A stretch of 64,000 nt of DNA from Heterodontus francisci (lineage: Eukaryota): NCBI RefSeq assembly GCF_036365525.1, contig NC_090399.1, positions 42,378,430 to 42,442,429 of the forward strand, given 5' to 3'. A program made the position numbers and the translations under genes. Positions 1-64,000 of this stretch are shown here, in pieces (within the stretch, counting starts at the first letter, position 1; the number at the start of each line of letters is the position of its first letter). Under the pieces are notes generated by a model. It did not search any database. It had not been told where the DNA came from and saw only the letters and a program-made list of their open reading frames with translations.

Positions 1-2170
1 GTGGCTGTGTGTCCATGTGCACTGCTCTGATGGGTGCAGGAACAGGTGGCTGTGTGTCTATGTGCACTGCTCTGATGGGTGCAGGAACAGGTGACTGTGT
101 GTCCATGTGCACTGCTCTGATGGGTGCAGGAACAGGTGACTGTGTGTCCATGTGCACTGCTCGGATGGGTGCAGGAACAGGTGACTGTGTGTCCATGTGC
201 ACTGCTCGGATGGGTGCAGGAACAGGTGGCTGTGTGTCCATGTGCACTGCTCTGATGGTTGCAGGAACAGGTGGCAGTATGTCCATGTGCACTGCTCTGA
301 TGGTTGCAGGAACAGGTGACACTGTGTCCATGTGCACTGCACGGATGGGTGCAGGAACAGGTGGCTGCGTGTGAACGTGCACAGCTCTGATGGGTGCAGG
401 AACAGGTGGCTGTGTGTCCATGTGCACTGCTCTGATGGGTGCAGGAACAGGTGGCACTGTGTCAATGTGCACTGCTCTGATGCGTGCAGGAACAGTTGAC
501 TGTGTGTCCATGTGCACTGCTCTGATGGGTGCAGGAACATTTGGCAGTGTGTCAATGTGCAGTGCTCTGATGGGTGCAGGAACAGTTGACTGTGTGTCCA
601 TGTGCACTGCTCTGATGGGTGCAGGAACACGTGACTGTGTGTCCATGTGCACTGCTCTGATGGGTGCAGGAACAGGTGGCTGTGTGTCCTTGTGCACTGC
701 TCTGATGGGTGCACGAACAGGTGGCACTGTGTCCCTGTGCACTGCTCGGATGGGTGCAGGAACAGGTGGCTGTCTGTCCATGTGCACTGCTCGGATGGGT
801 GCAGGAACAGGTGGCTGAGTGTCCACGTGCACTGCTCTGATGGGTGCAGGAACAGGTGGCTGAGTGTCCACGTGCACTGCTCTGATGGGTGCAGGAACAG
901 GTGATTGTGTGTCCATGTGCACTGCTCTGATGGTTGCAGGAACAGGTGGCACTGTGTCCATGTGCACTGCATGGATGGGTGCAGGAACAGGTGGCTGCGT
1001 GTGAACGTGCACAGCTCTGATGGGTGCAGGAACAGGTGGCTGTGTGTCCATGTGCACTGCTCTGATGGGTGCAGGAACAGGTGACTGTGTGTCAATGTGC
1101 ACTGCTCTGATGGGTGCAGGAACAGGTGGCTGTGTGTCAATGTGCACTGCTCTGATGGGTGCAGGAACAGTTGACTGTGTGTCCATGTGCATTGCTCTGA
1201 TGGGTGCAGGAACAGTTGACTGTGTGTCCATGTGCATTGCTCTGATGGGTGCAGGAACAGTTGACTGTGTGTCCATGTGCACTGCTCTGATGGGTGCAGG
1301 AACAGGTGGCTGTGTGTCCATGTGCACTGCTCTGATGGGTGCAGGAACAGGTGGCTGTGTGTCAATGTGCACTGCTCTGATGGGTGCAGGAACAGTTGAC
1401 TGTGTGTCCATGTGCATTGCTCTGATGGGTGCAGGAACAGTTGACTGTGTGTCCATGTGCACTGCTCTGATGGGTGCAGGAACAGGTGGCTGTGTGTCCA
1501 TGTGCACTGCTCTGATGGGTGCAGGAACAGTTGACTGTGTGTCCATGTGCACTGCTCTGATGGGTGCAGGAACAGGTGGCTGTGTGTCCATGTGCACTGC
1601 TCTGATGGGTGCAGGAACAGGTGACTGTGTGTCCACTTGCACTGCTCGAATGGGTGCAGGAACAGGTGGCTGTGTGTCCATGTGCACTGCTCTGATGTGT
1701 GCAGGAACAGGTGGCTGTGTGTCCATGTGCACTGCTCTGATGTGTGCAGGAACAGGTGGCTGTGTGTCCATGTGCACTGCTCTGATGTGTGCAGGAACAG
1801 GTGGCTGTGTGTCCATGTGCACTGCTCTGATGTGTGCAGGAACAGCTGGCTGTGTGTCCATGTGCACTGCTCGGATGGGTGCAGGAACAGGTGACTGTGT
1901 GTCCATGTGCACTGCTCGGATGGGTGCAGGAACAGGTGGCTGTGTGTCCATGTGCACTGCTCTGATGGGTGCAGGAACAGGTGGCTGTGTGTCTATGTGC
2001 ACTGCTCTGATGGGTGCAGGAACAGGTGACTGTGTGTCCTTGTGCACTGCTCTGATGGGTGCAGGAACAGGTGACTGTGTGTCCATGTGCACTGCTTGGA
2101 TGGGTGCAGGAACAGGTGGCTCTGTGTCCACTTGCACTGCTCGGATGGGTGCAGGAACAGGTGGCTGTGT
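1..2170. repeat. 45-bp minisatellite, ~48 units, no indels; minus strand reads QPPVPAPIRAVHMDT in the transposase frame
   Basis: Unit gtggctgtgtgtccatgtgcactgctctgatgggtgcaggaacag keeps register every 180 bp from 1 to 2161. Variant gtgaacgtgcacagct recurs at 371 and 1001 (14-unit offset). Confidence 0.98.
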
Positions 2171-4589
2171 AATTGAGCAACAAGGAGACGGTACCGTATT
2201 TGAGGGAAGTGGAGCTTTGTACAGGCAGGTGTCTGTATGGTCCATCAGATCATTAGGCCTGGGGGTGAAACACTCAGGGTCCTTGGATTGTGGCACGTGA
2301 CTGATGTCCAGCGCTTGGCCACCTCCATCCAAGGTGCTTCTTAGCAATTGTTGGGCATGGTAAATGGCTCCATCTCATCAGCCAGTCCTTGCTGCCAGCG
2401 GAGAGTCTGTTGCCGCAGCCAGTCCAGTTTCCTCATGACTGCTGCCGTTCCACTCTGCAGAACGGCCTGTTGTAGCTGGTACAATTGATCTGAAAGCAAG
2501 CGGTATTTTTCATTGTAGCTGAAGGGCCTTGGCTGTTCCTCTGTAATCACAATGGCAGCAGCCATGCCTGTCGTCGTTGGTGTCTGCGATGCACGCCAGC
2601 GGCAGGTGGGGGCAAGCCTGTCCAATAGCATGTTTGCAGGGCAACAAAGTCTGAATGAAGAAGATGCAGCTGCGGGTAGCCTGGCCATCATGTATCTGCA
2701 GTGTGTACTGTTTGGCACCAGAAATCACAGTCACTGTGCCTTCATCCTGCTCCTTGACATGTACTCGCTGAATGTGGCTATGATCCTGATGCATCAGCTT
2801 CATAGCATGACTGGTGAATCCCGTGTAAAATGATTGTAGATCTGCTGGTGCCTCTGCGATGCGCTTGAAAGAGGCTCCCTGCAGGAATGTGTAATAGGCA
2901 CTCTCCCAATCCAGGACACTATTGTGGAAGATCAGCGCTGAGATGCATTCCTTCATGGATGAGGAGGAGTGGAGCAGGTGCTTTATCTTGCCACTCTCTG
3001 ACTCAATGCGATTGTTGGTGTTGTTCCCAAACGTTAGGACTTTACCGCGTGAACATGCTGCCCACATCTCCTTCTGTGGAATCCAGTTTGTCAGCAGGTA
3101 GTCCTGCAGGGGTGGGTAGAGGTGTCCAATCCTTTCTACACAACTTGTGATCTTCTCCTGCAAATGTGCATGAACCATTTCCTTGCAGATCATAAACAAC
3201 TGATCCCTCAGTTCACCATTCAATGGGGAGCTGCTGATCTTCCTCCTCATGCTCTGCATCACATGGAACTGACAGAGGAGAACCGTTGCAGCTGGGAGAT
3301 GCTTCCTGATCGCATTGATCTCATTGATGTCTTTATCCACAATGGCTGATCTCACGCGGCAGGCGCTGGATCCCATGAAATCGACAAAATCACCCACAAT
3401 CTCGTCCAGCATCTGAGACGTCTCATTCCTCACCATGGCATAGAACACAGCCCTGCCCCTACCAGCATTGTTCTGCACCATCACCTGGTACAGAGGGTAG
3501 CCGCATTTGTTCACCTTGTACGTTCCGTCCATGAACAGCAGTTCAGGAAAGGCCTGCATGTGGGCCTTCATGGCTGGTGTCATGAAGGCAATATAGAGGA
3601 TGTTGCTTCCCTGCAGGCCAACCCGTACTGCAGCCCCGTCCTGCTGAATCTTCTCCAGCGTATCACACAGCGCATCCATGCTGTCATCCCCTGTTTTGAG
3701 CCGGGATTTTACATTTCTAATGTCACTAAGGGTTATGGTCTTATTGAATGAACGCGCGATATAATCCTTCAGCTGTTTGTTCCCAGCCTGCAGCTTGACC
3801 AACTCTTCTACCTTCTGCCTTTCATCATGGTTCAGTTGTCGTCTCCTTGCATAGAAGCGTAAACATTCTGGATGCAAAACATGACCGGTATGTACAAGAT
3901 GGTAGGAGCTGACACACAGTTTGTTCTTGCTCGTATTGAATTTCACACTGATGAAGACCTCACAGCCCAGGGCGAGATACCTGAAAAGTTACACAGACAT
4001 TCAATGAGCACGCCCCACATGCCCTCACTAAAACGCCAGCCATCCCCAGGTGTGTTGCTGGCAGCAGTTTACATGTGCACCATGACAAGGTCCCAAAATC
4101 TGGTGCGCACCTGTTTCGCCATTGGTCTATCCAGGAAATCACAACAAAGGCAGTCCGTAGACACGGGGGCGGTATGCGCGTGGCTTTGTGGGCACAGGAT
4201 CTCACTGACGAGATGTATTGATACTGCAAATCGAATCTTGGTTCAATGGGCATCAAGGAACAGCTTTACAGGACTGACAAGCTACACAAGTGTAAATGTA
4301 GTGACCGCAGCACCTACCTCTGATTCGGTCTCACTCCAGTAGAATGGATGCGTGGCTGCCCATAGTGTACACAGCACAGCCTCACTGAGGCATAAGCACA
4401 ACAGCAAAGTACATTTAAATAGCATTGTTAACATAGTGAAACATAACAAGGCACATCACAGGATGTGCCTGCAGACCAGGCTACCTGTTGAAACATCTCA
4501 GGTTTACTGCTGAAGTCGTCATAACTCTCGAACTCCTGGGTTGTGAAGGTGGCAAGGAACTGCTCTGTGGAATCTACTGACGTTGCCAT
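1..4589 (-). mobile_element. Mutator-like (MULE) DDE transposase gene, ZSWIM1/ZSWIM3-type, spliced and decayed; 3' end runs off the window
   Basis: Exon 1 4589-4485 (MATSVDSTEQFLATFTTQEFESYDDF...FQQ|GTAG). Exon 2 remnant ~4395-4318 (YASVRLCCVHYGQPRIHSTGVRPNQ-AG|GTAGGT). Exon 3 from 3980 (ttttcag|G; R-YLALGCEVF...HLVHTGH), phase-compatible with exon 2. MULE motifs FMDGTYK, IVDKD, CQFH, NNRIES; SWIM-like finger (R)SC...PCKH. Frameshifts near ~2610 and ~2375. Confidence 0.88.
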
Positions 4590-4760
4590 GATCGAAGTTT
4601 GAGGTTCAGGAAGGCTATTAAGGGACCACACGGGAAACATGAGATGAGATAAGAAATACAGAATGCACTCCATTGAAACGTTACAAAAACGAACGTGACC
4701 GTTTAGATGGTAGGTTGTTCGCTGGACTGCAGCACAGGTACTGCCTGCACACAGCAACTC

Positions 4761-4880
4761 ACAACAGGAACTGGAGCACATGCGGTGCCCCAGACAATGG
4801 AAATGCTTTCAGAGCAGCTTGCAACAGGGACTGGAGCACATGCGGTGCCCCAGACAATGGAAATGTTTTCAAAGCAACTT
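4761..4880. repeat. 60-bp tandem duplication upstream of the transposase ATG
   Basis: 4761-4820 and 4821-4880 share caacagg-actggagcacatgcggtgccccagacaatggaaatg. Confidence 0.9.
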
Positions 4881-4974
4881 ACAACGGCAGAGCAACTTAC
4901 CTTGGAACAATCTCCTGTGTCTAATAAAAATGAAGCAAATCTCCAAAACGACTAAATAATTCAGATAAAATGCG

Positions 4975-5325
4975 AGAAAATGCCCGACGAAACCTCTCCT
5001 CCTTCCACTTTCAAAAAGTCGCGCCGAAGCTTTGACGCATGCGTGAATATCCGAAGATGGACGCATGCGCAGAGGACAACCTGGCACGTTGCCCGAGGAA
5101 GACGACGTAATGCGATGATGTCATCTGCGCATGCGCAAAGTGGCTCTGGCAAGCCGGACCGCAGCGCATGCGCAGAGAGCAGGAGACCGTGTGCGCATGT
5201 GCGCACCGCGGCGCAGCCTGATGACGTCAGCGCTGACGAAGCGTTGCCATGAATCACTTTGAACAAACATCATGAACTATCCAATCAGAGAAATGCTGAT
5301 TGTTACATCACCAGTTGCCAGGGAG
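4975..5325. promoter_or_regulatory. CpG-rich promoter-like / subterminal region with clustered NRF1-type palindromes, CRE and CCAAT
   Basis: TGCGCATGCGCA at 5126-5137, near-matches at ~5034, 5061, 5164 and 5192; TGACGTCA 5222-5229; CCAATCAG 5281. CpG-dense compared with the flanks. Confidence 0.6.
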
Positions 5326-5389
5326 GATAAATATTTGACACAGAAAGTGACAGAGGGAAGAGTGTTATGAACAGGATGGGGTCATTCAT

Positions 5390-7400
5390 TCAGACGTTCG
5401 GGCCTGCTACACTATTCAAATGGATCATTGCTGATCCTGTATCTTAATTCCATTTTCCTGGCTTTCCTCCAAATCCCTTGATACCGTTATCCAATAATAA
5501 TCGCTTAATCTTGGTCTGAAAAGTTCCCATTGTCCCAACTTCCACAACTATTTTGAGGAGAGAGTTCCAAATGTTTATTACCCTTGTGAAAATGTGCTTC
5601 CTGATTTCCCTCCTAAACAGCATAGCTCGAATTTTAAGATGGTAGATTCATAGAGTCATTCATGTCATAGGAGGAGGCCATTCGCCCCATCGAGTCCATG
5701 ACAGCTCTCCATGGAACAATCCAGTCAATCCCACTTTTCCACTTGATCCCCGTTGTCCTGCAAGTGTATTTCCTTCAGCTGCCCATCCATTTTTCACCAC
5801 CCTCGTGGGCAGTGAGCTCCAAGTCATTACCACTCACTGCGTAAAAAAAATTCTTCCTCACATTCCCCCTGCAGAATTTCCCCAAAGCTTTCAATCTGTG
5901 TCCCCCTAGTCCTTGTTCGATTAGTTAATGGGAACAAATTTTCCTTGTCTATCTTATCAAAGCTTGTCATAATCTTATACACTTCTATTAAATCTCCCTC
6001 AATCTCCTTTGTTTTAAGGAGAATAAACCCAGCTTTCCCAACCTAAACTAATAACTAAAATCCTCCATCCCTGGATCCTCACATCCTTGCTGAAGTGTGA
6101 TAACCAGAAATGGATGCAATACTCCAATTGGGGCGTGACCAGAGTTTTGTAAAGGTTCAGCATAACTTCCATGCTTGTGTACTCAATGCCTCTGTTTATG
6201 AAGCCCAAATCCCATCTGCTTTGCGAACCACTCTCTCAATATGTCCTTCCAAGGTTGATGCACATGCACCCCCAGATCCCCCTCTTCCTGCACTTCTTTA
6301 GAACTGTGCCATTAAGTATATATTGCCTCACCCTATCCCTGCAGCCAAAATATATCACCTAACACTTATCTGTATTAAATTCTATCTGTCACCTGTCTGC
6401 CCATTCTGCTAGCCTATGTCCTTTTGCAGGCAGTTTATATCATCCTCACTGTTTGCCACTCCTCTAAGTTTGGTATCAGTGGCAAATTTGGAAATTCTAC
6501 TCTGTATTCCAAGATCCAAGTCATTTATCTATAGCAAAAAAAACAGTGGTTCCAGCACTGACCCTTGGGGAACATCACTGTCTACCATCCTCCAGTCTGA
6601 AAAACAGCCATTTACCACCACTCACTGTTCTCTGTACTTCAGCCAATTTTTTATCCAATTGGACTCCAACCCTCCTATTCCATGAGCCTCAATTTTGTTA
6701 ACCACAATTTTTTGCGGTTCCTTATCAAACGCTTTTTAAAATTCCATAGAAACAACATCCATCGCATTCCCATCATCAACCTTCTCTGTAACTTCATCAA
6801 AAAATTCAATTTGATTAGTTAAGCATAATCTGCCTTTTCCAAATCCATGCTGGTTCTCCTTAATTCACTCAAACCTCTCCAAGTGCCTGTTGATTTTTTA
6901 CCCTGATCATTGTTTCTAAAACCTTACCCACCACTGATGTTAAACTAACTGGCCTGTAGATGCTCGGACTGTCCTTACACCCTTTCTTGAATAAGGATGC
7001 CATATTTGACACTCTCTAATCGTCTGGCACCTCCCCCACATCCAGGTAAGATTGGAAGATTATGGCAAGCCCTTCCACAAGCTCCACTCCATTTCCTTTC
7101 GCAAACTGGGATGCAACCAGTGATTTATCTACCCAAAGCAATACCAGCCTTTTTCATAACCCTCCCTCTCGATTTTTACCCTATCCATTGCCCCTACTCT
7201 GATTTTGTCAGATTCTTCTTCCTTAGTAACCAACAATACAAAGTACTAATTAAGTATTCTAGCCTTGCCCTGTGCCCATGGGCCCTTAGTAGGCCCCACT
7301 CCATCTCTTACTACCTGCTTACTAGTTACATGAAGATTTTTGGGTTCCCTTTTATGTTGACTGCCATTCTATTCTCATTCTTTCTTTGCCAGGCTTACTT
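5390..7400 (-). mobile_element. CR1-type LINE fragments (two 3' ends plus decayed RT)
   Basis: Antisense CR1 3' tails at ~5400 and ~5650; minus ORF with LVTPQLEYCIHFW; RT remnants (antisense of VPQGSVL) at ~6555. Confidence 0.85.
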
Positions 7401-7440
7401 TCCTCATCACCACCCCTCTCAATTAATTGCATTGGGCTCA

Positions 7441-8200
7441 TCTTTTATCCTCCCCGCCCGTCTCACTGTGCTCTCACTCTCTTGGCTACTTTTTTATCCT
7501 CCCCGCCAGTCTCACTGTGTTCTCACTCTCTCAGCTGCTCTTTTATCTTTCTCGCCGGTCTCACTGTGCTCTCACTCTCTCGGCTGCTCTTTTATCCTCC
7601 TCGCTGATCTCACTGGGCTCTCACTCTCCGGGCTGCTCTTTTATCCTCCCCGCCAGTCTCACTGTGCTCTCACTCTCCGGGCTGCTCTTTAATCCCCCCC
7701 CCCCCGCCGGTCTCACTGTGCTTCCACTCTCTCAGCTGCTCTTTTGTCCTCCCTGCCGGGCTCGATGTGCTCTCTCTCTCCGAACTGCTCTTTATCCTCC
7801 TCGCCGGTCTCACTGCGTTCTCACTCTCCGAACTGCTCTTTTATCCTCCCCGCCAGTCTCACTGTGCTCTCACTCTCCGGGCTGCTCTTTAATCCCCCCC
7901 CCCCCGCCGGTCTCACTGTGCTTCCACTCTCTCAGCTGCTCTTTTGTCCTCCCTGCCGGGCTCGATGTGCTCTCTCTCTCCGAACTGCTCTTTATCCTCC
8001 TCGCCGGTCTCACTGCGTTCTCACTCTCCGAACTGCTCTTTTATCCTCCCCACCAGTCTCACCGTGCTCCCACTTTCTTGGCTGCTCATTTATCCTCCTC
8101 GCAGGTCTCACTGTGCTCTCACTCTCCGGGCTGCTCTTTTAACCTCCCCACCGGTCTCACTGTGTTCTCACTCTCCGAGCTGCTCTTTTATCCTCCCCGC
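7441..8200. repeat. 49-bp CT-rich minisatellite with a 200-bp higher-order duplication
   Basis: ttttatcc starts at 7443/7492/7541/7590/7639; the block at 7641 is repeated at 7841. Confidence 0.92.
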
Positions 8201-8204
8201 TGAT

Positions 8205-9290
8205 ATTTTCCTTGTTCTCAATTCCTCCACCACAGGAAATAGTTGCCCTGTCTCAACACTGTTGAATCCTTTTAACATTATAAATACCTCAATCAGATCA
8301 TCCTTCAACCTTCTATACAAGGGGAATACAAGCCAAGTGTATGTAACCTCCCTTTATGCTCTGGTATCATTCTGGTCAATCTGCACTGCACCCCCTCCAA
8401 GAACAATATATCCTTGCTGAGGGGCACTGCCCAAAACTGAACACAGTTCCTCCAGGTGGGGTCTGACCAAGGCTCCGTCCACCTGAATCATCACTTCCTC
8501 CACTTTGTATTCCAGCTCCCTCGAGATGAAGGCCAATATTTCATTAAACAGACTGGTGAAATGGGCAGATCCACAACAGATACAATTTAATGCAGAGAAC
8601 TGTTTGAAGTGATGCATTTTGGAAGGAAGAATGAGGAGAGGCAATATAAACTAAATGGCACAATTTTAGAGAGGATGCAAGGATGGAGAGAGCTGGTGTG
8701 TGTATGTACACAAATCACTGAAGGTGACAGGACAAGGTGAGAAGTCTGTTAAAATGCATTTCAGATCCTTGGCTTTATAAGTGGAGACACAGAGTACAAA
8801 AGCAAGGAAGTTATGAAGTTATGGTAAACCTTTATAAATCACTGGTTAGACCCCAGCTGGAATATCGTGTCCAATCCTGGGCACCAGACTTTGGAAATGA
8901 TGTCATGGCCTTGGAGAGGGTGCAGAGGAGATTTATTTTTTATTTTATTTAGAGATACAGCACTGAAACAGGCCCTTCGGCCCACCGAGTCTGTGCCGAC
9001 CATCAACCACCCATTTATACTAATCCTACACTAATTCCATATTCCTACCACATCCCCACCTGTCCCTATATTTCCCTACCACCTACCTATACTAGGGGCA
9101 ATTGCTAATGGCCAATTTACCTATCAACCTGCAAGTCTTTGGCATGTGAGAGGAAACCGGAGCACCCGGAGAAAACCCACGCAGACACAGGGAGAACTTG
9201 CAAACTCCACACAGGCAGTACCCAGAATTGAACCCGGGTCGCTGGAATGGGACCAGGGATGAGGGAGTTCAGTTAATATGAAGAGACAAT
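8205..9290. mobile_element. CR1 fragments in opposite orientations (minus 8205-8545; plus 8546-8931 and 9247-9290)
   Basis: Minus ALVRPHLE; plus [19 protein letters not shown]...ALERVQRRF, interrupted by a SINE. Confidence 0.8.
8932..9246 (-). mobile_element. HE1-like V-SINE, 5'-truncated
   Basis: Antisense of the V-SINE core (gtgtggagtttgcaagttctccctgtgtctgcgtgggttt...ccggtttcct) and CR1-like tail (ggccgaagggcctgtttcagtgctgtatctct + (TAAAA)n). Confidence 0.9.
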
Positions 9291-9945
9291 TCAGTATTTT
9301 TTTTTCAGATGTTTGAATGTTTATTTAATGTTCTGTTGAGTTGTGCAGTGCCCTGACTGAACCAATGTGGTTACAACAACCAATGGGAGGGAATTATTTG
9401 ATCAAATTATTTGGCTTTGAAATTGGGTGACAGATTTAATTGGTCAATAACCTCTCATTGTAATTTCTATTAGATTGTTCACTTTTAGTCAGTCAGATAT
9501 CTGAAAGTAACTGAGCAGCTGACTGGTTACTTGAGGCAATACTGAATATTACACTTTGGGAGGTTGAGGAGCTATAGGGATACATTTGGGGAGGAGGGTG
9601 GGTGGGAAAAACAGACACCAGGAGCAGGGGGCTGGGGGAAAAGACACTCAGTGGAGGGGAGGGGAGACACTCAGTGGGGTGGGTTTGGGGAAGAAGACAC
9701 TCAGTAGAGGGGAGGGGAGACACTCGGTCGGGAGTGGGTTTGGGGTGGTGGGAGAGACAACCAGAGCTGGGAGGGTGGGGGGAGAGACACAGAGCTGGTG
9801 GGGGGATAGACAGAGAGCTGCCGGGGGGGGGGGGGGGTGGGAGACACTCGGGGTGGGGGAAGGGGACACGCTGAGAGGGCCCGACACCCCAAGGGGCAAC
9901 ACACTGAGCTGTGATATCCTGAAGTGAAAGACTCTGAATTTTGAC

Positions 9946-10262
9946 TCTGGGGTGAGACTCGCTGGGGTGAAACTCACTGGGGTGTGACTCACTGGGGTGT
10001 GACTCGCTGGGGTGTGACTCGCTGGGGTGTGATGTTGGGGTGTGACTCGCTGGGGTGTGACTCGCTGGGGTGTGATGTTGGGGTGAGACTCGCTGGGGTG
10101 AGACTCACTGGGGTGAGACTCGCTGGGGTGTGATGTTGGGGTGAGACTCGCTGGGGTGAGACTCACTGGGGTGAGACTCGCTGGGGTGTGATGTTGGGGT
10201 GAGACTCGCTGGGGTGAGACTCGCTCGGGTATGATGTTGGGGTGCGAGTCGCTGGGGTGAGA
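9946..10262. repeat. 14/15-bp G-rich minisatellite (gctggggtgagactc / gttggggtgtgat)
   Basis: About 20 units, each with a GGGG run; preceded by a degenerate G-rich tract at 9585-9900. Confidence 0.9.
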
Positions 10263-10879
10263 GGGTGAACACAGAATCTGCTATTGGGAGATGACTCTGG
10301 GCCTTGCTGGTACAGTTGTGGCTCTCACTCTGAGTGTCAGTGACATGCTCGATGTGGGGGTTTTATTAGAAGTGAAAGTGGAGGAAACAGTCTCTTCTCG
10401 GAAGAAGCTGGACTGCAGCCAGTGACCGGGCTCTGCACTGTGACTGGGAATGTGTAACAGAATCGTGCTGTCCTCACTGGCAGGATTCAGACGCAGATAC
10501 TCAGCTGATGCTGTGTTTCTCTTTAAAACAACAGCAACTAAACACTTCAAGTAATTCACCGGCTGCCTGGCATTGGCAGGGGTCCTGGGGACATGAACAG
10601 TGCTGTATAGACACGAATTTGATCAATAACTTTCTAAAAGTTAGTTCAGGGACTTTCCAACAGTGATAAAGACAAGGCAGTGGGCAGCAAGCAAACAACT
10701 ATATGGGTGGGCCCAGGGGGAGCTACCAAGGAGTGGGAGGGGATAGTGTACAGGGTCAAAGTGTAAAGTCTGTAGTTTGAACACAGTATTTCAGGGCAAT
10801 GAAATCCCTGAAAGAACTTTCTCCACAGTCTCATTCCCAGCCTTTACCCCATTCACCCATCACCCCTTTCCCCCCACTC

Positions 10880-13800
10880 AGTAATAAACCCTAATTGTGA
10901 AATAAACCACAAACCTGGTAAAATACTGTACCCACAGAAATGTACCGTACATCCAATAATAAACACAACAACCAAAAATATACAGTGCACTCAGTAATAA
11001 ACCATACATGCAATTATATATCATAAACCCAGTGATTAAACCGCACACCCAGTGACAAACTGCACCCTCTCCGTAATAAACCGTGCAAGTAATAAACCAG
11101 ACCCTCCATAATAAACCACACAATTAATAAACCAGACCCTCCATAATAAACCTACAGAAGTAATAAACCAGACCCTCCATAATAAACCACACAATTAATA
11201 AACCAGACCCTCCATAATAAACCACAGAAGTAATAAACCAGACCCTCCATAATAAACCTACAGAAGTAATAAACCAGACCCTCCATAATAAACCTACAGA
11301 AGTAATAAACCAGACCCTCCATAATAAACCACAGAAGTAATAAACCAGACCCTCCATAATAAACCTACAGAAGTAATAAACCAGACCCTCCATAATAAAC
11401 CGACAGAAGTAATAAACCAGACCCTCCATAAGAAACCACACAATTAATAAACCAGACCCTCCATAATAAACCTACAGAAGTAATAAACCAGACCCTCCAT
11501 AATAAACCACAAAAGTAATAAACCAGACCCTCCATAATAAACCTACAGAAGTAATAAACCAGACCCTCCATAATAAACCACAGAAGTAAGAAACCAGACC
11601 CTCCATAATAACCTACAGAAGTAATAAACCAGACCCTCCATAATAAACCACAAAAGTAATAAACCAGACCCTCCATAATAAACCTACAGAAGTAATAAAC
11701 CAGACCCTCCATAATAAACCACACAATTAATAAACCAGACCCTCCATAATAAACCTGCAGAAGTAATAAACCAGACCCTCCATAATAAACCACAGAAGTA
11801 ATAAACCAGACCCTCCATAATAACCTACAGAAGTAATAAACCAGACCCTCCATAATAAACCACAAAAGTAATAAACCAGACCCTCCATAATAAACCTACA
11901 GAAGTAATAAACCAGACCCTCCATAATAAACCACACAATTAATAAACCAGACCCTCCATAATAAACCTACATAAGTAATAAACCAGACCCTCCATAATAA
12001 ACCACAAAGGTAATAAACCAGACCCTCCATAATAAACCACACAATTAATAAACCAGACCCTCCAGAATAAACCACAGAAGTAATAAACCAGACCCTCCAT
12101 AATAAACCTACAGAAGTAATAAACCAGACCCTCCATAATAAACCACACAATTAATAAACCAGACCCTCCATAATAAACCTACAGAAGTAATAAACCAGAC
12201 CCTCCATAATAAACCACAAAAGTAATAGACCAGACTCTCCATAATAAACCTACAGAAGTAATAAACCAGACCCTCCATAATAAACCACACAATTAATAAA
12301 CCAGACCCTCCATAATAAACCTACGGAAGTAATAAACCAGACCCTCCATAATAAACCACACAATTAATAAACCAGACCCTCCATAATAAACCTACAGAAG
12401 TAATAAACCAGACCCTCCATAATAAACCACAAAAGTAATAAACCAGACCCTCCATAATAAACCTACAGAAGTAATAAACCAGATCCTCCATAATAAACCA
12501 CACAATTAATAAACCAGACCCTCCATAATAAACCTACAGAAGTAATAAACCAGACCCTCCATAATAAACCACACAATTAATAAACCAGACCCTCCATAAT
12601 AAACCTACAGAAGTAATAAACCAGACCCTCCATAATAAACCTACAGAAGTAATAAACAAGACCCTCCATAATAAACCACAAAAGTAATAAACCAGACCCT
12701 CCATAATAAACCTACAGAAGTAATAAACCAGATCCTCCATAATAAACCACACAATTAATAAACCAGACCCTCCAAAATAAACCTACAGAAGTAATAAACC
12801 AGACCCTCCATAATAAACCACACAATTAATAAACCAGACCCTCCATAATAAACCTACAGAAGTAATAAACCAGACCCTCCATAATAAACCACACAATTAA
12901 TAAACCAGACCCTCCATAATAAACCTACAGAAGTAATAAACCAGACCCTCCATAATAAACCACACAATTAATAAACCAGACCCTCCATAATAAACCACAC
13001 AATTAATAAACCAGACCCTCCATAATAAACCACACAATTAATAAACCAGACCCTCCATAATAAACCTACAGAAGTAATAAACCAGACCCTCCATAATAAA
13101 CCACACAATTAATAAACCAGACCCTCCATAATAAACCACACAATTAATAAACCAGACCCTCCATAATAAACCACACAATTAATAAACCAGACCCTCCATA
13201 ATAAACCTACAGAAGTAATAAACCAGACCCTCCATAATAAACCACACAATTAATAAACCAGACCCTCCATAATAAACCTACAGAAGTAATAAACCAGACC
13301 CTCCATAATAAACCACACAATTAATAAACCAGACCCTCCATAATAAACCACACAATTAATGAACCAGACCCTCCATAATAAACCTACAGAAGTAATAAAC
13401 CAGACCCTCCATAATAAACCACACAATTAATAAACCAGACCCTCCATAATAAACCACACAATTAATAAACCAGACCCTCCATAATAAACCTACAGAAGTA
13501 ATAAACCAGACCCTCCATAATAAACCACACAATTAATAAACCAGACCCTCCATAATAAACCTACAGAAGTAATAAACCAGACCCTCCATAATAAACCACA
13601 CAATTAATAAACCAGACCCTCCATAATAAACCTACAGAAGTAATAAACCAGACCCTCCATAATAAACCACAGAAGTAATAAACCAGACCCTCCATAATAA
13701 CCTACAGAAGTAATAAACCAGACCCTCCATAATAAACCACAAAAGTAATAAACCAGACCCTCCATAATAAACCTACAGAAGTAATAAACCAGACCCTCCA

Positions 13801-16800
13801 TAATAAACCACACAATTAATAAACCAGACCCTCCATAATAAACCTACAGAAGTAATAAAACAGACCCTCCATAATAAACCACAAAGGTAATAAACCAGAC
13901 CCTCCATAATAAACCACACAATTAATAAACCAGACCCTCCAGAATAAACCACAGAAGTAATAAACCAGACCCTCCATAATAAACCTACAGAAGTAATAAA
14001 CCAGACCCTCCATAATAAACCACACAATTAATAAACCAGACCCTCCATAATAAACCTACAGAAGTAATAAACCAGACCCTCCATAATAAACCACAAAAGT
14101 AATAGACCAGACTCTCCATAATAAACCTACAGAAGTAATAAACCAGACCCTCCATAATAAACCACACAATTAATAAACCAGACCCTCCATAATAAACCTA
14201 CAGAAGTAATAAACCAGACCCTCCATAATAAACCACACAATTAATAAACCAGACCCTCCATAATAAACCTACAGAAGTAATAAACAAGACCCTCCATAAT
14301 AAACCACAAAAGTAATAAACCAGACCCTCCATAATAAACCTACAGAAGTAATAAACCAGATCCTCCATAATAAACCACACAATTAATAAACCAGACCCTC
14401 CATAATAAACCTACAGAAGTAATAAACCAGACCCTCCATAATAAACCACACAATTAATAAACCAGACCCTCCATAATAAACCTACAGAAGTAATAAACCA
14501 GACCCTCCATAATAAACCTACAGAAGTAATAAACAAGACCCTCCATAATAAACCACAAAAGTAATAAACCAGACCCTCCATAATAAACCTACAGAAGTAA
14601 TAAACCAGATCCTCCATAATAAACCACACAATTAATAAACCAGACCCTCCAAAATAAACCTACAGAAGTAATAAACCAGACCCTCCATAATAAACCACAC
14701 AATTAATAAACCAGACCCTCCATAATAAACCTACAGAAGTAATAAACCAGACCCTCCATAATAAACCACACAATTAATAAACCAGACCCTCCATAATAAA
14801 CCTACAGAAGTAATAAACCAGACCCTCCATAATAAACCACACAATTAATAAACCAGACCCTCCATAATAAACCACACAATTAATAAACCAGACCCTCCAT
14901 AATAAACCTACAGAAGTAATAAACCAGACCCTCCATAATAAACCACACAATTAATAAACCAGACCCTCCATAATAAACCACACAATTAATAAACCAGACC
15001 CTCCATAATAAACCTACAGAAGTAATAAACCAGACCCTCCATAATAAACCACACAATTAATAAACCAGACCCTCCATAATAAACCACACAATTAATAAAC
15101 CAGACCCTCCATAATAAACCACACAATTAATAAACCAGACCCTCCATAATAAACCACACAATTAATAAACCAGACCCTCCATAATAAACCACACAATTAA
15201 TAAACCAGACCCTCCATAATAAACCTACAGAAGTAATAAACCAGACCCTCCATAATAAACCACACAATTAATAAACCAGACCCTCCATAATAAACCTACA
15301 GAAGTAATAAACCAGACCCTCCATAATAAACCTACAGAAGTAATAAACCAGACCCTCCATAATAAACCTACAGAAGAAATAAACCAGACCCTCCATAATA
15401 AACCACACAATTAATAAACCAGACCCTCCATAATAAACCACACAATTAATAAACCAGACCCTCCAAAATAAACCACACAATTAATAAACCAGACCCTCCA
15501 TAATAAACCACACAATTAATAAACCAGACCCTCCATCATAAACCACACAATTAATAAACCAGACCCTCCATAATAAACCACACAATTAATAAACCAGACC
15601 CTCCATAATAAACCACACAATTAATAAACCAGACCCTCCATAATAAACCACACAATTAATAAACCAGACCCTCCATAATAAACCTACAGAAGTAATAAAC
15701 CAGACCCTCCATAATAAACCACACAATTAATAAACCAGATCCTCCATAATAAACCACACAATTAATAAACCAGACCCTCCATAATAAACCACACAATTAA
15801 TAAACCAGACCCTCCATAATAAACCACACAATTAATAAACCAGACCCTCCATAATAAACCTACAGAAGTAATAAACCAGACCCTCCATAACAAACCACAC
15901 AATTAATAAACCAGACCCTCCATAATAAACCACACAATTAATAAACCAGACCCTCCATAATAAACCTACAGAAGTAATAAACCAGATCCTCCATAATAAA
16001 CCACACAATTAATAAACCAGACCCTCCATAATAAACCACACAATTAATAAACCAGACCCTCCATAATAAACCACACAATTAATAAACCAGACCCTCCATA
16101 ATAAACCACACAATTAATAAACCAGACCCTCCATAATAAACCACACAATTAATAAACCAGACCCTCCATAATAAACCTACAGAAGTAATAAACCAGATCC
16201 TCCATAATAAACCACACAATTAATAAACCAGACCCTCCATAATAAACCACAAAAGTAATAAACCAGACCCTCCATAATAAACCTACAGAAGTAATAAACC
16301 AGACCCTCCATAATAAACCACACAATTAATAAACCAGACCCTCCATAATAAACCTACAGAAGTAATAAACCAGACCCTCCAGAATAAACCACACAATTAA
16401 TAAACCAGACCCTCCATAATAAACCTACAGAAGTAATAAACCAGACCCTCCATAATAAACCACACAATTAATAAACCAGACCCTCCAAAATAAACCTACA
16501 GAAGTAATAAACCAGACCCTCCATAATAAACCACACAATTAATAAACCAGACCCTCCATAATAAACCTACAGAAGTAATAAACCAGACCCTCCATAATAA
16601 ACCACACAATTAATAAACCAGACCCTCCATAATAAACCACACAATTAATAAACCAGACCCTCCATAATAAACCACACAATTAATAAACCAGACCCTCCAT
16701 AATAAACCTACAGAAGTAATAAACCAGACCCTCCATAATAAACCTACAGAAGTAATAAACCAGATCCTCCATAATAAACCACACAATTAATAAACCAGAC

Positions 16801-19800
16801 CCTCCATAATAAACCTACAGAAGTAATAAACCAGACCCTCCATAATAAACCACACAATTAATAAACCAGACCCTCCATAATAAACCTACAGAAGTAATAA
16901 ACCAGACCCTCCATAATAAACCACACAATTAATAAACCAGACCCTCCATAATAAACCACACAATTAATAAACCAGACCCTCCATAATAAACCTACAGAAG
17001 TAATAAACCAGACCCTCCATAATAAACCACACAATTAATAAACCAGACCCTCCATAATAAACCTACAGAAGTAATAAACCAGACCCTCCATAATAAACCA
17101 CACAATTAATAAACCAGACCCTCCATAATAAACCTACAGAAGTAATAAACCAGACCCTCCATAATAAACCTACAGAAGTAATAAACCAGACCCTCCATAA
17201 TAAACCTACAGAAGTAATAAACCAGACCCTCCATAATAAACCACACAATTAATAAACCAGACCCTCCATAATAAACCACACAATTAATAAACCAGACCCT
17301 CCATAATAAACCACACAATTAATAAACCAGACCCTCCATAATAAACCTACAGAAGTAATAAACCAGACCCTCCATAATAAACCACACAATTAATAAACCA
17401 GACCCTCCATAATAAACCTACAGAAGTTATAAACCAGACCCTCCATAATAAACCACACAATTAATAAACCAGACCCTCCATAATAAACCTACAGAAGTAA
17501 TAAACCAGACCCTCCATAATAAACCACACAATTAATAAACCAGACCCTCCATAATAAACCTACAGAAGTAATAAACCAGACCCTCCATAATAAACCTACA
17601 GAAGTAATAAACCAGACCCTCCATAATAAACCACACAATTAATAAACCAGACCCTCCATAATAAACCACACAATTAATAAACCAGACCCTCCATAATAAA
17701 CCTACAGAAGTAATAAACCAGACCCTCCATAATAAACCACACAATTAATAAACCAGACCCTCCATAATAAACCACACAATTAATAAACCAGACCCTCCAT
17801 AATAAACCTACAGAAGTAATAAACCAGACCCTCCATAATAAACCACACAATTAATAAACCAGACCCTCCATAATAAACCTACAGAAGTAATAAACCAGAC
17901 CCTCCATAATAAACCTACAGAAGTAATAAACCAGACCCTCCATAATAAACCACACAATTAATAAACCAGACCCTCCATAATAAACCTACAGAAGTAATAA
18001 ACCAGACCCTCCATAATAAACCTACAGAAGTAATAAACCAGACCCTCCATAATAAACCACACAATTAATAAACCAGACCCTCCATAATAAACCACACAAT
18101 TAATAAACCAGACCCTCCATAATAAACCTACAGAAGTAATAAACCAGACCCTCCAAAATAAACCTACAGAAGTAATAAACCAGACCCTCCATAATAAACC
18201 ACACAATTAATAAACCAGACCCTCCATAATAAACCTACAGAAGTAATAAACCAGACCCTCCATAATAAACCACACAATTAATAAACCAGACCCTCCATAA
18301 TAAACCACACAATTAATAAACCAGACCCTCCATAATAAACCACACAATTAATAAACCAGACCCTCCATAATAAACCTACAGAAGTAATAAACCAGACCCT
18401 CCATAATAAACCTACAGAAGTAATAAACCAGATCCTCCATAATAAACCACACAATTAATAAACCAGACCCTCCATAATAAACCTACAGAAGTAATAAACC
18501 AGACCCTCCATAATAAACCACACAATTAATAAACCAGACCCTCCATAATAAACCTACAGAAGTAATAAACCAGACCCTCCATAATAAACCACACAATTAA
18601 TAAACCAGACCCTCCATAATAAACCACACAATTAATAAACCAGACCCTCCATAATAAACCTACAGAAGTAATAAACCAGACCCTCCATAATAAACCACAC
18701 AATTAATAAACCAGACCCTCCATAATAAACCTACAGAAGTAATAAACCAGACCCTCCATAATAAACCACACAATTAATAAACCAGACCCTCCATAATAAA
18801 CCTACAGAAGTAATAAACCAGACCCTCCATAATAAACCTACAGAAGTAATAAACCAGACCCTCCATAATAAACCTACAGAAGTAATAAACCAGACCCTCC
18901 ATAATAAACCACACAATTAATAAACCAGACCCTCCATAATAAACCACACAATTAATAAACCAGACCCTCCATAATAAACCACACAATTAATAAACCAGAC
19001 CCTCCATAATAAACCTACAGAAGTAATAAACCAGACCCTCCATAATAAACCACACAATTAATAAACCAGACCCTCCATAATAAACCTACAGAAGTTATAA
19101 ACCAGACCCTCCATAATAAACCACACAATTAATAAACCAGACCCTCCATAATAAACCTACAGAAGTAATAAACCAGACCCTCCATAATAAACCACACAAT
19201 TAATAAACCAGACCCTCCATAATAAACCTACAGAAGTAATAAACCAGACCCTCCATAATAAACCTACAGAAGTAATAAACCAGACCCTCCATAATAAACC
19301 ACACAATTAATAAACCAGACCCTCCATAATAAACCACACAATTAATAAACCAGACCCTCCATAATAAACCTACAGAAGTAATAAACCAGACCCTCCATAA
19401 TAAACCACACAATTAATAAACCAGACCCTCCATAATAAACCACACAATTAATAAACCAGACCCTCCATAATAAACCTACAGAAGTAATAAACCAGACCCT
19501 CCATAATAAACCACACAATTAATAAACCAGACCCTCCATAATAAACCTACAGAAGTAATAAACCAGACCCTCCATAATAAACCTACAGAAGTAATAAACA
19601 AGACCCTCCATAATAAACCACACAATTAATAAACCAGACCCTCCATAATAAACCTACAGAAGTAATAAACCAGACCCTCCATAATAAACCTACAGAAGTA
19701 ATAAACCAGACCCTCCATAATAAACCACAAAAGTAATAAACCAGACCCTCCATAATAAACCTGCAGAAGTAATAAACCAGACCCTCCATAATAAACCTAC

Positions 19801-20095
19801 AGAAGTAATAAACCAGACCCTCCATAATAAACCACACAATTAATACACCAGACCCTCCATAATAAACCACACAATTAATAAACCAGACCCTCCATAATAA
19901 ACCACAGATGTAATAAACCAGACCCTCCATAATAAACCACACAATTAATAAACCAGACCCTCCATAATAAACCACAAAAGTAATAAACCAGACCCTCCAT
20001 AATAAACCACAAAAGTAATAAACCAGACCCTCCATAATAAACCTACAGAAGTAATAAACCAGACCCTCTGTAATAAACCACACAATTAATAAACC
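10880..20095. repeat. ~9.2-kb satellite, 35/36-bp unit with two major interspersed variants
   Basis: Constant part taataaaccagaccctccataataaacc followed by acacaat (35 bp) or tacagaag (36 bp); degenerate units at 10880-11100. Confidence 0.99.
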
Positions 20096-21275
20096 ATGAT
20101 GATGGTATCTGTCCATCTCGGGAGACAATGGACTTTGTCCAAGGTGTGTGTCATTTCTGAATTGAACAACTTCTGTTGTGGCTGTGGAGGCTGGCTCGTG
20201 AGTGGCATTCCCTTACACAGCTGGCACAGATGAACAACATTGGCCCAAGGTTTGTTTCTGTTTGTTTTCCTTCTGCCGGCCTCTCTTTTCTGCCATCATT
20301 TATTTTGTCTTCTGCTTTTTCCACACTCTTCCTGACTGCCTTTCTCCAGACACTCCAGTCAGTGTAGTATAATGGCCTGAAAGGGTTAATGTTTGAGACA
20401 GTGAGAGTAAACCCCTCCCATAGCAATGATGAGGATGTAATGGTCACATGGGTATTAGGCTGGGAAGAAGCTAGAAGCAGCACGAGAAGTGTTGGCTAGA
20501 CAGGCTTGTGGAGAGTGTAAATAGTTATATGTATATTATAAACAAGTTATTCATTAACCCTGCAAAGACTCTGAAACTTCTGTTAACAACACTCAATCCA
20601 GGCGACAACAATACCCAAGAGTCAGCAGCAAGGACTTCCCACACATCGACTCTGATCCCGGTCAATTTGAGGTCTAGCTTTCAGACATCCTTGTATCGCA
20701 GACATGGATGACCTGTTGGTCTCGGCCAATAGCTCGCGTCTTTGTGTATGCAGCCATCAGCTGTCACTCATTTAGCCAACGAATTTGCCGCTGACTCAAG
20801 AGGGCAAACATGCTGGGGATCCCTATACACCGGTATACTTCTGTATTTGACACACTGTCCTGCCAGGAGATGCCCAATATCTGTCTGAGGCAGCAGAGCT
20901 GGAAGCTGTTCAGTCACTTTTCTTGGCTTGCACAAGTTGTCCATGTTTCGCTACTATAAAGGAGGGTGCTGAGAACACAAGTCTGGTACACGCAGAGCAT
21001 TGTATTTTCGGTTAGTTTGCTGTTGGTCCACACTCACCTTCTCAACTTTAACATGACAGCTGCGGCCTTGGCAATGTTGGTGCTGATTTCGGCATCAAAG
21101 GGGCAGGTTGCTGGTGATTGTTGATCCAATGTATGTGAAGCTGTCGCTGACCTCCAGAGTGAGGTTGTCCATGTTGATGGAAGGTGGAGTCTCTATGTCC
21201 TGACACATATCTTTTGTCTTCCTGACACTGATCATCAGTCTAAACTCCTTGCAGGCCCAGGAGAACCGATCTACA
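20096..21275 (-). mobile_element. RTE-clade LINE 3' portion (RT end, C-terminal CCHC-like motif, (CAT)n tail)
   Basis: Minus translation WEVLAAD-WSVWRKAV...CASCVRECHSRASLHSHNRSC; atgatgatg tail at 20096. Confidence 0.85.
20363..20620. mobile_element. 258-bp solo-LTR-like insertion in the RTE
   Basis: Starts TGTAGT, ends caaga (inferred caaca); 5-bp TSD GTCAG at 20358-20362 and 20621-20625. Removing it restores the RTE frame. Confidence 0.75.
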
Positions 21276-21277
21276 AG

Positions 21278-21626
21278 TTTATTTTATTTTATTTAGAGAT
21301 ACAGCACTGAAACAGGCCCTTTGGCCCACCGAGTCTGTGCCAACCAACAACCACCCATTTATACTAATCCTACATTAATCCCATATTCCTACCACAGCCC
21401 CACCTTCCCTCAATTCCCCTACCACCAACCTATACTATGGGGAATTTATAAAGGCCAATTTACCTATCAACCTGCAAGGCTTTGGCTGTGGGAGGAAACC
21501 GGAACACCCGGAGGAAACCCAAGCGGTCACAGGGAGAACTTGCAAACTCCACACAGGCAGTACCCAGAATCGAACCCGGGTTGATGGAGCTGCGAGGCTG
21601 CGGTGCTAACCACTGCACCACTGTGC
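21278..21626 (-). mobile_element. HE1-like V-SINE, near full length
   Basis: Antisense tRNA-like head (gcacagtggtgcagtggttagc...gggttcgattc), V-core and CR1-like tail. Confidence 0.92.
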
Positions 21627-21629
21627 TCA

Positions 21630-22612
21630 CGTGCTCATGTGCATCAATTTCCTGACACTCACCTCCACTCGCGATGGCAAGGATCAGATCTGTGAGATAA
21701 TTGATGCTGCCATCAGCAGAATTCCCAGCACTGAGGGACTGTACCTTCTAAATGATTTCAACACAAGGGTGGGTACCAACTACACAGCTTGGCCAATGTG
21801 CATAGGGCACCAGGGAATTAGCACGATGAACAAAAATGGACAGAGGTTGCTGGAGCTATGCTGTCACCATGGACTGTGTGTGATGAGCAGCTCCTTCCAG
21901 GTCAAGCCCATGTCACAAGGTGTCCTGGAGACATCCGAGATCAGGCCACTGGCACCAGCTAGACCTTATCACCAGACGTATCACCCTCAATAGTGTCCTC
22001 ATCACTCACAGCTATCACAGCGCTGACTGTGACACTGACCACTCTCTGATGTGTAGCAAGGTCAGGCTTCAGCCAAGGAAACGATACCAATTCAAGAAAA
22101 AAGGTCGTCCTCGGATCAACACTTGCTGTACCACTGACCCAAATAGGACCCAAGAGTTCCTCAACATCCTCGGTCAGACTCTTTCAGATGACAATGCCCA
22201 AATCCAGAGTGCGGTGTCAAAATGGGATCATCTGCATGTCACCATCTATAACTCTGCACTCATTGCATGGAAGAAAAGAGATCGGAAAACCCGCGCTTCT
22301 GTAACATCTCCATGAACTCTTGTGTCTCTGTTGGAAGGAAAGATCTGTGCCTCAAGATATGCATCATGCATACATTGTCACCTTGTACAAAACTAACGGG
22401 GATCACAGTGACTGCAACAATTACTGAGGCATCTACTTGCTCGACATGATTTTCTCACTTCGGCAATTACAGGAGAAGTGCCATGAACAGCGCAGACCAC
22501 TCTACATTTCCTTCATAGACCTCACCAAGACCTTCAATCTTGTCAGCAGAGACGGATTCTTCAAACTGCTGTGGAAAATAGGCTGCGCTCCTGGACTCCT
22601 GGATGTTACATC
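21630..22612 (+). mobile_element. RTE-clade LINE 5' portion (AP endonuclease plus RT start), inverted relative to 20096-21275
   Basis: LYLLNDFNTRVG, SWRHPRSGHWHQLDL, HSADCDTDH, DMIFSLRQLQEKCHEQRRPLYISFIDLTK. Confidence 0.88.
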
Positions 22613-22884
22613 TTTATTATAGAATTATAGAACAGGAGTCTAAAAGATGGTTAAACATAAAGTGATAGAAAATCCTATTAAAAATGAGTTAAAATATCTG
22701 TGGAGCAATGCCCACAGTATCTGTAATAAAACAGGTGAGCTGGAGGCGATTGTGTATTGGGAGAAACCAGATGTAGTCGGGATTACTGAGACATGGCTAC
22801 TGAAAATTCAGGGACTGGGAATTAAACATTGCAGGGTATAACATATTTAGAAATGACAGAGAGGGATAAAAGGAAGGTGGAGTA

Positions 22885-24760
22885 CAAAGAACAGAGAACA
22901 GTGCAGCACAGGAACAGGCCATTCGGCCCTCCAAGCCTGCGCCGATCTTGATGCCTGCCTAAACTAAAACCTTCTGCACTTCCGGGGACCGTATCCCTCT
23001 ATTTCCAACCTATTCATGTATTTGTCAAGATGCCTCTTAAACGTCGCTATCGTACATGCTTCCACCACCACCCCCGGCAGCAAGTTCCAGGCACTCACCA
23101 CCCTCTGTGTAAAGAACTTGCCTCGCACATCCCTTCTAAACTTTGCCCCTCTCACCTTAAACCTATGTCCCCTAGTAACTGACTCTTCCACCCTGGGAAA
23201 AAGCTTCTGACTATCCACTCTGTCCATGTCGCTCATAACTTTGTAAACCTCCATCACGTTGCCCCTCCACCTCCGTCGTTCCAGTGAAAACAATCCAAGT
23301 TTATCCAACCTCTCCTCATAGCTAATGCCCTCCAGACCAGGCAACATCCTGGTAAACCTCTTCTGTACCCTCTCCAAAGCCTCCATGTCCTTCTGGTAGT
23401 GTGGCGACCAGAATTGCACGCAATATTCTAAGTGTGGCCTAACTAACGTTCTGTACAGCTGCAGCATGACTTGTCAATTTTTATACTCTATGCCCCGACC
23501 GATGAAGGCAAGCATGCCGTATGCCTTCTTGACTGCCTTATCCACCTGCGTTGCCACTTTCAGTGACCTGTGGACCTGTACGCCCAGATCTCTCTGCCTG
23601 TCAATACTCCTAAGGGTTCTGCCATTTACTGTATACTTCCCACCTGCATTAGACTTTCCAAAATGCATTACCTCACATTTGTCCGGATTAAACTCCATCT
23701 GCCATTTCTCCGCCCAAGTCTCCAACCGATCTATATCCTGCTGTATCCTCTGACAATCCTCATCACTACCCGCAACTCCACCAACCTTTGTGTCGTCCGC
23801 AAACTTACTAATCAGACCAGCTACATTTTCCTTCAAATCATTTATATATACTACAAACAGCAAAGGTCCCAGCACTGATCCCTGCGGAACACCACTAGTC
23901 ACATCCCTCCATTCAGAAATAGCACCCTTCCACCTCTATCTTCTTTGACAGAGCCAGTTCTGTATCCATCTTGCCAGCTCACCTCTGATCCAGTGTGACT
24001 TCACCTTTTGTACCAGTCTGCCATGAGGGACCTTGTCAAAGGCTTTACTGAAGTCCATATAGATAACATCCACTGCCCTTCCTTCATCAATCATCTTTGT
24101 CACTTCCTCAAAAAACTCAATCAAATTAGTAAGACACGACCTCCCCTTCACAAAACTATGCTGCTTCTCACTAATAAGTTTGTTTGTTTCCAAATGGGAG
24201 TAAATCCTGTCCCGAATAATCCTCTCTAATAGTTTCCGTACCACTGACGTGAGGCTCACCGGCCTATAATTTCCTGGATTATCCTTGCTTCCCTTCTTAA
24301 ACAAAGGAACAACATTGGCTATTCTCCAGTCCTCTGGGACCTCACCTGTAGCCAATGAGGATGCAAAGATTTCTGTCAAGGCCCCAGCAATTTCTTCCCT
24401 TGCCTCCCTCAGTATTCTAGGGTAGATCCCATCAGGCCCTGGGGACTTATCTACCTTAATGCTTCGCAAGACACCCAACACCTCCTCCTTTTTGATAATA
24501 AGATGACTGAGACTATCTACACACCCTTCCCTCGGCTCATCATCCACCAAGACCTACTCTTTGGTGAATACTGATGCAAAGTACTCATTTAGTACCTCGC
24601 CCATTTCCTCTGGCTCCACACATAGATTCCCATCTCTGTCCTTGAGTGGGCCAACCCTTTCCTGAGTTACCCTCTTGCTCTTTATAAAAAGCCTTGGGAT
24701 TATCCTTAATCCTGTTTGCCAATGACTTTTCATGACCCCTTTTAGCCCTCCTGACTCCTT
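22885..24760 (-). mobile_element. Young CR1 (HER1-like) LINE, 5'-truncated, RT nearly intact
   Basis: ORFs 23936-24550, 23474-23902 and 22964-23467: [43 protein letters not shown]. Confidence 0.95.
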
Positions 24761-24922
24761 GCACTGATTAGGAGTAGCATAATGGCAGCAGAAAAAAAGG
24801 GATGCAGCTATTTGCAAGACAGAAATAGAATTCATATGGATAGAGATAAAAGATAATAAATGATCAATCACACGAACAGCTCTAGTCTACAGACCCCACC
24901 TAATAGATGTAGAAAGAAATAT

Positions 24923-25943
24923 AGTTACTACCAAGCCGGGAGAAATGCACTGTTAATTCTGTCCCACTTCTCCACGGGTCACAACACATCAATAAATTTT
25001 TTCCACCAAACAAAGAATAGCCAATTAGATTCTATTTGTCCCCCAGAATAAAGCACACCAACCAGGTTTCTTTAAACAACAACAACACTAACTATTTTTT
25101 AAAAAGTCTTTACTAATGAGATAAATCTATATATGTGAAAGCTCCTTATTTCCCTCGTCTTCATGCACACACATGCATTAAAAAAAACAGTTAAGTGGGA
25201 AAAAAAGGTTTTGATTTACAGCTGTTTCTTCGAAATAGAATGAATAATAAAATAAATCAGTTTGTCACGTTCTGGTAGGATATTCTTCAGTTAGGTGAGG
25301 TGTCCCAGAGTCGCATAGTCAAATGCTACATAAAGTCTCTCCAGGCGAGGTTGATGAGCAATCTATGATGGATAGGCATTCAAGGCAATTCAGCTACAGC
25401 AGGCATCACATAGGTTTTTCAGCAGGAGTGTAGCAACAGGTTCCAGGATTTCCCAAAACACAGGAGGAAACAGGAACCACACAGGATGCAGGAATTCATC
25501 AGAGACAGGAATCAATAGGAATCTGCCAGCTTTCAAATACAGGATTTATTTTCAAGAGATGCAAGTTTCCTTTTCAGAGAGAGGTATTTTCTGGGTCTTC
25601 CACTTTGATCTCCAGGCAGGTTAGAAACCAAATTTCAAATGCCTGCTGTTCGTCCAACTCACTGGTTTAAAAAGAGTCTAAAATGAAAGTAAATCTTCTT
25701 GAGCTGATCACATGATCAGACACAGTGTCTCCCCTGTCATTCACAGTGTTGCTCTGAGGAGTTCAAAGACCGCTGACTGGCGTCCTTGAAACTGCTTGCT
25801 TTCCTATTCTTGTATACAAAGTCAACATCCAAAAGTTTCAGATATTTACAGGTGTCCATGTCTACTGAACATCCTTTTTTCCATTTTTTTAAAAACACAT
25901 AGAATTCTAAGATTTTAGTACAAAAATAAAACCTCTTGTAACA
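24923..25943 (-). mobile_element. ~1-kb solo LTR
   Basis: Ends (t>a)gttac...gtaaca; 4-bp TSD ATAT at 24919-24922 and 25944-25947. Its 3' end is homologous to that of 28847-29983. Confidence 0.75.
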
Positions 25944-25974
25944 ATATGCATACCACACTTTAGAAGTGACATTA

Positions 25975-26475
25975 AGGCATTAGAGAGAGTGCATTAGAGT
26001 CACGAGAATGGTTCCAGGGATGAGGAACTTCAGTTCTGTGGATAGTTTGGAGAAACTGGAGCTGTTCTCCTTGGAGAAGAGGAGATTTGATAGAGGTGTT
26101 CAAAATCATGAGGGGTCTGAACAGACTAGATTGGGAGAAACTGTTTCCATAACTGTTCCCATTCGCAGAAAGATTCAGAACCAGAGGACAAAGATTTAAG
26201 GCAATTGGCAAAAAAAAAACCAATGGTGACATGGGGAAAACCTGTTTTATATACAGCAAATGGTTAGGATCTGGAGTGCACTACCTGAGAGTGTGATGGA
26301 GGCAGATTTAATTGAGGCTTTCAAAACAGAACTGGATAATTATCTGAAGAGAAAAACAATCAGGACTATGGGGAAAAGATGGGGAGTGGGACCAGGTGAG
26401 TTGCTCTTGTAGAAAACCGATACGGCAGGCTGAATGGCCTCCTTCTGCGCTGTAACCATTCTATGATTCTGTAAT
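25975..26475 (+). mobile_element. CR1 3' fragment
   Basis: MVPGMRNFS...LEKLELFSLEKRR; tail gaatggcctccttctg...attctatgattctg. Confidence 0.85.
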
Positions 26476-26964
26476 TCTAATAATCGTGGGTGATTTCAAC
26501 TACACATATATTAATTGGATGGGAGAGGTAGGTAAAGGGGAGAAGGGAATGGAGTTCCTACAATGTGTACAGGACTCCTTTTTAACCCAATATGTAAAAA
26601 GCCCAACAAGGGAAGATTGCTCTTAGATCTAGTAATGGGGAATGAACCAGAGCAGATAAGAGAAGTAAAAACAGAGGAACATCGAGGCAATAGTGACCAT
26701 AATATAACACACTTTAAGATGATGATAGAAAAAGTCAGAAGTATGACCTGGTTAACAGATTGGAGTAAAGCTGATTTTGAGGGACTGAGAATAGAACTTG
26801 GGAAAATAAAATGGGAAAAAATATTGGCAAACGATGATGCAGATTCTAGAACAACAATGGGAAACATTTAAAACTGTGTTCAGCAGAGTGCAGGAAAATA
26901 TATTCTGCGAGAATGAAAGAACAAACTAAACACTTGTGAGACTCTATGGATGAATAAAGAATGA

Positions 26965-27240
26965 TCTGGAATTGAAAGCTAGTCTCAGTCATGGTGCCAT
27001 GAAACTATCATCAATTGTCGTAAAAGCCCATGTGGTTCACTAATGTCTGTTAGGGAAGGAAATCTGCCGTCCTTACCTGGTCTGACCGACATGTGACTCC
27101 AGACCCACAGCAATGTGGTTGACTCTTAACTATGCTCTGAAATAGCCTAACAAGCCACTCAGTTGTCAAGGGAAATTTGGGATGGGCAACAAATTCTGAC
27201 CTTGCCAGCAATGCCCACATCCCAATAAAGAATAAAAAGT
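26965..27240 (+). mobile_element. SINE (5'-truncated) sharing its 3' tail with the second CR1-like LINE family
   Basis: Non-coding body ending caagggaaatttgggatgggcaacaaa...gccagcaatgcccacatccc, homologous to the LINE tails at 34645-34705 and 57110-57170. Confidence 0.75.
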
Positions 27241-27481
27241 AAAAAAACAAAAATTAGGAAAGCACAGAGGAACTCTGAAATTAAATTATCAAAGAACAAA
27301 ACAAAATAGTAAAATATTTCACTGACACATCAATAAAAAAGGAGGAAGGCTGTGATGGGAATAGGACTATTAAAGATAGACAGGATAATACCACAGGTAA
27401 GGATAGAGAGATGGCAGAAATAATAAATAATTATTTTGCTTTGTTGGTTATCAGGGAAATAGAACAGGTGAGCATGATTGA

Positions 27482-27817
27482 GTTTAGAGATACAGCACTG
27501 AAACAGGCCGTTTGGCCCACCGAGTCTGTGCCGACCATCAACCACCCATTTATACTAATCCTACACTGATCCCATATTCCTACCACATCCCCACCTGTCC
27601 CTATATTTCCCTACCAATACTAGGGGCAATTTATAATGGCCAATTTACCTATCAACCTGCAAGTCTTTTGGCTGTGGGAGGAAACCAGAGCACCCGGAGG
27701 AAACCCACGCAGACACAGGGAGCACTTGCAAACTCCACACAGGCAATACCCAGAATTGAACCCGGGTCACTGAAGCTGTGAGGCTGCGGTGCTAACCACT
27801 GCGCCACTGTGCCGCCC
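27482..27817 (-). mobile_element. HE1-like V-SINE, full length
   Basis: Antisense ggggcggcacagtggcgcagtggttagc head through the ctgtatctcta tail. Confidence 0.93.
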
Positions 27818-28312
27818 CTTGATATTGAATGATGAAATGAGCAATGAAATAAGTGCATGTAAAAGAAAAGGAGGATGTACTGAATAAACTAATCAAACTT
27901 GAAGAGGATAAAGCCTCCAGTCTGGATGGATTTTACCCATTTTTTAAAAAAGAATCTAGGGAAGAGATAGCAGAGGCATTACTACACATATTTAATAGGT
28001 CATTAGAAAAAGGTGTAGTGCCAGAGGACTGGCAGATAGCTAGCATAACTTCTCTACTTAAGGGGAACAAAATATACCCAGGGAATTATAGACCAGTTAG
28101 CTTCACATCGGTGGTAGGAAAAATAATGGAATCCCTACTAAAGGAAAGAATAGAAGGACATCTTGAAATGAAAAATATAATTATGAATACTCGGTATGGA
28201 TTTCAAAAGGGAAAATGTTGCTTGACCAACATTAATGAATTTTTTGAGGAGGTAACAGGGATTAGACAATGGTAATACAGTGGATTCAATTTGTCTGGAC
28301 TTTCAAAAGGCC

Positions 28313-28645
28313 TTTTATTTATCTGTTTCTGGGATGTGAGCATCGTTGGCTTGGCCAGCATTTATTGTCCATCCCTAATTTCCCTTGAGAAGGTGGTGGT
28401 GAGCTGCCTTCCTGAACCACTGCAGTCCATGTGGGGTAGGTACAACTACAGTGCTGTTAGGAAGGGAGTTCCAGGATTTTGACCCAGTGACAGTGTAGAA
28501 ACGGTGATATAGTTTCAAGTCAGGATGGTGTGTGACTTGAGTGGAACTTGCAGGTGGTGATGTTCCCATACATCTGCTGCCCTTGTCTTTCTAGGTGGTG
28601 GAGGTCGGGGGTTTGGAAGGTGCTGTGTAAGGGGCCTTGGTGTGT
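28313..28645 (-). mobile_element. 3' fragment of the second CR1-like LINE family
   Basis: Antisense of KSWNSLPNSTV...RKAAHHHLLKGN* plus tail. Confidence 0.85.
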
Positions 28646-28846
28646 TGCCTTCAATAAGGTGCCCCAGAATAGACTAATGAACAAGGCCAGATAATATGGA
28701 GTCAGGGGATAAGTGGCAGAATGGATTGCTAGCTGGCTTCAAGATTGAAAGCAGTGAGTGGGAGTAAAGGGTTATTATTGAGACTGGCAGAAGGTAGATA
28801 GTAGTGTTCTACAAGGATCAGTGCTGGGAACACTGCTGTTCACAAC

Positions 28847-29983
28847 TGTTTGAGGGTTTCCATTTTTGTTTGTTAAAACTTGAAAATTTATAATTTCAAG
28901 CTGAAAAGAGATTCCATGGATGCTGGAGTCTTGAAGAAGCTGAACTTTGTGGGGTTTTTTAAAGGAAGGTCACCAAAAGGCTTGGATTGAGACTGGAACT
29001 GTAAACAGTTACTGGAAAGCATCTGGTTTCAAATAAAAACCCAGCAGGGGTTGTTTTGTGATGTTTGCAGAGAGGTGACAAGCCAAGATTTATGGTAGTC
29101 ATGAGACGGAATTCTGGAAAAGTTTTAGTTTCAAGTTAAACTGTTAAAAAAGGCAGTTTTGCTGATTGACCCAGCAGGAGAAGACAACTCACCTCTTACT
29201 CTTGAAATAATCCTGCATCAAGAGATTCCTATTTCCTCCTGTTTTTGAAGGAAAGCCTGCACGATTAAATAACTTGCATGTCAAATATGTGGAACTGAAA
29301 CCTTTGTTTATACATTTCTGCTTTAAGACCTGACTGAAGCCTTCTGTAGCTGCATCATTTGGAAAGCCTACCCAAACTGATCAGCAACATCACCTGGAAA
29401 GAACTGTTATTGGAAGATCCCATTGACAGCTGGCGATACCTTTGGGACATCTCAGCAAAACATAGGACGACCTTCCATACATTCTCTTCAGCCTGAGAGT
29501 TTTTGGTTCTTTTAATTTCTTCTACTTCTTTGTAACAGCTGTAAACAAAAATCCCTTTTATTTTTTCCCGGTTAACCGGTTGTGTATGTATGTATGTGTG
29601 CGTGAGGGCTAGGATAAATGAAGGGCTTTAATTTTTCAATTTGTGTGTATGTTTTACTTCATAATTGGTTAATACTTAGATTAGATTAGAGATACAGCAC
29701 TGAAACAGGCCCTTCGGCCCACCGAGTCTGTGCCGACCATCAACCACCCATTTATACTAATCCTACACTAATCCCATATTCCTACCAAACTTAGTTTATA
29801 ATAAACTGCTAATGTTTTTGTTTATTAAAGAAACCTGCTTGGTGTTGTTTATTCTGGGGAAAAATAGGGTATATAGGCTAAAAATAGACTGTTTCAGTAA
29901 GTTGGAAAATTTAAATATATGTTGTGATCTGCGGAGAAGTGGGACTGGATTAACAGTGCATTCCTCCCGCATCGGTCATAACA
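28847..29983 (+). mobile_element. ~1.1-kb solo LTR containing a SINE 3' fragment (29676-29790)
   Basis: TGTTTG...CATAACA; near-TSD CAAC/CAAT; the SINE fragment is flanked by acttag. Confidence 0.75.
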
Positions 29984-30345
29984 CAATTTGGACTTTAGAA
30001 TCAGAAATGCAATTTCTAAATTTGTCAAAGACACCAAATTGTGAGGGAATAGTCAATACTGAAGAGGACTGCAATAAATTACAGAAGGACATTAATAAAC
30101 TTGCAGAATTGTCAAATAATTGGCAAAAGAAGATCAACATGGATAAATGTGAGTTAGTAGATTTTGATAAGAAGAATAGGAAGGTCACTTATTACTCAGA
30201 AGGTCCGAGTCTGGGGGTAGGGAGAGGAAAAAAGGGATCTCAGAGTACAAATACACCAATCACTAAAAGTTATGCCACAAGTTAGCAAGGCCATGAAAAT
30301 CAGTAATCCAAGCTTTATTTCGAGGATAGAATTGAAAAGTAGGGA

Positions 30346-30690
30346 CGCTCTCCCCCTTCCCCGTCTCTCTCTCTCTCCCCCCTTCCCCATCTCTCTGTCT
30401 CCCTTCCTCATCACTCTCTGTCTCTCTCTCTCTTCCCCGTCACTCTATCTCTCCCCCTTCCCTGTCTCTCTCTCTCTCCCCCCTCCTCGTCTCTCTCTCC
30501 TCCCTTCCCCGTCTCTCTCTCTCTCCCCCCTTCTTGTCTTTATCTCTCTCTATCCCGTCCCCATCTCTCTCTCTCTCCCCCTCTTCGCTGCCTCTCTCTC
30601 TCCCTCTTCCCCATCTCTCTCTCTCCCTCTTCCCCTCTCTCTCTCTTTCCCTTTCTCTGTCTCTGTATCTCCCTCGCTCCGTGCTCCCCA
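30346..30690. repeat. CT-rich low-complexity tract
   Basis: Polypyrimidine (ct)n/cccc runs. Confidence 0.9.
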
Positions 30691-32137
30691 CTCTAGTTCC
30701 ATGTTCCCACTACTCACTGCAGCCAAACCAGATATTTACCATGCCTGTATTATTTAAGTTGGAGCAAGTGGAGACGGGAACCGGCCCAGTGTGCAGGGTA
30801 CAGGACATTTACTGAACCGCACAAAAGCAACAGGGGTGGCTGATCCCCCAGGGTGCCTGCACTGCATTCCACCAATCAGCGCTAACCCCGCCTGGGCAGC
30901 CCCTGTCAGTCACAGAGAGTGACCAATCACAGGCAGGAGTTTCCACACAAGGCGGTCATCAATCAGAGCTGAGCCACGGACAGATTGTTGGGCTGGAAGG
31001 AAACCTTTGGCAGGCCAGATTCTGGCCCATGGGCTGTATGTGGACAACCCTGATATAGAGGCACTGGAGGAGCAGAGAAGATTCACAAGGATGGTACCAG
31101 AAATGTGGGGTATATTTATCAGGAAAGGATTCACAGGCTGGGTCTCTTTACTGTTGAAAAATAAAGGCTGAGAGGTCCCCTAATAGAGATCTTTAAAATT
31201 CTGAAAGGTTTTGATAGAGTGGATACAGAGAGAATGTTTCCACTTGTGGGGAAAAGCAGAACTAGAAGCTATCAATATAAGATAATCACCAAGAAATCCA
31301 ATAGGGAAATCAGAAAAATCTTCTTTACTCAAAGATTGGTGAGAATGTGGAACTCGCTACTACAGAGAGTGGTTGGAGTGAATAGTATAAATGTATTTAA
31401 GGGTAGACAAGTATATGAGGGAGAAGGAATAGAGGATTATGTTGACTTAGATGAGGAAAGATGGGAGGAGGCTCGAATGGAGCATAAACACCAGTATGGA
31501 CTGGATAGGCCAAATGGCCAGTTTCTGTGTCGTATATCCTACATAACCCTGTTACAACTTCACATGTTGTTGTCAAGGTGCAGGAGCCCTCCTTTCCTGT
31601 CTGAAAACAGCCTGCACACGGCTGTTTCACTTCTGCAGTTACATCTGCTGGCCAACAGGGAGCTCCTTTGAGCAGCAACTCATCCAAACACTCAGCACTC
31701 ACTTGAAAGCAAAAGAAGTCTCTGTCAGTCAGACCGGGCTCTCGACTGCTCCCTCACACTCAGGGTAATTGATCAGACACAGCAGTGGTGTCAGGTGTCA
31801 GTGAACGGTAGCGCACGTACTTCCTTCCAAAGTGTTTCCACATGCTGAGGTACCAAGAGGTCGAGAGGCGTCAAATCCTTTGGTGTGTTATAGTAAACAA
31901 GGATTCTTTCTTTTTATATGGAGCAAAGATGGAGAGCTGAGGTGAGAGAAGGGAAAGAAAGCTTTACAATACTGGATACTTTACTGAGGAGTTTTATTCA
32001 GGATCTTCACATTTTGAGACTAAAACGCTGCCAATGGCACTAAGAAGACACTTGCCCTGCAAGGGGTCAGGCGGCACAATCAGGTAGATCAGCTTGTAAA
32101 CTGTGTGAAGTCAGAATGCAAAGTTTACAAAACTTAT

Positions 32138-32204
32138 CGCACCAGTAGGAGTCAAACCTGCAATCTTTCAATCTATAGTCGGATGAGTTTTGCACCACCG
32201 ACCC
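32138..32204 (-). pseudogene. tRNA-Arg(ACG) pseudogene (genomic copy, decayed)
   Basis: Aligns by eye to the reverse complement of vertebrate tRNA-Arg-ACG (GGGCCAGTGGCGCAA...AGGTTCGACTCCTGGCTGGCTCG) with a 5-nt D-arm deletion and a mutated anticodon. TTTT terminator ~6 nt downstream; no CCA. Confidence 0.75.
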
Positions 32205-32601
32205 GATCAGTGAGTGTTAGTGCACATCCTGCACAGCTGCAATGCTAGCAGATATACAAGCAGTGACGGTAGAAATCATGTGGTGAACTATCAGGAAAGA
32301 GAATTATTTTTACTGCTTCCCTTCAATGGTTGAGCATGAAATGCTGTGAACCTGCACTGGAAAGTGAAACAAACTTATCCTTCGGTTACTGGTTTAATTC
32401 CAGCTTGAAGGAGTGTGTGTCTTTTTAGAGTAATTGTGTTCAAGCAGCAATTAGCTGAAGGCAGTGCTCTTAACTTAACAAGTAGATTCTGGTTTAACAT
32501 GTTGCTGCCAAGGTGCAGGAGCCCTCCTTTCCTGTCTGAAAACAGCCTGCACATGGCTGGTTCACTTCTGCAGTTACATCTGCTGGCCAGCAGAGAGCTC
32601 C

Positions 32602-35555
32602 ATTTTTCCCAAAAATATACTTTATTCCTAAAATTTGTAAAAATACATCACAGTTCAAATTGGACATTATAGAAATTGCAATACAGATCAGTTTCTTCAG
32701 TACAGTACATGAGGTGCCTCTCTTCACTTACCATTAAAGGTTATATTTATAATGTACCTTTCATGTCAAACGAGGGGTTTTACACAGGTTCCAGCCTCTC
32801 GGTTCACTATGGTGGGGGTGGGAGGACCTTACACAGTGACCTTTCTCCATTGAGCCTTTGCAGCGGCTGCCCCAAGCTTTAATGCATCCCTCAGCACCTA
32901 GTCCTGTACTTTGGAATGTTCCAGTCTACAACACTCGGTCATTGACAGCTATTTGCACTGGAAGACCAGCAGGTTTTGGGCAGCCCAAAAAGGGTCGTTC
33001 ACCAAGTTGATGTTCCTCCAGCAGAAGTTGACCTTTATCTCGGTGTGTGTCCCTGGGAACAGACAATAGAGCACTGAGTCCTGCATTAAGGAGCTGCTCT
33101 GGATGAACCTCGACAAAAACTGCTGCATCACTTTCCAGACCTGCTTTGTGAAGGAACATTCCAGAAGGAGGTGGATGACGGTCTCTTCCCCACCCACAGC
33201 TAACTCGAGGACAGCATGCAGATGCAAGCTACATCTTGGTGCTTGTTTGAAAGTTCTGGTGATGAGGTATTCTGCCAAATGACTAACAGTCTGCTCGGGG
33301 AATCATCCGACAGGGTCCACCATCTCCTTTTCCCAAAGGGCCTCGAGGACATTCCATGTGGATCGCTGCCTGTGGTCATAGGAGTTTTTCAGTACAAACT
33401 TTACCACGAGGGACAGGTGGTATGGCACAGTCTAACTGAATGGAGCATTCTGCAGCAACATGGTCGGACCCATCCTTCATAACACAAGGACAGATTGAAC
33501 CTCAGCACGTGATGACACTTGGTGTTTGCGTACTGGGGGATGCAGCCACACACAAAGGTGGCCATCAGGATGAGGGGGATGTAGGGTACGTTTTTCCCCC
33601 TTTATCTAGAGGTTTGAACATCATGTCCCTCCGGACACGGTCTATTTTCGTTCTCCGGATAAAATGGAAGATGGCTCGGGTGACTGCCATGGCACAGGAG
33701 TGGGGTATGGGCCAGACCTGAACCACATACAGCAACACTGATAGTACCTCACATCTGATAATCAGGTTCTTGCCCGCTTTGGAGAGGGAACACTGCTCCC
33801 ACATGACCAGTTTCTGTTTCACCATGGCTACTTGTTCCTTCCAGTTTTTGACGCATGCCCCAGTTCCTCCAAACCATATGGCCTCGCTCTTGCTGCAATT
33901 TACTTTCATTCCCGAGGCCAGTTCAAACTGGTCACAGATGCTCATCTATCTGCAAACGAACAACAAATCCGAGCAGAGAAACAAGAGAGAATCTAACCAT
34001 CTCCTCTTGACATTCAATGGCATTACAATCACTGAATTCCCCACTATCAACATCCTGGGGGTTATCATTGACCAGAAACTGAACTGGATCAGCCATATAA
34101 ATACTGTGGCTAAAATAGTAGGTCAGAGGCTAGGAATCCTGCGGTGAGTAACACACCTCCTGACTCCCAAAGCCTGTCCACCAACTACAAGGCACAAGTC
34201 AGGAGTGTGATGGAATACTCTCCACTTGCCTGGATGGGTGCAGCTCAAACAACACTCAAGAAGCTCGGCACCATCCAGGACAAAGCAGCCCGCTTGATTG
34301 GCACCCCATACACAAACATTCACTCCCTCCGCCACCAACGCACAGTAGCAGCAGTGTGTACCATCTACAAGATGCACTGCAGCAACTCACCAAAGCTCCT
34401 CAGACAGCACCTTCCAAACCAGTGACCTCTACCACCCAGAAGGACAAGGGCATCAAATGCATGGGAACACCACCACCTGCAAGTTCCCCTCCAAGTCACA
34501 CACCATCCTGACTTGGAACTATATCGCCGTTCCTTCATTGTCGCTGGGTCAAAATCCTGGAACTCCCTTCCTAACAGCACTGTGGGTGTACCTACCCCAC
34601 ATGGACTGCAGCGGTTCAAGAAGGCAGCTCACCACCACCTTCTCCAGGGCAATTAGGGATGGGCAATAAATGCTGGCCTGGCCAGTGACGCCCACATCCC
34701 AGGAATGAACAAAAAGGAAGACGGTGACGTCGTCCATGTGCATGGAGGCTTTGACACGAGTGCCTCCGCTGCCAGAGATTGTCACCTTTTCTATCAGTAG
34801 CCTTCCTAATGGACTCAGCAAGAGGTTCGATACAGCAACAAACAAGACTGGGCAGAGAGGACAGCCCTGTCTGACTCCAGATTTGATCGGGAAATTTTCT
34901 GATTCCCACCATTGATTGAGACTGCACTACTGATGTTTGTGTAGAGCAGTTTGATCCAATTGAGGATTCCATCCTCAAACCCCATTTTGGAGAGCGTGTC
35001 CATCATGTAGGTGTGCGATATCCTGTCAAAAGCCTCCTCCTGGTCCAGGCTGATGAGTCAGGTGTCCACCCTCCTGTCCCATACAAAGTCTCGCGCTACT
35101 CAGGGATGTGATCGCCTATCAGAGATCTTCCTGCCAGGTACAGTACAGGCCTGATCAGGGTGAATCACCAGCTCTAGAGCAGACTTGACCCGACTGGCGA
35201 TGACTTTGGACAGAATCTTGTAGTCAACATTAAGCAGTGAGATGGGCTGCCAATTTATGATTTCTGCCCTCTCCCCTTTCCGCTTGTAGATGAGGGTGAC
35301 GATGCCTTTCCTCATGGATTCTGACATGCTGCCGGCCAGGAGCATACTCTCGTATACTTCCAGCAGGTCCGGGCCGACCGAGTCCCACAGGGCCGAATAC
35401 AACTCAACCGATAAGCCATCGCTTAGGTTTTGGAGTCTAAGTTTTACTTGTCTCGAAGGACCTGACGGCCTTTGTCAGCTCATCCAGAGTTAGCGGCTTG
35501 TCCACACTCTCCCACATGCTGTCATCTAAGACCTCCATGATAGACGACAGGAAGG
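32602..35555 (-). mobile_element. Tx1-clade (L1 group) LINE, 5'-truncated and decayed
   Basis: KGIVTLIYKRKG...WQPISLLNVDYKILSK...HPDQACTVPGR, HMDDVTVF, FELASGMKVNCSKS, EETVIHLLLECSF. 3' end with AATAAA and short A-tail at ~32602-32626. Confidence 0.9.
33975..34715 (+). mobile_element. 3' fragment of the second CR1-like LINE family, inserted in Tx1
   Basis: YKAQVRSVMEYSPLAW...IQDKAARLI; tail ...cccacatcccaggaatgaacaaaaa. Confidence 0.9.
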
Positions 35556-35944
35556 ATTAGGATGAATGGGAGGAGAAAAGGAGAATTAAGAAAGAAAGTA
35601 AGAGACAATGAGGAGAGAAAGAGAGAGGAGTGATAGAGGAAGATACAGAGGAGGAAAAGTAGAAGGAGATGGAAAAGGAATGTGAGAGACAGAGGGTGTG
35701 GCAGTGTGTGAATAATTCCTCAGAATGAACTGATGAAACTTCCAGTAGAATTCTGATGAGCAAATGTAATTTGAAGGTGTTGTTAGGATGCTGTCAGATT
35801 GTGAGATTTTAATTGTACTGGTCAAGTGTGTTTATCACTCTCAGTCTGTTTTGCCAAATGTTACTTTTTCTTATTTACTGATTGAATAAATATACTTACA
35901 GAATAGAATCCAAGATTTATTGTTTGTAATGAATCACATAAGAA

Positions 35945-37030
35945 TGAAACATAAGAAGTAGGAGCAGGAGTAGACCATTCGGCTCCTCGAACCTGCTCCA
36001 CAATTTATTAAGATCACAGCTGATCCACAACCTCAACTCCACATTCCCACACAAAACAATTATCCTGAGATTTCCTTAGACTCCAAAACCTACTGAGCTC
36101 AGTCTTTAATATACTCAGTGACTGAATATCCACAGCACTATGGAGTGGACAATTTCAAAGATTCACAACCCTCTGAGTGAAGAAATTTCTCCTCATCTCA
36201 GTGGAAATGGTCGACTCCTTATCCTGAGACTCTGCCCCCTAGTTCTAGACTCTCCAGCCAGGGGGAAACAGTCTCTCATCTACCCTGTCAATCCCTCTCA
36301 GAATCTTGTATATTTCAAGGAGACCACCTCTCATTCTGCTAAACTCCAGAGAATATAAACCCATTCTCCTCAATCTCTCTTCATACAACAATCCTCTCAT
36401 CACAGGAATCGACATCGTGAAGAAGTTTGTCGCATCCCCTCTATGGCAAAAATTTCCTTCTTTAGGTACACAGACCAAAACTGTACACAGACCAAAACTG
36501 TACACAGTACTCCTGGGGTGGACTCATCAAAGCCCTGTACAATTACAGTATTTAAATCTCCATTATGCAAGTTTGTTAATGTCTTCAGGTATTTTATTGC
36601 ACTGTTCCTCTGTATTAACTTACTCTCAATTTGGATTTGTCTGCAAATCTTGCGAACAGCACTGAGATGAGGAGAAATGTCTTCACGCAGAGGGTTGTGA
36701 ATATTTGAAACTGTCCACTCCATATGGACTGCAGCGGTTCAAGAAGGCAGCTCCCCACCACCTTCTCAAGGGCAATTAGGGATGGGCAATAAATGATATT
36801 ATTCAAAGAATTCAATAAGGTTGGTCAAGTATGACCTTTTTACAATATGTGCTGACTACTCTTTATTCTATTACTTGTTTCTTGATGTGTTTCTGTTACA
36901 TCTTTGAATAAAGATTCCATTATCTTTCCTGTCACTGACATTATGCTAACTGGTCTGAAGTTTTTTGGACTTGTTCTATGTTCTGCTTTAATATAAGAAT
37001 CAGACTCATGGCACTATTCCCTATTCTGAT
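35945..37030. mobile_element. Patchwork of old CR1 fragments with a ~65-bp inverted copy (36139-36203 / 36660-36724)
   Basis: Antisense CR1 3' end (YEERLRRMGLYSLEFSRMRG); visible inverted repeat. Confidence 0.75.
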
Positions 37031-37069
37031 GATTATTAATGAACAGATAATTCACAGAATCACTCAGAA

Positions 37070-38345
37070 TCACAGATTAATTTCAATGCAGAAGGTGGCC
37101 ATTCAGCCCATCGTGTCCTCACCGGCTCTCTGAAAGAGCAACTCCCTCAGTTTCATTCCCCTGCCTTCTCCCCATAACCCTGCACATTCCTCCTTTTCAT
37201 ATAACTGTCTAATTTCCTTTTGAATACTTCAATTGACCCTGCCTTCACCATGTTTACAGGCAGCGCATTCCAGACCTGAACCACTCGCTGCGTTTTCCTC
37301 ATGTCACTTTTGCTCCTCTTACCAAATACTTTAAATCTGTGCCCTCTCGTTCTCGATCCTTTCATGAGTGGGAACAGTTTCTCTCTATCTACTCTGTCCA
37401 GGCCCCTCATGATTTTGAATATCTCTATCAAATCACCTCTCAGCCTTCTCTTCAAGGAAAACAGTCCTAACTTCTCCAATCTATCTTCATAACTGAAATT
37501 CCTCATCCCTGAAACCATTCCCGTGAATCTTTTCTGTACTCTCTCCGATGCCCTCACATATTTCCTCAAGTGCGGCGCCCAGAATTGGACGCAATACTCC
37601 AGCTGAGACCGAGCTAGTGTCTTATACAAGTTCAACATAACTTCCTTGCTCTTGTACTCTATGCCCCTATTAATAAAGCCCAGGATACTGTATGCTTTAT
37701 TAACCGCTCTCTCAACCTGTCCTGCCACCTTCAATGACTTATGCACATATACACCTAGGTCCCGCTGCTCCTGTGACAATATTGAAAACACTGGTCCCTT
37801 TAATTAAACAGGACTCATTTCAGTGCTAATAGAGAGCAGGTGATACTCATTATAGTTTAGGGTTGGGTTTTTGCCCAGTTGCGGGGTTGCCTTTGGACAG
37901 AGAGTTAGTCCAGATGGAAAGAGTGGGAACTGATGTTTGGACTGAACTATGAATTGCCAGTAAAACAGTTGTAGATCTGAGACTGAGATCGGCTTCCTAA
38001 TTTTGGTGACTGGACATCTGTCTGTTTCACACCTGAACCCCCTTTAGAATTGTACCCTTTATTTTATATTGTCTCTCCATGTTATTCTGACCAAAATTAA
38101 TCACTTCACATTTCTGTGCATTGAATTTCATCTGCCACCTGTCTGCCCATTCCACCAACTTGTCTATGTCTTTCAGTTCTACATTATCCTCCACACAGTT
38201 CACAATACTTCCAAGTTTCGTCTGCAAACTTTGAAATTGTGCCCTGTACACCAAGTACTAGGTCATTAATATATATCAGGAAAAGCAAGGGTCCCAACAC
38301 TGATCCCTGCGGAACACTACTACAAACCTTCCTCCAGCCCGAAAA
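37070..38345 (-). mobile_element. CR1 3' portion interrupted by a solo LTR
   Basis: ORF 37153-37791 (LEYCVQFWAP...VWNALP); [10 protein letters not shown] at ~38300. Confidence 0.92.
37774..38031. mobile_element. 258-bp solo-LTR-like insertion
   Basis: TG...CA termini; 4-bp TSD CCTG at 37770-37773 and 38032-38035. Confidence 0.78.
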
Positions 38346-39350
38346 GTAAACTAAACCTTGTCCTAGGAGTGTGTTTAAACACCAACTCATAAGTTGTGCA
38401 ACCTGTTGTAGACTATGGGATTATTCTGTAAGAGAACAGAAAATAGTCTAGCCTGTGTCAAAGAGAAACATGGAAATTACTGCCTAGCTTGTCAACTATC
38501 AAATACTTCTGCAAAGACCTCGTCACAATTTGTACACTTCTTTCTGCAGCACCATTCGATGCTGGGTGATATGGTGGTTTTAGAGTGTGATTGACTCCAC
38601 ATTCTTACTCAGAAATATTTCAAACTCTTCTGACATAAACTGTGGACCATTATCTGACACCAATACCTCTGGCAACCCATAAATTGCAAAACAACTTCTC
38701 AAAACCTCAATACTTTTATTACTTGTGGTATTGGGGATGGACTCGACATTTATCCACTTGCTATAGCTATCGACCAAAACAAAATACTCTTTTCCTTCCA
38801 CTTCTAAGAAATCGACATGTACTTGTTCCCACGGTTTTCTTGTGTTTGACCATGGAACGAAAGGAACCTTGTTTGGATCATTTCTCATTCTGAGACACAC
38901 CACAACTTTTTACCAACTCTTCAATATCTCGATCTACCTTTGGAGACTAAAAATAGCTTCTTGCTACTGTTTTCATCTGGACTATCTCTGTGTGCTCTTG
39001 ATGAAGTTCCTCTAACAATCTCTTTCTAAACCTTGGTGGAATAATGACTCTTAAATCCCATAGGAAACAGCCTTGATCTACACTCAGTTCATTTCTACGT
39101 GTGAAATACTCCTGCAATTTCTCATCATCACACTCTTTAGACCAGACATTCATGACATAATTGAACACTTTACTGAGCACCACATCCTTGTGAGGTTCTT
39201 CACTAATTTTTCAGGTTTTAATTTAAGTTTTGTTTCATTTCCCTGTTTGAACAAATATATTTATTTATACTACACATAACAGGGGCCTGGAGAATAAAGG
39301 CTCCCTCGACAACTAAAAAAGAGATACATCGTCAAGCTCCCTGTACACTT
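38345..39350 (-). mobile_element. Gypsy/Ty3 pol fragment (integrase), copy 1
   Basis: LEELHQEH...ARSYF, PWEQVHVDF, LVSDNGPQF, HPASNGAAE. Confidence 0.9.
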
Positions 39351-39844
39351 TGTTGACAAACACAGTGAGGAGGGATGGACAGGGAGAGAGAGAGGAGTGG
39401 AGAGAGGGGAAGGGGCAAGAGAGGGAGGGAAACAGGGAATGGGAGAGAGAGAGTGTGTGTAGGATAGAGATTAGGATGGAGAGATGGTGAGGGAGGGTGG
39501 TGAGTGAGGGTGAGAGATGGATTGGGTAGAGTGGGAGAAGGTAAAGGGTGAGATGGAGGGGGGGACAGGGACTGGGTGAGGGAGGATGTAGGGAGTGAGG
39601 GAATCGAGAGAAAGAGGGGAGGGAGGTGGGAAAGGGGAGAGGGATGGGGAGACAGGGAGAGAGTGTGGGTTGGCGAGAGGCATGGGGATGACAGAGAGTG
39701 TGGGGAGGGGAGAGCGAGTCAAATAGAAAGAAAGAGGGTGACTGAAAGACCAAATGAGAGTGTAAGTGAGAGGGGGAGGGGGAGGGTGTAGAGGGAGGTG
39801 TGGCAGAGAAAGAGTGGGGAAAGAGAGATTGACAGCATGAGAGA

Positions 39845-40183
39845 TGGCACAGTGGCGCAGTGGTTAGCACCGCAGCCTCACAGCTCCAGCGACCCGGGTT
39901 CAATTCTGGGTACTGCCTGTGTGGAGTTTGCAAGTTCTCCCTGTGTCTGCGTGGGTTTCCTCCGGGTGCTCCGGTTTCCTCCCACATGCCAAAGACTTGC
40001 AGGTTGATAGGTTAATTGGCCATTATAAATTGCCCCTAGTATAGGTAGGTGGTAGGGAAATATAGGGACAGGTGGGGATGTGGTAGGAATATGGGATTAG
40101 TGTAGGATTAGTAAAAATGGGTGGTTGATGTTCGGCACAGACTCGGTGGGCCGAAGGGCCTGTTTCAGTGCTGTATCTCTAAA
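39845..40183 (+). mobile_element. HE1-like V-SINE, full length
   Basis: ggcacagtggcgcagtggttagcacc (A box) ... gggttcaattc (B box), V-core, tail cctgtttcagtgctgtatctct. Confidence 0.93.
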
Positions 40184-40321
40184 AACTAAAAGAAAGTGAG
40201 AGCAAATGACAGACAAAGCGAGAGATGAAGAGGGAAACAGAGACAGAGATATAGGGAAAGAGAGAGAGAAAACAAGAGACTGAAAGAGAATGTGAGAGCC
40301 TGTATCAAAGAGAAAGATGGA

Positions 40322-40905
40322 GACATGGAAATTACTGCCTAACTTGTCACCTAGCAAATACATCTGCAAAGACCTCTTCACAATTTGTACACTTCTTTCT
40401 GCAGCACCATTTGATGCTGGGTGATATGGTGATATTAGAGTGTGTTTGACTCCATTCTTACTCAGAAATATTTCAAACTCTTCTGACATAAACTGTGGAC
40501 CATTATCTGACACCAACACCTCTGGCAACCCATAAATTACAAAACAACTTCTCAAAAACTCAATAGTTTTAGTACTTGTGGTATTGAGCATAGAGTCAAC
40601 ATTTATCCACTTGCTATAGCTATCGACCAAAACAAAATACTCTTTCCCTTCCACTTCAAAGAAATCAACATGTACTTGTTCCCATGGTTTTCTTGTGTTT
40701 GATCATGGAATGAAAGGAACCTTGGTTGGATTATTTCTCATTCTGAGACACACTTCACAACTTTTCACCAACTCTTCAATATCTCGATCTACCTTTGAAG
40801 ACAAAACTAGCTTCTTACTACTGCTTTCATACGGACTATCCCCGTGTGCTCTTGATGAAGTTCCACTTACAATCTTTCTCTAAATCTTGGTGGAATAATA
40901 GATCT
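40322..40905 (-). mobile_element. Gypsy integrase fragment, copy 2
   Basis: YFVLVDSYSKW...LVSDNGPQF...PYHPASNGAAERSVQ; closely similar to 38465-39050. Confidence 0.9.
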
Positions 40906-41224
40906 TAAAGACAAAAAAAGACACACACTGTGTAGCAGGGTGCGAGAGAGGGTGAGAAAGTGACATTAGGAGTTATATAAAGATAAAGTGGGAATGGGAG
41001 GGAGAGAGAGTGTGTGTAGGATAGGGATTGGGACAGAGAGATGGTGAGGGAGGGTGGTGAGTGAGGGTGAGAGATGGATTGGGTAGAGTGGGAAAAGGTA
41101 AAGGGTGAGATGGAGGGGGGGACAGGGACTGGGTGAGGGAGGATGTAGGGAGTGAGAGAGTCGAGAGAAAGAGGGGAGGGAGGTGGGAAAGGGGAGAGGG
41201 ATGGGGAGACAGGGAGAGAGGTTA

Positions 41225-42300
41225 TAAGGTTATCTTTATATAACTCCTTTAATCTTAGAAACTTCCCAAGGTGCTTCACACAAGCAGTATAAAGCAAGAT
41301 TTGATAAAAGCCACATAAGGTGATATTATAATGTAGAAATGTGGTTTAAGAGGGTCTTTAAGGAGACAGGGCAAGAGGCAGAGATGTTTGAGAGGAAATG
41401 CTAGAGCTTAGGGCCCAGGCAGCTGAAGGCACGGCTGCCAATGGTGGAGCGATTAAAATCAGGGAAGATTAACAAGACAGAATTAGAGGAGCGTAGAGAT
41501 CTCAGAGGTTTGTAGGGCTTTATGAGATTACAGAGATAGGCAGGGGTGTAGTGGCTTGAGTAGGTTACAGAGATAGCTTGGGGCATTGGGGCTGGAGTAG
41601 GTTAGAGATAAGTAGGAGTGTCGGGGCTGGAGGAGGTTACAGAGATAGGGAGGGGTGTAGGGGCTGGTCGAGGTTACAGAGATAGGGAGGGGTGTAGGGG
41701 ATGTGTTTTCCAACTATGTTGCTGTGGGGCAGCATGTAGGGGACAAATATGAGGGGCCAAGGATAGATCCTGGGGGACACCAGAGGTAATGGTGTGGGAG
41801 CAGGAAGAGAAGCCATTGTAAGTGATTCTCTGACTCTGATTAGATAGATAAGCATGAAACCAGGTGAGAGCAGTCCCACCCAGCTGGACGACAGTGCAGA
41901 GGTGTTGGAGGAGGATGGTGTGGTCAACCATGTCAAAGACTGCAGACAGGTCGAAAAGGACGAGGAGGGAAAGTTTACCTTTGTCACAGTCACATAGGAT
42001 GTCATTTGTGACTTTGATAAGAGCTGTTTCAGTATGGTGACAGGGGCAGAAACCTGATTGGAGGATTCAAACATGGTGTTCTGGGAAAGATGACCATGGA
42101 TTTGGGAGGTGACAACACGTTCAAGGACTTTGGAGAGGAAAGGGAGTTTGGAGATGGCGCGTTAGTTTGTAAGACAGAGCGGGACAAGGGCTGTTTTTTT
42201 TTTTAGGAGAAGGATGATAACTGGAGATTTGAAAGGGAGTGGGATAGAACTTGAGGAGAGGGAACAGTTAACAATATCAACTCATATGGTAGCCAGGAAA
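41225..42300 (-). mobile_element. L2-clade LINE fragment with internal ~33-bp repeats
   Basis: MVDHTILLQHL...ALTWFHAYLS...GVPQ; PLRSLRSS...GSRAFSCLGPKL. Confidence 0.82.
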
Positions 42301-43801
42301 GGACTCAGCCCCGTCCATCTGAGCACCGCAAAGCTGAGGCCCCGGGGCTGTCGGCTCCTGTGCCGAGCCCGACCCCACTCCCTATCCTAGTCCCTCGGCT
42401 GGGCTTGTCCTGACACAAACCTCCCACACCCAACACCGTCTGACTCGGAGAAAGAGGAAGAAAGAGAGACGGCAGTGACCAGATGGTGGGAATGGAAGGG
42501 AGACGGACTCAAATAAAGTGTCTCCAGAAAAATAATCAATTCACATGAGAAGATTTCCAGCATCTGCAGCATTTTGAATTTTGTAAGAACATTTTTGTTT
42601 TCTGAGCAGATGTGAGGAGCTGAGAATCGAACCAATGGAGGTGGAGGAGAGACTGTGGCTGCTGTTTCTCCTCCTGTCCTGCAGGGGGTGGTGTTAGTCT
42701 CTTCCAGCCCCCACTCCCACCGCTGGGGGTATTTTCACATCCCCAGTGATTCCTGCTGTCATTCAGTTGATGGAAGTCTGGGGATAAATTTTCCATTTAT
42801 GGACTGGAAACATTGGGACCTGCCCCTGGGCTGCTCTCAGTTGTTTTGTTTATTCATTAATTGAATAATTGATGTAACTGGATATTTCACCGCGATCTTG
42901 ACCTGCTCTCTGAACTTGGACTGAGTTGCCCCATCAATAAATGTGTTTGTGCAGCAACTTAATGTCAGCAGCATATATTCGAATAACTGAAATATATATT
43001 CAGAATCGGTGTAATCCGTGTTCTGTTCCTGTAATGTTATAAGAATTCTGAAAAAAACACCAACCACAGAAGTATGAAGTTGCCGGATATGCTGAAGAGT
43101 AAAATCACAGACTTCCTTCTGCTCTCCATCTCTGGGTCACTGTGATTCTCTCCCTTGCTCTGACCCCTCAGTCCCTTACGGACTCGACTGGCCACTAAAA
43201 TGTATCTGACTGTCAGAGCGTTGAGCAACAGGATTAAAGCGAATGGGATCGATGGGGTTAAGACTATACTAAACAAGGCAAATCCCACCCATCCAGGATC
43301 AGTAAAATAGCTTGGCTTTGCAAACCAGAACCACGGTAGATTGTCGATTATCTCTCCAGGTTCATATATAAAGTAGAAGGGGACATTTTTTAAAACTGAG
43401 CAGAATACAGGTTGTTGCTAGAACCACAGCCGCAGTTTTCTTGGTGCAATATTTTGTTTTCAGCTTCTGGCAACAAATGGCCACAAATCGATCAAAGGTG
43501 AAAGTGACGGTGAACCAGACAGAACAGTCTATGGCTGCACAAAGCAGGAGAAGGATAACACTACACACAGGAATGATCCCTGGAAATAATAATAAATGAT
43601 CCGCCACAGTATGACCTCAGTGATAATGACCAGTAGATCCGCCGTTGCCATGGCCACCAGGTAGCCAGTGGTGCAGGTGGAGAGGCCGCACTTTCCCCGG
43701 GACAGGATCACAATCGCCAGTAAATTAACTGTAACAGAGAGAAGGGAAAAGAGACAGGAAATTACTGATCAAACATTCTCCGTGTCTGACCCAGACAGTA
43801 A

Positions 43802-44455
43802 GGGCAGGATTTTAGCACAAAAACAGGGGTCAGAGGTTAAAATATAGAAATCTTAACCCTGATCCCAACTGACCTCCAACCTGCCCACCTCCAGATCGGA
43901 CTTCACCCCTCCGTGGGATCTCACCCTACCACTCCCTGGAGTCAGACACCACCATCACTAGGACCATAACTCCCTGGGATCAGAGTCTCCTCCTTGGATG
44001 GGACTCCCCTACAGGCTCGGACCCGCTCTACCAGGATCAAACCACCTTCCCGTGTTCGGAAGCCCCCGAAAAATCAGGTTTCATCGTGTCTTGGATCAGT
44101 CACTCCCCTCGTCCTCCCCCGACTTGGACCACACTGTAGGAGAGGAGACCACTCCCCGGTGTTGAGGATCGACAGACCAGTGATCGGAGATGGCACCCCT
44201 CTCTCCCCCTCTGGAGATGGTGATTGGACACCCCCCGATATCAGGCATCTCCCCAAAACACCGGAGTCAGCATTTGGACCGCCCTGGTCTTGAGGCCTGC
44301 TCCAGAGTCCGCCCTGCCCGACTGGAGGCCAAGCCTGTCAATCAGGCTGACTTCAGGGTGGGGAACCTGTCAAGGATAAAAGAGGCAGTCTGTGGAGTTA
44401 AAACTCTGAAACTCTGCTCCCCACCTATGTCACTCACCCCTGTTAATATCCAGGA
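43802..44455. mobile_element. Possible non-autonomous DNA element (MITE-like)
   Basis: Imperfect inverted ends ggattttagca / tgttaatatcc; degenerate internal gga...actccc repeats. Confidence 0.3.
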
Positions 44456-44469
44456 ATAAACATTGGCGT

Positions 44470-45650
44470 AAAAACAAAATACTGAAACTGCTGTAAATCT
44501 GATAAAAATAGGAGAATATTGAAAAAACTCAGCAGGTCAGGCAGCATCTGTGGAGAGAGAAACAGAGTTAATGTTTCAGGCTGATGGGCTTTCATCAGAA
44601 CTGGAAGATATTAGAGATTAACAGTTTTAAAACAATCATGTAGTCAGTGAAAAGTCGGGTATAGGGGGAGGAAAGAACAAAAGGGAAGGTCTGTGATCGG
44701 GTGGAGGGCAGGAGTGATTCAATGATAAAAGGGATGATGGTGCAAGGTGAATGGGACAATTAAAGAAACAGAGGATGGGTCCAGAGGAGGTGTAAATGGT
44801 TACAGCAGAATAACAGAGGAGAAGGTTCCAGGGGCCGGGAAAAGTGATGGAGAATGGTGGGTAGACTCCAGGGGTGTGGACCAGCCTGCCAGCTGTGTAC
44901 TAATAAGGGATCCTCACCCCAAGCACCAGCCCACACCCCCTCCACTCCCAGTGACTCTGGTGTAGCCATCTTCCATTACCAGAACAGGCCGTCACAGAAA
45001 GTGGGGCCAACGGTTATAATCTGAAGTTTTTCATCTCAATGCTGAGTCTGAGAGGCAATAAGATCGCAAATTGAAAAATCCAGTGCTGTTCCTCATTGAA
45101 GTTCATTGGAAGGGTGTAGGTGGTTGGAGATAGAGAGGTCAGAGTGGGAGTGGGATGTAGAATTAAAATGACAAGTGACCAGAAGCTCAGGGTCACACTT
45201 GCAGACTGAACAGAGGAGCTCAGCAAAGCAATCACTCAATCTGTGTTTGCTCCTCTCCCAATGTCCAGGAGATTCCATCGTGAGCAGTGAATACTGTTAA
45301 TAAATTGAAAGAAGTCCAAGTAAATCACTGTTTCACCTGGAAGGAATGTTTGGGGCCTTGGACAGTGGGATTGGAGGAGGTAAAAGGGCAGGTGTTACAT
45401 CTCCTGTGCTTGCACGGGAAGATGCCTGGGGAAGAGGAGCTGATGTTGGGGGTGAATTAGGAGTGAATCACAATGAATGGGGGGAAGGGAGGGGAGCAGA
45501 ATATATGTTTGGTGTTGGACTTAGCTGGATGTGGCAAAAATGTTGGAGGACGATCTGTTGAATGTGGAAGCTGGTGGGGTGGAAGGTGAGGATAAGGGGA
45601 ACCTTATTATGGTTCTGGCAGAGAAGTGGGGGGGGGGGGGGTGCGGGGTG
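44470..45650 (-). mobile_element. Old Penelope-like element fragments
   Basis: pLTR-type end at 44470-44605; GIY-YIG remnant (HRLSDCFAE...CDPELLVTCHFN). Confidence 0.8.
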
Positions 45651-45654
45651 CAGA

Positions 45655-46145
45655 AAGATCCAATTGAGAGTAGAGTTATTACAGAGGAAGAACGTAATAA
45701 AATACCTGAAGATATTGATAATAACAAATAAACTTGCACAATGGAAATTTAAATAGTAAATGAATTTGAGTCGAGCTAAATGTGAGGTGCTGAATTTTGG
45801 TCAGAAGAATAAGGTTCCCCAATATACCTTGGAAAATAAGCATCTGAAATGGGGTCAAGGGGACAGGGGTTCAGGAGGACAGATTCCCAAATCATTTTTC
45901 ACAAATCATTTAAAGTAGCAACACAGGTTAACAGGGTCATAAAAATACAAACAAAGCACTGGAGTTCATTTCTAGAGGAATGGAATTGAAAAAGCAAAGA
46001 GCTGATATTAAACCAATTTTGAACCTTAGTTATACAACACTTAGCCTATTGTGTACAGTTCTGGTCTCCATATTACAAAAAGAATATTGATGCACTGGAG
46101 AAGTTGCAATTATTATAACCAGAGTGATACCAGAACTGAGAGAAG
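45655..46145 (+). mobile_element. Old CR1 RT fragment
   Basis: tgtgaggtgctgaattttgg; cagttctggtctcca; gcactggagaag. Confidence 0.7.
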
Positions 46146-46614
46146 TGTAGTATTTATTTAATCATTAACAGTTTACTAATGTTATTATTTACTTCTCTCC
46201 ATCTGATGTCTGGAAAATGAAACCCTGATATATCTGTTCCTCAGTTATAGGTGTCTCTCCTCACAGGGACACACCTCACTGAGCTAAGGGCAGAGATTGG
46301 TAGAGGTTACATATGTCGAGACTCTGAATCATAGATAAGAATTGATCCGTCAAACCATAATCAGTTACAGAAGTGAATGATTCAATAAACACAGCCCAAT
46401 ATTCATCCTGTGTAATAGACAGATAATAAAATTCAACACTCATGACCCACAGATTCTCAGGACTATGTTGGGGAAAGGGATTAATCATCAATAAAATAAT
46501 TCAAGTGTTTACAGTAACTATACTCAGAATAAGAAAGTTCATTATACAGAGGATTAGAATGTTGTAACAGTGCTGTCCTGCTGTTTCACTGTCAGTAAGT
46601 AGTTAACATCTGTT

Positions 46615-48140
46615 TCTGAAATAAAAACATGAAATGCTGGAAATACTCAGCACGTCTGGCAGCATCTGTGGAGAGAGAAGCAGAGTTAATGTTTCAGGTC
46701 AGTGACCCTTCATCAGAACTGGTAAAGGTTAGAAATGTAATAGGTTTTAAGCAAATAAAGTGGAGGTGGGGCAAGAGATAACAAAAGAGAAAGCGTTGAT
46801 TGTGACCTTGTCCTGAGAATAACTGACCAGAAGGTCATGGAGCAAAGGCAAAGGAGTTAACGGTGTGCTGAAAGACAAAGCGTTAGTGCAGAGAGCGTGT
46901 TAATGGACAAAATAATGAACAGCCCTGGCCCAAAGCACAAACATGTAGAAAACAGTGGACAGGCGCATGGTAAGAAAAATGAACAATGAAAGAAACTAAA
47001 ATAAAATAAAATAAAATAAAATGGAAAAAAAGAAAAAAACTGAAAATTAAAAGGGAGCCCGTTATGCTCTGAAATTATTGAACTCAATGTTCAGTCCTGC
47101 ATGATATAGCGTGCCTAAATCAATAAATGAGCTGCTGTTCCTCGAGCTTGTGTTAATGTTCACTGGAACACTACAGCAAGCCCAGGACAGAGATGTGAGC
47201 ATGAGAGCAGGGGGGAGTGTTGAAATGGCAAGCAACTGGAAGCTCAGGGTCATGCTTGCGGACGGAGCGAAGGTGTTCCGCAAAGCGGTCACCCAATCTG
47301 CGTTTGGTCTCCCCAATGTAGAGGAGACCACATTGTGAGCAGCGAATACAGTATACTAAATTGAAAGTAGTACAAGTAAATCGCTGCTTCACCTGAAAGG
47401 CATGTTTGGGGCCTTGGATAGTGAGGAGAGAGGAAGTAAAATTAAAGGTATTACACCTCCTGTGATTGCAGGGGAAGGTGCCGTGGAAAGGGGACAAGGT
47501 GTCAGAGGTAATGAAGGAGTGAACCAGGGTGTTATGGAGGGAACGATCTCTTTGGAATGCCGACAGGGGAGGGAAGGGGAAGATGTGTTTGGTTGTGGCA
47601 TCACACTGGAGGTGGCGGAAATGGTGGAGGATGTGGAGGCTGGTGGGGTGGAAAGTGAGGACAAGGGGAACCCTGTCGTGGTTCTGGGAGGGAGGGGAAG
47701 GGGTGAGGGGAGGGGTGTGGAAAATGGGCCGGACACGGTTGAGGGTCCTGTCAACAACAGTGGGGGGAAATTCTCAGTTGAGGAAAAAGGAAGACATCAG
47801 AAGCGCTGATGTTGTGGAAGTTTGCATCATCAGAGCAGATGCGTCGGAGACGGAGAAACTGGGAGAATGGAATGGAGCCCTTACAGGAGGCAGGGTGTGA
47901 AGAAGTGTAGTCAAGGTAGCCGTGGGAGTTAGTGGGCTTATAATGAATATTAGTAGACAGCCTATCCCCAGAGATGGAGACAGAGAAGTCGAGGAAAGGA
48001 AGGGAAGGGAAGGGAAGTGTCAGAGATGGGCCATGGAAAGGTGAGAGAAGGGTGGAAACTGGAAGCAAAGTTGATAAAGTTTTCCAGTCCGGGACGGGAG
48101 CAGGAAACAGCACCGATACAGTCATCAATATACTGGAAAA
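46615..48140 (-). mobile_element. Penelope-like element (RT end, GIY-YIG endonuclease, pLTR)
   Basis: LPFLDFSV...YKPTNSHGYLDYTSSHP...SIPFSQFLRLRRICS; NLVYCIRCSQCGLLYIGETKRRLGDRFAEH. Confidence 0.95.
46686..46722 (-). ncRNA. Minimal type I hammerhead-ribozyme motif in Penelope pLTR (also 44566-44602 minus and 63082-63118 plus)
   Basis: agtt-CTGATGA-agggtcactgacct-GAAAC-att-aact: conserved core with stem I agtt/aact and a short stem II. Confidence 0.65.
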
Positions 48141-48569
48141 AGAGTCACTGAATAAAACCAGAGACCAGCTCGCACACAGATTTACACAACTTCAATGGCT
48201 ATAGTCACTTACCAGGAACACCAATGACAGCAAGAATTGGGTAATATATTTTCATGATACTGTCAATAGGAAGATACATTTTCTGTGTGAAGTGATGTGT
48301 CCCTTTGTACTGCAGACAATCTCTCTGTATTAAACTCTGAGGCGACATTTTTCAAACTTTTTTTTAATTGAACAGATACATCAAGTTCAGTCCGTGTATA
48401 TTTATATTTTTGATTTCTGAGATTGAATTGGAAAACTCCAAAGACTGGACAATTCTGATCACATTAAATAACTAATGAAAATTTGAAGCTGTATTCTCCA
48501 GCAATGAGGTTGTTCTTTCAAACACCATCAGTCCCATCTCTAGATCTCATGTTGTTTCAGTGATGTCCT

Positions 48570-48731
48570 TCACTCGACTGTGGTTCGGGTGGTGAAGAGC
48601 AGATTGTGGCCATTGTCCATCTGGGCCTTGAGCTGCAGGCTCTCATTGTAAAGCACAGTGAACTGGGACTGCAGGCAGTGACACTCTGGGGAGTCCTTCA
48701 CCATCTCACTGGCAAGAGTCTTCAGCTGTTC
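48570..48731 (-). pseudogene. Orphan exon of an RNF20/BRE1A-like E3 ubiquitin ligase
   Basis: ctccctag|[53 protein letters not shown]; resembles RNF20 as I recall it ([36 protein letters not shown]). Confidence 0.8.
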
Positions 48732-48894
48732 CTAGGGAGGGGAGAGTGGGGAGGAGACACAGGACAAGGACAGGGTTAACCAGAGAGAGAGAGATTCACT
48801 GTCCTACACCTTGCCTGCCCAGAGTAAACACAGGAACAGGAGGAGGCCACTCAGCCCCTCAAGCCTGTTACAGAGTGTTAGGAAATCGTACGAA

Positions 48895-51780
48895 CATACA
48901 AATTAGGAGCAGGAGTAGGACACATGGCCTATCGAGCCTGCTCTGCCTTTCAATAAATTCATGGCTGAACTGATTACTCCACATTTCCACCTACCCTCGT
49001 TAACCTTACACCTCCTTTCTTATCAAGAATCTATCCACCTCTGCCTTAAAAATATTCAAAGACTCTGCTTCTACCACCTTTTGAGGAAGAGAATTCCAAA
49101 AACTCAGAACGCTCTGCGAGAAAAAAATTCTCCTCATCTCTGTTTTAAACAGTGACCCCTGGTTCTCGATTCTTCCACAAGGGGAAACATCCTTTCCACA
49201 TCCACCCTGTCAAGACGCCTCAGGATCTTGTATGTTTCAATCAAGTCACCTCTTACTCTTCTAAATTCCAGAGGATACAAGCCTAGCCTGTCCAATCTTT
49301 CCTTGTAAGACAGCCCACCCATTCCAGGTATTAGCCTAATAAACCATCTCTGTACTGCCTCCAATGCATTTACATTCTTCCTTAAATAAGGAGACTAGTA
49401 CTGTACACAGTATTCCAGATGTGATCTCACCAATGCCCTGTATAGCTGAAGCATAACCTCCCTACTTTTGTATTCAATTCCCCTCGTGATAAACAATAAC
49501 ATTCTATGAGGTTACGTGCTGTACCTGCATACGAACACTTTGTGATTCATGCACTAGGACACCCAGATCTCTCTGCATCTCAGAGCTCTGCAATCTCTCA
49601 CCATTTAGATAAATGCTTCTTTTTTATTCTTCCTGCCAAAGTGGACAATTTCCCACTTTCCCACATTGTACTCCATTTGCCAGGTTTTTGCCCACTCATT
49701 TAATCTATCTATATCCCTTTGTAACCTCCTTATGTCCTCTTCACAAGTTACTTTCCTACCTATCTTTGTGTCATCAGCAAATTTAGCAACCATACCTTCA
49801 GCCCCTTCTTCTACGTCATTTAGATAAATTGTAAAAAGTTGAGGCCTCAGCACAGATCCCTGTGGCACACCACTCGTTACATCTTGCCAACCAGAAAATT
49901 ACCCATTTATGCCTATTCTTTGTTTCCTGTTCGCTAACCAATCTTGTATCCATTCCAATATGTTACCCCCTACTCTATGAGATTTTATTTTCTGCAATAA
50001 CCTTTGATGCGGCATCTTTTCAAATGCCTTCTGGAAATCTAAACACAATACATCCACAGCACATGTAACTCCCTCAGAGAACTCCAATAATTTGGTTAAG
50101 CATGATTTCCCTTTCACAAAACCATGTTGACTCTGCCTGATTACCTTGAATTTTTCTAAATGCCCTGTTATAATGTCTTTAATAATAGCTTCTAATATTT
50201 TCCCTATGACAGATGTTAAGCTAACTGGCCTGTAGTTTCCTGCTTTCTGTCTCCCTCCCTTTTTGAATAAAGGAGTTACATTCGCTATTTTCCAACTAAT
50301 GGAACTTTCTCCAAATCTATGGAATTTTGGAAAATTAAAACTAACCCATCAACTATCTCACTAGCCACTTCTTTTCAGATCTTAGAATGAAGTGCATCAG
50401 GACCAGGGGCCTCGTCAGCTCACAGCTCCTACAATTTGTTCAGTACCACTTCCCTAGTGATCGTAATTTTCTTGAGTTCCTCCCTCCCTTTTATTTCCTG
50501 ACTGACAGCTAATACTGGGATGTTACTTGTATCCTCAATAGTGAAGATTGATGCAAAATACCTGTTCAATTCATCTGCCATCTCCTTATTATCCAATAAT
50601 AATTCCCCAGACTCACTTTCTATAGGACCAATGCTCAATTTTTTAAACTTTTTTTTTGCTATCCATAGAAACTCTTACTATCTGTCATTATATTTCCAGT
50701 TAACTTTCTCTCATACTCTAATTTTAGCTTCCTTATCAATCTTTTAGTCATTCTTTGCTGTTTTTTTTATATTCTGTCCAATCTTCTGACCTGCCTCCCT
50801 CCCATCTTTGCACAATTATAGGCTTTTTCTTTAAGTTTGATACTATCTTTAACTGTTTTAGCTAACTACGGATGGCAGGTCTCACCCTTGAAATTTTTCT
50901 TTCTCATTGGAATGTATCTATTCTGTATATTCTGAAATATCTCCTTAAATGTCTACCACTGCCTCTCTATTGACCTATCCCTTAACCTGATTTACCAGTT
51001 CACTTTAGCTAGTTCTGCTTTCATGCCCTCGTAAATGTCCTTATTTAAGTTTAAAATACTAGTCTCATACCCACTCTTCCCTCCCTCAAACTGAATATAA
51101 AATTCAATCATATTATGATCGCTGCTACCTAGGGGCGCCTTAACTATGAGGTCATTAATTAATCCTATCTTGTTGCACAATACCAGGTCTAGTATAGCCT
51201 GTTCTCTGGTTGGTTCCAGAATGTTTTGTTCCAAGAAACTATCCCGAAAACGTTCTATGTACTTCTCATCTAGGCTACCTCTGCGCATCTGATTTTTCCA
51301 GTCTAAATGCAGGTTAAAATCCCCCATAATTATCGCTGTACCTTTCTGACAAGCTGCCAATATTTCTTCCTTTATGCCCTATCCTACAGTGTGCTTAATG
51401 TTAGGTGACCTGTACACCACTCCCACAAGTGACTTCTTGTCTTTATGATTTCTCATCTCTACCCAAACTGCTTCTACATCCAAGTCTCCTGAACTTAAGT
51501 CATCTCTCTTAATTGCGCTAATCCCATCATTAATTAACAGAGCTACCCCTCCACCTTTTCCTAGCTTCCTGTCCTTCCTAAATGTCATGTATCCTTCAAT
51601 ATTCAGGTCCCAATCTATGTCGTCCTGCAGCCATGTCTCTGTAATGGCTATCAGATTTACTTATTTACTTATTTCTATTTGTGCTCTCAGTTCATCTGTT
51701 TTGTTTTGAATGCTACGTGCATTCAGATACAGAGCCTTTAGTTGTGTCCTTTTATTATTTGTGTAACCTCTAGCTTTATC
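48895..51780 (-). mobile_element. CR1 LINE, most of ORF2 (EN+RT), decayed
   Basis: FRKDRKLGKGGGVALL, IMGDFN, LGSSDHN, PQGSVL, KFADDTK, 3' tail at ~48900. Confidence 0.93.
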
Positions 51781-51784
51781 CTTT

Positions 51785-53085
51785 AGGAACATAGGAAAAT
51801 AGGAACAGGAGTAGGCCATTCAGCCCATCGAGCCTGCCCTGCCATTCAATATGATCATCGCTGATCATCCACTTCATTGCCTTTTCCACACTATCCACAT
51901 ATCCCCTTATGTCATTTGTATTTAGCAATCTGTCAATCTCTGCTTTAAACATACTGAATGACTGAGCTTCCACAGCCCTCTGGGGTAGAGAATTCCAAAG
52001 ATTCAAAACGCGCTGAGGACAGAAATTTCTCCTCATCTCTGTCCTAAGTGGCTTCCCCCTTATTTTGAAATTGTGTCCCCTGGTTCTAGACTCCCCAACC
52101 AAGGGAAACATCTCATCTATCGCTTTAAGTATTTTGTAGGTTTCAATGAGATCACCTCTCATTCTTAGAAACTCTAGAGAATACTGGCCCAGTTTCCCAA
52201 TCTCTCTTCATAGGACAGTCCTGCCATCCTGGGAACAAGTCTGGTGAATCTTTGTTGCACTCCCTCTATAGTAATAATATCCTTCCTAAGGTAAGGGGAC
52301 CAAAACTGCACACAGTACTCCAGGTGCAGTCTAACCAAGGTTCTATACAATTGAAGAAAGAATTCACTGCTCCTGCACTGAAATCCTCTTGTGATAAAGG
52401 TTAACATACCATTAGCCTTCCTAATTGCTTGCCACACCTGCATGTGAGCTTTCAGTGACATATTGACAAAGACACCCAGATCCCTTTGTAAATCTACACT
52501 TTCTAATCTATCATTTAAGAAATACTCTGCACATCTATATTCCTCCTAACAAAGTGGATAACCTCACATTTTTCCACATTATATTCCATCTGCCACGTTC
52601 TTGCTCACTCACGAAGTCTGTTCAAATCTCCTTGAAGCCGCTTTGCATCTTCCTCACGACACATATTCCCACCTAGTTTTGTGTCATCCATGAACTTGGA
52701 AATACTACATTTTGTCCCCACATCCAAATCATTATTATACATTGTGAACAGCTGGGGCTCAAGCACTGACCCCTGTGGTATCCCACTAGTCACAGCCTGC
52801 CAACGAAAGAATGACCCGTTTATTCCTACTCTCTGTTTTCTGCCTGTTAACCAATCCTTAATCCATGCTTAATCCTGATCGCCATATATTACCTCCTATC
52901 CCATGTGCTGTAATTTTGCAAACCAATCTCCTGTGGGGGACTTTATCAAAAGCCTTCTGAAAATCCAAATATACCATGTCCACTGACTCGCCTTTGTCAA
53001 TTCTGTTAGTAACATCCTCAAAAAACTCCAACAGGTTCTTCAAACATGATTTCCCATTCATAAATCCATGTTGACTATGCCAAAT
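51785..53085 (-). mobile_element. CR1 LINE 3' portion
   Basis: YLDFQKAFDKVPH, GIPQGSVL, LEYCVQFWSP, NLWNSLP. Confidence 0.93.
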
Positions 53086-53089
53086 AAAT

Positions 53090-53900
53090 CAAACACAATG
53101 AAATGATTCCTCATGATTCAGGCTCAAGTGTGCTGTCCGAATGCAAGTTTGTCATTCAGACACCAATACTAACAAAACTATCAATGCAAATAACTATTAC
53201 CGTTATACAATAGATTCATACAATCTATTTCTTGCAACCCGAAGATGATAAAAACTTGTAGAAGTTATCCCTTTGATTGTCCTATGTGCTCTCCTGATGT
53301 TGTCCCTCCAGCTGACTTGTGTGTTCTCCCTCCAACAAAGGGCTGTCTCCTGATATTTCTGCACCCTTTTTTTGTGAGTTCTATTACATGGTGCTCAGAA
53401 TGTTTATTGAAGTGAGTCCCTACTTTACAAAGTGTCCTGGATGTCCTAAACAATCCCAAATAGTTAAGTGATACTGCTTGGGTGCTTCCATTGTTCTGGG
53501 TAATATCCGATACTCGCACCTTGACATGGGATGTAGCCAACATGTCTGATATAGTTGCTACTTACATTGTTCTGATTAATCTCTGTTAACCAAAATCCAA
53601 ATTCTGATAATCAGATTATCAGCTCACGTAAATTCAAACATTCCCCCCCATGAACCTTAGTTGTCAAACTCTGGTTCATTGATTTTGAGTACAGCTCTCA
53701 GCCTGATCAACTTGAGTCTACAAACTTACCAATTACACAGCACCAACTTATCTACTAATAATTTTACAGACTCTACTAATGGTGTGTGAGCTTTTTATAC
53801 TCATGGGGATCCTCCAAAAGGCCCCCATAAGTAGGCAGGTCTTGCCGGACCTGCAGCTGATCCACCAACCGCCGACGCACGCTGTTCATATGTATCCAAG
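53090..53900 (-). mobile_element. Possible LTR-element fragment (polypurine tract followed by TG start)
   Basis: Minus strand GGGGGGGAA|TGTTTG at 53649-53635; TATAAAA at 53799-53793; no recognisable coding domain. Confidence 0.3.
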
Positions 53901-54609
53901 CAATAATAGTCATAGAGTCATATAGTTATACAGCACTGAAACAGGTCCTACAGCCCATCGTGTCTGTGCCAGCCATCATCAACCTATCTATTCTAATCTC
54001 ATTTTCCAGCACTTGGCCCGTAAACATGTCCAGCCAAGTAGCTGTGAAACGGGACAAGTGCATATCAATCTCATTAAGTGGTCATTGCTGATAAATACAC
54101 AGCAAAGAATCATGAATCTGGAGCCCCTTGAATGACAATGAAAATGACCTAAACCAGGCTCAAGGTACCATCATGGAAGGGCAGTTAGGTAACGACTGAC
54201 CAATCAGATGAACAGACATCAGGGCTTTCCTAATATGGCACAGAACCAAGCTGGGAAAATGTATAAAGAAAGAGCTTTTAAGATCCCAAATGTACGCATC
54301 ATCATCAAGAAGAGAAGATAGAAAATCAACCTCAAACAAGGGACAAGTTAACTGGAGGTTGAGGACCAGTGTTCCATCATGAACACAACTGCTGACCACT
54401 GCCCTTTGCTAAGTATCACGATTTTGTGCTTATTGAGGAAAACTTAATAAAGTCTGTGAAGCCTGTGAAAGCACCCTCGTAACCATGTGGTTTTGTAGCT
54501 AATCTGAGCTGGAAGTCCCTTTTAGATCAACTGTCCCAACTGAGACTGTAATTGTAATTGAGCCAAGTCTTACAATTAAATTAAAGCAAACCCTAGATCT
54601 TACAAGAAC

Positions 54610-54763
54610 CCTTCCCATCCCAAACATTAGGAAAACCCATCAATCCCACTCCCCAAACACAAGCAAAACCCATCAGTCCCACAAACACCAGCAGCAAAAC
54701 CCATCAAACCCACTCCCCAAATACAAGCAAAACCCATCAGACCCCAAACACCAGCAAAACCCA
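54610..54763. repeat. ~31-bp minisatellite, piece 1 (continues at 57183-57473 and 63381-63461)
   Basis: ccccaaacaccagcaaaacccatcagac units. Confidence 0.85.
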
Positions 54764-55110
54764 TGTTACAACCAGTTGCGAAAGGTGTCTAGGGGTCTGT
54801 TACTATCTTCACCTGGTCTTATTGTAACAGGGTTTAATTTTAAACAAAGTGTTTTGAGCTCCCCCTTTGTGAATCCTTGTTCTCAGTTTTCCAATAACAC
54901 AACAGAGAAACCAATTCACACAGGCTTTCTCAAGTTTAAAGAAGAAAGATGAAATGTCATCAAACCATAAAACTTAAACTATAATACGGTTCACGCCTAC
55001 GGATATAAAACATGCCCACACTGGCATGAACACACGATACACACATGCAAATAGGGAGAGTAAAGAGAAGAAAAGATAAGGTGGAACAGTTTGAAGCAAT
55101 ATCTTGTTAC
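54764..55110 (-). mobile_element. Truncated LTR-like fragment
   Basis: Starts TGTTACAACC, the antisense of a ...ggttgtaaca end like those of the other LTRs. Confidence 0.45.
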
Positions 55111-57182
55111 AGTGCTGTAACAATCTGTAACGTCATGGACCAGCATATCCCCCACTCTGCCATTACCATCAAGACAGGGGACCAACCCTGGTTCAATGAA
55201 GAGTGCAGAAGGGCATGCCAGGAGCAGCACCAGGTATACCTCAAAATGAGGTGTCAACCTGGTGAAGCTGAAAGCCAGGGCTACTTGCATGCCAAACAGC
55301 ATAAGCAGCATGCGACAGATAGAGCTAAGTGATCCTGTAACCACCGGATCAGATCTAAGCTCTGCAGTCCTGTCACATCCAGTCGTGAATGGTGGTGGAC
55401 AATTAAATTACTAACAAGAGGTGGCTCCACAAATATCCCCATCCTCAATGATGGGGGAGCACAGCACATCAGTGGGAAAGATAAGGCTGAAGCATTTGCA
55501 AAATTTCAGCCAGAAGTGCCGAGTGGATGATCCGTCTCGGCCTCCTCCTGAAGTCCCCAGCATCACAGATGCCAGTCTTCAGCCAATCCGATTCACTCCG
55601 CGTGATATCAAGTAACGGATGAAGGCATGGGATACTGCAAAGGCTATGGGCTCTGACAATATTCCGGCAATAGTACTGAAGACCTGTGCTCCAGAACTAG
55701 CTGCACCCCCAGCCAAGCTGTTCCAGTACAGCTACAACACTGGTATCTACCCTGCAATGTGGAAAATTGCCCAGGTATATCCTGCACAAAAAACAGGACA
55801 AATCCAACCCAGACAATTATTGTCCCATCAGTCTACTCTCGATCATCAGCAAAGTGACGGACGGTGTCACTGACAGTGCTATCAAGCGGCACTTGCTTAG
55901 CAATAACCTGCTCAGTGATGCTCAGTTTGGGTTCCACCAGGGCCACTCAGCTCCTGATCTCATTACAGCCTTGGTTCAAACATGGACAAAAGAGCTGAAC
56001 TCCAGAGATGAAGTGAGAGTGACTGCACTTAACATCAAGGCAGCATTTGATCGAGTATGGCATCAAGGAGCCCTAGCAAAACTGGAGTCAATGGGAATCA
56101 GGGAGAAAACTCTCCACCGGTTGGAATCATACTTAACGCAAAGGAAGATGGTTGTGGTTGTTGGAGGTCAATCATCTCACTCCAGAACAGCACTGCAGGA
56201 GTTCCTCAGGCTAGTGTCCTCGGCCCAACCATCTTCATCTGCTTCATCAATGACCCTCCTTCAAATTATAGAGTCAGAAGTGGGGATGTGCACTGATGAT
56301 TGCACAATGTTCAGCACCATTCACGACTCCTCAGATACTGAAGCAGTCCGTGTAGAAATGCAGCAAGACCTGGACAATATCCAGGCTTGGGCTGATGAGT
56401 GGCAAGTAACATTTGCGTCACACAAGTGCCAGGCAATGACTATCTCCAACAAGAGAGAATCTAACCATCTCCTCTTGACATTCAATAGCATTACGATCGC
56501 TGAATCTCCCACTATCAACATCCTGGGCGTTAACATTGACCAGAAACTGAACTGGAGTAGCCATATAAATACCGTGGCTACAAAAGCAGGTCAGAGGTTA
56601 GGAATCCTGCGGCGGGTAACTCACCTCTTGATTCCCTAAAGCCTGTCCACCATCCACAAGGCACAAGTCAGGAGTGTGATGGAATACTCTCCAATTGTCT
56701 GGATGGGTACAGTTCCAACAACACTCAAGAAGCTCGACACCATCCAGGACAATGCAGCCCGCTTGATTGGCACCCCATCTACAACATTTTCTCCCTCCAC
56801 CACCGATACACAGTGGCAGCAGTGTGTACCACCTACAAGATGCACTGCAGCAACACATCAAGGCTGCTCAGGCAGCACCTTCCAAACCCATGACCTCTAC
56901 CACCTAGAAATACAATGGCAGCAGATGCATGGGAACACCACCACCTGCAAGGTCCCTCCAAGCCACACACCATTCTGGCTTGGAACTATATCGCCATTCC
57001 TTCACTGTCATTGGGTCAAAATCCTAGAACTCCCTTCCTAACAGCACTGTGGGCGTACCTGCCCAACATGGACTGCAGCGGTTCAAGAAGGCAGCTCACC
57101 ACTGCCTTCGCATGGGCAAATAGGGATGGGTAATAAATGCTGGCCTGGCCAGTGATGCCCACACCCTGTGAAATGAATGAAT
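55110..57182 (+). mobile_element. Second CR1-like LINE family, 5'-truncated ORF2 with (GAAT)n tail
   Basis: NYCPISLLSIISK, QFGFHQGHSAPD, IKAAFDRVWHQG, GVPQASVLGP, MEYSPIVW; tail gaaatgaatgaataaa. Confidence 0.93.
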
Positions 57183-57473
57183 AAACCCATTCCCCAAATA
57201 CCAAAAATACGCATCAGACCGACTCCCCAAACACCAGCAAAACCCATCAGACCGACTCCCCAAACACCAGCAAAACCATCAGACCTCCAAACACCAGCAA
57301 AACCCATCAGACCCCCAAACACCAGCAAAACCCATCAGACCCCCAAACACCAGCAAAACCCATCAGACCCCCAAACACCAGCAAAACCCATCAGACCCCC
57401 AAACACCAGCAAAACCCATCAGACCCCCAAACACCAGCAAAACCCATCAGACCCCCAAACACCAGCAAAACCA
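57183..57473. repeat. ~30/31-bp minisatellite, piece 2
   Basis: Tandem cccaaacaccagcaaaacccatcagacc. Confidence 0.95.
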
Positions 57474-59635
57474 CTCTTGCAAACACACGAATTAAGAGCA
57501 GGAGTAGGCCACTCGGCCCCTCAAGCCTGCTCCGCCATTCAACAAGACCATGGCTGATCTGATTGTAACCTCGACTCCACATTCCTGTCTCCCCCCAACA
57601 ACCTTTCACCCCCTTGCTCTTAAAATATTCAAAGACTCTGCTTCCACCGCCTTTTGAGGAAGAGAGTTCCAAAGACTCACGATGGTCTGAGAGAAAAATA
57701 AGTTCTCATCTCTGTCTTAAATGCGTGACCCCTTATTTTTGAACAGTGGCCCCCTAGTTCTAGATTCTTCCACAAGAGGAAACATTATTTTCACATCCAC
57801 CCTGTCAAGACCCCTCAGAATCTTATATGTTTCAATCAAGTCGCCTCTTACTCTTCTAAACTCCAGCAGATACAAGCCTGGCCTGTCCAACATTTCCTCA
57901 TAAGACAACCCAGGTGTTTGTCTCGTAAACCTTTTCTGAACTGCTTCCAACGCACTTACATCCTTCCTTAAGTAAGGAGATCAATACTGTACACAGTACT
58001 CTAGATGTGGTCTCACCAATGCCCTGTGTAGCTAAAGCATAACCTCCCTACTTTTTTGTTCAATTCCCCTCACGATAAATGATAACATTCTATTAGCTTT
58101 CCTATTTACTTACTGTACCTGCATACTAACCTTTTGTAATTCATGCACTAGGACACCCAGAACCCTCTGCATCTCAGAGCTCTGCAAAATCTCACCATTT
58201 AGATAATACGCTTCTTTTTGATTCTTCCTGCCAAAATGGACAATTTCACATTTTTCCACATTATACTCCATTTGCCAGATCTTTTCCCACTCACTTAACC
58301 TATCTATATCCCTTTGTAGCCTCCTTATGACCACTTGACAACTTACTTTCCTACCTATCTTTGTGTCATCAGTATATTTAGCAACCATACTTTTGGTCCC
58401 TTCATATAAGTCATTTATATAAATTGTAGAAAGTTGAAGCCCCAGCACTGAACCCTGTGGCACACCACTCGTTACATCTTGTTAACCAGAAAATGACCCA
58501 TTTATGTCTGCTCTCTGTTTCCTGTTAGCTAGCCAATCTTCTATCCATGCCAATGTTACCCCCTACACCAAGAGCTTTTATTTTCTGCAATCACGTTTTA
58601 TATGGCATCTTTTCAAATGCCTTCTGGAAATCTAAGTACAGTACATCCACCGGTTCACCTTTATCCACAGGACATGTTACTTCTTCAAAGACCTCCAATA
58701 AATTGGTTAGACATGATTTCCCTTTCACAAAGCCATGTTGACTCTGCCTGATTACCTTGAATTTTTCTAAGCGCAGTCATAACATCTGTAATAATAGCTT
58801 CTAACATTTTCCCTAAGACAGATGTTAAGCTAATTGGCCTGTAGTTTCCTGCTTTCTATCTCCCTCCCTTTTTGAATAAAGGAGTTACATTGGCTATTTT
58901 CAAATCTAATGGAACCTTCCCCGAATCTAGGGAATTTTGGAAAATCAAAACCAACACATCTGCTGTCACACTGGCCACTTCTTTTAACACCCTAGGAGGA
59001 AGGCCATCAGGACCTGGGGACTTGTCAGCTCGCAGCTCCAACAATTTGCTCAGTACTACTTCCTTGGTGATTGTAATTTTCTTGAGTTCCTACCTCCCTT
59101 TCATTTCTTGATTTACAGCTACTTCTGGAATGTTACTTGTATCCTCTATGGTGAAGACCGAAGCAAAATATTTGTTCAATTCATCTGCCATCTCCTTATT
59201 TTCCCTTATTAATTCACCAGATTCACTTTCTATAGGACCAACGCTCAGTTTAACTCTTTTTAAAAAATATCTATAGAAACTCTGACCATCTGTTTTTCAT
59301 ATTTCTTGCCAGCTTTCTCTAGTACTCTAACTTTTCCCTCCTTATTAATCTTTTAGTCATTCTTTGCTGCTATTTTATATTCTGTCCAATCTTGACCTGC
59401 CACTCATCTTTGTGCAATTTTATGCTTTTTCTTTAAGTTTGATACTATCTTTAATGTTTTTAGTTAACCACGGATAGTGGGTCCTCCCCTTGGAATTTTT
59501 CTTTCTCGTTGGAATGTATCTATTCTGCGTATTCTGAAAAAAGCCCTTAAATGTCTGCACTGCATCTCTATTGACCTATCCCTTAACCTACTTTGCCAGT
59601 TCACTTTTGCTAGCTCTGCTTTCATTCCCTCATAT

Positions 59636-62600
59636 AAACATAGAAAATAGGAGCAGGAGTAGGCCATTCGGCCTTTCGAGCCTGCTTCGCCATTCATTAT
59701 GATCATGGCTGATCATCCAACTCAGTAGCCTGTTCCGGCTTTCGCCCCATATCCTTTGATCCCTTTAGACCCAAGAGCTATATCTAACTCCTTTTTGAAA
59801 ACATACAATGTTTTGGCCTCAACTGCTTTCTGTGGTAGTGAATTCCACAGGCTCACCACTCTCTGGGTGAAGAAATTTCTCCTCACCTCAGTCCTGAAAG
59901 GTTTACCCTGCATCTTTAGACTATGACCCCTGGTTCTGGACTCCCCCACCATCAGGAACATCCTTCCTGCATCTACCCTGTCAAGTCCTGTTAGAATTTT
60001 ATAGGTTTCTATGATATCCCCCCTCACTATTCTGAACTCCAGCAAATATAATCCGAACCGACTCAATCTCTTCTCAGACGTCAGTCCCGCCATCCCAGGA
60101 ATCAGTCTGGTAAACCTTCACTGCACTCCCTCTATAGCAAGAACATCCTTCCTCAGATAAGGAGACCACAACTGCACACAATATTCCAGGTGTGGCCTCA
60201 CCAAGGCCCTGTATAATTGCAGCAAGACATCCCTGCTTCTGTACTCGAATCCTCTCGCTATGAAGGCCAACATAGCATTTGCCCTTTTTACCGCCTGTTG
60301 CACCTGCATGCTTACCTTCAGCGACTGGTGTATGAGAACAGCCAGGTCTCGCTGCATATTCCCCTCTCAGTTTATAGCCGTTCAGATGATAATCTGCCTT
60401 CCTGGTTTTGCTACAAAAGTAGATAACCTCACATTTATCCACATAATACTGCATCTTCCATGCATTAGTCCACTCACTCAACTTGTCCAAATCACCCTGA
60501 AGCCTCTCTGCATCCTCCTCACAACTCACCCTCCCACCCAGTTTTGTGTCATCTGCAAACTTGGAAATACTACATTTAGTTCCCTCATCTAAATCATTAA
60601 TGTATATTGTGAATAGCTGGGGTCCTAGCACCAATCCCTGCGGTGCAACACTAGTGACTGCCTGCCATTCGGAAAGAGACCCATTTATTCCTACTCTTTG
60701 TTTCCTGTCTGCCAACCAATTTCCTATCCATCGCAATACACTACCCCCAATCCCATGCGCTTTAATTTTACTTGCTAATCTCTTATGTGGGACTTTGTTG
60801 AAAGCCTTCTGAAAGTCCAAATAAACCACATCCACTGGCTCCCCCTCATTAACTCTACTGGTTACATCCTCAAAGAATTCTAGTAGATTTGTCAAGCATG
60901 ATTTCCCTTTCGTAAATCCATGCTGACTCAGCCTGATTCTACCAGTGTTCTCTAAGTGGTCTGCTATAAAATCTTTGATAATGGACTCTGGAATTTTCTC
61001 CACTACCAGCGTCAGGCAGACTGGTCTATTATTCCCTGCTTTCTCTCTACTTCCCTTTTTGAAATAGTGGGTTGACATTAGCTACCCTCCAATCTGTAGG
61101 AACTGTTCCAGAGTCTACAAAGTCTTGGAAGATGACCACCAATGCATCCACTATTTCTTGGGCCACTTCCTTAAGTACTCTGGGATTTCTCTACTAATAC
61201 TGATTTCCTTCAGTTCCTCTCTGTCACTAAGCGATGTATTGCCCAACATTTCTAGTATGATATTTGTGTCCTCCTTTGTGAAGACAGAACCAAAGTATGC
61301 ATTTAGTTGGTCAGCCATTTCTTTGTTCCCCATAATAAATTCCCCCGTTTCTGACTGTAAGGGACCTACATTTGACTTCACCATTCTTTTTCTCTTCACA
61401 TACCTATAGAAACTTTTACAGTCAGTTTTTATGTTCCCTGCAAGATTGCTTTCGTATTCTATTTTCCCCTTCTTAATCAATCCCTTGGTCCTCCTTTGCT
61501 GAATTCTAAACTGCTCCCAATCCTCAGGTCTGTTGTTTTTCCTGGCAAATTTATATGTCTCTTCCTTGGATCTAATGCTATCTCTAATTTCCCTTGTAAG
61601 CCATGGTTTGGCTACATTTCCCAGTTTACTTTTGCGCCAGACAGGAATAAACAATTGTTGCAGTTCATCCATGCGCTCTTTAAATGTTTGTCATTGCCTA
61701 TCCACCATCATCCCTTCAAGTAACGCTTCCCAATCTGTCATGGCTATCTCGCGCCTCATACCTTCGTAGTTTCCTTTACTAAGATTCAGGCTCCTAGTCT
61801 CAGAATCAACTACGTCACTCTCCATCTTGATGAAGAATTCTATCATATTATGGTCACTCGTCCTCAAGTGGTTTCACACCACTAGATTGTCAATTATTCC
61901 TCTCTCATTACACAATACCCAGTCTAGGATGGCCTGTTCTCTGGTTGGTTCCTCAACGTATTGGTCCAGAAAACCATCCCGTATACACTCCAAGAATTCC
62001 TCCTCTACGGTATTGTGACGAATTGATTTGCCCAATCTATATGCAGATTAAAATCACCCATAATTACAGATGTTTCTTTATCGCATACATCTCTAATTTC
62101 CTGTTTAATGCCATTCCCAACGTCACCACTACAGTTTGGGGGTCTATATACAACCCCCACTAACGTTTTTTGCCCCTTAATGTTTCTCAGCCCTACCCAT
62201 ACAAGATTCCACATCGTCAGAGCAAATATCTTTCCTCACTATTGCATTAAATTTCCTCTTTAACCAGCAATGCAACTCCACCGCCTTTTGCTTTTTGTCT
62301 GTCCTTCCGAAATACTGAATTTCCCTGGATGTTCATTTCCCATCCCTGGTCACCTTGCAGCCATAACTCCGTAATCCCGACTATATCATACCCGTTTACA
62401 TCTATTTGCGCGACTAATTCATCCACTTTATTGCGAATGCTCCGCGCGCTAAGACACAAAGCCTTAAGGCTTGTCTTTTTAACATTACTTGTCCTCTTCC
62501 CACTATTTTTCACTGTGGCCCTGTTTGATTCTGACCCTTGATTTCTCTGCCTATCACTTTTCTTATTCCCTTTACTGTCTTTTGTTCTTTTCTTTGATTC

Positions 62601-62705
62601 CCCCTCTGAGTCCTTGAAAAGGTTCCCATTCCCCCCTGCCCTTTTAGTTTAAACCCTCCCCAACCACTCTAGCAAATACTCCCCCGAGGACATCAGTCCC
62701 GGTCC
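59636..62705 (-). mobile_element. Younger CR1 spanning ORF2 and the ORF1 C-terminus
   Basis: ORF1 end GTDVLGGVFARVVGEGLN*; SARSIRNK, VGITELWL, MGDFN, YLDFQKAF, KFADDTK; 3' tail at 59640. Confidence 0.93.
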
Positions 62706-63046
62706 TGCCCTTATTTAAGTTTAAAATACTTGTGTTGGAGCCATTCTTCTCTCTTTAACACTTAATGTAAAATTCAATCATATTATGATTGCTGCTGCCT
62801 AGGTGCGCCTTCACTATGAGGTCATTAATTAATCCTATCTCATTGCACAATACCAGGTGTAGTACAGCCTTGTCTCTGGTTGGCTTCAGAATGTGCTGTT
62901 CTAAGAAACTATCCCAAAAACAATCTATGAACTCCTCATCAAGGCTACCTTTGCCCATCTAATTTTTCCAATCTATATGTAGATTCAAATCCCCCATGAT
63001 TATCATCATACCTTTCTGACAAGCACCCAGTATTTCTTCCTTTATA

Positions 63047-63214
63047 AAAACAAGAAACCCTAACCCTAACTCTTCTTCTTGAGTTCTGAAGAAGGGTCAC
63101 TGACCTGAAACATTAACTCTGCTTCTCTCTCCACAGATGCTGCCAGACCTGCTGAGCATTTCCAGCGTTTCTTGTTTTTATTTCAGATTTCCAGCATCCA
63201 CAGTATTTTGCTTT
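63047..63214 (+). mobile_element. Penelope pLTR fragment with 16-bp TSD, short inverted 5' tip and telomeric filler
   Basis: TSD tatttcttcctttata at 63031-63046 and 63215-63230; aaaacaagaaa is the inverse of 63168-63178; ccctaaccctaac at 63058-63070. Confidence 0.9.
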
Positions 63215-63542
63215 TATTTCTTCCTTTATACCCTGTCCTACAATGTGATAATTGTTCGGGGGCCTGTACACCACTCCCACAAGTGACTTCTTGCCTTTAT
63301 CATTTCTCATCTCGACCCAAACCGCTTCTACATCCTAGTTTCCTGAACTTAGGTCATCCCTCTCTATTAGCTCGATCCCTCTCCACTCCCCAACCACCAG
63401 CAAAATCCATCAGACCTACTCCGCAAACGCCAACAAAACCCATCAGATCCACTCCCCAAATAGGAGTAATACCGATTCTGGGAGAATGACAACTCTAAAC
63501 CTCTGGAAAGGAAACTGAGCAGCTGACAGGAATCCACGTCCA

Positions 63543-63900
63543 GATTAGATTATTAGATTAAATATACAGCACTGAAACAGGCCCTTCGGCCCACCGAGTC
63601 TGTGCCGAACATCAACCACCCATTTATACTAATCCTACACTAATCCCATATTCCTACCAAACATCCCCACCTGTCCCTATATTTCCCTACCACCTACCTA
63701 TACTAGTGACAATTTATAATGGCCAATTTACCTATCAACCTGCAAGTCTTTTGGCTTGTGGGAGGAAACCGGAGCACCCGAGAAAACCCACGCAGACACA
63801 GGGAGAACTTGCAAACTCCACACAGGCAGTACCCGGAATCGAACCCAGGTCCCTGGAACTGCGAGGCTGCGGTGCTAACCACTGCGCCACTGTGCCGCCC
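63543..63900 (-). mobile_element. HE1-like V-SINE, full length
   Basis: Antisense head gggcggcacagtggcgcagtggttagc; core and tail as in the other copies. Confidence 0.93.
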
Positions 63901-64000
63901 ATTGTGAGACGTTTCCAGGGGTCTTTATCCTCAATCCCTACCCCCTCCCCAGGATATCTCCAGCCTCCGACAGTTAAGGAGCAGCCATCTCCAGAGGGCC

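Follow-up and report, generated by a model that had tools for sequence, protein, structure and literature searches.

At the edge of a 64,000-nucleotide stretch of the horn shark (Heterodontus francisci) genome, hereafter the window, a minus-strand frame runs from 2374 to 2 without a stop, through a 45-bp minisatellite (1 to 2170), raising the question of whether a Mutator-type (MULE) transposase here carries a giant repetitive tail. An earlier note on this DNA had described the frame in these terms, and its counts hold: we found 791 open codons up to the window edge, and 48 indel-free 45-nt units, of which 31 are distinct. The array (48.2 copies and 92% matches in TRF) is clipped by the window edge, and contains at least 48 units. 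Its frame is the sole stop-free one of six over 1 to 2170, with 37, 19 and 4 stops in the plus-strand frames and 2, 0 and 5 in those of the minus strand; another minus frame stays open for 644 codons. We conclude that the window most probably contains a transposase gene (ZSWIM3-like, of the Mutator type) that is multi-copy in sharks and broken here, in which 15 tail codons have become a likely neutral minisatellite, the open frame being a likely by-product and not a protein that is made.

We compared the window with five automatic gene models of decayed H. francisci copies, named "ZSWIM3-like" in databases, i.e. as host genes and not as transposon copies: P0030 (XP_067904632.1), P0007 (XP_067866046.1), P0008 (XP_067887000.1), P0014 (XP_067870466.1) and P0006 (XP_067912888.1). 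They lie on five different contigs (59-209 Mb), and every one is damaged or truncated, at other places than the window copy. The closest are up to 94% identical to the window, with identical core residues at 428/453 (P0030), 333/356 (P0007), 263/303 (P0008) and 346/453 (P0006) positions. We additionally examined contigs from four sequencing runs (X1, X5, X8 and X11), of which X5 and X8 are RNA-like by our guess.

The gene lies on the minus strand. Its first coding exon (4485 to 4589; ATG at 4589, 35 codons, GT donor at 4484) aligns from residue 1 on with P0006, P0010 and P0032. A 3' remnant of exon 2 lies at 4318 to 4394, next to a 337-nt GT..AG intron 2 (3981 to 4317), which two contigs of run X8 skip exactly. 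The core in exon 3 (2624 to 3980) is a ZSWIM1/3-type RNase H-like MULE transposase domain, identified by its motifs and by Pfam (PF21056, 8.9e-28; the MULE domain PF10551, 1e-17, at 64.8 bits against a cut-off of 27.6). MULE transposases are defined by a DDE triad (PMC5499845), together with a (C/D)xxH motif 15-45 residues past the second D and a W that precedes the E. The catalytic motifs D, D, CxxH and E are present in the core at 3532, 3340, 3274 and 3016; by motif and by alignment with relatives, the triad residues are D152, D216 and E327 in core-segment numbering, with the CxxH 21 residues past the second D, and conserved W columns upstream of the E occur in aligned relatives and in the window translation. 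The SWIM zinc finger, which occurs in many MULE groups, is not intact here, as its first cysteine, retained in reads and paralogs, is an Arg at 2674; in the paralog P0008 the SWIM score of 20.0 lies above the cut-off of 19.6. The segment that follows the SWIM motif (2332 to 2622) is conserved but stands in another frame here, with 91 of 97 residues identical to residues 607-703 of P0030.

The core ORF (3988 to 2510) and the array frame are equal modulo 3, as the earlier note had stated, because a 29-nt and a 1-nt deletion between them cancel (sum 30); with that sum, chance is ruled out as the reason for the shared frame. The two are nevertheless not joined, since three stops (ending at 2510, 2378 and 2375) stand between them, and the path that matches the paralogs exits the core frame at 2624 and re-enters it at 2329. 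The first frameshift (2622 to 2623) is the 29-nt deletion directly after the SWIM motif: one X5 contig and loose ends in X1 have 29 extra letters at 2622, and residues 597-606 of P0030 are absent from the window copy. The second (2330 to 2331) is the 1-nt deletion relative to other copies, with an additional base behind 2330 in contigs of all four runs and a tblastn frame switch at the same place. Between the two lies a premature minus-strand TAA (2341 to 2343), at a site where 97-99% of X1 depth, and all the depth of X5, X8 and X11, has other letters; a Pro codon is found there in each of the four runs. Paralogs that end at this stop, which had been named as evidence against a repetitive tail, were not found among those covering the site; three (P0030, P0008 and P0014) have Pro there, and two diverged ones have Arg. 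Exon 2 has lost its acceptor and first 30 codons in the window copy, and the X5 and X11 loose ends found at 4393-4394 run on into the missing part. In all, five lesions lie upstream of the array, which is not continuous with an initiated ORF. Two frameshifts and a stop separate the array from the enzyme, so that the long frame likely makes no giant protein, and the window copy is a pseudogene. Assembly error is an unlikely source of the 29-nt and ~90-nt losses.

We next consider the origin of the array. Its real homologous start is a stretch of unique low-complexity tail codons on the minus strand (2171 to 2329), which aligns in the array frame with residues 412-453 of P0008, 226-311 of P0014, 705-727 of P0030 and 681-725 of P0006; the first 15 codons of the open frame (2374 to 2330) are an out-of-frame reading of transposase DNA. 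Paralogs vary in how they meet the array: P0030 and P0007 end before it and P0008 is in another frame, but P0014 reads through the homologous stretch in the same frame, with 1-2 units. Both P0014 and P0008 have a recognisable 45-nt unit, and one proto-unit each occurs in P0006 and P0032. The H. francisci models share the family and tail of the window copy, but carry 0 to about 4 units, as opposed to at least 48. On these alignments, the array likely arose when 15 codons of the transposase tail expanded in tandem, and it stands in the tail frame of the family. The proposal that it is the C-terminal tail of the transposase therefore stands for the family frame, and fails for the connection to the core in this copy. 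No Pfam family was identified in the array ORF or in the frame-shifted segment.

The array units carry no sign of purifying selection, and the openness of the frame is no evidence of it, in agreement with the caution already voiced in the earlier note. Among the 135 possible point changes of the consensus unit, only 2 give a stop in the array frame, and neutral simulations under three mutation models, with 20,000 draws apiece, returned a probability of no stop of 0.53-0.60, given 30 distinct variants. Of these 30, 6 are synonymous and 24 non-synonymous, with 6.7-8.2 synonymous variants expected under neutrality, and they are distributed 10/11/9 over the codon positions. The frame survives the gain or loss of whole units because the unit is 45 nt long. 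As a separate observation, the cleanness of the array (0 indels in 2170 nt, 0 stops in 48 units) fits a recent expansion by whole units, and also fits selection.

Contig depth delimits an element around the gene. In X1 it steps from 27,834 (5120-5230) to 421 (5231-5341) and 107 (5342-5450), placing the element boundary at about 5230-5330. The left end inside this boundary (5030 to 5330) is CpG-rich, with repeated GCGCATGCGC palindromes, and is likely a promoter or subterminal region. The bin of the 45-nt unit is deeper than the core by ~100-fold in X1 and ~70-fold in X11, as summed contig depth, which is not copy number, and is covered in both RNA-like runs. We identified at least six joints that bypass the core altogether (2433-4629, 2751-4841, 2470-4496, 2229-4604, 2196-4604 and 2775-4707), among 15 of 61 joints and in three of the four runs; a further X8 joint (2157-4810), which is weak, with a 25-letter side, and falls between two repeats, was set aside. 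Tail-bearing transcripts of the family may exist. The longest piece among 32 of ~4,390 (X5 record 17) reaches only to 2234, with a 44-nt frameshift of its own. These data point to a dispersed family with a sharp boundary and many internally deleted derivatives, which apparently was once mobile. An intact element would have one or a few copies of the unit, within a linker that separates the post-SWIM helical segment from a basic RGRPK-like motif, and its protein would stop ~60-110 residues further on. Slippage or unequal exchange could have expanded the 45-nt unit, which transposase-less derivatives keeping both element ends may then have spread through the genome.

The element contains a second tandem repeat, a non-coding 60-bp unit in 2.2 copies in its 5' part (4753 to 4885), which is the deepest X1 bin (309,071). 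The 45-bp and 60-bp units were considered as related foldback arms and rejected, as shuffles match the score in 242 and 220 of 2000 cases. No second copy of the element was found within the 64-kb window.

The family might instead be no transposon but a ZSWIM3-like host gene, domesticated and then multiplied through segmental duplication, of which the window holds a pseudogene, although we regard this as very unlikely. Its database name, its introns and CpG-rich 5' end, and a core-less relative that is ~90% conserved between white and basking shark and has several isoforms would fit a host gene, as would our TIR search within 2100-12000, in which no arm pair bracketed the element (its other end lies outside the window). 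A host gene does not account for the sharp fall of depth at the 5' edge, for ends far deeper than the core, or for many different internal deletions; moreover, none of the five horn shark models is intact and conserved, and P0006 has lost two catalytic residues. We constructed a tree from 25 of 48 stored proteins and the window core, trimmed to the core-matching range and leaving out core-less, short and redundant proteins, in which the nearest non-shark relatives are invertebrate and unnamed proteins. The tree contains no rows for vertebrate ZSWIM3, Rehavkus or Phantom, and tetrapod ZSWIM3 is missing because none was found among the protein-search matches.

It is very unlikely that the window copy is a recently broken version of a functional family transposase whose Pro-rich linker, longer than 700 residues, leads on to another domain (Ulp1 or PHD). 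The position of the array in the family tail frame favours this, as do invertebrate relatives with domains after the RGRPK motif, namely Peptidase_C48 in P0005 (6.4e-11) and weakly in P0003, and PHD in P0002 and P0005, with weak PHD matches in the closer relatives P0009 and P0011. Against it, the Ulp1 bearers fall outside the clade of sharks, P0009 and gastropod proteins (support 100/98), and neither Ulp1 (Peptidase_C48) nor PHD was detected at E<=0.05 in any of seven shark or shark-like proteins. Only three of the seven, P0014, P0006 and P0048, pass the array site and end within ~60-110 residues. A protein search with the opening 400 codons of the array ORF gave 358 candidates, of 220-700 aa only, and none at E<=0.001. 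Among five protein matches of 862-2460 aa from another search, no shark protein occurs, which is weak evidence. A profile-free tail search of 1.84 billion representatives with P0014 as query found three matches only (P0014, P0010 and P0048). With five upstream lesions, units free of purifying selection and paralogs of 0 to about 4 units, the very large Pro-rich linker of the earlier note was not borne out, although an intact copy with a long array may exist, or a PHD may have been lost in the gene models. Least probable of all is that a transcript with alternative splicing or an internal deletion yields the array frame alone as a novel repeat protein, as might be read from X5 and X8 contigs that cover the unit bin and join the 5' region (4604) straight to the tail (2229, 2196), since these joints are not GT..AG on the strand of the gene, remove the ATG at 4589 and belong to other copies, and the units have neutral variants, no Pfam match, no homolog, and a best ESM Atlas score of 0.83 (array ORF residues 1-250), in the chance range.

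If the window holds a broken, multi-copy MULE gene, as we favour, then the hidden ORF is nothing unusual, since a repeat has merely expanded in frame within a dead gene. It illustrates cleanly how a unit that is 3n long and poor in stops can produce a long open frame with no selection. We consider the chances even that this horn shark family was recently mobile, that its 15 tail codons became a minisatellite seeded by transposase-less derivatives far above the abundance of the enzyme gene, and that an intact copy may keep a length-variable in-frame tail. It would then be a further example of a minisatellite that originated in transposon coding DNA, and several shark "ZSWIM3-like" gene models would be transposon copies. 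A 2019 survey (Dupeyron et al., PMC6446971) found no valid vertebrate MULE transposase and left their presence open. With its 94% identity, its many copies, and its catalytic residues, spliced transcripts and deletion derivatives, the shark family would make this question testable via TIRs and TSDs in a shark assembly. We found no published description of this family in the open literature, although Repbase or Dfam may already list it.

Similar arrangements are known elsewhere. According to the same survey (PMC6446971), Rehavkus of arthropods and annelids has a minisatellite at the transposase C-terminal end and a PHD finger, and aphid Phantom has one placed after the ORF. Both resemble the shark copy, by description, in combining a MULE-type transposase with a minisatellite at or past its C-terminal end; in contrast to Rehavkus, no PHD was found in the shark gene models. 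The vertebrate host genes ZSWIM1 and ZSWIM3 have the Pfam ZSWIM1-3 RNase H-like, helical and N-terminal families in common with the shark copy, but PMC10236294 counts one gene of each name in human, mouse and Xenopus, whereas the shark family is dispersed, decaying and multi-copy. Ulp1 has been described in Mutator elements (PMC2836005). Finally, the invertebrate ZSWIM1/3-type MULEs P0002, P0003, P0005, P0009 and P0011, at 26-38% identity, match the sharks in the order of N-terminal, RNase H-like, SWIM and post-SWIM parts, and an RGRPK-like motif past a variable low-complexity linker, which in P0011 contains short tandem peptide repeats; they continue to a PHD, or to Ulp1 and PHD, whereas the shark models end soon after the motif.

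Two further observations concern the reads. On the matter of assembly error, about 14 units of X1 depth retain the window letter at 2343 and 2359, but X1 may be the source sample, and several other window letters are without such support. In favour of a broken copy, among 40 of 411 rows, 8 of the 9 core differences between window and reads change an amino acid.

We identified 791 codons without a stop in the minus frame 2374..2, so the long hidden ORF reported in the earlier note is present. As was also claimed, this is the sole stop-free frame of six over the 45-bp minisatellite (1-2170), an indel-free array of 48 units, each 45 nt long; a second frame is also open, for 644 codons. The caveat that openness is weak evidence of selection was right, as a stop in the array frame arises from just 2 of the 135 possible single changes, the lowest of the six frames; the neutral simulation proposed with it gave no stop in 53-60% of draws of 30 random changes. 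The units carry 30 distinct changes relative to the majority unit (24 non-synonymous and 6 synonymous, with 6.7-8.2 synonymous expected from random draws), distributed 10/11/9 by codon position. The openness of the array is not more than chance.

The core ORF (3988..2510) encodes a ZSWIM1/3-type Mutator-like element (MULE) transposase (PF21056, 8.9e-28; PF10551, 1e-17), for which a protein search identified 24 relatives of 270-861 aa. The closest are Heterodontus francisci models, the five of them on five different contigs, with P0030 (XP_067904632.1) identical at 428 of 453 core residues. Core and array frames are identical modulo 3, as had been noted, but three stops lie between them in their common frame. 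By tblastn, the paralogs stay in frame -1 as far as 2624, shift to frame -2 between 2625 and ~2332, and are back in frame -1 from 2329 onward.

Contigs of four sequencing runs (X1 and X11, DNA-like; X5 and X8, presumed RNA-like) were aligned to 2123-5450 at 85% likeness, and indicate five lesions in the window copy. Other copies contain one extra base behind 2330 (four of four runs, although in X1 directly in only 262 of 3,930 depth, plus loose ends), 29 extra bases behind 2622 (one X5 contig and X1 loose ends), a Pro codon in place of the stop at 2341-2343 (97-99% of X1 depth and all of X5, X8 and X11), the SWIM zinc finger cysteine at 2674, and the 30 codons of the exon 2 start, missing from the window copy, with loose ends at 4393-4394. 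The deletions at 2622 and 2330 total 30 nt, and therefore the frame match between core and array is inherited, not accidental. Thus, the earlier frame inference was half right: the array is in the family tail frame, but the true tail begins at 2329, and the 15 codons before it, the first of the ORF, are transposase DNA out of frame. At the premature stop (2341-2343), all three adjacent bases differ from the family codon, an unusual multi-base change near a 1-nt deletion. Eight of nine core differences between window and reads (among 40 of 411 rows listed, leaving out non-coding DNA, the stop codon and mixed-subfamily sites) change an amino acid, which fits neutral decay. The 18 tail differences listed, 14 of them non-synonymous, may come from other subfamilies, and were not counted as private.

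Sequence and paralogs indicate three coding exons on the minus strand, with a start ATG at 4589, a damaged intron 1 (4484-4395) and an intron 2 (4317-3981) that is spliced out in X8. The 5' non-coding part contains a 60-bp tandem repeat (4753-4885), and the element end is CpG-rich with GCGCATGCGC palindromes, which presumably resemble NRF1 sites. Summed depth in X1, a rough rank only and not a copy number, is ~850-1,700 across the core; it reaches 139,516 in the bin containing the 45-bp unit and 309,071 at the 60-bp repeat, and is 27,834 at 5120-5230, falling to 421 and then 107; X11 has a similar profile at a lower level. Both DNA-like runs reach their greatest depth in the bin of the 60-bp repeat, and the element therefore has expandable repeats at both ends.

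In DNA transposons, non-autonomous derivatives retain the ends and lose the core. Joints that run from the 5' part directly into the tail, skipping the core, constitute 6 of the 15 listed (61 total; X1, X5 and X8) and, with the depth pattern, point to a probable DNA transposon of this kind. In X5 and X8, from two organisms, 4604 is joined to 2229 and 2196. The similarity of this core-less derivative in the two suggests an old non-autonomous subfamily, which may be transcribed. None of the contigs of the RNA-like runs showed an intact copy: in X5 record 17 the family frame is preserved at both 2622 and 2330, but there is a 44-nt skip that also truncates the model P0007 (XP_067866046.1), and X8 and X11 contigs lack one base at 3173. 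No piece joining core and array was found among the 32 listed of about 4,390, where the aligned stretch spans only one unit. In white and basking sharks, relatives (P0010, P0031-P0033) lack the whole catalytic core and keep the N-terminal, SWIM and tail parts; this form, ~90% conserved between two lamniform sharks and with several isoforms, is a candidate domesticated copy.

The earlier note proposed a giant protein with a Pro-rich linker, and a comparison of paralogs supports the reading frame but not the length: in P0014 (XP_067870466.1), the array frame runs through the pre-array tail and 1-2 units, and the protein ends 63 residues on, past an RGRPK-like motif. However, P0030 and P0007 end ahead of the array, and P0008 (XP_067887000.1) has ~3-4 units annotated out of the array frame following a frameshift. 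P0006 (XP_067912888.1) and P0048 each contain a proto-unit at most, ending ~110 and ~70 residues beyond it respectively, and P0032 ends just beyond its own. Given the five lesions, the upstream stops, the variable unit number and unit changes that are not selected, it is very improbable that a transposase with a giant repeat linker is made as protein. The hidden ORF as stated is ordinary, and the modest interest lies in the family around the array, not in the open frame. The unit length preserves the frame and stop risk is low; one 15-codon stretch of a disordered linker may have duplicated first, slippage or unequal exchange would then have expanded the unit number, copies without a working transposase would accept an array of any length, and core-less derivatives could disperse the unit. 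Independent short tandem peptide repeats precede the RGRPK motif in P0011 (Elysia chlorotica), which suggests a tendency of this linker to form repeats throughout the clade.

The further Ulp1-type domain envisaged beyond the array is known from Mutator elements (excerpts of PMC2836005). We identified Ulp1 and PHD domains in the invertebrate protein P0005, and by alignment in P0002 and P0003, with a weak PHD alone in the invertebrate relatives P0009 and P0011; none of seven shark or shark-like proteins matched either. Sharks were also absent from the five longer relatives found with the core, a long-range search and weak evidence. In a midpoint-rooted tree, six shark rows form one group (100/99), which adjoins P0009 and gastropod proteins (100/98), apart from the Ulp1 bearers. 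If a domain lies beyond the array, PHD would be likelier than Ulp1. The shark models argue for no domain there, though not conclusively, as they are decayed copies. GDSL/SGNH hydrolase-like domains are carried, or apparently carried, N-terminally to the transposase in P0001, P0002 and P0004 (tick, stick insect and one unnamed record), with Pfam matches in P0001 and P0004.

In the accessible parts of the literature, Rehavkus has a C-terminal minisatellite and aphid Phantom elements a minisatellite after the ORF, and the true absence of MULEs from vertebrates is posed as a question (PMC6446971); transposon-born minisatellites are reviewed (PMC6947457), and DDE, CxxH, W and target site duplication criteria define MULEs (PMC5499845). 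Human DNA holds 437 MULE-MuDR fossils (PMC9004415, in part), and vertebrate MULE relics are therefore not unheard of. The accessible portions of PMC10236294, PMC5381603, PMC13359780, 10.1101/2021.09.26.461848 and 10.1101/2025.02.19.638963 do not describe the shark family, which supplementary repeat libraries, Repbase or Dfam may hold.

Elsewhere in the window, we identified retroelement remnants at 23936-24553, 55701-56639, 60074-61081, 40097-40702 and 47171-47773 (three pieces of reverse transcriptase, an integrase core and a weak GIY-YIG match). A 9-kb array of 35/71-bp units (11069-20096; ~255 copies, 93-95% matches) and further minisatellites at 7441-8200, 9947-10262 and 57225-57472 together make this a repeat-dense region.

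What the first reader, a model, noticed from the sequence alone, without database searches (positions are those of the whole stretch)
48570..48800. Orphan RNF20/BRE1-like exon ~290 bp upstream of the GPCR start codon, same strand
Seen: a pyrimidine-rich acceptor (ctctcccctccctag) followed by 53 codons containing [18 protein letters not shown], too short for the ORF track. It resembles a coiled-coil exon of the H2B ubiquitin ligase RNF20 (recalled, not searched). It retains intron sequence, so it is a DNA-level copy, and I found no other RNF20 exons in the window. Inference: a housekeeping-gene fragment built into the GPCR duplication unit, occupying the expected promoter/5' UTR position and possibly serving as a 5' exon, uORF or regulatory piece.
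Basis: partly seen in the sequence, partly recalled or inferred. Interest (0 to 1): 0.7.

Follow-up and report, generated by a model that had tools for sequence, protein, structure and literature searches.

The report
RNF20 exon captured by shark receptors
A broken piece of the housekeeping gene RNF20, still carrying its splice signal, is fused just in front of a dead shark receptor gene and recurs fused to the same receptor-upstream DNA in many other copies, where it likely no longer codes for protein but likely catches upstream transcripts as their last exon.

Summary
Window 48731-48580 (minus) is an RNF20/BRE1A exon fragment (88% amino-acid identity to Heterodontus francisci BRE1A) with its acceptor, 290 nt before the ATG of a GPR139-like receptor gene broken by three frameshifts. 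It is cut inside the exon, lacks its donor, and joins a DNA block shared by many receptor paralogs at a 3-nt microhomology. It is not a one-off: 5 of 8 listed DNA contigs of one run (80-87% alike) and 3 of 8 contigs of another organism bridge the same junction. RNA-type contigs cover the fragment deeply, stop at the acceptor and join foreign upstream exons; one contig splices this locus's receptor exon 1 to exon 2. All six amino-acid changes hit positions invariant in sharks, so the protein frame looks decayed. Best reading: an incomplete segmental duplication from nearby RNF20, amplified with the receptor unit, now likely a non-coding terminal exon with minor read-through. A regulatory role is untested. 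Evidence is short-read contigs from one call; no genome or long reads were available.

The parts
48732..48826 (-). Retained intron end with polypyrimidine tract and AG acceptor (AG at 48733-48732), inferred to be RNF20 intron; shared with other copies, which carry CAG where the window has TAG
   Evidence: 25 of 25 X2 contigs and 6 of 6 X7 contigs differ at 48734; DNA contigs cover to at least 48849, X1 and X9 depth is 0 from 48750 up
48580..48731 (-). 5' part of an RNF20/BRE1A coding exon (residues 379-429 of P0001), phase 0, cut inside the exon; six amino-acid changes at shark-invariant positions
   Evidence: (parental mRNA contigs join here at both ends)
48580..48582 (.). Fusion point; three bases fit both RNF20 and the receptor-upstream block (microhomology)
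   Evidence: table 7: parental RNF20 contig leaves at 48580; 24 X2 contigs with the block continue into non-RNF20 sequence after 48582; (loose end at 48580 encodes the next BRE1A residues)
48413..48582 (-). Block shared by many receptor paralogs upstream of exon 1 (likely promoter-side sequence); supplies the stop codon 48572-48570 and the 3' part of the abundant RNA
   Evidence: X2 depth 3500-8200, similar to receptor exon 1; joint rows link it to exon 1 or intron 1 within single contigs
48343..48412 (-). A/T-rich spacer peculiar to this lineage, with a TATA-like TATAAATA at 48406 and ATTAAA at 48368 (candidate poly(A) signal, inferred)
   Evidence: (X2 depth only 29-82 over 48366-48413; other copies diverge at 48413)
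48213..48342 (-). Receptor 5' flank and coding exon 1 (ATG 48279, donor after 48213); a further in-frame ATG at 48348
   Evidence: X1 record 2 splices this donor to exon 2
42837..43728 (-). Receptor exon 2, rhodopsin-family 7TM, broken by three frameshifts near 43575, 43390 and 43045
48827..53081 (-). Stacked LINE remnants directly upstream of the captured intron piece; no further RNF20 exon and neither foreign upstream exon found up to 64000

Best explanation
A piece of RNF20 (intron end, acceptor and most of one exon) is fused at a 3-base microhomology to DNA that lies upstream of many GPR139-like shark receptor genes, the fusion recurs in many copies, and it likely arose once by an incomplete duplication from a nearby RNF20 gene and now likely acts as a non-coding last exon that traps upstream transcripts. 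Shown: identity, truncation, junction, multiple diverged copies, spliced contigs that use the acceptor with non-RNF20 upstream exons in two organisms, and one contig that splices this locus's receptor exon 1 to exon 2. Inferred: microhomology-mediated joining; spread by tandem or segmental duplication of the receptor unit; a 3' end in the A/T-rich spacer between about 48408 and 48340; only a small read-through fraction reaching the receptor; no selected function at this locus, whose receptor is dead.
For: Identity. Junction and copies: tables 7 and 8; 5 of 8 listed X2 records (80-87% alike) and 3 of 8 listed X9 records (94-97%) bridge it; X7 records 20, 21, 23 form a chain with 30-letter overlaps at depth 10.7-13 across 48413-48821. 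X2 record 12 shares its end (48469) and depth (28.7) with a joint to receptor intron 1, so one contig likely holds both. Nearby parent: H. francisci BRE1A and 48 of the 120 listed receptor hits (20 of the top 25, counted by hand) lie on a contig of the same length, 74,466,956; BRE1A is XP_067865788/789 and a closest receptor is XP_067865794/796/797. RNA: X1 depth about 3100-12,700 over 48414-48725, 0 from 48750, 99-139 on exon 1; exact-window records 4, 5, 8 at 1440-5073 against 1115 for the parental 3' contig. Decay: window residues at the six changed positions occur 0, 1, 0, 0, 0, 0 times among 144-148 aligned homologs; X9 record 28 has a 15-letter deletion; no protein record with the fragment (0 of 120 receptors).
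Against: All DNA and RNA evidence is one call on short-read contigs; the tool warns that depth is neither copy number nor a good expression measure, table 8 shows 32 of about 1085 pieces, and X1's RNA label is a guess (its splice joins are my reason for treating it as RNA). No X1 record bridges the junction by 31 letters (record 5 overlaps it by 6); 0 of 8 listed X7 records do (27 and 25 letters). No single contig runs from the fragment to receptor exon 1 in RNA. The window fragment is 94-96% alike to parental pieces while other copies are 80-87% alike to the window, which one fusion with equal neutral decay does not explain. Two X1 contigs and one X9 contig join the acceptor position to RNF20's own previous exon; these may be the parent or a truncated duplicate. 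Accession order as gene order is my inference. The tree gave the window receptor no well-supported clade.
Confidence: 0.6

Rival explanations
1. The abundant RNA comes from a 3'-truncated duplicate of RNF20 that keeps the RNF20 promoter and earlier exons (beyond this window) and ends in the receptor-upstream block, possibly encoding a BRE1A N-terminal half without the RING domain.
For: Two X1 contigs and X9 record 32 (1409 letters) join the acceptor position to the previous RNF20 exon; no parental 3' contig is seen in X9, and depths 42 and 63 of records 32 and 30 could pair. A housekeeping promoter would explain deep cover and closeness to the parent. 3'-truncated duplicates are a described class (PMC6169893, passages).
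Against: No earlier RNF20 exon within the 15 kb upstream. No truncated BRE1A-like protein with the window's residues among 7, 1 and 141 hits. X9 record 31, which shares a derived base with the window by count of its four listed differences, is joined to a non-RNF20 exon; the missing parental contig may be the human-match filter.
Confidence: 0.15
2. The cassette is a selected regulatory device of the receptor array: upstream transcription is captured and run across the receptor promoter block, silencing the receptor by transcriptional interference or handing it a new expression domain by read-through.
For: The junction is kept in many diverged copies and in two or three organisms; RNA cover spans the shared upstream block and ends near a TATA-like motif; the expressed lineage is less diverged from the parent than other copies. 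Read-through silencing in tandem receptor arrays is described for ant odorant receptors (PMC12393541, abstract).
Against: Persistence follows from duplication alone; the receptor here is frameshifted; no stable RNA fold (z 0.99) and no Rfam family; many paralogs lack the fragment (24 X2 contigs continue into other sequence).
Confidence: 0.12
3. The fragment serves mainly as part of a new 5' UTR or uORF of receptor mRNAs, tuning receptor translation.
For: X1 record 2 (338 letters, depth 99) matches the window from 48437 through exon 1 and is spliced to exon 2, starting inside the deeply covered block; a 44-codon ATG-started ORF lies in the fragment.
Against: Depth falls about 50-fold before exon 1 and part of record 2's depth may come from the abundant RNA's 3' end; nine ATGs precede the first in-frame ATG; the receptor is broken; the 44-aa product is not in the protein collection and its changes look unconstrained.
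Confidence: 0.08
4. The fragment was carried by a transposable element (3' transduction, Pack-MULE or Helitron capture) and inserted several times independently, or is a retrocopy.
For: The window is rich in LINEs and holds a 491-aa MULE-type transposase ORF 45 kb away; two age classes of copies exist.
Against: Intron and acceptor are retained; the same junction recurs in diverged copies; no terminal inverted repeat, target-site duplication or poly(A) tail around the fragment in 47900-52000.
Confidence: 0.05

Closest known systems
Incomplete segmental duplications with fusion or exon exaptation (ARHGAP11B, SRGAP2B/C, CHRFAM7A, ROCK1P1, GTF2IP1; PMC6169893, passages read)
   Same: A DNA-level partial gene copy, cut within the gene, is placed beside other duplicated sequence and is transcribed with new upstream exons or a new 3' end; fusions rarely keep an ORF.
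   Different: Here the captured piece seems to be one internal exon fragment cut on its 3' side, it is repeated as part of a receptor multigene unit with copies 13-20% diverged, and it sits on the receptor's upstream block; the human cases are young, over 90% alike and few in copy.
RNF20/BRE1A (H2B ubiquitin ligase), H. francisci XP_067865788
   Same: 45 of 51 residues, same exon start and phase, a residue (S at codon 8) found only in the H. francisci protein among 135 aligned.
   Different: 51 of 997 residues, no donor, no RING, six changes at invariant positions, early stop.
Shark 'probable G-protein coupled receptor 139' expansion (automated NCBI name)
   Same: Two coding exons, 22-residue exon 1, 78-79% identity to P0030/P0129/P0130 with X at breaks (83% over aligned columns).
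   Different: Three frameshifts at this locus; the family is only distantly like human GPR139 (47 bits); no annotated member contains RNF20 peptide (0 of 120).
Read-through transcriptional interference in ant odorant receptor arrays (PMC12393541, abstract and outline only)
   Same: Tandem receptor array with non-translated upstream-initiated RNA running over a downstream gene.
   Different: There the RNA comes from neighbouring receptor promoters and silencing was studied; here a captured foreign acceptor is involved and no effect is shown.

Membership tests
RNF20/BRE1A-derived sequence | Best protein match is BRE1A rather than BRE1B | tested here: met
RNF20/BRE1A-derived sequence | Exon start coincides with the parental exon boundary | tested here: met
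   loose ends at 48732 encode the preceding BRE1A residues in 7 of 7 shark proteins
Functional RNF20 gene or paralog | Complete exon with donor, other exons and RING domain | tested here: not met
   only within this 64-kb window
Functional RNF20 gene or paralog | Purifying selection on the reading frame | tested here: not met
   six replacements at shark-invariant sites; about 6 of 8 base differences non-synonymous, as expected with no constraint (78% of sites); small sample
Incomplete segmental duplication with fusion or exaptation | DNA-level copy that keeps intron sequence and is truncated | tested here: met
Incomplete segmental duplication with fusion or exaptation | Transcripts join the duplicated exon to flanking or new exons | tested here: met
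   X9 record 28 bridges the junction and is joined at the acceptor to a foreign exon; a second foreign exon in X1 and X9; contigs, not full-length reads
Incomplete segmental duplication with fusion or exaptation | Block of at least 1 kb and over 90% identity shared with the source locus | not testable with these tools
   no genome held; upstream extent of RNF20 homology unknown
Processed pseudogene or retrocopy | Intron loss, poly(A) tail, target-site duplication | tested here: not met
   intron and acceptor kept; no flanking duplication
Transposon-captured gene fragment (Pack-MULE, Helitron, LINE transduction) | Element ends or target-site duplication flanking the fragment | tested here: inconclusive
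   one search found none in 47900-52000, but later LINE insertions could hide them
GPR139 orthologs | High similarity and one-to-one relation to human GPR139 | tested here: not met
   closest intact paralog P0129 scores 47 bits, E 1.5e-11, against human GPR139; 777 relatives; no tree with true orthologs was built
Transcriptional-interference RNA | Its transcription represses the downstream promoter | not testable with these tools
   needs per-cell or perturbation data

The most novel reading that the evidence does not exclude
A housekeeping-gene splice acceptor was captured once into the repeating unit of a large, undescribed shark GPCR family and became an array-wide switch: it traps upstream transcription and ends it across each receptor's promoter, gating which receptor copies are expressed, much as read-through does in ant odorant receptor arrays.
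Probability: 0.12. Interest if true: 0.8.

Novelty: new variant of a known kind. Interest (0 to 1): 0.5.

Why it matters
It shows how a fragment of an essential gene can ride along in a receptor gene expansion and stay actively spliced after losing its coding role, giving a dated marker for a subfamily of a very large shark GPCR family for which my searches found no paper. Paralogs with and without the fragment form a natural experiment on whether captured acceptors silence, re-wire or kill neighbouring receptor genes. It also warns that short reads from these copies can inflate RNF20 expression estimates in these sharks.

Tried and rejected
No genome of the window's own assembly is held, so no genome-wide count. 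My first reading of the 3' end as a 12-nt deletion was dropped after one search showed a fusion point. Two foreign upstream exons were not found in the window (0 matches at 3 mismatches; best 5 of 22 mismatches at 10567, which diverges beyond that) and matched no stored protein. Pfam has no hit on the 53-aa piece. Rfam: one sub-threshold hit (mir-1231, 23.6 bits against 80, E 0.42), treated as chance. RNA fold no better than shuffles (83 of 100 as good). Protein searches for a chimeric or truncated product: none. Tree of 123 receptor rows: no starred clade holds the window gene. Parts without cover in contigs (for example the parental contig over 48646-48711 in X1) are not read as absence, since human-like records are filtered. 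Five look-ups of earlier scan findings returned nothing. Paper searches: RNF20+GPR139 0 papers; horn shark+genome assembly+gene expansion 0; searches listed nothing on this fusion or family (listings and abstract starts only); the library lacks most subscription papers and no supplements were read.

Full report
Observation. On the minus strand a pyrimidine tract ends in AG at 48733-48732, followed by 53 open codons (48731-48573) and TGA (48572-48570); the receptor ATG is at 48279, 290 nt further on. The peptide hits seven shark BRE1A proteins, best H. francisci at 88% and E 2.3e-18, and human BRE1A above BRE1B (E 2.7e-12 against 2.9e-8). Seven BRE1A proteins find no other RNF20 piece in the window. 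The window's source is not given; its best matches are Heterodontus proteins, and the fragment shares one residue (codon 8, S) with only the H. francisci protein among 135 aligned homologs.

The neighbour. Exon 1 (48279-48213) and exon 2 (43728-42837) encode a rhodopsin-family receptor of a large shark family that NCBI names 'probable G-protein coupled receptor 139' (777 hits, 120 listed). Exon 2 has three frameshifts. The closest intact proteins are P0030, P0129, P0130 (78-79% with gaps), but the tree gives no well-supported clade. P0129 scores only 47 bits against human GPR139, so the name does not mean orthology. H. francisci BRE1A and 48 of the 120 listed receptors (20 of the top 25; my count) lie on a contig of the same length, and BRE1A's accession numbers (XP_067865788/789) are next to those of P0129 (XP_067865794/796/797). 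That the parent gene lies beside the receptor cluster is an inference from these two facts.

The junction. One lay of four contig sets on 48150-48850 at 80% likeness (X1 and X2 one sample of organism A, X7 organism B, X9 organism C) defines the anatomy. A 710-letter X1 contig matches 48580-48644 and then continues with the next BRE1A residues, so it is parental mRNA. Twenty-four X2 contigs that carry the block below 48582 continue into non-RNF20 sequence. The window therefore fuses RNF20 to a receptor-upstream block, with three bases (48580-48582) fitting both. The last nine codons of the exon and its donor are absent (exon end inferred from P0005 and P0128). The block 48413-48582 has X2 depth like receptor exon 1, and joint rows tie it to exon 1 or intron 1 in single contigs, with a variable spacer at 48343-48413.

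Copies. Of the 8 X2 records listed (933 laid), 5 bridge the junction with at least 31 letters on each side, at 80-87% identity; of 8 X9 records listed (12 laid), 3 do, at 94-97%; of 8 X7 records listed (46 laid) none meets the rule (27 and 25 letters), though records 20, 21 and 23 overlap by 30 letters at depth 10.7-13 across 48413-48821; of 8 X1 records listed (45 laid) none meets it (record 5 overlaps by 6). X2 record 12 shares end and depth (28.7) with a joint to receptor intron 1, so a diverged paralog likely has the whole arrangement. Ten to fourteen X2 contigs cover positions inside the exon. The cassette idea is thus supported, for a part of the family; contig depth is not a copy number.

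Transcription. X1 is labelled RNA only by guess, but it and X9 have no cover in the intron and show exon-exon joins, so I treat them as RNA. X1 depth is about 3100-12,700 over 48414-48725, with zero-difference records at 5073, 1994 and 1440, against 1115 for the parental 3' contig and 99-139 on receptor exon 1. At the acceptor, contigs join three kinds of upstream exon: RNF20's previous exon (two X1 contigs, X9 record 32), a foreign exon seen in both X1 and X9, and a second foreign exon in X9 record 28, which also bridges the junction and lacks 15 letters of the exon. Neither foreign exon is in the window. Depth falls 5073, 3253, 1604 toward 48408; a straight line through these reaches zero near 48326, and ATTAAA lies at 48368, so the 3' end is inferred between about 48408 and 48340. 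X1 record 2 matches the window from 48437 through exon 1, including the rare spacer, and joins exon 2; its one listed difference fits the splice point. Read-through from the fragment is inferred from graph continuity only; an own start inside 48437-48580 would look the same.

Coding capacity. The six replacements fall at positions invariant in 8 of 8 shark proteins; the window residues occur 0, 1, 0, 0, 0, 0 times in 144-148 aligned homologs, while other sharks differ from H. francisci at only 3-4 of 50 residues. Parental-type contigs differ from the window at 4 of 65 and 4 of 90 bases; with six replacements this is the neutral ratio (78% of sites), on a small sample. No protein record holds the fragment. 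A read-through RNA would carry nine ATGs before the first in-frame one. No RNA family or stable fold.

Mechanism. Most likely (0.6): an incomplete duplication of nearby RNF20 was joined to a receptor's upstream block by microhomology, the unit was amplified with the receptor array, and the intact acceptor now traps upstream transcription, making fragment plus block a non-coding terminal exon with minor read-through. Rivals: a 3'-truncated RNF20 duplicate driven by its own promoter (0.15), a selected interference switch (0.12), a receptor 5' UTR or uORF as the main role (0.08), transposon carriage (0.05).

Unexplained. The window fragment is 94-96% alike to parental pieces but other copies with the same junction are 80-87% alike to the window. 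This needs gene conversion from RNF20, slower decay in the expressed lineage, or recent spread of a conserved master copy. Which upstream exon feeds the deep X1 signal is also open.

Comparison. It works like human incomplete duplications with fusion and exon exaptation (PMC6169893, 12 passages read), and meets the two features I could test; block size and identity to the source could not be tested. It fails as an RNF20 paralog and as a retrocopy. The ant odorant receptor read-through model (PMC12393541, abstract and outline) is an analogy only. Searches for a description of this fusion or family found none, in a library that lacks most subscription papers. Verdict: real, repeated and spliced; a new variant of a known kind; function unproven; interest 0.5.

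Noticed in passing
window 2510-3988 (-): Uninterrupted 491-aa frame with MULE transposase and ZSWIM1/3 RNaseH-like domains: a possibly young Mutator-type element or domesticated gene.
   Followed up: partly
window 11069-20096: 9-kb array of a 35-bp unit, about 255 copies, 93% matches, strongly strand-skewed.
   Followed up: no
window 1-2170: 45-bp tandem array, 48 copies, open in several frames for hundreds of codons; probably a minisatellite.
   Followed up: no
window 44240-45300, 43730-43850 and 46280-46410 (intron 1 of the receptor): Intron pieces match wrongly predicted N-termini of several H. francisci paralogs (P0014, P0032, P0036, P0040, P0055, P0089), so much of intron 1 is shared across the duplication unit and many RefSeq models miss the true 22-residue exon 1.
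   Followed up: partly
P0129 (H. francisci): One identical 325-aa receptor has at least four accessions, pointing to a very recent tandem amplification next to BRE1A by accession order.
   Followed up: no
window 38580-38909 and 40097-40702 (-): Two integrase-core remnants (rve, for the second) of an LTR element, separated by SINE and simple repeats.
   Followed up: partly
window 45129-45650 and 47062-48191: Two Penelope-like GIY-YIG remnants (71% alike) inside receptor intron 1.
   Followed up: partly
window 54614-54774, 57183-57485, 63383-63476: A 28-33 bp repeat family recurs three times at LINE ends upstream of the cassette.
   Followed up: no
X1 records 7 and 8 (48646-48711): Two near-equal expressed variants (depth 2042 and 1994) both carry the window's private base at 48659: two alleles or very recent duplicates.
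   Followed up: no
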